In this document: piece after piece, positions 1 to 39,826 of the stretch
How the letters are laid out: the number at the start of each line of letters is the position of its first letter
Numbering within the stretch: the first letter of the stretch is position 1
Assembly (NCBI GenBank): GCA_037446815.1
Contig: JBBIHX010000011.1
Location: forward strand, 1 to 39,826
DNA length: 39,826 nt
Source: Caldilineae bacterium
GTDB lineage: Bacteria; Chloroflexota; Anaerolineae; DTLA01
Direction: 5' to 3'
Program-made: the position numbers and the translations under genes
Notes under the pieces: model-generated
Databases searched by the model: none
Told to the model about the DNA's origin: nothing
Seen by the model: only the letters and a program-made list of their open reading frames with translations

Positions 1-557
1 ACTTGTTCATAGAGCTTTTCCCACCCGGGAGCTTTCATCTTCTCGTTGTGGACGTCTATCTCAACGGTCGTTCCGTTTGGTTCATCGGTAGGCTCGGATC
101 GGCGGAGCATCTCATCGTCGTATTGCGGGCATCGGGTTTGGGTGTCAAACCACAGGCGGGTCCGTGCCTTTGATCCATTCTTGACCGTTGTAATCGTGCC
201 TTCACCCAAGCCGTATATCGTTTCCTTTAGTCCTCTACCGAACAAGCCCCGTACACTTCTACCCGCCTCAAATCCGCTAGTCCGCCCCGCAAACTCCAGG
301 GCTCTCTCCAGCTGTTCCGCTGTCATGCCCTCCGCAAAGTCCCTTACAACTAGTCGGCGCACTCGCCCGCCTTTCGCACGACACACTTCGATCTCTATCC
401 TGCCCCCGCCCTGCGTCCTGCCTCCGTCTTGTTCGAGCCGAGCATAACTATCGTCGCTGTTAGTAACTAACTCGACAACCCCGTCCAGCAAATTCTTGAT
501 GGTAGCATGCGACAATTGCTCAATTATCCGAGGGTTGATCGCCAACTCTTTCGCCAT
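1..557 (-). CDS. GHKL (Hsp90/MutL/MORC-like, HATPase_c_3) ATPase, N-terminal part; runs off the window edge
   Basis: Not in the ORF track. Manual translation from ATG at 557 (RBS GGAGGTGG): MAKELAINPRIIEQLSHATIKNLLDGVVELVTNSDDSY...VVRDFAEGMT...RGLFGRGLKE...PNGTTVEI. All four Bergerat-fold motifs are present (ExxxNxxD, DxxxGM, GxFGxG, GTxV). Frame open to base 1. Confidence 0.85.
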   Translation of the reverse strand, partial: MAKELAINPRIIEQLSHATIKNLLDGVVELVTNSDDSYARLEQDGGRTQGGGRIEIEVCRAKGGRVRRLVVRDFAEGMTAEQLERALEFAGRTSGFEAGRSVRGLFGRGLKETIYGLGEGTITTVKNGSKARTRLWFDTQTRCPQYDDEMLRRSEPTDEPNGTTVEIDVHNEKMKAPGWEKLYEQ

Positions 558-576
558 AGCTCCACCTCCGATCTGG

Positions 577-1200
577 CTAAGGCAGCATAGCCTCAATGGC
601 CTCAATGAGAGCTTGTAGATCTCCCTCCGAGTATTCATATGATCTCCGCTTGAAGTATGCACAGTTCTGGCGCAGCACCCACGCAGGCGTCTCAAGTGTG
701 GCNNNNNNNNNNCCGAGGAATTCGCGTATCTCGTGATCTCTTGGCGCGAAGTTCTTGGGATCCCGCCTAAACTCGCTGAAAAGGGGGTGTCTCTTTAAGG
801 ATGCTATCAGTCTGTCGTCCCCGCTCCTACCGTTCGGTACTCCCAGCGCCTTGGCTCGGGACAAGGCACCAGACTCCATCTTTGCGATAACACTCTCCGC
901 CACTTTCCTACCAGAATCCGTCAAATAAAGGTAATGCTTGATGCTGCCCGTGATGAGCCCTTGTTGACGCAATGTCCGGATAGGTCGGTCAAACTTCAAT
1001 GAATCAGGCCATTGTGGATACCTCTTGAAGCTGAAGGCTCTCGGAAAGTCGCCATAGCATTGCGCAACCAAGCGTTCAAAGGAGCACACACTTTCCTGCT
1101 GAAGCACCTTGTATATACCCACAAGGATCAAGTCATGCAATGCAGATGGAAGAGTATCTCCGTCGTTTCCTTCACAAGCGGACTCTATCTTCTGGCCCAT
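577..1200 (-). CDS. Hypothetical protein, probable winged-helix-like DNA-binding domain
   Basis: ATG at 1200 with RBS GGAGGTGG; lower-GC codon usage; segment FERLVAQC..FP..FSFKRYPQWPDSLKFDRPIRTLRQQGLI..YLYLTDSGRKVA fits a wHTH wing pattern (LT..G). Contains a 10-N gap at 703-712. Confidence 0.7.
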   Translation of the reverse strand: MGQKIESACEGNDGDTLPSALHDLILVGIYKVLQQESVCSFERLVAQCYGDFPRAFSFKRYPQWPDSLKFDRPIRTLRQQGLITGSIKHYLYLTDSGRKVAESVIAKMESGALSRAKALGVPNGRSGDDRLIASLKRHPLFSEFRRDPKNFAPRDHEIREFLXXXXATLETPAWVLRQNCAYFKRRSYEYSEGDLQALIEAIEAMLP

Positions 1201-1297
1201 GGCGGCCACCTCCAGAAGCCCCTCTGAAAATCTGCGGGTCCCTGCAACTGCCACCAACATGATTGATGCAAAGCGCATTACAATTGTACTCTTGCAA

Positions 1298-1326
1298 AGT
1301 ATACCATGCCAAGTCCTGAGGGTCAA
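1298..1326 (-). promoter_or_regulatory. Sigma70-type promoter for the wHTH-GHKL unit
   Basis: Minus strand reads TTGACC-17 bp-TATACT with an extended -10 (TGG TATACT), about 100 bp upstream of the ATG at 1200. Confidence 0.7.
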
Positions 1327-1341
1327 TCGCCCGACACCGAA

Positions 1342-1452
1342 GACACGGGTTCCAAACGGTGTTGGCGCAATGCATGCACACTCTCGCGGGGATTGCTTCG
1401 GGCGCTGCGCGCCCTCGCAATGACAAACACCAACAGACTTTGGAACCGACTC
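1342..1452. mobile_element. MITE-like element (copy A) with imperfect terminal inverted repeats and an internal GATTGCTTCG...CTCGCAATGAC REP-like palindrome
   Basis: Ends GGTTCCAAACGGTGTTGG ... CCAACAGACTTTGGAACC. The reverse complement of about 1389-1452 is nearly identical to about 6299-6362. Confidence 0.6.
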
Positions 1453-1460
1453 AGCACCGA

Positions 1461-1750
1461 GATTCGGGTTCCAGAGCCTGCTGGCATCTACCGTCATTCC
1501 GAGCGGCGAAGCCGCGAGGAATCTCGCCCCACCCGCGCAATCCGTGGGGACAACGTGCGACGCACCTCGGAGGTGCGTCGCACGTTCCTACCATCTCTCT
1601 ATTCGCGCAGATTCGCGTGATTCGCGGTTCCGGTGCCGTCATCCTCGCGCGCGAGGCGGCGAAGAATCGCCTGCCCCCACCCGCGCAATCCGCGCTATCC
1701 GTGGATGCCGCCGCGCGACACGCCACCGCGGCCCAGAACCGCGGCAATCA
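1461..1750. repeat. Composite REP-like repeat cluster
   Basis: A third element end (GATTCGGGTTCCAG...) at 1461; GTCATTCCGAGCG..CGAGGAATCT unit; CCCCACCCGCGCAATCCG twice (about 1527 and 1676); ATTCGCG-type short repeats at about 1601-1627. Confidence 0.6.
1552..1586. repeat. Perfect 17-bp inverted repeat (REP-like)
   Basis: AACGTGCGACGCACCTC-G-GAGGTGCGTCGCACGTT. Confidence 0.85.
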
Positions 1751-1759
1751 CGCCGCCCC

Positions 1760-2221
1760 CTACCCCTGGGGCCGCCGCTTCACCAGAATCGTCCACTGCC
1801 CCCGCTGCACCGTCTCGCCGCGCTGATTCACCAGCGACACGTCCAGCATCACCAGCCCTGCGGCGTCGCCCATGGGCCGCGTCCCCGCCACTCGCAACGT
1901 GGCGCGAATCGTATCGCCGATGCGCACCGGCGCGCGGAACTTCCATTCCAGCGACAGGAACGCCTCCACCGAGCCTGCCATGAACCCCGTCTGCCAGGCC
2001 AAGCCCGTCGCCATCGCCAGGCCCAGAATCCCGTGGGCGATGCGCTCCCCGAAGGGCGTGCCTCGCGCGTACTCGGCATCCACGTGCAGCGGGTTGAAAT
2101 CGCCCGATAGCCCCGCGAATGCCACGATGTCGGCCTCGGTTACCGTTCGGCCCGCCGTTGCCAACTCCTGCCCCACCTCAAAGTCCTCAAACCACAGTTC
2201 CCGCGATTCCCTGTCGGCCAT
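1760..2221 (-). CDS. MaoC/PhaJ-family (R)-specific hot-dog-fold dehydratase
   Basis: Hydratase-2 motif [22 protein letters not shown], and F.APV.IGD; RBS GAGGAGG. Confidence 0.9.
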
Positions 2222-2294
2222 GCGCCCTCCTCTCGCGCAACCAAATCATCTTTGCGGTGTTTGCCTAGTGAAGCCTCTATCGGAATATGATCCC

Positions 2295-3671
2295 ATGCTG
2301 AAAAAGGTCCTCATCGCCAACCGCGGCGAAGTTGCCGTCCGAATCATCCGCACCTGTCGGGAGTTGGGCATCCGCACCGTCGCCATCTACTCCGAGGTGG
2401 ATCGCGCATCCCTGCACGTGCGTTACGCCGACGAAGCGTATGCCGTGGGCCCTGCGCCCGCCCGCGACAGTTATCTCAACATGGAGCGCATTCTGGATGC
2501 CGCCAAGCGCTCCGGCGCCGACGCCGTGCATCCGGGCTACGGCTTCCTNNNNNNNNNNNNNNNNNNNNNNNNNNNNNNNNNNNNNNNNNNNNNNNNNNNN
2601 NNNNNNNNNNNNNNNNNNNNNNNNNNNNNNNNNNNNNNNNNNNNNNNNGGCGGCAAGGGCATCCGCCTCGTCGCCTCGCCCGACGAATTCCCGCAGGCCC
2701 TGGCCCTGGCCCGCCGCGAGGCCCAGGCCGCTTTCGGCGATGACACCGTCTTCCTGGAGCGCGTCCTGGAGGGTGTCCGTCACATTGAGTTCCAGATACT
2801 CGCCGACGAGCACGGCAATATCATCCACCTGGGCGAGCGCGAAGGCTCAGTCCAGCGCCATCACCAGAAAATCCTGGAAGAGGCCCCATCGCGCGCGCTC
2901 AACCCCGACCTGCGCCGTCGCATGGGGCAGACGGCCATCGCCGCCGCGCGCGCCGCCGGTTATGTCAACGCTGGCACCGTGGAATTCCTGCTGGACGAGC
3001 AGCAGAACTTCTACTTCCTGGAGATCAACCCCCGTTTGCAGGTAGAACACCCAACCACCGAAATGGTTACCGGCGTGGACATCGTCAAGGAGCAACTGCG
3101 CATTGCGGCAGGCCGTCGGCTGCGCTACGCCCAGGACGACATCCACCTCCGCGGCTGGGCCATAGAGTGCCGCATCCTCGCCGAGAACCCCTTTGACGGG
3201 TTCCGCCCATCCGTTGGCAAAATCACGTACATGCGCGAGCCTTCGGGGCCAGGCATCCGCGTGGAGACGGGCATTCACGAAGGCTTGGAGATCACGCCGT
3301 ACTACGATTCGCTCATCGCCAAGGTCATCGCCTGGGGCGAGACGCGCGGGGAGGCGCTGGTGCGAATGCGGCGCGCCCTGGACGAATACCGCATCATGGG
3401 CATCCGCACCAACATCCCCCTGCACCAGGAAATCCTAGACGACCCGCGCTTCCAGGGCGGGTACGTGGACACGGCCTTCCTAGACCAGGCGGCCTACGCC
3501 GAGCGCGCCCCCTCGTCGGAAGACCTGCGCGCCGCCGCGGTGCTCGCCGCCCTGCTGCACCATCGCGCCGGCGCCGCGCGCCCTGCTCGCCAGCAATCCG
3601 GCGCGCAAACCCTACGGAACGGAGAGTCCAATTGGAAAGTCCTCGGTCGCTGGATGGCCGTCGGCCGATAA
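2295..3671 (+). CDS. accC: Biotin carboxylase (acetyl/propionyl-CoA carboxylase alpha-type); 100-N gap inside
   Basis: [56 protein letters not shown]. True start ATG at 2295. Confidence 0.93.
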
Positions 3672-4159
3672 CCTATCGCGTGGAGGTGGACGGGACGCCG
3701 ATGACCGTTACCCTCATGCCCGACGGGACGCTGGTCATGGAAGATCGCGCCTTCACCCTGGACGTGTCCGAAATCCAGGGCCTGTCGCTCTACTCGCTCC
3801 TGGTCAATGAGGCGTCCTACGAGGTGCTGGTGGACGAGCGGGGCGGGACGTACTACGCCCTCGTGCGCGGCAAGGTGCACCGCATCCAGGTGCACGACGA
3901 CCTGCCCCAGCAGTCGCGCCCACGTGCGGCCGCGGCCCAGGGCGACGTAGTTGTGCGCGCGCCCCTGTGCGGCCTTGTGGCGGAGGTCTGCGTCAGCGAG
4001 GGCGACCGCGTGGCAGAGGATCAAGTCGTCGCCATCCTGGAGTCCATGAAGATGGAGAACGAGATACGGGCGCCGCGCCCGGGCACCGTCGGGGATATTC
4101 GCGTGCGGGCGGGCGACGTCGTCCGCGAGGGCGACCCGCTGCTCACCATCGGCGGATGA
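3668..4159 (+). CDS. Biotin carboxyl carrier (biotinyl-domain) protein with N-terminal BT-like region; start uncertain (ATA 3668, GTG 3680 or ATG 3701)
   Basis: ESMKMENEI biotinylation motif; RAP..G.V..V.V..GD.V barrel-sandwich pattern. Confidence 0.88.
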   Translation: MTYRVEVDGTPMTVTLMPDGTLVMEDRAFTLDVSEIQGLSLYSLLVNEASYEVLVDERGGTYYALVRGKVHRIQVHDDLPQQSRPRAAAAQGDVVVRAPLCGLVAEVCVSEGDRVAEDQVVAILESMKMENEIRAPRPGTVGDIRVRAGDVVREGDPLLTIGG

Positions 4160-4192
4160 GGCGCGGCCCCGAAACCTATTTGGGAGGCAACC

Positions 4193-5140
4193 GTGATACG
4201 AACTGTACTGTGCGACATGCTGGGAATCCGCTATCCCATCATCCAGGGCGGCATGGCGTGGGTCGCCACTGCCGAGTTGGTCGCCGCCGTGTCCGAGGCG
4301 GGCGGGCTGGGCGTGCTGGGCGGGGGCAACGCGCCGCCCGACTACGTCCGCAGCGAAGTGCGAAAGACCAAGGCGCTCACGCGCAACCCCTTCGCCGTCA
4401 ACATCCCGCTCTTCTCGCCCTTCGTGGACGACATCGTGCAAATTTGCATAGACGAGGGCGTGCCCGTCGTCATGACAGGCGCGGGCAGCCCCTCGGCCAT
4501 CGTGCCGCGCCTGAAGGATGCCGGCATCAAGGTCATCCCCGTCGTCGGCTCCGTGGCCCTGGCCGTGCGCCTGGCGCGCGACGGCGTGGACGCGCTGGTG
4601 GCCGAGGGGATGGAGTCGGGCGGCCACATCGGGGACGTGGCGACGCTGCCCCTGGTGCCCCAGGTGGTGGACGCCGTGGACGTGCCCGTGATTGCCGCGG
4701 GCGGATTTGCCGACGGGCGCGGGCTTCTCGCGGCGCTGGCCCTCGGCGCCGTGGGCATCCAGATGGGCACGCGCTTCATCTGCACCGAGGAATGCACCGT
4801 CCACCCGAACTACAAGGAACGCATCCTGCGGGCCAACGACCGCGCCACCATAACCACGGGCCACTCCCTGGGCCATCCCGTCCGCGCCATACGCAATCAG
4901 ATGACCACGCGCTTCGCGGAGATGGAAAAGACCGGCGCGACCGAGGCCGAGGTCATTGAGTTCGGCACCGGCAAGTTGCGCCTGGCGGCGGTGGAAGGCG
5001 ACGTGGTGAATGGCTCGGTCATGGCGGGGCAAATCGCCGGCCTCGTGCGCGACATCGTGCCCGTGCGCGTCCTCATAGAGCGCATCATGGCCGAAGCCGA
5101 GGCGCATCTCACCCGCCTGAACGCCCTGGCGGGCCGGTGA
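4193..5140 (+). CDS. fabK: Enoyl-ACP reductase II (FMN, nitronate monooxygenase family)
   Basis: YPIIQGGMAW, AEGMESGGHIG, IAAGGFADGRG, QMGTRF, MAGQIAG; fab context; RBS GGGAGG before GTG. Confidence 0.9.
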   Translation: MIRTVLCDMLGIRYPIIQGGMAWVATAELVAAVSEAGGLGVLGGGNAPPDYVRSEVRKTKALTRNPFAVNIPLFSPFVDDIVQICIDEGVPVVMTGAGSPSAIVPRLKDAGIKVIPVVGSVALAVRLARDGVDALVAEGMESGGHIGDVATLPLVPQVVDAVDVPVIAAGGFADGRGLLAALALGAVGIQMGTRFICTEECTVHPNYKERILRANDRATITTGHSLGHPVRAIRNQMTTRFAEMEKTGATEAEVIEFGTGKLRLAAVEGDVVNGSVMAGQIAGLVRDIVPVRVLIERIMAEAEAHLTRLNALAGR

Positions 5141-5167
5141 GGCCGTCCCGCGATGGAGGAGCACGAG

Positions 5168-6133
5168 ATGGAACAGCAGGGGAACGTAGCAACCCGCCTG
5201 GCATTCCAATTCCCAGGGCAAGGCTCGCAGTACGTGGGCATGGGCAAGGCCCTGGCCGAGCGATTTGCCAGCGCCAGGCGCACATTTGAGGAGGCCGACG
5301 ACATCCTGGGCTTCCGCTTGAGCCAACTGTGCTTTGAAGGCCCCGCCGAGACCCTCACCGACACGGTCAACGCCCAGCCGGCCATCCTCACGGCGAGCAT
5401 CGCGGCCCTGCGCGCCCTGGCCGAGGCGACGGATGGCGCCATCGCTCCCGACTACCACATCGGCCACAGCCTGGGCGAGTACTCGGCGCTGGTTGCGGCG
5501 GGGGCGATGACCTTCGCCGACGGCCTGCGGCTGGTGCGGCTTCGCGGCGAACTCATGCGCGAGGCGGGACAGGTGCGGCCAGGCGGGATGCTGGCCGTCC
5601 TCGGCCTGGACGCCGCCGTCCTCCACGACATCTGCGCGAGGGTCTCCGAGGGCGAGCGCGTCGTCCAGGTGGCCAACGACAACGCGCCAGGGCAAGTGGT
5701 GCTCTCCGGCGACATTCAGGCGCTGGAGCACGCAGCCGAGTTGGCCAAGGAGAGTGGCGCGCGACGGGTCATCCGCCTGGCCGTATCCATCGCGGCCCAC
5801 TCGCGCCTCATGGCCCACGCCGCCGAGGGTCTCCGCCGCGCCGTCCATGCCGTGGCCTTGCGGCCGCCCGCCGTGCCCATCGTGGCCAACGTGGACGCGC
5901 GGCCCATCCACACGCCGGAAGACGTGCGGCGCGAACTGGTGGAGCAGTTGACCGCGCCCGTGCGCTGGACCGACTCCATCCGCGAGTTGGCGCGGCGCGG
6001 AGTAACTCGCTTTGTGGAGATCGGCCCCGGCTCGGTGTTGACGGGACTCGTGGGCCGCATCGCCCAGACGGCAACCGCGGTGTCCGTCGGCGATCCGGAG
6101 GCGGTGCTCGCCTTCGCCGCAGCGTGCCGATGA
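5168..6133 (+). CDS. fabD: Malonyl-CoA:ACP transacylase
   Basis: FPGQGSQ, GHSLGEY catalytic motif, ANDN, AAHS, PVRW, EIGPG; RBS GGAGG before ATG 5168. Confidence 0.95.
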   Translation: MEQQGNVATRLAFQFPGQGSQYVGMGKALAERFASARRTFEEADDILGFRLSQLCFEGPAETLTDTVNAQPAILTASIAALRALAEATDGAIAPDYHIGHSLGEYSALVAAGAMTFADGLRLVRLRGELMREAGQVRPGGMLAVLGLDAAVLHDICARVSEGERVVQVANDNAPGQVVLSGDIQALEHAAELAKESGARRVIRLAVSIAAHSRLMAHAAEGLRRAVHAVALRPPAVPIVANVDARPIHTPEDVRRELVEQLTAPVRWTDSIRELARRGVTRFVEIGPGSVLTGLVGRIAQTATAVSVGDPEAVLAFAAACR

Positions 6134-6298
6134 GCGCCTCACCGCCGAGGCGCAGCGGTGCAGCGCAGGCCGGGTTCGTGGTTGTCAACCGCAACGCCGC
6201 GAACTCACCGGAACGGGCGCACGAACCCTACCCGTTGGCGTCCATTCGCGGTTGCCAAAACGCAAGAACCGCACCGTGGCACGAACGGCGAACAGAGC

Positions 6299-6448
6299 GA
6301 TTCGGTTCCAAAGTCTGTTGGTATTTGTCATTGCGAGGGCGCGGAGCGCCCGAAGCAATCTCCAGGGCGCGGGATTGCTTCGCTTCGCTCGCAATGACAC
6401 ACGATGAGAGGCTGCATGCGGCTCACCAACACAAGTTGGAACCGAGTC
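6299..6448. mobile_element. 150-bp MITE-like element (copy B) between fabD and fabG
   Basis: Terminal inverted repeats GATTCGGTTCCAA / TTGGAACCGAGTC (12/13 match); flanked by AACAGAGC (6291-6298) and AACAGTGC (6449-6456); contains an inverted pair TGTCATTGCGAG..GAAGCAATC / GATTGCTTCG..CTCGCAATGACA. Confidence 0.7.
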
Positions 6449-6539
6449 AACAGTGCGCCGTGAGCGCGAGAGGAACCTATCCGATTCGCGCGAATTCGCG
6501 TTCATTCGCGATTACCAAAACGCACAGGAGGTTACGGAC

Positions 6540-7286
6540 ATGACACTGGAAGGCAAGGTCGCCCTGGTAACGGGAGCCTCGCGCGGCATCGGCCGAGCCA
6601 TCGCGCTGCGCCTTGCATCGGCGGGGGCGACCGTGGCCGTGAACTACCGCACGGCTGCGGCCGAGGCCGATAAGGTCGTGGCCGAAATCACGGGCGCCGG
6701 AGGCCGCGCCGCCGCGTTCCAGGCTGACGTCAGCCGCTTCGCCGAGGCTGAACGCCTCATCGGCGAGGTCATCGCTGCCTTCGGGCGCATTGACATCCTG
6801 GTGAACAACGCCGGCACCACGCGGGACACGCTCCTGGCGTCCATGAGCGAAGAGGACTGGGACGTGGTCGTGGACACCTGCCTCAAGGGCGCGTTCAACT
6901 GCTGCCGCGCCGTCATCCGCCCCATGATGCGCCAGCGGTACGGCCGCATTGTGAACATCACATCGGTCGCGGGCCTCGCCGGGCAGGCTGGGCAGGTCAA
7001 CTACGCCGCCGCCAAGGCCGGCCTCATCGGCCTCACCAAGTCGCTGGCGAAGGAGGTCGGTCCTCGCAACATCACCGTCAACGCCGTCGCGCCCGGCTAC
7101 GTCCCCACGGACCTCACCGCGTCGCTGCCTGCCGACATGGTGAAGAACTGGATTGACTTCACTCCGCTGCGGCGTGCGGCCACGCCGGAGGACATCGCCG
7201 CCGCCGTCGCGTTCCTCGTCTCGCCCGACGCCGACTTCATCACGGGCCAGGTCCTCAGCGTGGACGGCGGGCTAATCATGCAGTAG
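6540..7286 (+). CDS. fabG: 3-oxoacyl-ACP reductase
   Basis: [18 protein letters not shown] (YxxxK), PG; RBS AGGAGG before ATG 6540. Confidence 0.95.
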
Positions 7287-7326
7287 GGGGCAATTCCATT
7301 GCGCCCCAACACAGAAGGAGATGCAT

Positions 7327-8565
7327 ATGCCACGAACCCGAGTGGTCATCACCGGCATGGGAGCCGTAACGCCCGTGGGGAACGACGTCCCCACCACATG
7401 GCGCAACGTCGTAGATGGGAAATCGGGCGTCGGCCCCATCACCCTGTTTGACGCGTCGGACCTGGAGACGCGGATCGCCGCCGAGGTCAAGGGATTTGAC
7501 CCCACGGCCCTGTTCGGCCCCAAAGCGGCGCGCATTATGGACCGCTACACCCAATTCGCAGTCGCCGCCGCCCGCGAAGCCGTCGCCGACGCGGGCCTCA
7601 CCTTCGCGGGCAACAACGAGCGCGTCGCGGTCATCGTCGGCACGGGTATCGGCGGCATGGCCACGCTGGCCCAGCAACTCCACGTGCTGGACGAGCGCGG
7701 GCCTCGCAGGGTCAGCCCGTTCTTCATTCCAATGGTCCTTGCCGACACCGCCGCCGGCCAAATCGCCATAGAGTACGGCATTCGCGGGCCGAACCTCGCC
7801 GTCATTTCCGCCTGCGCCAGCGGCGCCAACTCCATCGGCGAGGCCGCCGAGATGATCCGCCACGGGCGGGTGGACAAGGCCATCTGCGGCGCGGCCGAGG
7901 CGGGCATCCTGCGCCTGGCCATCGCCGCGTTCAACGTGATGGGGGCCGTCTCCCGGCGCAACGACGAGCCCGAACGCGCCTGCCGCCCGTTTGACGCCAA
8001 GCGCGACGGCTTCGTCATGGGCGAGGGCGCGGGCATCCTGGTGCTGGAGAAACTGGAGGACGCCCAGGCGCGCGGCGCGCACATCTACGCCGAAATCCTC
8101 GGCTACGGCCTGTCGGCCGATGCCTATCACATCACCGCGCCGCTGGAAGATGGCGCGGGTGCGGCGTTGGCCATGGCAGGGGCGCTGCGGGACGCCGGCC
8201 TGTCCCCCGCCGATGTGGAGTACATCAACGCCCACGGGACGAGCACCCCGCTCAACGACCGCGCCGAGACCATCGCCATCAAATCCGTCTTCGGCGAGCA
8301 CGCCTACCGCCTGGCCGTGAGTTCCACCAAGTCGGTTACCGGCCATCTCCTGGGCGCGAGCGGCGCGATTGAAGCCATCATCACGGCCAAGGCCCTGGAG
8401 GAGGGCATCCTCCCGCCCACCATCAACTACGAGACGCCCGACCCCGAGTGCGATTTGGATTACACGCCGAACCGCGCCCGCCACAAAGCCATTCGCGTGG
8501 CGCTGTCCAACTCGTTCGGCTTCGGAGGCCACAACGCCTGCCTGGCGTTGGGAAGATATCCATGA
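7327..8565 (+). CDS. fabF: Beta-ketoacyl-ACP synthase II
   Basis: SACASG (catalytic Cys), NAHGTST, KSVTGHLLGA, SNSFGFGGHN. Confidence 0.96.
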   Translation: MPRTRVVITGMGAVTPVGNDVPTTWRNVVDGKSGVGPITLFDASDLETRIAAEVKGFDPTALFGPKAARIMDRYTQFAVAAAREAVADAGLTFAGNNERVAVIVGTGIGGMATLAQQLHVLDERGPRRVSPFFIPMVLADTAAGQIAIEYGIRGPNLAVISACASGANSIGEAAEMIRHGRVDKAICGAAEAGILRLAIAAFNVMGAVSRRNDEPERACRPFDAKRDGFVMGEGAGILVLEKLEDAQARGAHIYAEILGYGLSADAYHITAPLEDGAGAALAMAGALRDAGLSPADVEYINAHGTSTPLNDRAETIAIKSVFGEHAYRLAVSSTKSVTGHLLGASGAIEAIITAKALEEGILPPTINYETPDPECDLDYTPNRARHKAIRVALSNSFGFGGHNACLALGRYP

Positions 8566-9641
8566 GCAAGGGGATCAGGGCGCAGATCATCGGCTGGGGC
8601 GCGTATGTCCCCCGCCGCGTGGTAACCAACGCCGACATCGCCGAGTTGGTGGATACATCCGACGAGTGGATTGTGGAGCGCACGGGAATCCGCGAGCGAC
8701 GGCTTGCCGCGCCCGAGGAGACTACCGCCTCCATGGCCATCGCCGCCGCCGAGCGGGCGCTTGCCAGTGCCAGCGCCGACCCGCTGGCCATTGACCTCAT
8801 CATCGTCGCCACGGCCACGCCCGACTACATGTTCCCGGCCACCGCCTGCCTGGTGCAGCGCGGCATTGGCGCAAGCCGCGCCGCCGCATTTGACCTCGGC
8901 GCGGGCTGTTCGGGGTTCATCTACGCCCTGGCAATGGGCGCCCACGCCATTGAGGCGGGCGCGTGCCGCCAGGTGTTGGTCATCGGCGCGGAGACCCTGT
9001 CGCGCATCACCAACTGGAGCGACCGGGGCACGTGCGTTCTCTTCGGCGACGGGGCCGGCGCGGTGCTGCTGGGCCAGGCGCACAATCCGGGCGGCATCCT
9101 GGCGACGCACCTGGGGGCCGACGGCGCAGGCGCGGATTGGCTCATCCTTCCCGCGGGCGGCTCACGGAAGCCCGCCTCGGCGGAAACGGTCGCCCAGAAC
9201 CTGCACACGATTCAGATGGACGGGCAGAAGGTGTTTCGCTTCGCCACCAAGATCATCCCCGATGCCACGCGCAAGGTACTGGAACGGGTTGGCCTGTCCG
9301 TCGCGGATGTGGACGTGGTCATCGCGCACCAGGCCAACGCGCGCATCCTGCAAGCCGCCGCCGAACGTCTCGGCGTGCCAACGGAGAAAATGTACGCCAA
9401 CATTGACCGCTACGGCAACACGTCGGCAGCGTCCATCCCCATCGCCCTGTGCGAGGCTGCCGACGAGGGCCGACTGCAGCCCGGCCAGCGGGTGGTGCTG
9501 GTCGGGTTCGGCGCCGGCCTCACGTGGGGCGCGGCCCTCGTGGAATGGAGCGGCCCCATCCCCCCGAAGCGGGGCTTGCCCCGACTGTTGGCGGCGTTGC
9601 GCCGGTGGTGGGCCGCCTTCTTGCGCCGCTTCCGCCGCTGA
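8562..9641 (+). CDS. fabH: Beta-ketoacyl-ACP synthase III
   Basis: AGCSGF, HQAN, YGNTSAAS, GFGAGLTW; ATGA overlap with the fabF stop. Confidence 0.95.
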   Translation: MSKGIRAQIIGWGAYVPRRVVTNADIAELVDTSDEWIVERTGIRERRLAAPEETTASMAIAAAERALASASADPLAIDLIIVATATPDYMFPATACLVQRGIGASRAAAFDLGAGCSGFIYALAMGAHAIEAGACRQVLVIGAETLSRITNWSDRGTCVLFGDGAGAVLLGQAHNPGGILATHLGADGAGADWLILPAGGSRKPASAETVAQNLHTIQMDGQKVFRFATKIIPDATRKVLERVGLSVADVDVVIAHQANARILQAAAERLGVPTEKMYANIDRYGNTSAASIPIALCEAADEGRLQPGQRVVLVGFGAGLTWGAALVEWSGPIPPKRGLPRLLAALRRWWAAFLRRFRR

Positions 9642-9795
9642 AGGCGTGCGCAACGGCCACGGGGTCAACGCCTTCCCACATGCGCCCCACGTCGCGCCAT
9701 CCACCGTCCGGGGAGCGCTGTGCCGCGCACATTGGAACCGTCAACACCACCTCAAGCCTCAGCCCGAAAGGCCGGGGGCGGCTTGGGGCGCAGGG

Positions 9796-10413
9796 CTACG
9801 GGCCTTGCCGCCCCGCGAGAATCGCATCCACCGCCTCGCGGATGGCGAGGATCTCAACGCCGTACTTGTCGGCAATGTCTTTCAGCGGCGCGTGGACGTC
9901 TACGTCTGCGGGAAGCCCGGCCGCCGCAACAATCTCTTCCACGGAGATACCATAGATACGCGCCACATCCTCCAGCGTGTCCTTGCCCTTGATCTCAGCC
10001 GTGGGCTGCAGAGCAGGCGTCGCCTCGGGCACGTCAGAGGTTGGGGCCGGGACGGTGGCCGTCGGAGTAGCGCCCGCGAGTTCCGCGCGATAGGCCGTAA
10101 CGACATCTCGCACGGCGCTTACCTCAAACCCGCTCACGATAGCCTCTATGTCCTTGAGCGCAGTGTCCATGGGCAGGTCAGCGGGCAGGCCCAAGCGCCC
10201 CCGCAATTCCGCTTCGGGCACCTGATAGGTTGCGGCGACGTCGGCCAGCGTCATCCAGCCCTTGATGCCCTCGGGATCGGCCTGTCCCGACGCATCCAGC
10301 AGGACGGCCGTCTTGCCGCTCGTGGACCAATAGCCGGCAGCCTTGGCGATAAGAACGCTTCCCAGAAGACTCGCGACAAGCACGAGTGGCAGCACATAGC
10401 GATGGACTTTCAT
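9796..10413 (-). CDS. Membrane-anchored or exported protein with two repeated helical domains and a PT-rich linker
   Basis: Hydrophobic N-terminus; repeats IKGWMTLADVAATYQV...LKDI and IKGKDTLEDVARIYGI...LKDI; ATGA overlap with the upstream gene. Confidence 0.8.
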   Translation of the reverse strand: MKVHRYVLPLVLVASLLGSVLIAKAAGYWSTSGKTAVLLDASGQADPEGIKGWMTLADVAATYQVPEAELRGRLGLPADLPMDTALKDIEAIVSGFEVSAVRDVVTAYRAELAGATPTATVPAPTSDVPEATPALQPTAEIKGKDTLEDVARIYGISVEEIVAAAGLPADVDVHAPLKDIADKYGVEILAIREAVDAILAGRQGP

Positions 10414-11264
10414 GCGATCCCCTCCCGAGGCTGAGATGCTGGAGCAGGCTCCAAGATTGGCCCAACGTACAGCGTGTCTTTGACCGGGCACGCCTCAACG
10501 CACTGGAGGCAAGAGATGCAACCTGCCGTTACGCTCTTCTTCTGCGAGACCTGAATCCCGACCGGACAGGCCCTATCGCACTTCTTGCAGTGGATGCAGG
10601 TGGCCGCGTTGCGGCGAATGCGAAAGATGCTAACACGCTGCACGAGGCTGATGACGCCGCCCAACGGGCAAAGGTAGCGACACCAGAGCCGCGGGACGAA
10701 GAAAGCGCCCACCAGAATGCCCAGGCTGACCACGTAAGCGGGCCACGCTTCAGCCCAATTGAACTCAAACAGCCAACCCAGGCTGAAGATCGTCCGGTAC
10801 GGGTCGTAGTCGGCAAACCACAACTTGCCGGTCTGGATCGTAGCGTAGAGGATGCCCGCCAGAACCGCATACCGCCCAAAGGCCAGCGCCTTGTCCACTC
10901 GAGCCGGCACCTTCAATTCGGGCAGGCGCAACCGGCGGCGAATCCCCGTCAGCAAGTCCTGCAATCCGCCAAATGGACACACCCAGCCGCAGAACGCGCC
11001 CCCCACCAATACAGTCCCCACCAGCAGGCCCAGCGCAAGGACCACGTTGGACGCATGCGTCTTGGAGACAAACGTGCCCTGCGTTGCCAGTTTCCACAGA
11101 GTCTCCAGCCCCCCAAAGGGGCAGTAGGCATCTGTGGACGGCATCGCCCCGTCCGTAGCCGCCAGCGCGTGGCGCACACTTGCCACAAGGATGAAAACGC
11201 CGAATGCCAGTTGACTCAACCGCTGTAGAAGCGGAGTCCACGATTTGCCGACCCGCTTGCTCAT
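10410..11264 (-). CDS. Membrane 4Fe-4S-binding protein (NapH/RdxA/YccM-like)
   Basis: YCPFG, FCGWVCPFG, WCRYLCPLG, then CIHCKKCDRACP and CISCLQCVEACP; several transmembrane segments; RBS GGGAGG. Confidence 0.9.
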   Translation of the reverse strand: MSKRVGKSWTPLLQRLSQLAFGVFILVASVRHALAATDGAMPSTDAYCPFGGLETLWKLATQGTFVSKTHASNVVLALGLLVGTVLVGGAFCGWVCPFGGLQDLLTGIRRRLRLPELKVPARVDKALAFGRYAVLAGILYATIQTGKLWFADYDPYRTIFSLGWLFEFNWAEAWPAYVVSLGILVGAFFVPRLWCRYLCPLGGVISLVQRVSIFRIRRNAATCIHCKKCDRACPVGIQVSQKKSVTAGCISCLQCVEACPVKDTLYVGPILEPAPASQPREGIA

Positions 11265-11410
11265 GTGTACCTCCCTGCACAATGTTTGTCTTCAGCGACA
11301 TCATAGCGCAGCGTTATGAAGGGAGGTTGAGCAAGTTGTGTGGAAGTGATGAAGGTTCAGGCGCGACGGCGGCGCACCAGACAGGCGCGTGCGGCAATTG
11401 GCAACAGCGG

Positions 11411-12613
11411 CTACAATGGGGCGGCGCCCAGAACCTGCACCACGTCGGGCGTCGCCCACACCGCCGCGCCGGTCGTGTCCACCACCAGGTCGCACAACGC
11501 CATCTGAGGCCGGTAGCACTTCTCCGCCATCAGAAACTGCTCTCTGAAGAAACGGTTGCGGAAGTACGAGGGGTCGTACTTCTTGCGATAGTCAATATCC
11601 CGCTTCCACTTCCGTTTCAGGCGGATGGGGTCATCGGTCAAGTACACCACCTTGATGCCGATGAGGTGCGCAACCTCCTCAATGAGAAACGGGAAGTTGC
11701 CCTCAATGAAGATGACATCCGCCGGGTCAATCTCTATGGGGCGACAGCCCGGCTTCAGATTCCCGTCCAAATCGTGGCTGGACGTGGCGAACACAAAGTC
11801 GTAGCGAGGAATCACGATGCGTCTGCCGCGGGTGATGTCCTCCAGACTGCGGCACAGGAGTTGCAGGTGTATGGCCTGCTTGCCCAGCGTGTAAATCCCC
11901 TTGGCCTCGCGATACTCTCGGTCCGTGAGGAAGTTATCCATCTCAATCGCCGTCGTCTGGCGCCCCTCGTTGTGCAGGAAGTCCCGCAGCCGCGCCACGA
12001 TTTCCGTCTTGCCCGCCGCGGTAGGCCCGGCGATGGCCAGCACAATCGGCGTGCCTTTGGCCTCTATCAGCCGGCGGACGCTGTCCATGAAGAACGCATC
12101 CACCTCGGCGTTGGCCTCGCGAAACTCCTTGTAGCCCAGGTCTTGTCGCCGCTCAAAAGCCTCCTGGCGGCGGGGGAACTGGCGGATGGGCGCGCCGCCC
12201 AACCTCGCCACGATTTGCTCCGTGAAGTACGTGGTGCGATGAAGGAAGAAGAACCCGCGGATGTCAAAGTAGAAGTGCGCGCGCACCCACGAAACGGGAT
12301 ACTCGCCCGTTACCAGCCCGACAAACAGCATCTGCGTCAGGCGCACGATGTTCTCATCCAGGACAATGCGCTCATCCACGCGGGGCTTGATCTGGATGGA
12401 TTCGTAGAATTCGGCGGTGCTGACCCGAGCCTCAATCGCTTCCATCGGCTCCGGCGTTACCGACGCCCAGCCGCCTTCCGGGTAGAGATTGTCCAGCGCG
12501 TAGCGAAACTCGTACAGTTCCATGTCCTCCACGCCCGGGTTGACATGGGCCATGGCGCGATAGAGGTACTCGGAGAACACCGAGGAATCGTGCAGTACGG
12601 TCAGAGCCGCCAT
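11411..12613 (-). CDS. Phosphoribulokinase/uridine-kinase-family P-loop kinase with an unassigned N-terminal domain of about 190 aa
   Basis: LAIAGPTAAGKT (Walker A), IEMDNF, PRYDF, IFIEG, RLKRKWKRD; RBS AGGAGG before ATG 12613. Confidence 0.8.
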   Translation of the reverse strand: MAALTVLHDSSVFSEYLYRAMAHVNPGVEDMELYEFRYALDNLYPEGGWASVTPEPMEAIEARVSTAEFYESIQIKPRVDERIVLDENIVRLTQMLFVGLVTGEYPVSWVRAHFYFDIRGFFFLHRTTYFTEQIVARLGGAPIRQFPRRQEAFERRQDLGYKEFREANAEVDAFFMDSVRRLIEAKGTPIVLAIAGPTAAGKTEIVARLRDFLHNEGRQTTAIEMDNFLTDREYREAKGIYTLGKQAIHLQLLCRSLEDITRGRRIVIPRYDFVFATSSHDLDGNLKPGCRPIEIDPADVIFIEGNFPFLIEEVAHLIGIKVVYLTDDPIRLKRKWKRDIDYRKKYDPSYFRNRFFREQFLMAEKCYRPQMALCDLVVDTTGAAVWATPDVVQVLGAAPL

Positions 12614-12649
12614 CCCAATCCTCCTGTGGCGCAACCGGCACCGCGGAAT

Positions 12650-14236
12650 TCACGGCCGCGCCGGGTGCTTCCTCCCGACGCCGAAGACGAGCGCATCGTA
12701 GGCTTTCCGGGTCTTGGCGTAGTTGCCATCGCGATCCAGGGCAATCCCCCGCCCGACGCCGGTAACCACGGTGCCGATGCCGATTTCCCGAACCTGATCC
12801 TCCAGGCGTTCCAGCAGCGCAGGCGCGCTCCCCGGCTCCGTGCTCCGCCCGTCAAAGATGATGTGCACAAACACCCGTTCCAGCCCCGCGCCCTTCGCCA
12901 TGCGGAGCAATGCAAGTGGATACTCTATGGAGCCATGGGAACTCTTTTCCGTGAGCAGCCCCAGCAGGTGGAGACTCGCCCCGCGCTCCTTCACCCGCCG
13001 AATCGTGCGGCACAGGATTTCGTTGTGGTAGAACGAGCCATCCTTCATCGCCAGGTCAAGCCGCACGTCATCCTGCAGAATCACCCGCCCGGCTCCGATG
13101 TTGATATGGCCCGCCTCGGAGTTGCCGGGCTTGCCCGGTTTCAGCCCCACCGCCTCGCCCGCCGCCTCCAGGGTGCAGTGCGGGTACCGCCGCAGAAGCC
13201 CATCCCACACCGGCGTGCGCGCCAGGAAGATGGGGTTTGAGCCATCTTCCCTGCCGATTCCCCAACCGTCCAGAATCAGCAGAAGCGCGCGGCGGCGACC
13301 AGCCCAGCGGGCTTCGGGCAATAGGGCGCTGCCCGTCATGGCGTCGGGCACGGGCAAGCCGAGAGCACCCAAAACGGTAGGGGCCACGTCCGCCAGGCTC
13401 CCGTCCCGCGCGGTTGCACCGGACTCGCCGCGCGCGTCTATCGCGATGAACGGCACCGGGTTCGCCGTATGCGCCACGTGCGGCGTCCCGTCCGGGTGCG
13501 TCATCTCCTCCAGATTGCCGTGGTCTGCCGTAACGAAGACCACATACCCCGCGTCGCAAGCCGCGCTCACAACCTCGCCCAGGCAGCGATCCACCGCCTC
13601 CGCGCAGGCAATCTTGGCCTCGCGGCTCTGCGTATGGCCGATGACATCGCCATTGGCGAAGTTCGCCACGATGAGGTCATAGCCCTCGCCGATGCCCTGC
13701 GCTACCCGCGCCGCCACCTGCGGCAGGGCCAATTCCGGCACCTGGTCAAAGGGAACGCCCTTGGGCGATGGAATACGCGCATCCTCTTCGCCCGCGAAGG
13801 GCTGACCGTTCCCGCCGTTGAAGAAGAACGTTACATGCGCGAACTTCTCCGACTCTGCCACGCGCAATTGGCGCAGCCCTGCGCGGCTCACGACTTCGCC
13901 GAGGGTGTGGTCCACGTGCGTGGGCGCGAAGGCCACCGGCAGGTCCTTGAACTTCTCATGGTACAAGGTCAGGATGACGAACACCAGGTCCTTGAACGGC
14001 CGGCGCGGGAAAGCGTCCAGCGACGGATCCACGAATGCCTCGGTCAACTGAACCTCTCGCTCCCCCCGCCGACAGCAGAACACCACCGCGTCGCCATCCT
14101 GGATGCGGCCAATGGCCTCGCCTCGCTCGTCGGTCAACACGATAGGCTCAAGCGAGTAATCCGTCTGCCCCTCGCGATACAATTCTCGGACGGCCTGCGC
14201 CAAGGCCGCCGCGCCATGCACGGTAGCAGGTCCCAT
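12650..14236 (-). CDS. Circularly permuted 2,3-bisphosphoglycerate-independent phosphoglycerate mutase (GpmI/iPGM)-family protein
   Basis: Canonical C-terminal part (AESEKFAHVTFFFNGG, NFANGDVIGH, TADHGN, AHT, LADVAPT, MTG) precedes the canonical N-terminal part (LLILDGWG, GNSEAGHINIGAGR, FDGRS, DRD). Confidence 0.92.
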   Translation of the reverse strand: MGPATVHGAAALAQAVRELYREGQTDYSLEPIVLTDERGEAIGRIQDGDAVVFCCRRGEREVQLTEAFVDPSLDAFPRRPFKDLVFVILTLYHEKFKDLPVAFAPTHVDHTLGEVVSRAGLRQLRVAESEKFAHVTFFFNGGNGQPFAGEEDARIPSPKGVPFDQVPELALPQVAARVAQGIGEGYDLIVANFANGDVIGHTQSREAKIACAEAVDRCLGEVVSAACDAGYVVFVTADHGNLEEMTHPDGTPHVAHTANPVPFIAIDARGESGATARDGSLADVAPTVLGALGLPVPDAMTGSALLPEARWAGRRRALLLILDGWGIGREDGSNPIFLARTPVWDGLLRRYPHCTLEAAGEAVGLKPGKPGNSEAGHINIGAGRVILQDDVRLDLAMKDGSFYHNEILCRTIRRVKERGASLHLLGLLTEKSSHGSIEYPLALLRMAKGAGLERVFVHIIFDGRSTEPGSAPALLERLEDQVREIGIGTVVTGVGRGIALDRDGNYAKTRKAYDALVFGVGRKHPARP

Positions 14237-14266
14237 CACACCCCTCGCCCCTGCCCTTCCGCACCG

Positions 14267-15697
14267 TTACGCCGCCTGGGAGGGCAGGCGCGGCGGGAAG
14301 ATGTCCAGCAAATCGCTGAGCCGACGGATGATGTAATCGGGCCGGTTCTCCTCGGCGATGGGTTCCTGCTCCTCTGCCGGGTCAATGAGCAGGATGACCA
14401 TCCCAAACCCAGCCTTGCGCGCGCCTTCCACATCGCGGGCCGGATTATCGCCCACGTAGGCGGCCCGCGATGGAGCGACTTCCGCCCGGCGCGCCCCTTC
14501 CAGGTAAATCTCCGGGTCGGGCTTGCGCCTGCCGAAAATAGATGAGAGGACCACGGTCGGGAAGTAGGGCTTCAGCCCATCCTCCTCCAGCCACTGCGGA
14601 ATCTCGCGCTCGGTAATCGTGTTGCTGATGATTCCCAGCCGATAACCGCGGCGCGTCAATTCCAGCACCACATCCTTTGCGTCGGGCTGGGCGAAGCGGC
14701 GGCCCATCGTCTGGCGGTACAGGAACGTCAGTTCTCCGGCCAGCGGGGCGATCTTCTCCGGGGGATAGTCGGGCAGGAGCCAGCGCGTCCACAACTCCCG
14801 CTCCGAGGCCTCCCGCAAGGTCTCAAATGCCCACTTGCGGTACACCTTGTACCGTTTGTCCAGTTCGGCGCAAAACGCCTCGGGAGGTTCCTGCGCGCCG
14901 ACCAGCGCCGCGATCTTCCGTCTGGCCTCGGCCTGATACGGCTCGTCCTCCACGAGCACCCGCAGCGTCGCCCCAACGTCAATGAAGATGACCTCAATGT
15001 CGCGGCCCATGTCCCTTGCCTCCCTATGGGGTATTGACGTGAAAATCGGCAGGTCCAGCAGTTCCAGAGGAGACGCGGCATAGTAGTCGGCCCTGGCGTC
15101 TTCGGCGTAGTTCACGGCCACCGTAACCATCCCCGCGTTGTGCGCCCCATCCAGTTCGTCGGCGTCGTGCCCCACGAATGCCGACTCGGCCGGCGTCAAC
15201 CCCGCCATCTCCAGCGCACGCAGGTAGATGGCAGGGTCGGGCTTGTGCGCGCCCACGTCGGTAGAGCACGCCAGCACATCCACAAACGGAGACAGCCCCA
15301 GGCTATCCAGCCAGCGGCGCTTCCGCTCAATCGGGTAAATCGTATCGGTAACGATGCCTACCACGAACCCCCGCTGCTTCAGGGCCGCCAGCGCCTGCCT
15401 CGCTCCGGGAATCTCCTCCACACGGTCCGAGTGGGCGTTGATTTCCGACACGAGCGCGCGGCGGACCTGCGGGTCGGCGACGCCGTACAGCGCCAGCACC
15501 GCGTCCCAGTACTCATCCGGCGTAATGACGCCGTTGTTGGCGTCTGCCCGCAGCGCCCTGATTCGCGCCCGCTGCGGCTCGCCCAACTCCCCTGAAATCC
15601 CCTCGCGCCGCAGCAACTTCAGGACGAAGCGGCTCGTCGCCTGTGGCCGCCGGTACAGGACGCCAGCCGCATCAAAGAAAACCCCCCTAATCCCCAT
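14267..15697 (-). CDS. Tandem double HAD-superfamily (IA-like) hydrolase
   Basis: Domain 1: FFDAAGVL..KPDP..FVGH. Domain 2: FIDVGATL..ISN..KPDP..YVGDN...DV. Internal RBS plus ATG at 15010. Confidence 0.85.
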   Translation of the reverse strand: MGIRGVFFDAAGVLYRRPQATSRFVLKLLRREGISGELGEPQRARIRALRADANNGVITPDEYWDAVLALYGVADPQVRRALVSEINAHSDRVEEIPGARQALAALKQRGFVVGIVTDTIYPIERKRRWLDSLGLSPFVDVLACSTDVGAHKPDPAIYLRALEMAGLTPAESAFVGHDADELDGAHNAGMVTVAVNYAEDARADYYAASPLELLDLPIFTSIPHREARDMGRDIEVIFIDVGATLRVLVEDEPYQAEARRKIAALVGAQEPPEAFCAELDKRYKVYRKWAFETLREASERELWTRWLLPDYPPEKIAPLAGELTFLYRQTMGRRFAQPDAKDVVLELTRRGYRLGIISNTITEREIPQWLEEDGLKPYFPTVVLSSIFGRRKPDPEIYLEGARRAEVAPSRAAYVGDNPARDVEGARKAGFGMVILLIDPAEEQEPIAEENRPDYIIRRLSDLLDIFPPRLPSQAA

Positions 15698-16460
15698 GGT
15701 TGATCTCCGAAGATGAGATGAGCAAAGGAATGATTTCTGACAGGCTCCCGATGACCGCATCCGGCGCCTCGCCACCGGCGGCGCGGTCCACCTTCTCCGT
15801 GAGGAACGACCGAATCTGAATCGCCAGCCCGTACCCCGCGCGGCGCGCGCCGATGACATCGCGGGAGACCGTATCGCCCACGTAGGCGCACTCGGCGGGC
15901 GACAGATTCAGCCGCCGCGCCGCCTCATGGAAGATGCGCGGGTTCGGCTTGCGCCAGCCGAATTCGGCGCTGGTCAGCACAGGGCCAAACAGGTGCGCAA
16001 TCCCATAGGCTGCCAGTTGGCGCGGCACCAGCGTGCGGCTGATGATGTTGGAGATGACGCCCAGGCGAAGACCGTGATCGCGGAGCGTCTGCAACACATC
16101 ATGGGCGTCGGGCCGCAGCTTGCGAATCTGATAATGCGTCTCGTAGAAAAACGTCAGGTCCTCGGCGGCGGCGGCAAGCCGATCCTTGGGCAGTCCGTTG
16201 TTCGGGAAGACGTACTCCGCCCAGACGCGCGCCGGCGGCAGTTCCCGTTCCGTCGCCTCGCGCCACGCCTGGTATGCCTCCATCCCCCCCAGCACGGTTG
16301 CCTCCAGCGCTGCCGCGTCCAGGCCCGGGTCCAGGCCGATCTCGCCCAGCACGCACTGAAGTTGGACCGTGGCCGCCCGGCGACTGGCGTCGTCAAAGTA
16401 CAGGTCTTCCAGCGTGCCGCCCATGTCAAACACGACGGCGCGAATGTTCGGGTATGGCAT
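15687..16460 (-). CDS. HAD-superfamily (IA-like) hydrolase
   Basis: VFDMGGTL, ISN, KPNP, YVGDT..RD; RBS AGGGAG before ATG 16460. Confidence 0.88.
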   Translation of the reverse strand: MPYPNIRAVVFDMGGTLEDLYFDDASRRAATVQLQCVLGEIGLDPGLDAAALEATVLGGMEAYQAWREATERELPPARVWAEYVFPNNGLPKDRLAAAAEDLTFFYETHYQIRKLRPDAHDVLQTLRDHGLRLGVISNIISRTLVPRQLAAYGIAHLFGPVLTSAEFGWRKPNPRIFHEAARRLNLSPAECAYVGDTVSRDVIGARRAGYGLAIQIRSFLTEKVDRAAGGEAPDAVIGSLSEIIPLLISSSEINHGD

Positions 16461-16541
16461 GTCGGTCTCCCTACAGCCGGCGCTTGGTAGCACGGAAGCA
16501 ACAGCGTGCTGCGTTCGGGACGCGAACTCACCCGCCAGGAA

Positions 16542-16577
16542 GACGCCGGAGGCCGCGGGAGCGTGGCCCCCGGCGTC
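16542..16577 (-). terminator. Strong stem-loop after the solute-binding protein gene (terminator or mRNA stabiliser)
   Basis: GACGCCGGGGGCCACG-CTCC-CGCGGCCTCCGGCGTC on the minus strand: 16-bp stem with one G-U and one mismatch; only a weak U tail. Confidence 0.55.
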
Positions 16578-16605
16578 GTTCCGTTCTGCCCACCGGGCTT
16601 GCGTA

Positions 16606-17868
16606 CTACTGCAACAGGTTCATCGCCCAGAAGTCGCGCATCTTGGCAATGTTGGCATACACGTACATGTCGTCTTGCGACCAGACGCTCAGTTCCTCGC
16701 GGGGGATAGCGCCTTCGGGCGCGGGCACATCCGTGCGCGCCGCGTAGTCGCCGATGACGTTCCACGGCTCAAACCCTTCGTTCAGGATGAAGCGGATAAA
16801 GAGTTTGGCTGCATTCGGATGAGGCGCGCGGTTGATGATCGCCAGGTACGCCTGCGTCTGCACGCCCATGACCGGCTTCACGCCCTTGCAAGCGTCAAAG
16901 ACCACCTCGCCCTTGAGCGTGCGGCGGTACTTGGAGTACGACGTGAAGCCCACGCCCGCCTCCTTCATGCCGGGGGTCGCGAAGGCTTCCACAACCTCGT
17001 CGCCGCCCGGCTCCGGCACGGGCGAGTTCTGGGCGAACCGCTTGACCCACAGCCAGCCCGCGTCGGGCGTGTCGGGATCCAGCACCGGGTCTTTTCCGTA
17101 GTATTCCCGGTACGCCGCGGCCAGTTCCTCCGCGTGGGCTGCGATGGTCGTGAGAATGCCCATGGTGGAAGCGTCGGTCAGCGGATCCTCAATGAAGACC
17201 TTGCCCTTCCACTCCGGCTCGGTCAACTGCCACCAGTTGGTGATGGGGCAGCCGTTGGGGTTGAGTTCGGTGTTATAGCCCAGGACACGCACACCATAGC
17301 GCGAGACCACAAACGGGTTGCGGGCCTCGGGCGGGATCACGTCCAGCAGGTCATCGGGCACAAAGGGCACCAGGTAGCCCTTGGGCAGGAACTCGCCGAA
17401 CACGTCGGGGCCGCCGCCGGAGAAGTACACGTCGCCGATGTAGGCGCCGGCCTTCTGCTCCTCGCGCACCTTGATGACCGCGTCATCGCCGCCCAGGTCG
17501 TACCCTTCCACGGTGATCTCGGGGTACTTCTCCATGAACATGGCGGCGGCGTTCTCAATGCGCGACGAGTTGGCGTAGACGATGACCTTGCCTTCCTTCT
17601 TCGCCGCGGCCTCAATCGCCGCCCAGTCTTGCTTGGCGGGGGCGAACTTGCCCAGTTCCGCCGCCTTCAGCCACTGCTCATCCGGCGTCAGCGTCGGTTC
17701 GGGCGTTGGGGCGGGCGGCTGCGTCGGAGCCACAGTCGGCTGCGCGGGCGCAGTCGTGGGCGCAGTCGTGGGCGCGGGCTTGGGCGTTGGCGTCGCGGCC
17801 GGCGCGCCGCACCCCGCGATGAGCACTACCAACAGACATACCGAAAGAACCTTCACCAGCGTCTTCAT
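16606..17868 (-). CDS. ABC transporter solute-binding lipoprotein (AfuA/FbpA/PotD-like class)
   Basis: Lipobox LIAG-C; PT-rich linker with 12-bp tandem repeats (PTTA); AAAKKEGKVIVY, GYNTEL, W..L..PEWKGK, APHPNAAKLFI. Confidence 0.9.
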   Translation of the reverse strand: MKTLVKVLSVCLLVVLIAGCGAPAATPTPKPAPTTAPTTAPAQPTVAPTQPPAPTPEPTLTPDEQWLKAAELGKFAPAKQDWAAIEAAAKKEGKVIVYANSSRIENAAAMFMEKYPEITVEGYDLGGDDAVIKVREEQKAGAYIGDVYFSGGGPDVFGEFLPKGYLVPFVPDDLLDVIPPEARNPFVVSRYGVRVLGYNTELNPNGCPITNWWQLTEPEWKGKVFIEDPLTDASTMGILTTIAAHAEELAAAYREYYGKDPVLDPDTPDAGWLWVKRFAQNSPVPEPGGDEVVEAFATPGMKEAGVGFTSYSKYRRTLKGEVVFDACKGVKPVMGVQTQAYLAIINRAPHPNAAKLFIRFILNEGFEPWNVIGDYAARTDVPAPEGAIPREELSVWSQDDMYVYANIAKMRDFWAMNLLQ

Positions 17869-17996
17869 TTCTCCCTCCTAGCGTGTCTTTCCGGAAAGGA
17901 AACCGTTAGGTCAAACTTGTTGCTCCTCCCCGTTCTCGCCTCCTTTCTACTGACTGACGGCGCGTCATCGGCCAGGCGCGCCCATGCGGATCACGC

Positions 17997-19088
17997 TCAT
18001 GCCTTCCGGATCGCCACAAGATTGCCTGTGGCGGCGTCGTACAGATTGATGGTGTTGGGGTCAAACTTTAGCCACACGGGATCGTCCATTTTGATGGGGC
18101 TGATGCCGGGCACGCGGACGGTAATGTCGCGTTCGCCGAGCCGCGCAACGATGGTGGAATCCGCTCCCGACGGCAGCACCGAGTAGACCGTGAACTTCAC
18201 TGTGTCCGGCGTCGGCTCCGTGTACACCCCGATATCCTCGGGGCGTATGGCCAGCACGACCTTGCCCTCCACGCCCTGCGTCACCATCGGCACCTTGAAT
18301 TCGCCCAGGTTCACGCAACCCTGGCCGTCCACGACCCCCTCCAGCAGGTTCACCTTCGGGTTGCCGATGAAGTCGGCCACGAACAGGTTGGCCGGGCAGC
18401 GGTACACACGGTCGGGCGGATCCACCTGCTGCAACACCCCGTCCTTCATCACCGCAATCAGCGACGACATGGTGAGCGCCTCCACCTGGTCGTGGGTAAC
18501 GTAGATGGTCGTCGCGCCGGCCACGTGGTGCAGCCGCTTCAGTTCGGCCCGCATGTCCATGCGCAGGCGCGCGTCCAGGTTGGAGAGCGGCTCGTCCATG
18601 AGGAAGACCTTGGGCCGATACGCCAGCATCCGCGCCAACGCAATCCGCTGCTGCTGGCCGCCGCTCATCTCCCGTGGGTACCGATTCTCGTACCCCAGCA
18701 TCTTCACCTCGGCCAGCGACTCTTTCACCCGCTTGTCAATCTCGGCTTTCGGCAGTTTTCGGATCTCCAGCGCGAAACTCATGTTCTTGTACACGGTCAT
18801 ATGCGGCCAGAGCGCGTAATTCTGGAACACCAGCCCCACGTCCCGCTGGCCCGCGGGCAGCGAAATCCCGCGCGCCCGCGAGTAGACCAGTTTGTCGCCA
18901 ATGTAGATTTCGCCCTCATCGGGGTCTTCCAGCCCCGCCACGCAGCGCAGGAGCGTCGTCTTCCCGCAGCCCGATGGGCCTAGCAGCGTGAGGAACGCCC
19001 CCGCTTCTATGGTCAGGCTCACGTTGTTGACGGCCACCACGTCGCCAAACCGCTTTGTGAGGTTCTTAATCGTAATGGTTGTGCCCAT
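17997..19088 (-). CDS. ABC transporter ATP-binding protein with C-terminal TOBE domain
   Basis: GPSGCGKT, VFQNYALWPH, MSGGQQQR, LMDEPLSNLD, YVTHDQ. Confidence 0.95.
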   Translation of the reverse strand: MGTTITIKNLTKRFGDVVAVNNVSLTIEAGAFLTLLGPSGCGKTTLLRCVAGLEDPDEGEIYIGDKLVYSRARGISLPAGQRDVGLVFQNYALWPHMTVYKNMSFALEIRKLPKAEIDKRVKESLAEVKMLGYENRYPREMSGGQQQRIALARMLAYRPKVFLMDEPLSNLDARLRMDMRAELKRLHHVAGATTIYVTHDQVEALTMSSLIAVMKDGVLQQVDPPDRVYRCPANLFVADFIGNPKVNLLEGVVDGQGCVNLGEFKVPMVTQGVEGKVVLAIRPEDIGVYTEPTPDTVKFTVYSVLPSGADSTIVARLGERDITVRVPGISPIKMDDPVWLKFDPNTINLYDAATGNLVAIRKA

Positions 19089-19097
19089 GCTCCCCCC

Positions 19098-20933
19098 TTA
19101 CATTCCTAGACCTTTTTTCAGGCTACCGCCTCGGAATCGCCCGATCACGAAGTTCCCGACGAGAACCAGCGCGATCAGGATGAGGATCACCGCGTTCGCC
19201 ATCTGGGTATCGCCGTTCTCGGTGTAGCGCATGGTCTGGCTGGCCAGCACCTGCGTTGAAGGCGTAACCAGCAAGATGATGAGGGACAATTCGCGCATCG
19301 TCGTGATGAACGTCAGCAGAAAGCCGGACACGAACCCGGCGCTCGTCAGCGGGAAGATGATGCGCTTGAACCGCTGCCACAGACCGGCCCCCGCGATCTG
19401 CCCCGCTTCCTCCAGTTCTCTCCCCACCTGGAGCATCGCCGATACGCCGCTCCGCGCCGAGTACGGGATGTGCTTCGCCACAGACACAACCACGAGCAGC
19501 GCGAATGTCCCGTAGAGCGCCGGAATCGGCCCCACGCGCTTGGAGAACATGGAGATGTACACCGCGCCGAAGGCGATGCCGGGTATCACGTAGGGGATGA
19601 ACGAAAGTTGCTCCACCAGTTTGGACAGGCGCGTGCCCCTCCCCTTCACGATGGCATAGCCCAGGATAACCCCGAGCAGCGCCGTGAAGAAGGCCGTGAG
19701 CAGCGACAGCCGAATGGAGTTCCAGGCGCTGGCGTAAATCTTCGGGTTACGCAGCACGCCAGGGGCACCGTTCGCAATGTTGATATCACTCTTGCCAATC
19801 CAGTAGTGCAATGTGAGGTTGCTGAGGCTGTAATCGCCCGCCCGCAGCATGAACGTGTCATAGGCAAGCAGGCCCAGCGGGAGTGCGATCACCAGAACCT
19901 GGAAGATGATCACGAAGACCGCGATGACATTGCGCCACCGGCGCAACTGAGCCACATGTGCCACAAACCCGCGGCCCCCGATGGTCTCGTAACTCTTGCG
20001 CGTGCCGATGACGCGCTGGTTGATGTAAATCGTTACGATGGTGAATAGAATGAGCACGATGGCCAGCACGAACCCATCCGCGAACTCCCCGATGGCCACG
20101 TTGGAGCGAATCATCGTGGCGATGACGTAGTACCGCACGGGCACGCCCAGCACGTTGGGCCCGCCAAACGTCCCCATGACTTTGGAGAACGTCATGATGA
20201 ACCCCGATAGCAGGGCCGGCAGCACCAATGGGAACGTGATGCGCCGAAGGATTCGGCTTCGGCCCGCCCCCATCAGTTCCGCTGCCTCCTCCAGGTTGGA
20301 GTCAATGGACATCAGCGCGGCCGAAACGAACAGGAAGAAGAAGGTGTAGTAGTGCAGCGCGCTGCTCACGATGATGGGAAACGGACCATAGGCCAGCCAC
20401 GTGGGAATCGGACGCCCAATCAGGTACTCCAGGAGGCCGGGGGTGCCACCGGCCGCCCTCGTGTTGAACAGCACCTTCCACGCCATGGCGATGGTCCACG
20501 AAGGCATGATGTACGGTATCGTGGCGAGGTTGTTGATGAGTTTGCGCCCGGGCATGTCTGTTCGGATGACCAACCAGGCCAGCACGGAGCCGATGAACAT
20601 CGCCAGGAGCGTGGCCCCGGTAGCCACCACCAGCGAATGCTGAAGCGGCGCGTACAGGAAAACCTTGCTCACCCGGCTCGCCAGCATCCGCACCCAGTGA
20701 TACGCCGTGAGTTGGCCGGGGACTGCATCGGGCACCGCATGGACATCGCGCTCCTGGTACGTTACCGTCGTCTCCACCATGCGGTACAGCGGCACCAGGA
20801 TGAGGTACACCATCATCACCAGCAGGATGAGCGCCAGGAGCACCCGCGCGCTGGTCAGCCAGCGGATGAACCGTCGGTACGCTGCCAGAATGCGCACCGA
20901 CAAGGGCAGTTCAATCGCCTCAGGAACGCTCAT
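19098..20933 (-). CDS. Fused double-domain ABC permease (AfuB/FbpB-like)
   Basis: Two EAA loops (LEEAAELMGA, LEEAGQIAGA); RTDMPGR; about 12 or more hydrophobic segments. Confidence 0.92.
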   Translation of the reverse strand: MSVPEAIELPLSVRILAAYRRFIRWLTSARVLLALILLVMMVYLILVPLYRMVETTVTYQERDVHAVPDAVPGQLTAYHWVRMLASRVSKVFLYAPLQHSLVVATGATLLAMFIGSVLAWLVIRTDMPGRKLINNLATIPYIMPSWTIAMAWKVLFNTRAAGGTPGLLEYLIGRPIPTWLAYGPFPIIVSSALHYYTFFFLFVSAALMSIDSNLEEAAELMGAGRSRILRRITFPLVLPALLSGFIMTFSKVMGTFGGPNVLGVPVRYYVIATMIRSNVAIGEFADGFVLAIVLILFTIVTIYINQRVIGTRKSYETIGGRGFVAHVAQLRRWRNVIAVFVIIFQVLVIALPLGLLAYDTFMLRAGDYSLSNLTLHYWIGKSDINIANGAPGVLRNPKIYASAWNSIRLSLLTAFFTALLGVILGYAIVKGRGTRLSKLVEQLSFIPYVIPGIAFGAVYISMFSKRVGPIPALYGTFALLVVVSVAKHIPYSARSGVSAMLQVGRELEEAGQIAGAGLWQRFKRIIFPLTSAGFVSGFLLTFITTMRELSLIILLVTPSTQVLASQTMRYTENGDTQMANAVILILIALVLVGNFVIGRFRGGSLKKGLGM

Positions 20934-21002
20934 ATCCCCTCCCTCGCAATGTCAGCACCCGAACGCGGCTTCAGCGCGCCCCTGCGCCAATGGATGCCGG
21001 CC

Positions 21003-21911
21003 TCACGGAACGCCGCGCTCTTCTCGTTCGCTCCAGGTGAGTTTGACGGGCATATCCATGTTGTACGTCTCGCGCATCCGCTCCAGCCGATTGAGGGCCG
21101 CGAGACTCTCCTCGGGCCGAGCCATGGCCACGGACAGAATCAGGGCATTCAGGATGGACATCGGCACGGTGAGCGAGTGGAATGTGGACACCGGCCCCCT
21201 GCGCGCGGCCAGCACCACATCCGCCTTGTGGCGAAGCGCGGGGCCAAGTGTGTCGGTGAGGAGCACGGAGCCGCACCCCACGGCCCGCGCATGCTCCAGC
21301 ACCACCACCAGTTCATGCCGCACGTACTGAAACCCCGCCGCCAGCACTGCATCGCCCTGCTGGAGCAGTTGCAACTTCTCCAGCAGGTGGCGCCCCGACT
21401 CGGTCATCGCCAACGCCCAGATGCCCAATCGCCTGAACCGCAGTTCGGCCAAATCCGCCAAGACGGCCGACGGCCCGCTGGCGAAGATGAAGAGCCGCTG
21501 GCCGCCCAGCAGGATTTGCACGGCGCGGTCAAAATCGGCCCCGTCTATGCTGTGAGCGGCCTCTTGGAGGTACTGCACCTCCATCTCCAGAACCTTGGTG
21601 AGGGTAGACCCCTCGCCATCCGACAACTCGTGGAGTTTGCGCTGAAGGCGACTGGCGGGTGTGGTGCGCTGGCGGAAGAGTTCCTGAAGATAGCGGCGGA
21701 GTTCCGGAAACCCGCTGAACCCCACCGCCCGGGCAAACCGACCCAGCGTCGCCTCGCTGACATCCAACCGCTCCACCAGGTCAGCAGCCGTGAGGAATGC
21801 CGCCTCGTCGTAGTTCGCCAGAAGATAGTCGGCGATGCGGCGCTGACTCTTGGTCAGGCTCGGGAAGTGGGCTTCCAGCCGTTGCCGAAAATCGTTGAGT
21901 CCTTGCTCCAT
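21003..21911 (-). CDS. RpiR/MurR-family transcriptional regulator (HTH plus SIS)
   Basis: LTKSQRRIADY, VSEATLGRFARAVGFSGFPEL, C-terminal SIS domain. Confidence 0.92.
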   Translation of the reverse strand: MEQGLNDFRQRLEAHFPSLTKSQRRIADYLLANYDEAAFLTAADLVERLDVSEATLGRFARAVGFSGFPELRRYLQELFRQRTTPASRLQRKLHELSDGEGSTLTKVLEMEVQYLQEAAHSIDGADFDRAVQILLGGQRLFIFASGPSAVLADLAELRFRRLGIWALAMTESGRHLLEKLQLLQQGDAVLAAGFQYVRHELVVVLEHARAVGCGSVLLTDTLGPALRHKADVVLAARRGPVSTFHSLTVPMSILNALILSVAMARPEESLAALNRLERMRETYNMDMPVKLTWSEREERGVP

Positions 21912-21964
21912 CCGCCACCTCGCGTCGGCGGGACCTGCACACGTTATCAGGCCCACCGTGAAAG

Positions 21965-21993
21965 ATTATACATCAAAATCTGTGAAAATGCAA
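21965..21993 (-). promoter_or_regulatory. Sigma70 promoter of the leftward RpiR-ABC-HAD-iPGM-kinase operon
   Basis: Minus strand TTGCAT-17 bp-TATAAT in an AT-rich intergenic region. Confidence 0.8.
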
Positions 21994-22051
21994 GAGGAAT
22001 TTCATTTCGCGCGAAACTTTAAACTTAGGCCGCCGAGTGTTGTAACCCGAC

Positions 22052-22080
22052 TGGCAAAACGCCGCAAAATGTAGTATAGT
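22052..22080 (+). promoter_or_regulatory. Putative sigma70 promoter of the rightward RpiR-oxidoreductase unit
   Basis: TGGCAA-17 bp-TATAGT. Confidence 0.55.
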
Positions 22081-22128
22081 CTTCACGGACATCCGGCCAG
22101 GGTGGACTTTTCGGGTCGGGAGGAAACC

Positions 22129-23031
22129 ATGGGTGCCAATGAGTGCCCCGAATTCAGCGAACTGGTGCGCGCCCGCTTTGGTTCCCTCACCAAAAGCGAG
22201 CGCCGCATCGCCGACTACATCCTGCGCAACCAGGAGGAGGCGGCATTCCTTTCCGCCGCCGAGCTGGCCGAGCGCGTGGACATCAGCGAAGCGACGGTCG
22301 TCCGCTTCGCCTACAGCCTGGGGTTCTCGGGCTTCCCCGAACTGCGCGCCTGCCTGCAGGCCCTGTTCCGCCGCCGTGTCTCGCACGCCGCCCGCCTGCG
22401 CAAGAAACTCGCCGAAATCAGCCCCGAGTCCCACATCTTGGAGCAGGTCGTCGCCATGGAAGTGGAGTACCTCACCGACGCCCTGCGAACCGTCTCGCGC
22501 GACGCCTTTGACGAGGCCGTGCGCCTCATCTGCGGAGCGCGGCGCACCTTCGTCTACGCACTGAGCGGGTCGGCGACGTTGGCCGAACTGCTGCAGCATC
22601 GCCTGCGCCGATTCGGCCTGGACGTGGTGCTCCTCACCCAGTCGGGCCGCGAAATCTGCGAGCCGCTGCTGAGCCTCGGCAGCGACGACGTCCTCTTCGC
22701 CATGCTCTTCTTCAACATCTCGGACGTCATGGAGGCGACGCTGGCCTACGCCAAAGAGTGCGGCGCCAAGGTCATTCTGCTCACCGACACCTTGGGCCCC
22801 CTGGTCCGAGAGCACACGGATGTGCTGCTTGAGGCGCAGCGCGGCCCCGTCATGGCGTTTCATTCGCTCATCGTGCCGATGGCCATCATCCAAGCCCTCA
22901 TCATCGCCGTGGCCATGGCCAACGAAGAGAAATCCCTCGCCACGCTGGACCGGCTGGACGAGATTCGCCAGCGCCTCAACTTTGACACATCGGTGCGCGT
23001 CTGGCAGCCGACGAGGAAGAAACCCGGCTAG
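22129..23031 (+). CDS. RpiR/MurR-family transcriptional regulator (paralogue of the divergent one)
   Basis: LTKSERRIADY, ISEATVVRFAYSLGFSGFPEL; shares LLTDTLGP and RGPV..FHSL.VPM with its neighbour; RBS GGGAGG. Confidence 0.92.
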   Translation: MGANECPEFSELVRARFGSLTKSERRIADYILRNQEEAAFLSAAELAERVDISEATVVRFAYSLGFSGFPELRACLQALFRRRVSHAARLRKKLAEISPESHILEQVVAMEVEYLTDALRTVSRDAFDEAVRLICGARRTFVYALSGSATLAELLQHRLRRFGLDVVLLTQSGREICEPLLSLGSDDVLFAMLFFNISDVMEATLAYAKECGAKVILLTDTLGPLVREHTDVLLEAQRGPVMAFHSLIVPMAIIQALIIAVAMANEEKSLATLDRLDEIRQRLNFDTSVRVWQPTRKKPG

Positions 23032-23082
23032 GCCCCCAGGCCCGTTGCGCCGGCCATTACACACGACACGGAGGAACCCCGC

Positions 23083-24252
23083 ATGGAACGATTGCACGCC
23101 GCCATTGCAGGCATCGGATTTGTGGGCAGGGCTCACCTGGAGGCCCTTCGCCGCCTAGGCATTCCCGTCGCCGGGGTCTTGGGGAGCACGCCCGAGAAAG
23201 GCCGCCGATTTGCGGAGACCTTCGGCATCCCCCGCGCCTACGCGGACCTCGCGGAGATGCTCGCAGACCCCGCCGTGGACGTGGTGCACGTGTGCACGCC
23301 CAATCACCTGCACTTCGCCATGGCGTCCGCCGCCATGCGTGCGGGGAAGCACGTCGTCTGCGAGAAGCCCCTGGCGCTGACCGCGGGCGAGTCGCAGGAA
23401 CTGCTGCGCATTCAACAGCAGACGGGGCGCGCCTTCGCCGTCTGCTTCAACCAGCGCTACTACCCGCTGTGCCATGAGGCGCGGGCCCGGATTCTCGGCG
23501 GCCAGGTGGGCGCCATCCGCGTGGTGCACGGCGAGTTCCTCCAGGATTGGCTCTTTTCGCCCGCCGTCTGGAGTTGGCGACTGGACCCCGCCCAGGGGGG
23601 CACCCTGCGCACCGTGGGCGACATCGGCAGCCACTGGCTGGACCTGGTGGAGTGGATCACCGGCCTGCGAGTCGTGGAGGTGTGCGCTGACCTGGCCACG
23701 TTCATCCCGACGCGGCGCAGACCCGCGAGCGGCGCGGAGACATTCTCCGACGGCGTGGCCGCGCCCGACGCCGAGGAGGTCGCCGTCCAGGGCGAGGACT
23801 ACGCGGCCATCCTCTTGGCCTTTTCCAACGGCGCGCGAGGTTCCGTAACCCTATCCCAGGTGTGTCCCGGGCGCAAGAATCGTCTGCGGTGGGAAATCAG
23901 CGGGGACAAAGCCGCCCTGTGGTGGGACGCCGAAGACCCGAATCGCCTGTGCATCGGCCACGCCGACGCGCCCAACGAGACGCTCATCAAGTCGCCCGGG
24001 CTGATGATGCCCGATGCGCGCGCCTACGCCGCGTACCCCGCCGGGCACGCCGAAGGATACCCGGACACGTTCGTGCGGCTTTTCCAGGACGTGTACGAGC
24101 ACATCGCGAGCGGCGCTTCCCTGTCGTCCGCCCCGTTCCCCACGGTCGCCGACGGGCATCGGCAGATGGTCTTGTGCGAGGCCATCGGCGAGAGCGCCCG
24201 CCTGCGACGGTGGGTGAGGGTGGAGAGCGGCGCAGAGCCCGCGGCGGGCTGA
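23083..24252 (+). CDS. Gfo/Idh/MocA-family NAD(P)-dependent oxidoreductase
   Basis: GIGFVG, CTPNHLH, HVVCEKP, DIGSHWLD; sugar-dehydrogenase-type GHAEGY tail. Confidence 0.93.
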   Translation: MERLHAAIAGIGFVGRAHLEALRRLGIPVAGVLGSTPEKGRRFAETFGIPRAYADLAEMLADPAVDVVHVCTPNHLHFAMASAAMRAGKHVVCEKPLALTAGESQELLRIQQQTGRAFAVCFNQRYYPLCHEARARILGGQVGAIRVVHGEFLQDWLFSPAVWSWRLDPAQGGTLRTVGDIGSHWLDLVEWITGLRVVEVCADLATFIPTRRRPASGAETFSDGVAAPDAEEVAVQGEDYAAILLAFSNGARGSVTLSQVCPGRKNRLRWEISGDKAALWWDAEDPNRLCIGHADAPNETLIKSPGLMMPDARAYAAYPAGHAEGYPDTFVRLFQDVYEHIASGASLSSAPFPTVADGHRQMVLCEAIGESARLRRWVRVESGAEPAAG

Positions 24253-24292
24253 GAACCGCGGGCGCATCCCCCGGCAACCCACCGCCGCGCCA

Positions 24293-24538
24293 TCAGTCGG
24301 AGGGGGAAGAGAACTCCCGCGCGACCTCAATCACGCTCACGGGCAGTTTGGGGTTCCCGTTCAGCACGCACTGCGCCCAGATATACTCCTCTCCGTAAAT
24401 CACGAGATCGTCCGAAGTGAAGCAGAACTCCTCGGCGATGGCCGTCATTCGCTCCATGAACAGACGGCATTCGTCTTCTTCCAACGGCAACGCCATGAGT
24501 TGGGCTTTGAGGGTCGCCAGCAGTTCGTGGGGGATCAT
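24293..24538 (-). CDS. Small acidic hypothetical protein (81 aa)
   Basis: RBS GAGGGAG before ATG; host-like codon usage; directly follows the zinc-ribbon gene. Confidence 0.65.
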   Translation of the reverse strand: MIPHELLATLKAQLMALPLEEDECRLFMERMTAIAEEFCFTSDDLVIYGEEYIWAQCVLNGNPKLPVSVIEVAREFSSPSD

Positions 24539-24578
24539 CGCTCCCTCTCACAGCAAACTCTGTGGCGCTCGCGTGCCT

Positions 24579-24713
24579 CTACTTCCCCTCTTTCTTCACC
24601 ACCCGCACGCTGTTGCTGCGACACTTCGGGCACATTCGCTCCTTGTCGGGGTCATGCTCCTCCTCCCACTCGTGCCCGCACCGCATGCATTTGAACTTCA
24701 CCTTGTCAGCCAC
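24579..24713 (-). CDS. 44-aa zinc-ribbon protein (CxxC...CPxC)
   Basis: Not in the ORF track. GTG at 24713 with RBS GGAGGGG; MADKVKFKCMRCGHEWEEEHDPDKERMCPKCRSNSVRVVKKEGK. Confidence 0.8.
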   Translation of the reverse strand: MADKVKFKCMRCGHEWEEEHDPDKERMCPKCRSNSVRVVKKEGK

Positions 24714-24739
24714 TTATCCCCTCCAGACCCACAGCACGA

Positions 24740-24917
24740 TCCACGAATAACGCGGATAGACGCGAATGGAAGATTCGCAGATCTCACCGCAGAGATTGCA
24801 CCGCGGAGACGGAGAGGACGCAGAGGAGAGCAGAATCTAGAGGAATCCTTTGATTCCTCTGCGTGCTGGGCACCTCTGCGGTGAACTCCAGCCACTCTGC
24901 CCGCTCTCTGCGGTGAA
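24740..24917. repeat. Nested CACCGCAGAG / CTCTGCGGTG inverted-repeat cluster
   Basis: CACCGC(A/G)GAG at 24785 and 24799; CTCTGCGGTGAA at 24874 and 24906; inner hairpin AGAGGAATC..GATTCCTCT at 24839-24860. Confidence 0.75.
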
Positions 24918-27314
24918 TCAAGCCTTCAGCGCCTCCATCGTGTGCCGAATCTCTTCCGGCGTAACCGACGCGCGCAACTCCTCCATCTCGCGCATCGTCT
25001 TGGCCCATTTCTGGCCCTCGGCCGCGCTCACCCACTCCAGTTGCAGCCGTTCCGGACGGATGCCGAGTTTCTCCAACTTATCCCACAGGCGATCCACCCG
25101 CCGCACCGTATTGCGGTTGGCGTTGATGTAGTGGCAGTCGGCGTAGTGGCAGCCGGAGACCAGCACCACCGGCGCGCCCTTGCGGAAGGCATACAGCACG
25201 AACTCCTCGTCCACCCGCCCGCTGCACATGGTGCGGATAACGCGCGCGTTGGGCGGATACGTCATGCGGCTTGTGCCGGCGGTGTCGGCGCCCGCGTAGG
25301 AGCACCAGTTGCACGCGAAGGTAACGATCTTGTCCTGGGGGCGATCCTCCAAGATAGCGTCTATCATTGCGTAGATGGCCTGGTCCGAGAAGTGGCGCAT
25401 CTGGATTGCGTTGAACCTGCACTCCGCCGCGCACGTCCCGCACCCCGCGCAGGCCGCCGTTATCACCTTTGCGGGCGTCTTCGCCTTCACATCCACCGTG
25501 ATCGCGCCATATGGGCACACCTTGGCGCACACCCCGCAGAACTTGCACTTGTCGGCATCCACCACCGCCGTGATGGCTTCGCTAGCGATGTTGCGCTTGT
25601 TCAGCAAGACCTGCGCCCGCGCCGCTGCCGCGCTGGCCTGCGTTACGCTGTCCTTGATGTCCTTGGGCGACTCCACGCACCCCGCCAGGTACACCCCCTT
25701 GCTCGGCGTGTCCACCGGCTTCAATTTCGGGTGCGACTCCATCAGAAAGCCGTCGCTCGTCCGCGACAGGGTCAGCAACTGCCGCACCAGTTCCGTGTCG
25801 CCGCTGGGCACCGCGCCGATGGAAAGCACAATCATATCGTGCTCGTGCTCCTCAATGCGGTTGGCCGTGGTGTTCTCCACCACCACACGCAGCGTTCCCG
25901 TGGCGGGGTCGCGGGTTACCTCACCTGGCAGCCCCCGGATGTAGCGCACCCCCGCCGCTTTGCTGCGCTTGTACAGGTCTTCAAACCCCTTGCCGAAGGC
26001 GCGGATGTCCATGTAGTACACCGTCAAATCCACATCCGGATAGTGATCCTTCAGCAGGAGCGTGTCCTTGATGGTGTTCATGCAGCAAATGTTGGAGCAG
26101 TACGGATTGCCCTTCTTGTCCGAGCGCGAGCCGACGCACTGGATGAACGCGATGCGGCGCGGGTGCTTGCCATCGCTCGGCCGAACCAGATCCCCCTCAG
26201 TCGGGCCCCCCGCCGAGATGAGCCGCTCAAACTCCATGCTCGTGATGACGTCCTCGTACCGCGTGTAGCCGTACTCGTCCAGTTCCGTCGGGTCGTAAGG
26301 CTCCATGCCCGTCGCCACGATAATCGCGCCCACATTGATGTCCAGAATCTCGTCGCGCATGTCAAAGTCAATGCACTTCTTCTCGCACTTCTCCACGCAC
26401 TTGCCGCACGCGATGGGCACGTCGCCCAGGCACTCCTGGATGTTGATGACGTATGCCGACGGCACCGCCTGGGGGAAGGGGATGTAGATGGCGCGGCGCG
26501 TGGACAGCCCCGCCTCAAACTCGTTCGGCACAACCACAGGGCAGACCTTGGCGCAATCGCCGCAGGCCGTGCATTCGTCCTCGCGCACGTAGCGCGCCTT
26601 TTTCCGCACCTTGACCCTGAAGTTGCCCACGTAACCCGAAACGTCTTCTATCTCGCTGTAGGCCAGCAATTTGATCTTGGGATGTCGACCGACATCCATC
26701 ATCTTCGGCCCGAGGATTCATATGGAACAGTCCATGGTGGGATAGGTCTTGTCCAACTGCGCCATAATCCCACCGATGGACGGCTTCTTCTCCACGAGAT
26801 AGACCTGATGCCCCGCGTCGGCCAAATCCAGCGCTGCCTGAATCCCCGCCACGCCCCCTCCGATGACCAGCGCCGCGTCGGTAACGGGGATGTGCTCCTC
26901 ATCCTCCGGATACAGCCAGCGCGCCCGCGCCACGGCCGCCTTCACGATGTCCTTCGCCTTGGCCGTCGCTTGTTCCGGCTCGGGGAAGTGCACCCACGAG
27001 CAATGCTCGCGGATGTTCGCCATCTCCAGCAGGTACGGGTTCAGGCCCACCGACTGGATGCAGGCGCGGAAGGTCGGCTCGTGCAACCGAGGCGAGCACG
27101 AGGCTACCACCACGCGGTTCAGGTTGTGCTCCACCACCAGCCGCTTGATCTCCTGCTGGCCCGGATCGGAGCAGGTGTACTTGTTCCGCGCCGCCACCAC
27201 CACATTGCCCAGCGACGCCGCGAACGCCCGCACCTGCTCCGTGTCCACGCTGCCTGCGATATTCGTGCCGCAGTCGCAGACGAACACCCCTATGCGCAAC
27301 TCTTCTCTCGGCAT
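24918..27314 (-). CDS. hdrA: Selenocysteine-containing heterodisulfide reductase subunit A fused to a C-terminal MvhD domain (798 aa; Sec at codon 199)
   Basis: ORFs 26718-27314 and 24918-26702 are in one frame, joined by TGA (26718-26720) in [18 protein letters not shown]. Motifs [35 protein letters not shown], two ferredoxin domains, and Mvh[21 protein letters not shown]. Confidence 0.92.
26680..26697 (-). promoter_or_regulatory. Bacterial SECIS element
   Basis: mRNA GGAUGUC-GGUC-GACAUCC: perfect 7-bp stem starting 21 nt after the UGA, with G/GU in the apical loop. Confidence 0.8.
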
Positions 27315-27403
27315 GTACGGTCTCCTTTGCGTACGAACGACGGACTCCGCGCCCCTGTTATAACTTCAGCAACCGCCGCCCCGAGCATGGGCAGCTGCTG
27401 CGA

Positions 27404-28393
27404 TTATGTCAACCAACGCACCAGCCCGCCCACTAGCAGGCAAAGCGCCGCGAACAACTCCAGCGCAAAGTGCACCTTGAACGTATTGAGCGTCAGTTCG
27501 TTGATGCCATCCCCCTCGTATCCGCGCCGCGCCATTTTGCGGAAGTTGTCCACCGCCGTGGGTAGCGCCAACGCCAACGGGATGAGCGCCGCGTACACCG
27601 GCACCCCCCACAGCCACGCCGTCCCCATGGACGCCAGCGAGATGACCAGGTTCACGCGGTACAACAGCGACGCCCGCTCCGGCCCCAGCACCACCAGCCA
27701 CGTGCGCTTGCCCGACTGGGCATCGGTGCGCCTATCGGCGAACTCGTTGGCGAGAATCACGTTCAGGATGGACAGCGCCAGCGCCACGCTCAGCGGCACC
27801 AGCGCGGGCGAGAAGCGCCCCGCCTGGAGATAGTAGCCAGAAACCACCGTCAACGCGCCCGAGCACGTGGCGATGACCAGTTCCCCCATGCTGTGGTACA
27901 CCAGCATCAGCGGCTTGCCCGTGTAGAACCAGCCTGCCAGCGCCCCGAACAGCCCCAGCGGAATCGTCCACGGGCCGGTGTGCAGCAAGAACCGCAGCGA
28001 CAGGCCCAGCGGCAGCGCCGCCACCAGCAGCCCCACCGCAAAGTACAGCGCCCGCTTCCGATTCGTGATCTTGTTCTCCACCAGCACGCGGATACCGCCC
28101 GAGTAGGCGCTGAACTCCCAGTTATTCAAATCCGTCTCGTAGTCAAAATACGTGTTGCCCGCGTTCACCGCCCCCACGATGAGAAACACCGTTACCGACG
28201 ACACGATGAACACCGGCCAGTTGAACTGGCCCGTCTCAAAGTAGGCCAGCACCGCCCCCAACGCAAACGGCAGCGACGCCGAAAGGAGGATGAATCGCGC
28301 CACCATGATCTCGTAGAACGCGCGAGCGCTGTCCGGCTCAATCCCATCCAGGCGCTGCCTGTAGTATCGGTGAACTTCCTCAAAGGTCGGCAT
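27404..28393 (-). CDS. UbiA-superfamily prenyltransferase, MenA-like
   Basis: NTYFDYETD and NEFADRRTDAQSGKRT aspartate-rich motifs, YSGG, FYTGKP...GE; multiple transmembrane helices; ATG at 28393. Confidence 0.85.
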   Translation of the reverse strand: MPTFEEVHRYYRQRLDGIEPDSARAFYEIMVARFILLSASLPFALGAVLAYFETGQFNWPVFIVSSVTVFLIVGAVNAGNTYFDYETDLNNWEFSAYSGGIRVLVENKITNRKRALYFAVGLLVAALPLGLSLRFLLHTGPWTIPLGLFGALAGWFYTGKPLMLVYHSMGELVIATCSGALTVVSGYYLQAGRFSPALVPLSVALALSILNVILANEFADRRTDAQSGKRTWLVVLGPERASLLYRVNLVISLASMGTAWLWGVPVYAALIPLALALPTAVDNFRKMARRGYEGDGINELTLNTFKVHFALELFAALCLLVGGLVRWLT

Positions 28394-28421
28394 ATCTTCC
28401 TCTCCACCCCCGAACAGCGCG

Positions 28422-29342
28422 CTACGCCACAATGCGGAATAAGCGGAACGCCTCCAGGATGGCCGACGGCGAACCGTTGTACACCGCCTGCACCTCGGCC
28501 ATGACCCCGTACCCGCAATTCTCGCAGATGCGGGGGTCCACCAGCCGTGCACCGCACCCCTCCACGACCATCCCGTTGGGGTGGGCCAGGTGAATCAGCC
28601 AGTGGGTCTTGTTCCACCCCGGCTTCAGCATGAGGCGGAAGGCCGTCTCGGAGTTCAGGATGGGATACCCCTGGCGCTTCAGCGCGACGATGCGCTCCAC
28701 CGCTGCCGCCCGCGCCGCGTAGTCCAGCGTGTGCTCCTCCACGCCCGGATACGGGATTTGGAAGTTGACCGAGATGCCCTTGATGCGCGGCATCGTTTCC
28801 ACGATATTGCGCACATTGGCCTCCAGGTCGTGCGCGTTGATCTTGGACAACGTGATGTTGGCGTACATGTTGGGATTCCGGCTCTCGGCCACGTTCTTCG
28901 CCATCGTGGCGTAACTGCCCTGCCCGCGCACGCGGTCGTGCACCTCCGGCGAGCCGTCCACGCTAATCCACACCAGGTCGCACGGGTTGTCAATCGGAAG
29001 AATCGCGTTCGTTACACACGCAACCTTGTAGAATTGCTTCTTGGCATCCCGCACGAGATCGTTGAAGCGGTAGTCGCCATCGTGCCACAGGGTCGGCTCG
29101 CCGCCCTGCAGGAACAGGATGCGCACGCCGCGCTGGAGAAAGCCCTCCATCATCTGTTCCAACTGCGCCCGCGTCAGGTGCTCGCGGGGGACATCCGAGC
29201 CCACGTAGGGACAATGCGCGCACGCCAGGTTGCAGTAGGACGTGATGTTGATGCCGCCCACCAGCGGGTCGCGCTTGCCCAGCACCCGCGTGCGCACGAA
29301 ATAGCGAGCATAATGGGCCAGTTCCCCGAACTGAACGTTCAC
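28422..29342 (-). CDS. Radical SAM protein with a C-terminal Cys-containing extension
   Basis: CNLACAHC (CxxxCxxC), QGGEP, VTNA, ISVDG...HDRVRG; C-terminal GC...CENCG; RBS GGAGG before GTG 29342. Confidence 0.9.
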   Translation of the reverse strand: MNVQFGELAHYARYFVRTRVLGKRDPLVGGINITSYCNLACAHCPYVGSDVPREHLTRAQLEQMMEGFLQRGVRILFLQGGEPTLWHDGDYRFNDLVRDAKKQFYKVACVTNAILPIDNPCDLVWISVDGSPEVHDRVRGQGSYATMAKNVAESRNPNMYANITLSKINAHDLEANVRNIVETMPRIKGISVNFQIPYPGVEEHTLDYAARAAAVERIVALKRQGYPILNSETAFRLMLKPGWNKTHWLIHLAHPNGMVVEGCGARLVDPRICENCGYGVMAEVQAVYNGSPSAILEAFRLFRIVA

Positions 29343-29409
29343 AGCAAGTCCTCCATGTGTCAAGATGATGTGCAGTCCACGGCGCGCCCCTTTCGGCACG
29401 CCGGCATTG

Positions 29410-30546
29410 CTATTCCACAGCCACGGCGTCTGCCAGCACGCCGGTTAGGTCGCGAACCGCCACGCGCGGCCCGGACGCAGCAGGCCCGCTCATCGCGCAG
29501 GTGAAATGAATCTGGCACTTCGGGCAGGCGGTAACCATAACGTCCGCGCCCACGGCCAGCGCCTCGCCGATGCGCTCCTCCTGAATCGCCCTGGCCACCT
29601 GCCCGCATTGAGTCCAGACGCCGGTGCCGCAGCACATCGCCCGCTCCCGCGCGTGTTCCATCTCGCGCAGGTCGGCCACGGTCTCCAGCAGGGCGCGGGG
29701 GGCGTCGTATTCCCCGCCGTGCCGCCCCAGCCGACACGGGTCGTGATAGGCGACCGGCAGAGCGCCCTTGCGGAAGGCGATTGCCCCATCGGCCGCCGCC
29801 TGGGCCAGCAACTGCGAGATATGAAGCACCTCCACCTTCAGGCCACACGTCGCGGGGTAGTCCATTTTCAGCGTGCGATAGCATTCGGCGCAGGACGTAA
29901 CGATGCGCCGAATTCCGGCTTGCGCGAACAACGCAGCGTTCAGCCTCGCCAGCGCGTGGAACCCTTCCCTATCGCCCGCCCACAGCAGGTCGTGCCCGCA
30001 ACACCGCTCGTCGGCCAGCACGCGAGGCGCGATGCCGATGCGGTTGAGCAGGCGGACGGTGTTCTGCGCAATCGCGACGCCCTCAAACCCCTCCCCTCGG
30101 AACATCACATCGTAGTGCGGCAAGCACCCCACGAAGTACAGCGTGTCGCCATCGTCGGACACATCCAAATCGTCCGTGAGCCAGCCCAGCCGACTCTGGC
30201 GCAGGCTGGGGTTTTGCATCAAGCGCATCCACGCGAAGATGGCGTCGCCGTGGGTACACGCGCCGACGTTGCCCGCGTCCCGCGCCAGCGCCCGCACATC
30301 GCGTGCGAACTCGGAGAAGCGCACATCGCCAGGACACAGCGCGCTGCACCGCAAACACGTAAGGCACTTCCAGATGTCCTCATCGCCGAGCCACGTGCGC
30401 GGGTCATCGTTCACGGCGCGCTCTACCATGCGGCGCGGCGAGAAACCGGCGTCCTTCCGAGCCACCGGACACACCGCTGTGCACTTGCCGCAACTCAAGC
30501 ACAGGTAGGCGCGATTCTCTCGCAGGGCTGCGTTCAGTGCGTCCAT
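29410..30546 (-). CDS. hdrD: HdrD/GlpC-type Fe-S oxidoreductase (4Fe-4S dicluster plus two CCG domains)
   Basis: CLSCGKCTAVCP, CLTCLRCSALCP, YFVGC, ERCCG, TSCAEC, YHDPCRLGR, MCCG, TACPKC; ATG at 30546. Confidence 0.85.
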   Translation of the reverse strand: MDALNAALRENRAYLCLSCGKCTAVCPVARKDAGFSPRRMVERAVNDDPRTWLGDEDIWKCLTCLRCSALCPGDVRFSEFARDVRALARDAGNVGACTHGDAIFAWMRLMQNPSLRQSRLGWLTDDLDVSDDGDTLYFVGCLPHYDVMFRGEGFEGVAIAQNTVRLLNRIGIAPRVLADERCCGHDLLWAGDREGFHALARLNAALFAQAGIRRIVTSCAECYRTLKMDYPATCGLKVEVLHISQLLAQAAADGAIAFRKGALPVAYHDPCRLGRHGGEYDAPRALLETVADLREMEHARERAMCCGTGVWTQCGQVARAIQEERIGEALAVGADVMVTACPKCQIHFTCAMSGPAASGPRVAVRDLTGVLADAVAVE

Positions 30547-30547
30547 G

Positions 30548-30967
30548 TTACGCTCCCCGATTGTCCACAAGGCCACGCGCGAATCGCTCAATCCGCTCGG
30601 CGCAAGCGGCCGCGCTCCCCTCCGGCACCCAGTCCACCGACAGGCGGGGGGCCGCGATTCCCAACAGGCGCAACAGTTCGGCCGCCTGCTCCGCGACGGC
30701 AGTCGCATGTTCCCCGCCCACGCCGAAATGGCAGCGGTCGGGCGAGCACCCTAGGGCCAGAACCCCATCGGCGCCCGCCGCAAACGCCTTGAGAATCAGC
30801 CCCGCATGGAGCCGCGCAAGGCAGGGCAGGCGAATCACCCGCACCTGCGCCGGCACGGGCGACTGGCCCGACGCGGGCCGCGTCCGCCCCAATTCCTCCA
30901 GCCCACGATACCCTTCCCAGTTGCACGCAAATACGACGACGCGCGGCCAGGTGTCCATTTCCGCCAT
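30548..30967 (-). CDS. mvhD: MvhD/FlpD-like [2Fe-2S] protein (divergent)
   Basis: VVVFACNW, IRLPC, ILKAFAAGADGVL..GC....CHF. Confidence 0.82.
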   Translation of the reverse strand: MAEMDTWPRVVVFACNWEGYRGLEELGRTRPASGQSPVPAQVRVIRLPCLARLHAGLILKAFAAGADGVLALGCSPDRCHFGVGGEHATAVAEQAAELLRLLGIAAPRLSVDWVPEGSAAACAERIERFARGLVDNRGA

Positions 30968-30968
30968 C

Positions 30969-33900
30969 TCACTTCCACCCCCGGCACAGCAATTCCAGCG
31001 CCAGCGATACGTCCCGATCCGAGTAGGCGCCCTGCACCATCGCCCCCGACGGACACAGCGCCACACACAGGCCGCACCCCTGACACCGCCCCGCGTCCAC
31101 CACGGCGGCGCGTCGCCCGCCGGAATCGCGCACCTCCACCGCCCCGAACGGGCATGCCTCCGCGCACGTCCCGCATGCCCGACACAGCGCCTCGCGCACG
31201 GTCGCGCCGCTCCCATCCCTGCGAACCACGGTGCGGCCCAACAGCGTGCCGATCTTCGCCGCCGTCGCCTCCAGCGCCCGCTTGGGCGCCGCGGGCTGCA
31301 CCGCATACACGCCCGGAATCCGACGGTCGGACTCGTGGCCCACGAGCACCACAGCGCCACAGGTCGCGGGCATCTCGCCGCGCTCCCCGCTCAGCGTTAC
31401 GCGGAAATTGCCCACCGCGCCCTGTATCTGTCCCAGGCTCATTCCGGGCAGCACCTGCACCCCGGCCAGCGCGTCGGCAGCCTCGCGGTTATCCGCCGGC
31501 GCGGCCCACGACACGACAAGCCCCATGCGCGACAGAAGCCGCGCCAACTCGCCCGCCGCTCTGCCCTCGCCGACCACCAGCGCCGCCGGCATCACCGGAT
31601 ACTCCACGAACGGCATCTCGGCGCCGCCCATCCGCGATCGGGCCACACCCAGCGCGACAAGGCCATCCGCGACGGCGCGGGCCTCGTCCGCATCGGCGTA
31701 CAGCCAGGCGCACTGCTCGCGGATGTTCACGAATTCCAGCCAAACGCCCGCCTCGTTGAGCGGCAACAGTTGCGCCTTGCACCGAAGCCGCTGCGTGGTG
31801 CAGGAGTAGCACACCTGATCCAGCGCGCAGCAGGAGCAGGCCGCCACGACCACGCGATTGAGGCCGTGTTCCTCTACCGCCTGGGCGACGCGCGCCCCCA
31901 CCTCCGGCGCGCAAGCCTGCTCCACCACCTGGGCCCACGCCACATCTTGCAGCGACGCCGCGCGCTGGGCGATGGCCTCCAGCGGCAGGCGCTCGGCGAT
32001 CTGCCCCTGGCACGCGCACAGCCAGACCCCGATCCGCGGACGTGTCGCCGCCGCGCGCCGCTTCCACGTGGCGACGGTCAGGCGGGGCCGCCCCACCGCC
32101 AGCGCCAGCAGTTCCGCGGCGGCAGGCGACGCCCCCGTGCGATCATTCCCCGCAACGCGCCGCACGCCCCTGCCCGAAGGAAGCGGCACGTCGGCCCGAG
32201 CCTCCGCGACGATCACGCCCGACACCACCAGGCCCAGCGACTCCTCCCGCCAGTCGTGCCGAATCGCGCCGGGTTCGCACACGCGCACGCACGCCAGGCA
32301 CTCGGAGCACGGCCCGCACGCGAGGCAGCGGCTTGCCTCGGCCACCGCCTGCTCGGCATCAAACCCGAGTTCAACTTCCTTGAACGTGGACAGCCGCTCG
32401 TCCATGGGGATTGTCGGCACGGGCACCCTGGGTCGCGGCCGCCGCTCCTCTTCCGCGAGATCGCGGTGGGAGACGGGCGCCTCGTCGGGCGCGTCGCCCA
32501 GCGGCACTCCGCGCAGATAGGCGTCTATAGCCGCCGCGGCGCGCTTGGCCGACGCAATGGCGTGAATCACCGAAACGGGCTGCGTGATGGCATCCCCCGC
32601 CGCGAAAACGCCGGGCCTGCTGGTCATGTACGTGCGGCGATCCACGTCAAACGTGCCCTGGGGCGTGATGCGCATCCCGTGCCCCTCGCCCAGAAACCCC
32701 AGGTCGGGCGACTGACCGATAGCCGGCACGACCACGTCCACGTCCATGCGAAACTCGCTGCCCGCCACGGGAATGGGGCGACGGCGGCCCGAGGCGTCCG
32801 GCTCGCCCAGGCGCATCCGCACGCATTCCAAGCCCACAACCCGGCCATCCTGCTCCACCACGCGCACCGGAGCCACCAGGAACTGGAACGGAATCCCCTC
32901 GCGCTCCGCCTCTTCCACTTCCTCCGGAATCGCGGGCATCTCCTCGCGCGAACGGCGGTACAGCACCGTTACCGATTGCACCCCCAGCCGTCGGAGCGAC
33001 CGCGATACATCCATCGCCGTGTTCCCACCGCCGATGACGGCCACGCGGGTCTCGGCGCCGCGCACCAGCACCCGCCGCAACTCCTGCGCCCAGCGCGGGT
33101 CATCCACCTGGTGCGACAGGTTCAGCATCTTGAGCAGCCGCGCGCCATGAACGACGCCCTCCAAGTGCTCGCCGGGGATGCCCAATTCGGTGCTGCGGTG
33201 CGCGCCCACGCCGATGAAGACTGCCTCATACCCCTGCGCGAACAGCGCGTCAAGCCCCCCGTCCTGCATCCGTATAGGCGTGTTCAAGCGGATTTCCACG
33301 CCCAGCGCCTCAACGGCCTCTATCTCCATGCGCAGGATGTCTTTGGGCAAGCGGTACGGCGGAATGCCCACGGCCAACATCCCGCCCGCCACGGGCAGCG
33401 CCTCAAAGACGGTAACCCGATACCCCATGAGCGCCAATTCCGCCGCAACCGTCAGCCCGGCAGGCCCGGAGCCGATGACCGCCACCTTGCGCCCCGCGCC
33501 CACCTGGGGCGTTCGCTCCTTGCGCCCGGCCAGCGACGGACGGCGCGCCGCGCCCAGTTCGTAGTCCGCCACGAACCGCTTCAGCGCGCGGGTGGACACC
33601 GCCTTGTCCACCTCGTTGCGGCGGCAATTCGCCTCGCAGGGGTGATCGCACACGCGCCCGCAGACGGCGGGGAACGGAATCGCCTCCCGTATCAGTTCCA
33701 GCGCCTCGTCAAATCGCCGCTGGGCGATAAGCGCCACGTATCCTTGCACGTGGATGCCCCCCGGACACGTGTCGGAGCAGGGGGGCCTCCCAATGCGCTC
33801 AATGGCGTACACATCCGGAACAGCGTGGGCCGGCCGCCAGATGGCCCGCCGCGTCCCATCCCCCACGGCCACAGGGCAAACCTTCTCGCATTCCCCGCAG

Positions 33901-34181
33901 CCGGTGCACCGTTCAAGGTCCACAAATCGGCTTCGCACGCGGACCAGGGCCTTGTACGCCGCGCCCTCCTTGCTCAGCGCCGCCACCGATGCCGGCGCGA
34001 GAAAGCGGATGTTGGGATGGCGCGACACCTGCAGCAGCCACGCCCGCGCCTCCAGATCACCCTCCGGCACCGCGAACCACGGGCTTGCGCTGACCAGATG
34101 AACCTGCGCGCCCGCCTCGGCCAAATCCCACGCGGCCTGTGCTCCTGCCGGCGTCCCGCCGATAATCAGGAAGCCGTCCAT
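30969..34181 (-). CDS. HdrL-like multidomain flavoprotein: reduced HdrA segments around an intact GltD/NfnB-like NAD(P)H oxidoreductase module
   Basis: CTGCGECEKVCP; PPCSDTCP..CGRVCDHPCEANC; GSGPAG; GGGNTAMD; AAGD; EASRCLAC..CSECLAC; HdrA N-domain GVWLCACQG..NIREQCAW; C-terminal 2x[4Fe-4S]. Confidence 0.85.
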   Translation of the reverse strand: MDGFLIIGGTPAGAQAAWDLAEAGAQVHLVSASPWFAVPEGDLEARAWLLQVSRHPNIRFLAPASVAALSKEGAAYKALVRVRSRFVDLERCTGCGECEKVCPVAVGDGTRRAIWRPAHAVPDVYAIERIGRPPCSDTCPGGIHVQGYVALIAQRRFDEALELIREAIPFPAVCGRVCDHPCEANCRRNEVDKAVSTRALKRFVADYELGAARRPSLAGRKERTPQVGAGRKVAVIGSGPAGLTVAAELALMGYRVTVFEALPVAGGMLAVGIPPYRLPKDILRMEIEAVEALGVEIRLNTPIRMQDGGLDALFAQGYEAVFIGVGAHRSTELGIPGEHLEGVVHGARLLKMLNLSHQVDDPRWAQELRRVLVRGAETRVAVIGGGNTAMDVSRSLRRLGVQSVTVLYRRSREEMPAIPEEVEEAEREGIPFQFLVAPVRVVEQDGRVVGLECVRMRLGEPDASGRRRPIPVAGSEFRMDVDVVVPAIGQSPDLGFLGEGHGMRITPQGTFDVDRRTYMTSRPGVFAAGDAITQPVSVIHAIASAKRAAAAIDAYLRGVPLGDAPDEAPVSHRDLAEEERRPRPRVPVPTIPMDERLSTFKEVELGFDAEQAVAEASRCLACGPCSECLACVRVCEPGAIRHDWREESLGLVVSGVIVAEARADVPLPSGRGVRRVAGNDRTGASPAAAELLALAVGRPRLTVATWKRRAAATRPRIGVWLCACQGQIAERLPLEAIAQRAASLQDVAWAQVVEQACAPEVGARVAQAVEEHGLNRVVVAACSCCALDQVCYSCTTQRLRCKAQLLPLNEAGVWLEFVNIREQCAWLYADADEARAVADGLVALGVARSRMGGAEMPFVEYPVMPAALVVGEGRAAGELARLLSRMGLVVSWAAPADNREAADALAGVQVLPGMSLGQIQGAVGNFRVTLSGERGEMPATCGAVVLVGHESDRRIPGVYAVQPAAPKRALEATAAKIGTLLGRTVVRRDGSGATVREALCRACGTCAEACPFGAVEVRDSGGRRAAVVDAGRCQGCGLCVALCPSGAMVQGAYSDRDVSLALELLCRGWK

Positions 34182-34738
34182 CACGCGCCCTCTCCCACCA
34201 ATCGCCGGCCATAGTCCAGGCCCGCCTGAAACGCCTTCCGGTTGAGTTCCTCCGTGCCCTTCGGCACCGATTCGCTCACGGCGCGGCGCATGGAATCCTC
34301 GGAGACGATGCCCACTACCGCCGTGAGGAACCCCAGCATCACGATGTTGGCGACCATCTTGCGGCCTACCTCGGCCTCGGCGATGCGCGTCGCCGGAATG
34401 GCGTACACCCTCACCCCGTCCGGCAGCGGGCCTAGCACCACCAAGTCCTCGTCCACTAGCAGCAGATTCCCCTCGTGCAGCGAGGGCGCGTATTTGTTAT
34501 ACGCCTCCTGCGACATGATGACGACGATGGACGGGTCAATGAGGTGCGGGTACTGCACGGGCGCGTCGGACAGCACCACCTGCGCGGCGCAGGCCCCCCC
34601 GCGAGACTCCGGGCCGTAACTCTGCGTAAACGTGGCGTATTTCCCGTCGTAGAGGGCCGCCGCCTTGCCCAGGATGTACCCGGCCAGGATGATGCCTTGC
34701 CCCCCGAATCCCGTAAGCCGTATCTCCGTCCGCGACAT
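34181..34738 (-). CDS. korC: 2-oxoacid:ferredoxin oxidoreductase gamma subunit
   Basis: GFGGQGI, QSYGPESRGG, NIVMLG. Confidence 0.9.
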   Translation of the reverse strand: MSRTEIRLTGFGGQGIILAGYILGKAAALYDGKYATFTQSYGPESRGGACAAQVVLSDAPVQYPHLIDPSIVVIMSQEAYNKYAPSLHEGNLLLVDEDLVVLGPLPDGVRVYAIPATRIAEAEVGRKMVANIVMLGFLTAVVGIVSEDSMRRAVSESVPKGTEELNRKAFQAGLDYGRRLVGEGA

Positions 34739-34766
34739 GGCGCCCTCCATCCGTTGGCACTACAGC

Positions 34767-35591
34767 CTACTGCGTATCGCCCCAGACGGGCTTCTCAATG
34801 TCCACAAACTTGCCCACGATGATGTCGCCGCCCAGTTCAATGTCCACATCGCGCGGGTCGGCGCCGTGGACAATGCGGCTGCGCTCGCGGTAGTAGCGCA
34901 GATGCTCCAGCCCTTCGCGCAGTTTATTCATCCGCCCGTACAGCGTCGGGCACGGCGAGATGACCTCCACAAAACTGAACCCCCGCTTCTTGAGCGCCTC
35001 GCCGATGGCCTTCTCCAACCGCCGCACGTGCAGCACCGTCCACCGCGCCACATACACGGCCCCACTCCCCGCCGCCAGGTAGGGCAGGTTGAAGGGATGT
35101 TCCTGATTCCCCCGCGGCGACGTGGACGTGCGGGCGTGCAGGGGGGTCGTGGGGGCCAACTGCCCGCCGGTCATCCCGTAGTTGAAGTTGTTGACGCAGA
35201 TGACCGTCATATCCACGTTGCGCCGCGCGGCATGGATGAGATGATTGCCGCCGATGCCGGCCAAATCCCCGTCCCCGCTGAACACCACGACCTTCAACTC
35301 TGGATTGCCCAGTTTCAGCCCCGTCGCAAACGGGATCGCCCGCCCGTGCGTGGTGTGGAACGAGTCCAGCCGCACGTAGCCGGCCACCCGCCCGGTGCAC
35401 CCGATGCCCGACACCACAACCACCTTGTCCAGGTCCAGCCCCGACTTTACCAGCGCGCTGACGAAGCAAGTGAGGGCCGTCCCCAACCCGCACCCCGGGC
35501 ACCAGATGTGCGGCAAACGGTCCTGCCGAAGCACCGCGTCCATCGGGTGCGATTCCGCCATCTCCAATTCCTGCGGCACCGTCTCAATCAT
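34767..35591 (-). CDS. korB: 2-oxoacid:ferredoxin oxidoreductase beta subunit (TPP-binding)
   Basis: WCPGCG, SGIGC, HGRA, GDGD...NNFNYGMTGGQ, SPCPT. Confidence 0.92.
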   Translation of the reverse strand: MIETVPQELEMAESHPMDAVLRQDRLPHIWCPGCGLGTALTCFVSALVKSGLDLDKVVVVSGIGCTGRVAGYVRLDSFHTTHGRAIPFATGLKLGNPELKVVVFSGDGDLAGIGGNHLIHAARRNVDMTVICVNNFNYGMTGGQLAPTTPLHARTSTSPRGNQEHPFNLPYLAAGSGAVYVARWTVLHVRRLEKAIGEALKKRGFSFVEVISPCPTLYGRMNKLREGLEHLRYYRERSRIVHGADPRDVDIELGGDIIVGKFVDIEKPVWGDTQ

Positions 35592-35604
35592 CTACACCTC
35601 CCCG

Positions 35605-36783
35605 CTACCGGCCCGCGGCCTGGCGTATGAGCGACAGGATGTCGTGGGGGTCGTGCAATCCTCCGCCCGCATGCCCCGCCAGGTAGACGCTAGCCTTTCC
35701 CGCCGCGCACCGCTCTACCTCATACACCATCTGCCCCAGGTTGATCTCCACTACCACGAACGCCCGCACCCGATCTGCGAGGGCGCGGATGTGTTCCTCG
35801 GGGAAGGGCCACAGCGTGATGAGGCGCAGCATCCCCACCTTGATGCCTTCCTGCCGCGCCTGCTCTATGGGCCAGTGCGACGTGCGCGCCGAGATGCCGT
35901 AGGTAACGACCACCACCTCGGCGTCCTCCACCCCTTGCGCCTCCACGTCAATCATCCGATGGCGATTGCGGCGAATCTTCTCCACCAGCCGCCTGACCAT
36001 GCGCTGCTGCGTGGCCTCATCCACCATCGGATAGCCGCGCTCGTCATGCGTCAAGCCCGTGATGTGAATCCGATACCCTTCGCCGGCGTTCACCATCGCG
36101 GGCACCAGATCATCCCCGACCTCAAAGGGCTTGTATGCCTCCGGCCCGACCGAGGGCTTGCGGCGCGGGTAGATGGGAATCTGCTCCGCCGGCGGGATGA
36201 CGACCTTCTCCGTCATGTGCCCCACTTCGGCGTCGGTCATCACCAGCACCGGCGTGCGGAACTCCTCGGCCAGGTTGAAGGCTCGGATGGTGAGGTCAAA
36301 CAACTCCTGCGGCGAACTGGGGCACAGCGCGATGATCTCATAGCACCCGTGGGAGCCCCATCGCGCCTGCATGACATCACCCTGACCCACCAACGTGGGC
36401 AGGCCCGTGGACGGCCCACCGCGCTGCACGTTCACGAGCACGCACGGCGTCTCCGCCATGATGCCCAGGCCCAGGTTCTCCATCATCAGGCTGAAGCCCG
36501 GGCCGGAGGTGGCCGTCATGGCCCGCTGCCCTGCCCAGGATGCGCCCAGCACCGCGTTCATAGAGGCCAGTTCGTCCTCCATCTGGATGTAGACGCCGCC
36601 GACCTCGGGCATGCGGGCCGCCATCCGCTCCGCGATCTCCGTCGCCGGCGTGATGGGGTATCCGGCGAAGAAACGGCACCCCGCCGCGATGGCTGCCTCG
36701 GCGCAGGCGTCGTCGCCACTCATGAAGTATTCGCCGCACAACAACCGAGGCTCGGTCTTGGACTCGCTCCTGGACTCGCTCAT
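35605..36783 (-). CDS. korA: 2-oxoacid:ferredoxin oxidoreductase alpha subunit
   Basis: GYPITP, QMEDE, TATSGPG, QRGGPSTGLPT; ATG at 36783 overlaps the korD stop. Confidence 0.92.
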   Translation of the reverse strand: MSESRSESKTEPRLLCGEYFMSGDDACAEAAIAAGCRFFAGYPITPATEIAERMAARMPEVGGVYIQMEDELASMNAVLGASWAGQRAMTATSGPGFSLMMENLGLGIMAETPCVLVNVQRGGPSTGLPTLVGQGDVMQARWGSHGCYEIIALCPSSPQELFDLTIRAFNLAEEFRTPVLVMTDAEVGHMTEKVVIPPAEQIPIYPRRKPSVGPEAYKPFEVGDDLVPAMVNAGEGYRIHITGLTHDERGYPMVDEATQQRMVRRLVEKIRRNRHRMIDVEAQGVEDAEVVVVTYGISARTSHWPIEQARQEGIKVGMLRLITLWPFPEEHIRALADRVRAFVVVEINLGQMVYEVERCAAGKASVYLAGHAGGGLHDPHDILSLIRQAAGR

Positions 36784-37049
36784 GGGGCCACCTCCGCCAC
36801 TTCGCTCACGTGGATGGCGAATTCGGGGCACAGCATCTCGCAGAGGCCGCAGGCCACGCATTGTTCGGGGCGAAGGGCATAGGGGGGATGGTAGCCCTTC
36901 TGATTGAAGGTGTCCGAAATCGCAAGCACGTCTCGCGGGCAGAACTCCACGCAGAACCCGCACCCCTTGCACCGCTCCACGAGAACGGAGATTCGGCCGC
37001 GTGGCACCACCACCTTATCGGCATCCAGAGGACGACGCCAGAACTTCAC
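36780..37049 (-). CDS. korD: 2[4Fe-4S] ferredoxin (delta subunit)
   Basis: CKGCGFCVEFCP and CVACGLCEMLCPEFAI; RBS AGGAGG before GTG 37049. Confidence 0.9.
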   Translation of the reverse strand: MKFWRRPLDADKVVVPRGRISVLVERCKGCGFCVEFCPRDVLAISDTFNQKGYHPPYALRPEQCVACGLCEMLCPEFAIHVSEVAEVAP

Positions 37050-37192
37050 GCTGCCCCTCCTATCGTCTTTCGTGAAAACGTAGGCGCTCCATTGCAAGCC
37101 CCGAGCGAATGGAGCGCCCTAGGTACCAGCCAGCGTTCCACACCCCGCCCAAGCGCCATCGCTCATGCGCGTGCGGCTTCCATGCAAGAATC

Positions 37193-37220
37193 AGTATACC
37201 GACAGCCGTCGGAATGTCAA
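37193..37220 (-). promoter_or_regulatory. Sigma70 promoter for the kor-hdr operon with a palindrome in its spacer
   Basis: Minus strand TTGACA-16 bp-TATACT; spacer holds CCGAC-n4-GTCGG. Confidence 0.7.
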
Positions 37221-37225
37221 GGCGG

Positions 37226-38092
37226 TTACGCCGTCTCCGCCACCAAGTCCGCCACCTCCACGGGATGACGCGCAATGCGCACCCCGGCCTCCCGCAGCGC
37301 GGCGATCTTCTCGGCCGCCGTGCCCGTGCCTCCGGAGATAATCGCCCCCGCGTGGCCCATCCGCTTCCCAGGCGGCGCCGTCTGCCCGGCGATGAACGCA
37401 GTTACCGGCTTGGTCATGTGGGTGGCGATGTACTCGGCTGCCCGCTCCTCGTCCGTGCCGCCGATCTCGCCGATGAGCACCACCTGCTCCGTCAGCGGGT
37501 CGTCCTGGAACAGTTTCAGCGCATCAATGAACGTTGTCCCGATAATCGGGTCGCCGCCGATGCCAATGCACGTGGACTGCCCGATGCCCTTCTGGGTGAG
37601 CGCGTACACGACCTCGTAGGTCAGCGTCCCGCTGCGGGAGACCACGCCCACCTTCCCGGGCATGTGGATGTGCCCGGGCATGATGCCCACCTTCGCCTCG
37701 CCGGGCGTGATGACGCCGGGGCAGTTGGGGCCGATGAGCCGCGTGGAGGTATGCTTCAGGTACTCGCACACCTTCACCATGTCCAGCACCGGAATGCCCT
37801 CGGTGATGCACACCACCAGTTCAATCCCCGCGTCTGCCGCCTCCAGGATAGCATCGGGCGCGAAACGGGCCGGCACGTAGATGACCGACGTATTGGCGCC
37901 CGTCGCGTTGACCGCCTCCTTCACCGTGTCAAACACCGGCACGCCAGCGGCCCATTCGCCCCCCTTCCCCGGAGACGTCCCGCCCACAACCTTCGTGCCG
38001 TAGGCGATCATCTGAAGCGTATGGAACTCCCCTTCGCGGCCCGTGATCCCCTGCACCAGCAGGCGCGTCTGCTTGTTCACCAAAACGCTCAT
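37226..38092 (-). CDS. sucD: Succinyl-CoA synthetase alpha subunit
   Basis: [38 protein letters not shown] (phospho-His). Confidence 0.96.
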
Positions 38093-38116
38093 CGCATTCC
38101 TCTCTTTATGTAAACG

Positions 38117-38536
38117 TCAGGATTCCGGCCCAATAGCGCGGCGAATCCGCTCGGCTGCGTGCTGCAAGTCGCGGTCGCCGGCTGTGTACTCGCGCCGCAG
38201 GGCGATGCAGCGATCCCCCGCCCACCGCGGCAGGACATGCATGTGAAAGTGAAAGACGGTCTGCCCCGCCGCCGGCCCGTTGCTCTGGAAGATGTTGACG
38301 CCATCGCACCCGAAGGCGGCCTTCACCGCCCGCGCCACCTTCACCGCCGTGCGCATGGCCGCTACTGCATCCTCCGCATCAATGTCAAACACATCGGTTG
38401 CGTGCCGCTTGGGCACCACCAGCGTGTGCCCCTCGTGAATCGGCGCGATGTCCATGAATGCCACCGTCGCCTCATCCTCGTACACGATGTGGGCCGGAGC
38501 CCGCTTCGCGATGATCTCGCAGAACACGCAGCCCAT
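38117..38536 (-). CDS. HIT (histidine triad, Hint-like) nucleotide hydrolase
   Basis: CVFC, GHTLVVPK, GQTVFHFHMHVLPR. Confidence 0.93.
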   Translation of the reverse strand: MGCVFCEIIAKRAPAHIVYEDEATVAFMDIAPIHEGHTLVVPKRHATDVFDIDAEDAVAAMRTAVKVARAVKAAFGCDGVNIFQSNGPAAGQTVFHFHMHVLPRWAGDRCIALRREYTAGDRDLQHAAERIRRAIGPES

Positions 38537-38550
38537 GCCGTCCCTCCTGG

Positions 38551-39690
38551 CTACGCCTCGCCGCGCGCCGCCCCCACGGCCAACTGCGCCGCCTCCACCA
38601 GCGACGTCGTGGCGCGCATGTTGGCGTTGGCCAGCAGCCGCCGCCCTTCCTCCTCGTTGGTACCGACCAGCCGCACCACCATCGGGACCTTCGGCTTGAC
38701 TTCCTCCAGCGCCGTCAGGATGCCCTTGGCCACCTCGTCGCAGCGCGTGATTCCGCCGAAGATGTTGAACAGCACCGACTTCACGTTCGGGTCCGAGAGA
38801 ATCATCCGCAGAGCCGCCGCCACCTTATCGGCCTTCGCCCCGCCGCCGATGTCCAGGAAGTTGGCCGGCGCGCCCCCGAACAGTTTGATGACGTCCATAG
38901 AGGCCATGGCCAGCCCCGCGCCATTGACCATGCACCCCACGTTCCCGTCCAATTTCACGTAACTCAGCCCGTACTTGCGCGCCTCGGTCTCGGCGGGCGC
39001 TTCCTCATCCAGGTCGCGCATCTCGGCCAGATCCGGATGGCGGAACAGCCCATTGTCATCCAGCACGATCTTGCCATCCACCGCCAGCAACTTGTGCTCA
39101 TCGGTAACCACCAGCGGGTTGATCTCCGCCAGCGAGGCGTCGGTGCTGACAAACGCCTGGTACAGCCCTTGGGCAATGGCAGCGAACGCGCCGACCAAGT
39201 CCTTGTCCAGGCCGATGCCAAAGGCAATCTCGCGGGCCTGGAACGGCTGAAGCCCCAAGAAAGGATTGATGCCCACCTTATAAATCTTCTCCGGCGACAC
39301 GCGCGCCACTTCCTCAATCTCCACGCCGCCCTCTGCCGAAGCCATCATGACGGCGCGCTTGCTGGCGCGGTCCACCACAACGCCGAGGTAAATCTCCTTC
39401 TGAATCCTCGCGGCCTCGTCCACCAGGACCTTCTTGACTTTCAGGCCCTTGATGTCCATGCCCAGAATCTGGCCGGCGATGCGCTCCGCCTCTGCGGGAT
39501 CGTGGGCCAGTTTGATGCCCCCCGCCTTGCCCCGCCCGCCGACGAGCACCTGCGACTTGATCACCACCGGCTTGCCCAGCCGGGCCGCAATGGCCCCCGC
39601 CTCCACGGGCGTCGTGGCCACATCCCCCTGCGGGATGGGGATGCCATGGCGCGCAAAGATGCGCTTGGATTGGAACTCATGCAGTTTCAC
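38551..39690 (-). CDS. sucC: Succinyl-CoA synthetase beta subunit
   Basis: [51 protein letters not shown] before GTG 39690. Confidence 0.96.
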
Positions 39691-39770
39691 AACAACCTCC
39701 TCTACCACGAATCAGGCTACAATCGGGGCCGGCCATGCCGCTGATCATGCCCAGGCGCGGCTTGCCGAAG

Positions 39771-39826
39771 TTACGGCCCCAACGGCGCGAAGACCATGAT
39801 CCGATGATTCCCAGAATCCGCCACGA
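39771..39826 (-). CDS. C-terminus of an NHL-repeat protein (partial)
   Basis: Minus frame reads VADSGNHRIMVFAPLGP*, matching the NHL repeat consensus VAD..N.RI..F. Confidence 0.65.
   Translation of the reverse strand, partial: VADSGNHRIMVFAPLGP

Follow-up and report, generated by a model that had tools for sequence, protein, structure and literature searches.

Which process is served by a run of eight genes that encodes a regulator, an importer and a series of phosphoryl-transfer domains on the minus strand of a contig (JBBIHX010000011.1) from a Caldilineae bacterium? These genes and two divergent ones occupy positions 11411-24252 of the window, the whole stretch of 39,826 nt that was analyzed. 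An earlier note on this DNA had recognized no described pathway with this combination of genes, and our literature searches likewise found no published description of the system or pathway. The ten genes lie where that note had placed them, as the extents of the open reading frames and the Pfam and NCBIfam families agree. The minus-strand run reads RpiR, fused permease, ATPase, lipoprotein substrate-binding protein (SBP), HAD, double HAD, permuted iPGM and kinase; this operon combines a regulator of the repressor type (RpiR) and a binding-protein-dependent ABC importer (FbpA/AfuA/MctA class) with three phosphoryl-transfer domains of HAD fold, the P-loop kinase and the permuted iPGM.

A gene neighborhood conserved among Anaerolineae

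Related loci were retrieved by means of the kinase, yielding 79 loci, 46 of them at least 20 kb long, and the conservation counts are conditional on the presence of this gene. Among the 46 long loci, the permuted iPGM, the ATPase and the SBP are each present in 45, the permease in 42, RpiR in 40, and three to five HAD domains in 42. Neighborhood conservation, the check that had been named for the proposed system, is strongly positive, and co-occurrence in 45/46 long loci is far beyond chance; all related loci come from one class, Anaerolineae, and shared descent contributes to these figures. The genes flanking the system in the window (FabH, Fer4 and FlpD) occur in 0/46 long loci, and the window flanks are conserved in 0/79 loci overall. 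Gene arrangements vary among the relatives (8 window-like, 53 split-order and one opposite-strand), and HAD-A and HAD-B are fused in some genomes, HAD-B and HAD-C in the window genome. The linkage persists despite rearrangement, gene fusion or fission, and change in copy number, and the minus-strand run is one conserved unit, linked across dozens of Anaerolineae species. Median identities to relatives are 70% for the permease and 74% for the ATPase, and with the kinase and iPGM included they span 63-74%, as conserved as core genes.

In relatives, the set of genes is usually extended by a mutase of the ApgM type, another kinase and a phosphate-transporter pair (PhoU-like/Pit); in 23/79 loci the cluster also encloses an EntS-like MFS_3 gene. 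The window cluster contains no ApgM-type mutase, second kinase, MFS_3 transporter or Pit pair, and is a reduced, compact form of the system. The PhoU-like/Pit pair (PhoU_div and PHO4) lies downstream of the cluster in 15-16 of the 23 testable loci and is consistent with inorganic phosphate being freed from an organophosphate after import.

Regulation and uptake

The operon is headed by RpiR-1, an RpiR/MurR-family regulator (21003-21956, minus strand; Pfam HTH_6 1.1e-16, SIS 2.2e-07; likely start further in, at ATG 21911, from its Shine-Dalgarno site), whose NCBIfam matches all fall far under the equivalog cut-offs. Ahead of RpiR-1 and the operon lies a promoter-like site, TTGCAT-17 nt-TATAAT (21965-21993, minus strand), that a generic promoter scan of the window does not list because its -35 element matches at only 3/6 positions. 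Its identification as a promoter in the earlier note is borne out by related genomes, where the pattern recurs ahead of the same genes: TTGCA[AT]-N16-18-TA..AT has a single match in the window, exactly at this site, and is found in 45/54 RpiR-upstream and 32/40 enzyme-module-upstream regions of related loci, against a background of 97 matches in 1.35 Mb overall. An inverted repeat, TGAAA-N5-9-TTTCA, is present in 32/54 and 18/40 of these regions, respectively (83 matches in 1.35 Mb). In relatives, the two halves of the system, transporter and enzymes, carry one promoter/operator pattern.

The opposite arm had been counted as part of the system, and of its two genes only the regulator is retained here. 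RpiR-2, of the same RpiR/MurR family (22102-23031, plus strand; Pfam HTH_6 2.5e-20 and SIS; likely start at ATG 22129, from its Shine-Dalgarno site), is preceded by the sole site listed by the generic scan, CTGGCA-18 nt-TATAGT (22051-22080, plus strand). The -10 region of this site is similar to the one found in a related locus, L012, in front of the RpiR-2-like regulator at the head of the operon; RpiR-2 and the L012 regulator are 61% identical. The cluster-linked RpiR of relatives has a median identity of 46.9% to RpiR-2 versus 43.0% to RpiR-1, most relatives being closer to RpiR-2, and RpiR-2 is probably part of the system. The adjacent Gfo/Idh/MocA oxidoreductase (23083-24252, plus strand; Pfam), which best matches levoglucosan dehydrogenase in NCBIfam (184 bits, cut-off 650), has a homolog at or above 40% identity and 50% coverage in 0/79 loci, including 0/46 of the long ones, and was therefore dropped from the system; it is a neighbor in the window genome only and probably has no part in the system.

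The importer consists of a fused two-domain BPD_transp_1 ABC permease of 611 aa (19098-20933, minus strand; two BPD_transp_1 stretches in Pfam), an ABC ATPase with a C-terminal TOBE_2 domain (17997-19088, minus strand; Pfam ABC_tran 9e-35), and a lipoprotein SBP of the FbpA/AfuA/MctA structural class (16606-17868, minus strand; lipobox ...LIAGC). The best NCBIfam matches are PhnU2 for the permease (full length, 163 bits, cut-off 593) and a UgpC-like family for the ATPase (357 bits, under the cut-off of 432); the SBP matches Pfam SBP_bac_11/1/6 weakly and no NCBIfam family. The SBP, for which an AF2 model reaches a pLDDT of 90.6, has as its best PDB matches MctA of Thermus thermophilus (7F6E and mutants), a Mg2+-citrate binder going by the PDB entry titles only, followed by IbpS, HitA, VcA0625 (G6P), P5PA (pyridoxal phosphate) and AfuA; the matches after MctA thus include binders of G6P, PLP and Fe3+. 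MctA is the best match both by sequence (profile E 3.9e-15) and by fold (E about 1e-16, TM about 0.7), and in the alignment a Tyr-x-x-Ser-Ser loop in the N-lobe of the SBP falls on the segment of MctA that contains the residues changed in the S26A and D28A entries; identity to MctA is, however, only about 20%, and the SBP exceeds MctA by about 80 residues.

The transporter had been likened to AfuABC, the hexose/heptose-phosphate importer of Actinobacillus and Citrobacter, which together with VcA0625 and P5PA has the same combination of an FbpA-fold binder, a fused two-domain permease and an ATPase. AfuA and VcA0625 give target-normalized Foldseek TM values of 0.75-0.76 against the SBP model. 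The sequence match to AfuA is marginal (E 1.8e-3 with the single sequence, 1.2e-4 with a profile), and by sequence and fold alike it is MctA, not AfuA, that comes closest to the SBP among solved structures. AfuABC is not known to have HAD, mutase or kinase genes attached to it. AfuABC-type systems were likewise annotated as iron transporters, yet their ligands are phosphorylated organic compounds (PMC4546632, PMC8427247).

The HAD, mutase and kinase domains

HAD-A, a class IA HAD (15687-16493, minus strand; Pfam Hydrolase/HAD_2; likely start ATG 16460), is followed by the double HAD, a fusion of HAD-B and HAD-C (14267-15859, minus strand; two HAD stretches in Pfam), whose likely start, ATG 15697, overlaps the HAD-A stop by 11 nt; both starts have Shine-Dalgarno sites. 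The window HADs share with the class IA group of NANP, PH1655, PH0459 and HDHD3 the fold, the C1 cap, the nucleophile Asp, and the K-P and G-D-x-x-x-x-D motifs, and the nearest solved structures to HAD-A are HDHD3 (3K1Z) and PH0459 (1X42). Motif I reads D-M-G-G-T-L in HAD-A, where it is kept in 52/52 family members, D-A-A-G-V-L in HAD-B, and D-V-G-A-T-L in HAD-C. The Asp at position +2 is thus replaced, by Gly, Ala or Asn across the three subfamilies, whereas D-x-D is present in PH1655 and NANP, the nearest full-length PDB matches of the HAD-C profile. Retention of the nucleophile with loss of Asp+2 is seen in 52/52 HAD-A sequences, 47/50 HAD-B sequences, and all 147 listed of 148 HAD-C sequences. 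Because the Asp+2 general acid/base is missing in all three subfamilies, these HADs are, judged from motif I, not ordinary phosphomonoesterases, and their earlier description as small-molecule phosphatases is modified accordingly. Loss of Asp+2 in a HAD has a published precedent in LHPP, which has Ser at this position and hydrolyzes P-N and pyrophosphate bonds (PMC11277029).

The iPGM homolog (12650-14239, minus strand; likely start at ATG 14236, from its Shine-Dalgarno site) matches TIGR01307 in two stretches of swapped order, at 489 bits against an equivalog cut-off of 330.65. Residues 15-307 align to residues 218-509 of the B. stearothermophilus enzyme (1EJJ) and residues 316-523 to its residues 4-211, a clean circular permutation whose new ends fall within the transferase domain, around residues 211-218 of 1EJJ. 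Both domains are present, with all metal ligands, the Ser nucleophile, and the substrate-site Arg, Lys and His residues retained: the equivalents of D12, S62, D403, H407, D444, H445, H462 and of H123, R153, R261, R264 and K336 are invariant in 63/63 sequences, and those of R185 and R191 are found in 62/63. The pocket differs from that of the canonical enzyme in two motifs, with L-L-S-D-G-G-V-H-S-H changed to L-L-[TS]-E-K-S-S-H-G-S and D-G-R-D to D-G-R-S; the 63 sequences show both changes with little or no variation, while the five solved iPGM sequences compared all retain the canonical motifs. Because the permuted pocket contains an additional Lys and no Asp154, its substrate probably carries more negative charge than 3-phosphoglycerate.

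The last gene of the run encodes a kinase (11411-12634, minus strand; likely start at ATG 12613, from its Shine-Dalgarno site, giving 400 aa) with a PRK domain at residues 198-387. Its assignment to the PRK/UK family stands and its presumed likeness to glycerate kinase or PRK does not, the nearest relatives being uridine-cytidine kinases: UCK2 is the best PDB match by sequence (2.8e-12) and by fold, and the best matches comprise human UCK2/UCK1 and the Thermus uridine kinase. The P-loop and catalytic Asp, both invariant in the kinase family, the P-x-Y-D-F strand and the basic lid are common to the UCK/PRK/pantothenate kinase family (PF00485). The window kinase departs from PF00485 in scoring far under every equivalog cut-off and in carrying an additional N-terminal domain, highly conserved and about 190 residues long; the 95 matches to this domain among 1.84 billion representatives are all members of the kinase family or fragments of them, and as far as sequence searches reach the domain is confined to that family.

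The likeness to UCK2 suits nucleoside or nucleotide scavenging, an account that we consider unlikely, in which nucleotides or RNA breakdown products would be imported, the HADs would be nucleotidases, the kinase would re-make 5'-NMPs, and the mutases would act like phosphopentomutases on ribose phosphates sensed by RpiR. The equivalents of UCK2 Asp62, Tyr112, Phe114, His117, Arg169 and Arg174 are present and invariant in the kinase family, the HADs show sub-threshold matches to the pyrimidine nucleotidases YjjG and PynA, the iPGM weakly matches phosphopentomutase models, and the LacI regulator that adjoins the enzyme module of relatives has its best scores, though under the cut-offs, with PurR/RbsR/CytR. 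However, the equivalent of the ribose-binding Asp84 is missing in the window kinase, and the positions of Asp84, Phe83 and Tyr65, ribose and base contacts in UCK2, are not conserved in the kinase, which scores 60.6 with the udk model (cut-off 220.3). The mutase keeps the full phosphoglycerate-mutase arginine set and scores only 33 bits as a phosphopentomutase. Neither the window cluster nor the set of frequent neighbors in relatives includes a nucleoside phosphorylase or hydrolase, and the known HAD nucleotidases have Asp+2.

A candidate pathway and its alternatives

The explanation that we prefer, tentatively and with somewhat less than even confidence, is that the window holds the compact form of an Anaerolineae-specific regulon for the uptake of a small, strongly anionic organic phosphate, the phosphoryl groups of which are re-worked in the cytoplasm; every chemical step is deduced from family membership. 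The ligand of the lipoprotein would be polyanionic, possibly complexed with a metal as it is in MctA, and would be imported by the transporter, and the SIS domain of RpiR may sense the ligand or its phosphorylated product, leading to derepression of the operon. The HADs, with an Asp nucleophile and Mg2+ motif but without Asp+2, could remove phosphoryl groups that have good leaving groups or whose removal is helped by a neighboring anionic group, with release of Pi; this Pi would be handled by the Pit/PhoU pair next door in most relatives. The permuted iPGM would shift phosphate, via phospho-serine, between neighboring hydroxyls of a glycerate-like carboxylic acid, and the kinase would use ATP to re-phosphorylate a dephosphorylated intermediate or co-product. 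The end product is likely to be 2- or 3-phosphoglycerate or a close analog, feeding lower glycolysis, and our best guess for the substrate is a polyanionic, phosphoglycerate-like acid. The enzyme variants involved appear to be undescribed so far.

Some observations count against this explanation. A compound that arrives with its phosphate in place would make the kinase superfluous, and the enzymes point apart, with the iPGM pocket suggesting a glycerate-like acid and the kinase being nearest to nucleoside kinases. The permuted iPGM could be simply the housekeeping mutase of these organisms, because it passes the TIGR01307 equivalog cut-off and is publicly annotated as plain iPGM everywhere. 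Moreover, two "ordinary" mutases in one cluster are hard to explain, since the relatives' ApgM-type neighbor likewise scores above an iPGM equivalog cut-off.

Phosphorus acquisition, which we regard as improbable, would have an environmental organophosphate imported mainly to free its phosphate, with the carbon skeleton secondary or exported by MFS_3. This would accommodate the HAD domains, which number as many as six in a locus, the adjoining PhoU_div/Pit pair, the EntS-like MFS_3 within the cluster, and a permease and ATPase whose closest matches, both under cut-off, are putative importers of 2-aminoethylphosphonate and glycerol-3-phosphate. Yet the regulators are of the RpiR and LacI types associated with sugar metabolism, no Pho-type two-component system is visible, and Pit and MFS_3 are both missing from the window cluster; nor would mere phosphate release call for two mutases and for one or two kinases that consume ATP. 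Very unlikely is a coincidental neighborhood of an iron or metal-citrate importer, a housekeeping iPGM and kinase (for glycolysis and pyrimidine salvage) and generic HAD phosphatases, because, although MctA was deposited as an "iron ABC transporter" protein, the iPGM passes its equivalog cut-off, the kinase is publicly annotated as "uridine kinase" and four of the genes are conserved like core genes, the SBP is only distantly similar to MctA, in the 61 loci that could be scored the linkage outlasts fusions, duplications and two different gene orders while the window flanks are conserved in none of the 79, both halves have a promoter/operator pattern in common, and the iPGM, the kinase and the three HAD families each show family-specific, invariant departures from their housekeeping relatives.

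A conserved gene run and its shared upstream patterns

The genes that the earlier note had named at 11411-24252 all recur in the ORF list, and their families are confirmed by Pfam and NCBIfam. The system runs along the minus strand (11411-21956), beginning with the regulator RpiR-1 (21003-21956; likely start 21911), which is followed by a fused permease of 611 residues with two BPD_transp_1 domains, an ABC ATPase made of an ABC_tran domain and a TOBE_2 tail, a binding protein with a lipobox, a gene for a single HAD domain (HAD-A; likely start 16460), a double-HAD gene whose halves are HAD-B and HAD-C (likely start 15697), a homologue of the cofactor-independent mutase iPGM (likely start 14236), and a kinase (likely start 12613) in which the PRK/uridine-kinase domain is confined to residues 198-387. 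These starts, the kinase's included, and that of RpiR-2 below follow from ribosome-binding sites. Neighboring genes of this run are 10-129 nt apart, except for the two HAD genes, which overlap; within the long double-HAD ORF, codons 1-54 read through the HAD-A gene out of its frame and encode an Arg-rich stretch. On the plus strand, a divergent second regulator, RpiR-2 (22102-23031; likely start 22129), precedes a Gfo/Idh/MocA oxidoreductase. Both RpiR proteins combine an N-terminal HTH_6 with a C-terminal SIS domain (Pfam), and neither reaches an NCBIfam equivalog cut-off.

Searching the protein collection with the kinase gives 2455 relatives; the 120 best are 67-100% identical, all ~400 residues long, and annotated as "uridine kinase" or unnamed. 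With an alignment of 26 kinase relatives as query, 79 loci were obtained from bacterial and archaeal contigs that represent each species by one genome, most of these loci being titled Anaerolineae, Anaerolineales, Chloroflexota or "uncultured Chloroflexia". Four short contigs (L011, L020, L027 and L067) carry an Anaerolineae-type cluster in bins named Chitinophagales, Syntrophothermus, Bacteroidota and Aminicenantes, and these odd names may reflect binning errors rather than gene transfer. That the genes of the run belong together, as the earlier note had supposed, is what these relatives display: by tblastn of the window proteins, in a sample where every locus was found via the kinase and all come from one class, the kinase is present in 79/79 loci (46/46 of those of at least 20 kb), the iPGM homologue in 71/79 (45/46), the permease in 62/79 (42/46), the ATPase in 61/79 (45/46), the binding protein in 59/79 (45/46) and RpiR in 59/79 (40/46). 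Gfo/Idh/MocA, which the same note had counted as a member, occurs in 0/79 (0/46) and has been dropped; the window flanks FabH, Fer4 and FlpD likewise occur in 0/79 (0/46). Median identities to the window proteins are 63% for the kinase, 69% for iPGM, 70% for the permease, 74% for the ATPase and 47% for the binding protein. The arrangement itself varies. In eight loci the transporter lies upstream of the enzymes, as in the window; in 53 the enzyme module comes first and is followed by the RpiR-transporter-HAD module; one has the modules on opposite strands, and the order in the other 17 was not scorable. Of the long loci, 42/46 contain three to five HAD domains, HAD-A being fused to HAD-B in some genomes (e.g., L005) and HAD-B to HAD-C in the window. 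In 25/46 long loci the kinase has a paralogue beside it (e.g., L005:11209-12423), with ~55-62% identity and an N-terminal domain of the same kind.

A generic promoter scan of the window listed a single site, on the plus strand ahead of RpiR-2 (22051-22080). The minus-strand site at 21965-21993, which had been proposed as the promoter of the run, reads TTGCAT, 17 nt, TATAAT, and went unlisted because its -35 element matches at just 3/6 positions. Its pattern, TTGCA[AT]-N16-18-TA..AT, has its only occurrence in the whole window at this place, and recurs upstream of cluster-linked RpiR genes (45/54 regions) and of the enzyme module (32/40 regions) in related loci, out of a total of 97 plus-strand hits in 1.35 Mb, lending support to the proposed promoter. 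With RpiR-1 starting at 21911, the leader would be ~45 nt. Downstream of the conserved promoter, an inverted repeat, TGAAA-N5-9-TTTCA, is found in 32/54 RpiR-upstream regions, and it also stands ahead of the enzyme module in 18/40 regions (83 in total in 1.35 Mb). As promoter and repeat are common to both, the transporter and enzyme halves look co-regulated in relatives, with RpiR as the putative regulator. RpiR-2 is closer than RpiR-1 to the regulators that head the operons of relatives (median identity 46.9% vs 43.0%; 61% in L012) and is therefore kept in the system.

A perfect 12-bp palindrome, TTTC-GCGC-GAAA (22005-22016), in the AT-rich RpiR-1/RpiR-2 intergenic region was considered as operator and rejected, TTTC-N4-GAAA being unconserved in relatives; the operator idea was moved to the enriched TGAAA-N5-9-TTTCA repeat. 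A 14-bp perfect palindrome of the LacI-operator type, with the core CACACGTGTG, precedes the enzyme module in 29/40 regions and is present in 0/54 RpiR-upstream regions. It adjoins (e.g., L005:4700-4810, L038:5400-5510) a divergent LacI regulator, found in 36 loci, that is accompanied by the tagaturonate epimerase UxaE (31) and a LarA-like hexonate epimerase (17). These neighbours make a link to hexuronate/hexonate metabolism possible, one with no counterpart in the window. A search of Rfam returned only a chance-level sRNA inside the iPGM gene (E 0.29) for window positions 10000-25000 at E<=1, and zero matches in four related loci at the gathering threshold, so the ligand is not named by any known riboswitch.

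Binding protein, mutase, HAD domains and kinase

The reading we favor, giving it somewhat less than an even chance, is that the system takes up a polyanionic phospho-acid and re-works its phosphoryl groups. The sequence data show the anatomy of the system, its conservation, and the regulatory pattern shared by its halves together with the tie to a Pi transporter; the chemistry is inferred at every step. The best PDB sequence matches of the binding protein are the entries 7F6E-7F6U (E 2.5e-9 with the single sequence, 3.9e-15 with a 31-sequence profile), whose titles name MctA, a metal-citrate-binding protein found with Mg2+-citrate. The same entries lead the Foldseek matches of its confident AlphaFold (AF2) model (pLDDT 90.6), followed by IbpS, HitA, the G6P binder VcA0625 and MotA, and further on by P5PA, which binds pyridoxal phosphate, by AfuA in complex with G6P/F6P, and by the iron binders FutA/FbpA. 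Among the NCBIfam families the protein has no match. It had been described as AfuA-type, which holds for the fold class, since the FbpA-like (cluster D) fold is present with Foldseek probability 1.0 to AfuA 4R73, VcA0625 8X1A, FbpA and FutA, but not for the nearest relative, as AfuA matches far more weakly than MctA (E 1.8e-3 single sequence, 1.2e-4 profile). The transporter does resemble AfuABC in having a single fused two-domain permease and one ABC_tran/TOBE_2 ATPase. MctA, although nearest, is only ~20% identical, and its ligand is a tricarboxylate-metal complex; the literature search brought up no publication on it. We conclude only that the ligand is probably a small, strongly anionic molecule.

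The iPGM homologue is circularly permuted. Aligned to the B. stearothermophilus enzyme (1EJJ), its residues 316-523 correspond to 4-211 and its residues 15-307 to 218-509; it departs from the canonical linear domain order, with the old termini joined by ~8 residues and the new termini inside the transferase domain. TIGR01307 matches in two stretches with 489.3 bits, against a cut-off of 330.65. The equivalents of D12, S62, D403, H407, D444, H445 and H462 are invariant in 63/63 family sequences, as are those of H123, R153, R261, R264 and K336, and those of R185 and R191 are kept in 62/63. In 1EJJ, we take S62 to be the nucleophile, D12, D403, H407, D444, H445 and H462 to be metal (Mn) ligands, and H123, R153, R261, R264 and K336 to be substrate-site residues. 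Two canonical substrate-site motifs, kept in all five solved iPGM sequences displayed, are altered throughout the 63 permuted sequences: L-L-S-D-G-G-V-H-S-H has become L-L-[TS]-E-K-S-S-H-G-S, and D-G-R-D (Asp154) has become D-G-R-S. With a Lys gained and Asp154 lost, the pocket would be more positive, and we read the protein, from its sequence, as a likely mutase for a glycerate-like acid more negatively charged than 3PG; it may yet turn out to be a true PGM. The 120 homologues listed are 70-100% identical and ~528 residues long, and the named ones are annotated as ordinary iPGM. A role as C-P hydrolase, considered for the iPGM homologue and the HADs, was rejected, the whole mutase apparatus being kept and a PhnX-like model scoring 55 vs 219.

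The three HAD domains belong to three subfamilies, and their nearest structures are HDHD3, PH0459, PH1655 and NANP; no substrate of HDHD3 was found in our literature search. Among the hallmarks of class IA HAD phosphatases, the nucleophilic Asp of motif I (second residue) is shared by the three domains and by each of the family members listed, and motifs II-IV (Ser/Thr, Lys, and G-D-x-x-x-x-D for Mg2+) are present in alignments to HDHD3, PH0459 and PH1655. In the HAD-C alignment, N131, K164, G188 and D194 are invariant and D189 is nearly so. What the domains have largely lost is the Asp two positions after the nucleophile (Asp+2). HAD-A reads F-D-M-G-G-T-L in the window and D-x-G across its family, with Asp+2 in 0/52; HAD-B reads F-D-A-A-G-V-L and D-A-[GA], often with an Asp at +3, and has Asp+2 in 3/50; HAD-C reads I-D-V-G-A-T-L and D-x-[GN], with Asp+2 in 0 of the 147 members listed (148 in total). 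This loss is derived, because PH1655 has D-L-D at the aligned position. The one precedent known to us for a HAD that lacks this general acid/base is LHPP, which has a Ser at +2 and hydrolyzes phospholysine, phosphohistidine, pyrophosphate and imidodiphosphate (PMC11277029). By inference, the HADs of the system would handle phosphoryl groups that do not need a protonated leaving group, or would hold the aspartyl-phosphate longer than usual.

The P-loop domain of the kinase is nearest to human UCK2, both by sequence (2.8e-12) and by fold, and next to PRK and the pantothenate kinases; the AF2 model is of moderate quality (pLDDT 70), and Foldseek matched its kinase half only. The P-loop, G-P-T-A-A-G-K-T, and the catalytic D226 (equivalent to UCK2 Asp62) are invariant in the family. 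That the system scavenges nucleotides is a reading we consider unlikely. Equivalents of UCK2 Tyr112, Phe114, His117, Arg169 and Arg174 are present in the kinase; at UCK2 Tyr65, Phe83 and Asp84, the ribose/base contacts, the alignment shows a gap, a Leu and a Gly, and the scores stay far below the udk cut-offs (TIGR00235, 60.6 vs 220.3; NF004018, 64.9 vs 180). In Protein Atlas the kinase matched no clusters other than those of its own family and of generic uridine/deoxynucleoside kinases. The N-terminal 188 residues have neither a Pfam match nor a Foldseek match; at E<=1e-3 they find 95 proteins among 1.84 billion cluster representatives, the longest of at most 402 residues, so that these are only the kinase family itself and fragments. 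Class III glycerate 3-kinase was also considered and set aside, as the NCBIfam, PDB-sequence and fold matches include no model or structure of that group.

Additional genes in relatives and possible roles of the system

All ORFs of the loci were clustered and then searched with Pfam and NCBIfam. An ApgM-type mutase (PF10143; NF003160 with 571 bits vs a cut-off of 468) separates the permuted iPGM from the kinase in 46/62 loci with a complete permuted iPGM, and an EntS-like MFS_3 transporter occurs in 23 loci. Downstream of the HADs there is a pair consisting of PhoU_div (DUF47) and a PHO4/Pit inorganic-phosphate transporter (e.g., L060:13996-14964, L063:19090-19728), with PhoU_div in 15/23 and PHO4/Pit in 16/23 of the loci whose sequence continues for 4.5 kb or more past the gene for the binding protein. 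The window contains none of the ApgM-type mutase, MFS_3, LacI/UxaE/LarA-like and PhoU_div-Pit genes, and is therefore a compact version of the system. The neighboring phosphate transporter brings to mind that the purpose of the whole could be phosphorus acquisition, a reading to which we assign a low probability, the pair being present in relatives and absent from the window.

A more daring proposal, quite improbable at present, is that an environmental organophosphate would pass its phosphoryl groups through phospho-enzyme intermediates to ADP, with the kinases running toward ATP, thereby conserving energy at the substrate level. The imported compound would then carry crowded or labile phosphoryl groups, such as a pyrophosphate, a cyclic diphosphate, an acyl-phosphate or a P-N bond, or would be a polyphosphorylated acid or inositol, and the phospho-enzyme intermediates in these fermentative bacteria would be Asp-P in the HADs and Ser-P in the mutases. 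The loss of Asp+2 in three separate HAD families, the one or two dedicated kinases and the neighboring Pi transporter speak for this proposal; to our knowledge, substrate-level energy conservation from environmental organophosphate is undescribed. Linkage retained despite rearrangement, fusion and duplication argues for function, not inertia, and a coincidental neighborhood, under which iron uptake was handled and set aside, is very unlikely. What probability remains goes to something else.

Returning to the uptake and re-working of a phospho-acid, a regulator that comes with an ABC importer and with cytoplasmic enzymes devoted to a single substrate is a familiar kind of system. Going by the searched literature, the enzyme combination and each enzyme variant are undescribed: the search found no description of the cluster, of its enzyme combination or of any of its enzyme variants, no published account of a permuted iPGM and, when directed at inositol hexakisphosphate uptake and AfuA, no description of the cluster either, in agreement with the earlier note, which recognized no described pathway. 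In public annotations the system is hidden under generic names. Anaerolineae abound in sediments, soils, groundwater and anaerobic digesters, yet cultured members are few and most of what is said of their nutrient sources is deduced. With 8-14 genes conserved like core metabolism, the system points to a substrate important for the whole class, and its enzymes depart from textbook families in a permuted iPGM with a re-charged pocket, HADs without the general acid/base and a nucleoside-kinase fold with a private N-terminal domain. The identity of the ligand would give function to thousands of proteins called "iPGM", "uridine kinase", "HAD hydrolase" or "iron ABC transporter", could uncover a new route of organic-phosphorus turnover, and would set right those metabolic reconstructions in which the permuted iPGM is taken for the glycolytic enzyme.

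Flanking genes

The window of 39,826 bases has ~65% G+C. Runs of N at 703-712 (10 bases) and 2549-2648 (100 bases) are scaffold gaps, so the left end is non-contiguous sequence. A type II fatty-acid synthesis cluster follows on the plus strand (3632-9641), comprising a biotin-carrier-like protein, an NMO/FabK-like enoyl reductase, FabD, FabG, FabF and FabH; the FabH start is probably later, because the FabF and FabH ORFs overlap by ~118 nt. A Fer4_5/4Fe-4S polyferredoxin-like gene (10410-11282, minus strand) lies 129 nt downstream of the kinase and, being missing from 79/79 related loci, is probably outside the system. On the far side, the minus strand carries a redox run (24918-34184) with a FlpD/MvhD-domain Fe-S protein, a small FAD-binding ORF, a UbiA prenyltransferase overlapping a radical-SAM gene, an HdrD-like CCG protein and a 1071-aa multi-domain pyridine-nucleotide-disulphide/Fe-S oxidoreductase, which together look like heterodisulfide-reductase-like electron-transfer machinery. 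The same strand then holds, within 34181-39708, the three subunits of a 2-oxoacid:ferredoxin oxidoreductase and, after them, succinyl-CoA synthetase alpha, a HIT protein and succinyl-CoA synthetase beta.

Follow-up and report, generated by a model that had tools for sequence, protein, structure and literature searches.

A predicted GpmI-type phosphoglycerate mutase with a circularly permuted chain, encoded in a conserved gene cluster of Anaerolineae

Cofactor-independent phosphoglycerate mutase (iPGM, GpmI) is a textbook hinge-bending enzyme of two domains; in both parasites and bacteria it is a drug target. Its canonical members (1EJJ/1O98, S. aureus 4MY4 and C. elegans 5KGM) consist of a Metalloenzyme and an iPGM_N domain. 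The two ends of the canonical chain, its N- and C-terminal segments, together make up the phosphatase domain, and the transferase domain is a middle insert joined to it by two hinges (PMC5382265, PMC8113725). The protein described here is encoded in a 39,826-nucleotide stretch of a Caldilineae bacterium contig (JBBIHX010000011.1), the whole of which we call the window. It has the same two domains as the canonical enzymes at 38-46% identity over each part, and shares with them the Ser nucleophile, both metal sites and the Arg/Lys/His cage. Unlike them, it has a contiguous phosphatase domain and a split transferase domain, carries Ser in place of Asp154 together with 12 further replaced positions, fails the NF003897 model and lies in a non-glycolytic gene context. 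The ApgM-type iPGM (PF10143 / NF003160) shares the Metalloenzyme superfamily and the nominal EC activity of GpmI, but it has a different cap domain and about 400 aa, and the window mutase is matched only weakly (TIGR00306, 30 bits). Homologous enzymes of one fold and chemistry but rotated order are likewise the eukaryotic and bacterial glutathione synthetases, a case mentioned in PMC2876114. Unlike that case, the cut and the join in the permuted mutase fall in different domains of a hinge-bending enzyme, so that the insert domain swaps.

The features of the locus are given in Table 1. Two alternative starts of the mutase gene lie one codon apart, a GTG at 14239 (529 aa) and an ATG at 14236 (528 aa), the latter being the start chosen in the first-pass annotation. 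That annotation reported a ribosome-binding site, and a purine-rich GAGGGG is found just upstream. The swapped order was read against chain 1ejj_A (511 aa) of the Bacillus stearothermophilus iPGM 1EJJ. In a phmmer search of the PDB, mutase residues 15-307 align with 1ejj_A 218-509 (232.6 bits, i-E 8.6e-68) and residues 316-523 with 1ejj_A 4-211 (176.8 bits, i-E 6.8e-51, ungapped), and two stretches are matched in every PDB iPGM sequence that was hit (11/11). For this sequence alignment the E-values exclude chance. The match is thus in two swapped segments and not collinear, as the first-pass annotation had expected of a comparison with canonical GpmI. Only eight residues (308-315) separate the aligned native C-terminus from the native N-terminus, and the new ends together account for native residues ~212-217. 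Domain parsing and the PDB alignment find each part once in an ORF of normal length; 1EJJ is covered once, which bears out the earlier claim that nothing is duplicated or missing. The strings quoted in the first-pass annotation are located at residues 301-307 (MTGSALL), 308-317 (PEARWAGRRR, window ~13289-13318), 318-327 (ALLLILDGWG) and 513-522 (AYDALVFGVG). The linker is of the WGGRRR type and conserved in close relatives; its sequence and length (~8-20 aa) vary in distant permuted proteins.

Table 1. Features of the permuted mutase gene and its neighbours. Positions are those of the window, residue numbers in brackets are native iPGM numbers, and locus counts are tblastn matches at >= 50% coverage in the best 80 of 324 relatives.
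Feature	Coordinates	Strand	Evidence or occurrence
Gene of the circularly permuted, GpmI-type (cofactor-independent) phosphoglycerate mutase, with stop	12650..14239	-	ORF, profile and PDB alignment, AF2
Mutase residues 15-307 (native 218-509): second transferase part, hinge 2, C-terminal phosphatase part; contains Arg58 (R261), Arg61 (R264), Lys132 (K336), Asp198 (D403), His202 (H407), Asp239 (D444), His240 (H445), His257 (H462)	13319..14197	-	PDB alignment
Linker, residues 308-315, native C-terminus to native N-terminus	13295..13318	-	Alignment
Mutase residues 316-523 (native 4-211): N-terminal phosphatase part, hinge 1, first transferase part; contains Asp324 (D12), nucleophile Ser374 (S62), His378 (H66), His435 (H123), Arg465 (R153), Ser466 (replaces D154), Arg497 (R185), Arg503 (R191)	12671..13294	-	PDB alignment
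Kinase, 407 aa, downstream, 16 bases past the mutase stop	11411..12634	-	66/80 loci
Two fused HAD-IA phosphatase domains (TIGR02253-like), upstream	14267..15859	-	31/80 loci
HAD-IA phosphatase	15687..16493	-	HAD homologue in 77/80 loci
ABC substrate-binding protein, Fe3+/FbpA/AfuA-like class (SBP_bac_11)	16606..17868	-	39/80 loci
TOBE-domain ABC ATPase (UgpC-like in NCBIfam at best, under the cut-off)	17997..19088	-	56/80 loci
Double ABC permease, fused (PhnU2-like in NCBIfam at best, under the cut-off)	19098..20933	-	51/80 loci
RpiR/MurR-family regulator (HTH_6 and SIS phosphosugar-binding domain)	21003..21956	-	52/80 loci

Profile searches give the same picture. Positions 210-504 of the 504-position TIGR01307 profile align to mutase residues 10-307, and two Pfam profiles, iPGM_N at 161 bits and Metalloenzyme at 207 bits, are each split into two stretches. 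The protein scores 489.3 bits against TIGR01307 and passes its cut-off of 330.65; it scores 396.5 bits against the stricter NCBIfam equivalog NF003897 and fails the cut-off of 862. The canonical linear order of N-terminal phosphatase part, transferase and C-terminal phosphatase part is not found in the window mutase. On these alignments, the order swap represents a topological variant of GpmI and not evidence against homology.

The predicted structure agrees with this assignment. The AlphaFold check proposed in the first-pass annotation returned a confident iPGM-like model (AF2 pLDDT 93.9, pTM 0.87; pLDDT blocks of 93 and 86 across the linker), and all 22 Foldseek matches in the PDB with E <= 0.001 are iPGMs. 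Their alignments cover 229-324 columns at TM 0.38-0.47, with the best match at 297 columns and TM 0.45-0.47; short alignments of low TM are to be expected of a sequential aligner that meets a permutation. Since the phosphatase domain is formed by the N- and C-terminal segments, joining the native ends makes this domain contiguous. The topology is thereby inverted: a contiguous phosphatase domain (~96-395) is inserted in a split transferase domain (1-95 and 396-529). The earlier suggestion that both native termini lie in the phosphatase domain, and that joining them is plausible, accords with the domain build given in PMC5382265 and PMC8113725. The new ends do fall inside the substrate-binding transferase domain, as had been claimed, at iPGM_N profile position ~131 of 217. 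In this arrangement the short linker fuses the native termini of the alkaline-phosphatase-like domain, the new termini would lie in a loop on the surface of the transferase domain (native ~211 to 218) and the two inter-domain hinges would remain.

The permuted order is found in all 120 of the closest database proteins among the matches listed. When the query was a profile of permuted members that branch deeply, all 120 listed matches are collinear with the permuted query at 94-99% coverage, and 237 of the 486 proteins retrieved have the permuted order. The same ends and junction are common to all permuted proteins; existing databases annotate them as iPGM. A search of genome contigs returned 398 pattern matches, of which 324 encode relatives, and the best 80 were examined with 10 kb flanks. 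The junction is crossed in every one of these 80 independently assembled loci. Seventy-six of them span residues <=13 to >=522 and the other four are cut by contig ends; two are on complete chromosomes (CP070811.1 and OY969578.1). Judged from these sequences, the permuted GpmI is a large family across Anaerolineae bacteria and not a one-off.

That the order is an artefact of assembly or gene calling, such as a chimeric contig or a tandem duplicate that was collapsed, is an explanation to which we give next to no credence. It is contradicted by the same order in 80/80 independent loci including two complete chromosomes, by start and stop positions that are constant in 18 of 18 permuted proteins inspected, and by an ORF of normal length holding each part once. 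No point favours an artefact for the window itself, although two other proteins might be artefacts, the 5027-aa P0226 and the singleton P0143 (two contigs of at most 6.6 kb). The first-pass annotation had named misassembly among the outcomes that would refute it and homologues of the same order as a check; these homologues (120/120 listed protein clusters, 80/80 loci, two complete chromosomes) exclude misassembly without reads, and an artefact is rejected for the family on the same counts. The annotation knew of no permuted GpmI, and our literature searches for a permuted iPGM likewise found no description in print; the permuted enzyme is apparently undescribed.

Tandem duplication, fusion and loss of ends is the textbook route to circular permutation. 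Here, one tandem duplication followed by in-frame fusion and loss of both outer ends is the likely origin. No duplication intermediate of N-C-N or doubled architecture was found in 150 representatives, where three apparent 'BAA' cases are split matches of one copy. In a free FastTree (147 rows) and a quick IQ-TREE (64 rows), the permuted proteins P0139, P0157, P0143 and P0226 are scattered among canonical ones, and the 119 other matches listed for P0143 include no close relative that is permuted. A tree holding all 20 permuted rows together has a log-likelihood 29 above that of the free quick tree (p-AU 0.72), so a single origin of the permuted proteins is not rejected by the sequence data. 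There may also have been more than one origin, or there may be artefacts among these four proteins.

The catalytic machinery of the permuted mutase appears intact. Catalytic and metal residues are given here in the numbering of native iPGM. D12, S62, H66, H123, R185, R191, R261, R264, K336, D403, H407, D444, H445 and H462 are retained in 21/21 rows of the main permuted clade. The window mutase retains the Ser nucleophile and both metal sites (D12, S62, D444, H445; D403, H407, H462). PMC5382265 lists their C. elegans equivalents. An alignment of 37 sequences down to 40% identity has 49 invariant columns, and all the metal ligands and the Ser nucleophile are among them. The gene is under purifying selection, with dN/dS values of 0.17, 0.16 and 0.12 in comparison with relatives L046, L003 and L004, respectively. 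A decaying or catalytically dead pseudoenzyme, for which only the replacement of Asp154 could be cited, is very improbable against these invariant columns, the low dN/dS and the confident AF2 fold prediction.

The substrate pocket presents a different picture. Within the phosphoglycerate-binding set (H123, R153, D154, R185, R191, R261, R264 and K336), seven of eight residues are kept in the window mutase and D154 is Ser. Asp154 reportedly contacts the substrate in iPGM; a literature search for its role found nothing. Position 154 is D in 120/122 canonical rows and S in 222/237 permuted proteins; across the 21 main-clade rows it is S in 17, G in three and D in one. The main permuted clade also departs from canonical iPGMs at twelve further positions where these are at least 85% conserved (V64A, V122S, H128Y/E, M189L, E231Y, N259C, D263E, R266V/I, T334S, M404V, G409x and A24P), accompanied by G121S, S124G and A265E, and the canonical GGVHS motif becomes KSSHG. 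Several of the replaced positions adjoin His123 and Arg261/264. Because of the replacements, the substrate of the main clade may differ from phosphoglycerate. Four permuted proteins fall outside the main clade; all of them have the canonical residue at 9 of the 13 positions, and three of them have it at another 3 of the 13; residue 231 is E in all four, as in canonical enzymes.

These changes raise the possibility that the main clade is a neofunctionalised paralogue, namely a phosphomutase, phosphotransferase or phosphatase acting on a different small organophosphate and not a glycolytic PGM. The replacement of Asp154 by Ser or Gly, the clade-specific substitutions and the mostly canonical residues of the four outlying proteins speak for it. 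Against it, the Arg/Lys/His cage for the phosphate and carboxylate of phosphoglycerate is fully kept, TIGR01307 is passed and no tool points to another substrate. We regard this reading as tentative.

The gene neighbourhood bears on the same question. The permuted gene sits in a conserved cluster with an RpiR regulator, an ABC importer, HAD phosphatases, a Udk/PRK-like kinase and usually an ApgM-type mutase. The true start of the HAD fusion gene is probably internal. Residues 195-390 of the kinase are a P-loop domain of the Udk/PRK family at its C-terminal end, and searches by sequence, in the Atlas and by fold reach no further than this family (human UCK2, TM to target ~0.70); its conserved N-terminal ~195 aa gave no match in these searches. 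The binding protein matches the Fe3+/FbpA class (E 2.5e-9) and, weakly, 4R72 (E 0.0018), presumably AfuA bound to hexose phosphates; an NCBIfam search with it gave no match. The cluster resembles AfuABC-type sugar-phosphate importers in this Fe3+/FbpA-class binding protein and in its fused double permease, but the similarity is low and the likeness is a lead only. Rfam gave no matches over the whole window, and a promoter and terminator scan of 10000-23500 found fewer sites than in shuffled sequence and was uninformative. Three points go beyond the first-pass annotation: the large family, the altered pocket of its main clade and the conserved non-glycolytic cluster.

An ApgM-type gene lies near the permuted gene in 57/80 loci and passes its equivalog cut-off (571 vs 468 bits). 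Such a bona fide PGM next door makes simple redundancy unlikely. It adds to the case for neofunctionalisation, as do the tight conservation of the cluster, the PHO4 phosphate transporter, PhoU_div, PHP and Exo_endo_phos genes added to it at locus L049, and a Chloroflexi genome reconstruction that, in a figure legend of PMC3971608, gives a cofactor-dependent PGM as the glycolytic enzyme. ApgM is absent from the 39.8-kb window, which weighs against that case. If the main clade has indeed changed function, the organophosphate would conceivably be imported by the adjacent ABC system and processed by the neighbouring kinases, HAD phosphatases and ApgM. A further step, which we put forward with reservation, is that the pocket was remodelled after permutation to give a new enzyme for another phospho-metabolite in an undescribed uptake-and-conversion pathway. 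Equally speculative is the make-up of that pathway: an FbpA/AfuA-class ABC importer, an RpiR sensor, 2-3 HAD phosphatases, 1-2 two-domain Udk/PRK-like kinases and an ApgM-type mutase.

The mutase could instead be an ordinary housekeeping glycolytic iPGM, permuted by chance and accidentally linked to an unrelated operon. It passes TIGR01307, its catalytic machinery is complete and the sources annotate it as iPGM. Yet linkage to the HAD, kinase, RpiR and ABC genes is kept from 84% down to ~60% identity despite gene-order rearrangements, and the pocket substitutions and the adjacent ApgM also tell against this explanation, which we judge unlikely.

Our preferred reading, which we hold to be probable, is that the gene is a real, old and naturally circularly permuted member of GpmI, iPGM-like with a phosphoglycerate-type substrate, and serves the conserved Anaerolineae cluster. 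From its sequence we infer that the permuted mutase works like iPGM, and family membership predicts conversion of 3-PG to 2-PG that does not depend on 2,3-BPG. The transferase domain would bind a phospho-acid, from which Ser374 at the binuclear metal site would take the phosphate; once re-oriented, the dephosphorylated acid would receive the phosphate back on the neighbouring hydroxyl. As substrate we expect 3-/2-phosphoglycerate or a compound very similar to it, and the role would lie in a cluster for uptake and conversion of an organophosphate or sugar acid, not in glycolysis alone.

This natural family indicates that the iPGM chain can be cut in the transferase domain and joined up at the phosphatase domain, with the insert domain exchanged. 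Its hundreds of natural members, at 38% to 100% identity, offer a test case for protein evolution and folding. It also matters for annotation: these proteins are named plain iPGM though the profiles match them in two pieces and one equivalog model rejects them. Anaerolineae are abundant in digesters, sediments and aquifers. Together with the cluster, the altered pocket points to a route for organophosphates or sugar acids in these bacteria that is as yet unstudied, and metabolic reconstructions may err where they take the permuted gene for the glycolytic PGM.

The permuted mutase of the window, P0001, comprises 529 aa when read from a GTG start at 14239. The ATG at 14236, which the first-pass annotation took as the start, lies one codon further on, and a GAGGGG stretch is found immediately 5' of the start. 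A PDB-wide phmmer search with P0001 matched 11 distinct iPGM sequences, every one of them as two stretches. Residues 316-523 align without gaps to residues 4-211 of the 511-aa Bacillus stearothermophilus iPGM (1ejj_A; 176.8 bits), and residues 15-307 align to its residues 218-509 (232.6 bits). In native numbering, P0001 therefore begins at about residue 213 and runs to the C-terminus; after a linker of eight residues (308-315 of P0001), the chain resumes at native residue 4 and ends at about 217. The NCBIfam model TIGR01307 (P0001 residues 10-307 on profile positions 210-504) and the Pfam domains Metalloenzyme and iPGM_N, each split into two stretches, agree with this order. The earlier proposal that the two halves of GpmI are swapped with nothing doubled or missing is thus upheld, native 4-211 and 218-509 each occurring once, and we regard the circular permutation as real with hardly any reservation.

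Homologues sharing the swapped order were sought, as the first-pass annotation had suggested. The 486 proteins retrieved comprise 237 permuted, 245 canonical and 4 partial sequences. A word-indexed search with P0001 spanned 5.8 billion proteins (8000 candidates scored), and all 120 best-listed homologues align to it in a single collinear alignment (70-100% identity, 508-556 aa, 95-100% query coverage); domain parsing found each of these 120 permuted. An exhaustive search of 1.84 billion representatives at 50% identity listed 150, of which 126 are canonical, 20 permuted and 4 one-part fragments. Sixteen of the 20 are full-length, one of these within a 5027-aa prediction. That protein, P0226 of the representative library, carries its permuted unit at approximately residues 3859-4371; it could be a genuine giant fusion or a product of faulty gene calling. 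With a profile built from 11 deep-branching permuted members, all 120 listed matches were collinear, at 94-99% coverage.

At the genome level, one genome per GTDB species was scanned with six P0001-specific peptide patterns. This yielded 398 stretches, 324 of them encoding relatives, and the best 80 of the 324 were kept. The junction is crossed in all 80; 76 reach from residue 13 or earlier to residue 522 or later, and 4 end at contig edges. Nearly all are MAGs of Anaerolineae/Chloroflexota, including Anaerolinea, Bellilinea, Leptolinea, Longilinea and Ca. Aquidulcis, and two are complete chromosomes (CP070811.1 and OY969578.1). Misassembly is ruled out for the permuted family by the identical order in all 120 listed homologues and all 80 best loci. 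Five loci (L047, L048, L049, L056 and L032) have permuted genes 61-68% identical and are labelled Bacillota, Oscillospiraceae, Syntrophothermus or Bacteroidota, which may reflect horizontal transfer or mis-binning. At six others (L023, L052, L053, L055, L057 and L072), the best tblastn piece starts more than 200 bases inside the scan span or stops more than 100 bases short of it, possibly through assembly frameshifts.

For phylogenetic analysis the two parts were aligned separately and joined in canonical order, giving 147 rows: every representative in which both parts were well covered, P0001 itself and 8 close relatives picked arbitrarily. FastTree set a 21-row permuted clade including P0001 apart from all else (support 99) and scattered the other permuted rows, P0139 with P0157, P0143 and P0226, among canonical ones, at a minimum of 4 changes. 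A quick IQ-TREE run scattered them likewise; its 64 rows comprised 20 permuted and 44 canonical sequences, with 5 near-duplicate permuted and 78 canonical rows omitted. When the 20 permuted rows are constrained to one group, the best tree exceeds the free IQ-TREE tree in log-likelihood by 29.0 (p-AU 0.72), and the 18 permuted proteins inspected all share structural start and end points and a common junction layout. A single origin of the permutation is the simpler reading and is compatible with the AU test, which does not reject it, short of proof. The 119 other matches listed for P0143 are all canonical proteins, named from Geobacteraceae and Clostridia, at 42-57% identity, with no permuted close relative among them. 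P0143, P0139 and P0157, which retain the canonical pocket, Asp154 included, could represent early-branching lineages, separate permutation events or artefacts.

The AlphaFold check proposed by the first-pass annotation returned a confident model from a 37-sequence alignment (mean pLDDT 93.9, pTM 0.87), with only residues 1-4 below 50 and linker blocks at 93 and 86. At E <= 0.001, Foldseek of this model against the PDB gave 22 matches, iPGMs without exception, led by 1o98 (E 3e-21). Each spans just 229-324 columns at TM 0.38-0.47, the outcome expected of a sequential aligner on a permuted chain. Neither phmmer nor Foldseek found the permuted order among solved structures in the PDB. Against its three closest orthologues the gene has dN/dS of 0.17, 0.16 and 0.12 (Nei-Gojobori; dS 0.69-1.12). 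As described in PMC5382265 and PMC8113725, the N- and C-terminal segments of canonical iPGM form the phosphatase domain, the transferase is inserted between these segments through two hinge peptides and binds the substrate on its surface, and in the C. elegans enzyme the phosphatase comprises 27-95 plus 339-538 and the transferase 96-338. Mapped onto P0001, this gives a contiguous phosphatase domain between two transferase parts (see table), a layout supported by the best Metalloenzyme stretch (105-295) and by iPGM_N at 396-524 (profile 3-131 of 217). Judging from alignment and secondary structure, the permutation would exchange the insert domain while retaining two inter-domain crossings.

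The metal ligands, the Ser nucleophile, His123, Arg185, Arg191, Arg261, Arg264 and Lys336 are retained in all 21 main-clade rows. Residue 154, which we take to contact the substrate as Asp in iPGM, is Asp in 120 of the 122 canonical rows and in all 4 permuted rows outside the main clade; within the main clade, 17 rows have S, 3 have G and 1 has D. Of the permuted proteins as a whole (237), 222 carry S, 5 carry D and 3 carry G at this residue, with no call in 7. When 14 diverse main-clade rows were compared with the 122 canonical rows (B. stearothermophilus numbering), 12 further positions with a conservation of 85% or more among canonical iPGMs were found replaced: A24P, V64A, V122S, H128Y/E, M189L, E231Y, N259C, D263E, R266V/I, T334S, M404V and G409x. 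They are accompanied by the clade-invariant changes G121S, S124G and A265E, and several adjoin His123 and Arg261/264.

The gene lies in a cluster of eight minus-strand genes arranged head to tail, from an RpiR regulator to a Udk/PRK-like kinase.

Features of the window and domains of P0001. Counts are loci, among the best 80, with a tblastn match (E <= 1e-10, coverage >= 50%); they are lower bounds, many contigs being short.
Feature	Position	Strand	Remark
RpiR regulator	21003-21956	-	52/80
Fused ABC permease	19098-20933	-	51/80
ABC ATPase	17997-19088	-	56/80
Binding protein	16606-17868	-	39/80
HAD	15687-16493	-	77/80
HAD-HAD	14267-15859	-	31/80
Permuted mutase	12650-14239	-	query gene of the 80 loci
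Udk/PRK-like kinase	11411-12634	-	66/80
MvhD/FlpD-containing polyferredoxin; UbiA prenyltransferase; radical SAM protein	within 24918-39708	-	
CCG-domain HdrD/B-like protein; 1071-aa NAD(P)/FAD oxidoreductase with Fe-S domains	within 24918-39708	-	
Three 2-oxoacid:ferredoxin oxidoreductase subunits; succinyl-CoA synthetase alpha and beta	within 24918-39708	-	
Transferase, second part	P0001 ~1-95		mapped from canonical domains
Phosphatase domain, contiguous	P0001 ~96-395		mapped from canonical domains
Transferase, first part	P0001 396-529		mapped from canonical domains

The cluster halves occur in either order, as in locus L039 versus the window. The binding protein has weak matches to Fe3+/FbpA-class proteins. 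In its longest form the HAD-HAD ORF runs 173 bases into the upstream HAD gene, and since its first HAD match begins at residue 57, an internal Met is probably the true start. The two other loci inspected, L039 and L048, have separate HAD genes 5' of the mutase instead of the double-HAD fusion, three of them in L048. In a MAG labelled Bacillota (L049:6373-19711), the permuted gene occurs with a PHO4 phosphate transporter, PhoU_div, three HADs, a LacI regulator, the ABC importer, a PHP phosphoesterase and Exo_endo_phos, without kinase or ApgM, a cluster of phosphate-scavenging flavour.

An ApgM-type (archaeal-type) mutase adjoins the permuted gene in 57 of the 80 loci, e.g. L046:11563-12798 and L039:12790-13995, and no ApgM-like gene was found within the window's 39.8 kb. 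Both genes tested, those of L046 and L039, contain PF10143 and score 571 and 562 bits against NF003160 (cut-off 468). Two distinct iPGM types within one cluster are unusual. The kinase is present once in 36 loci, twice in tandem in 30 and absent from 14. Its AlphaFold2 model (pLDDT 92.8) has a C-terminal half resembling uridine-cytidine kinases (TM to target ~0.70) and phosphoribulokinases. The N-terminal domain of about 195 aa, for which no Pfam, PDB-sequence or Foldseek match was found, is strongly conserved, with F20, E42, F43, D93, W116, F121, F123, D124 and R126 among its invariant residues. One homologue (L063:3360-4565) is interrupted by an in-frame stop codon, possibly through pseudogenisation or an error in sequencing.

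Elsewhere in the window, a minus-strand run of redox and central-metabolism genes occupies 24918-39708. Four long ORFs, 3494-6142 (-), 7276-8532 (-), 8671-10434 (+) and 21973-23136 (-), have no Pfam matches, and some may be spurious in DNA of 65% GC. Homologues of the last occur in 37 of the 80 loci, mostly on the opposite strand and overlapping RpiR, suggesting a shadow ORF.

Database entries name the permuted proteins plainly as iPGM. Full-text searches of the open literature, judged by title and abstract and for PMC2876114 by passages, turned up no paper on a permuted iPGM; to that extent the first-pass statement that no described permuted GpmI was known holds. The permuted protein is probably a competent iPGM-type phosphotransfer enzyme. 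The odds that its substrate is still phosphoglycerate or has changed are nearly equal, tilting towards phosphoglycerate or a near analogue. Linkage that persists across loci, a second mutase alongside and the altered pocket speak for a role of the permuted enzyme in a dedicated module that would convert an organophosphate or a sugar acid.
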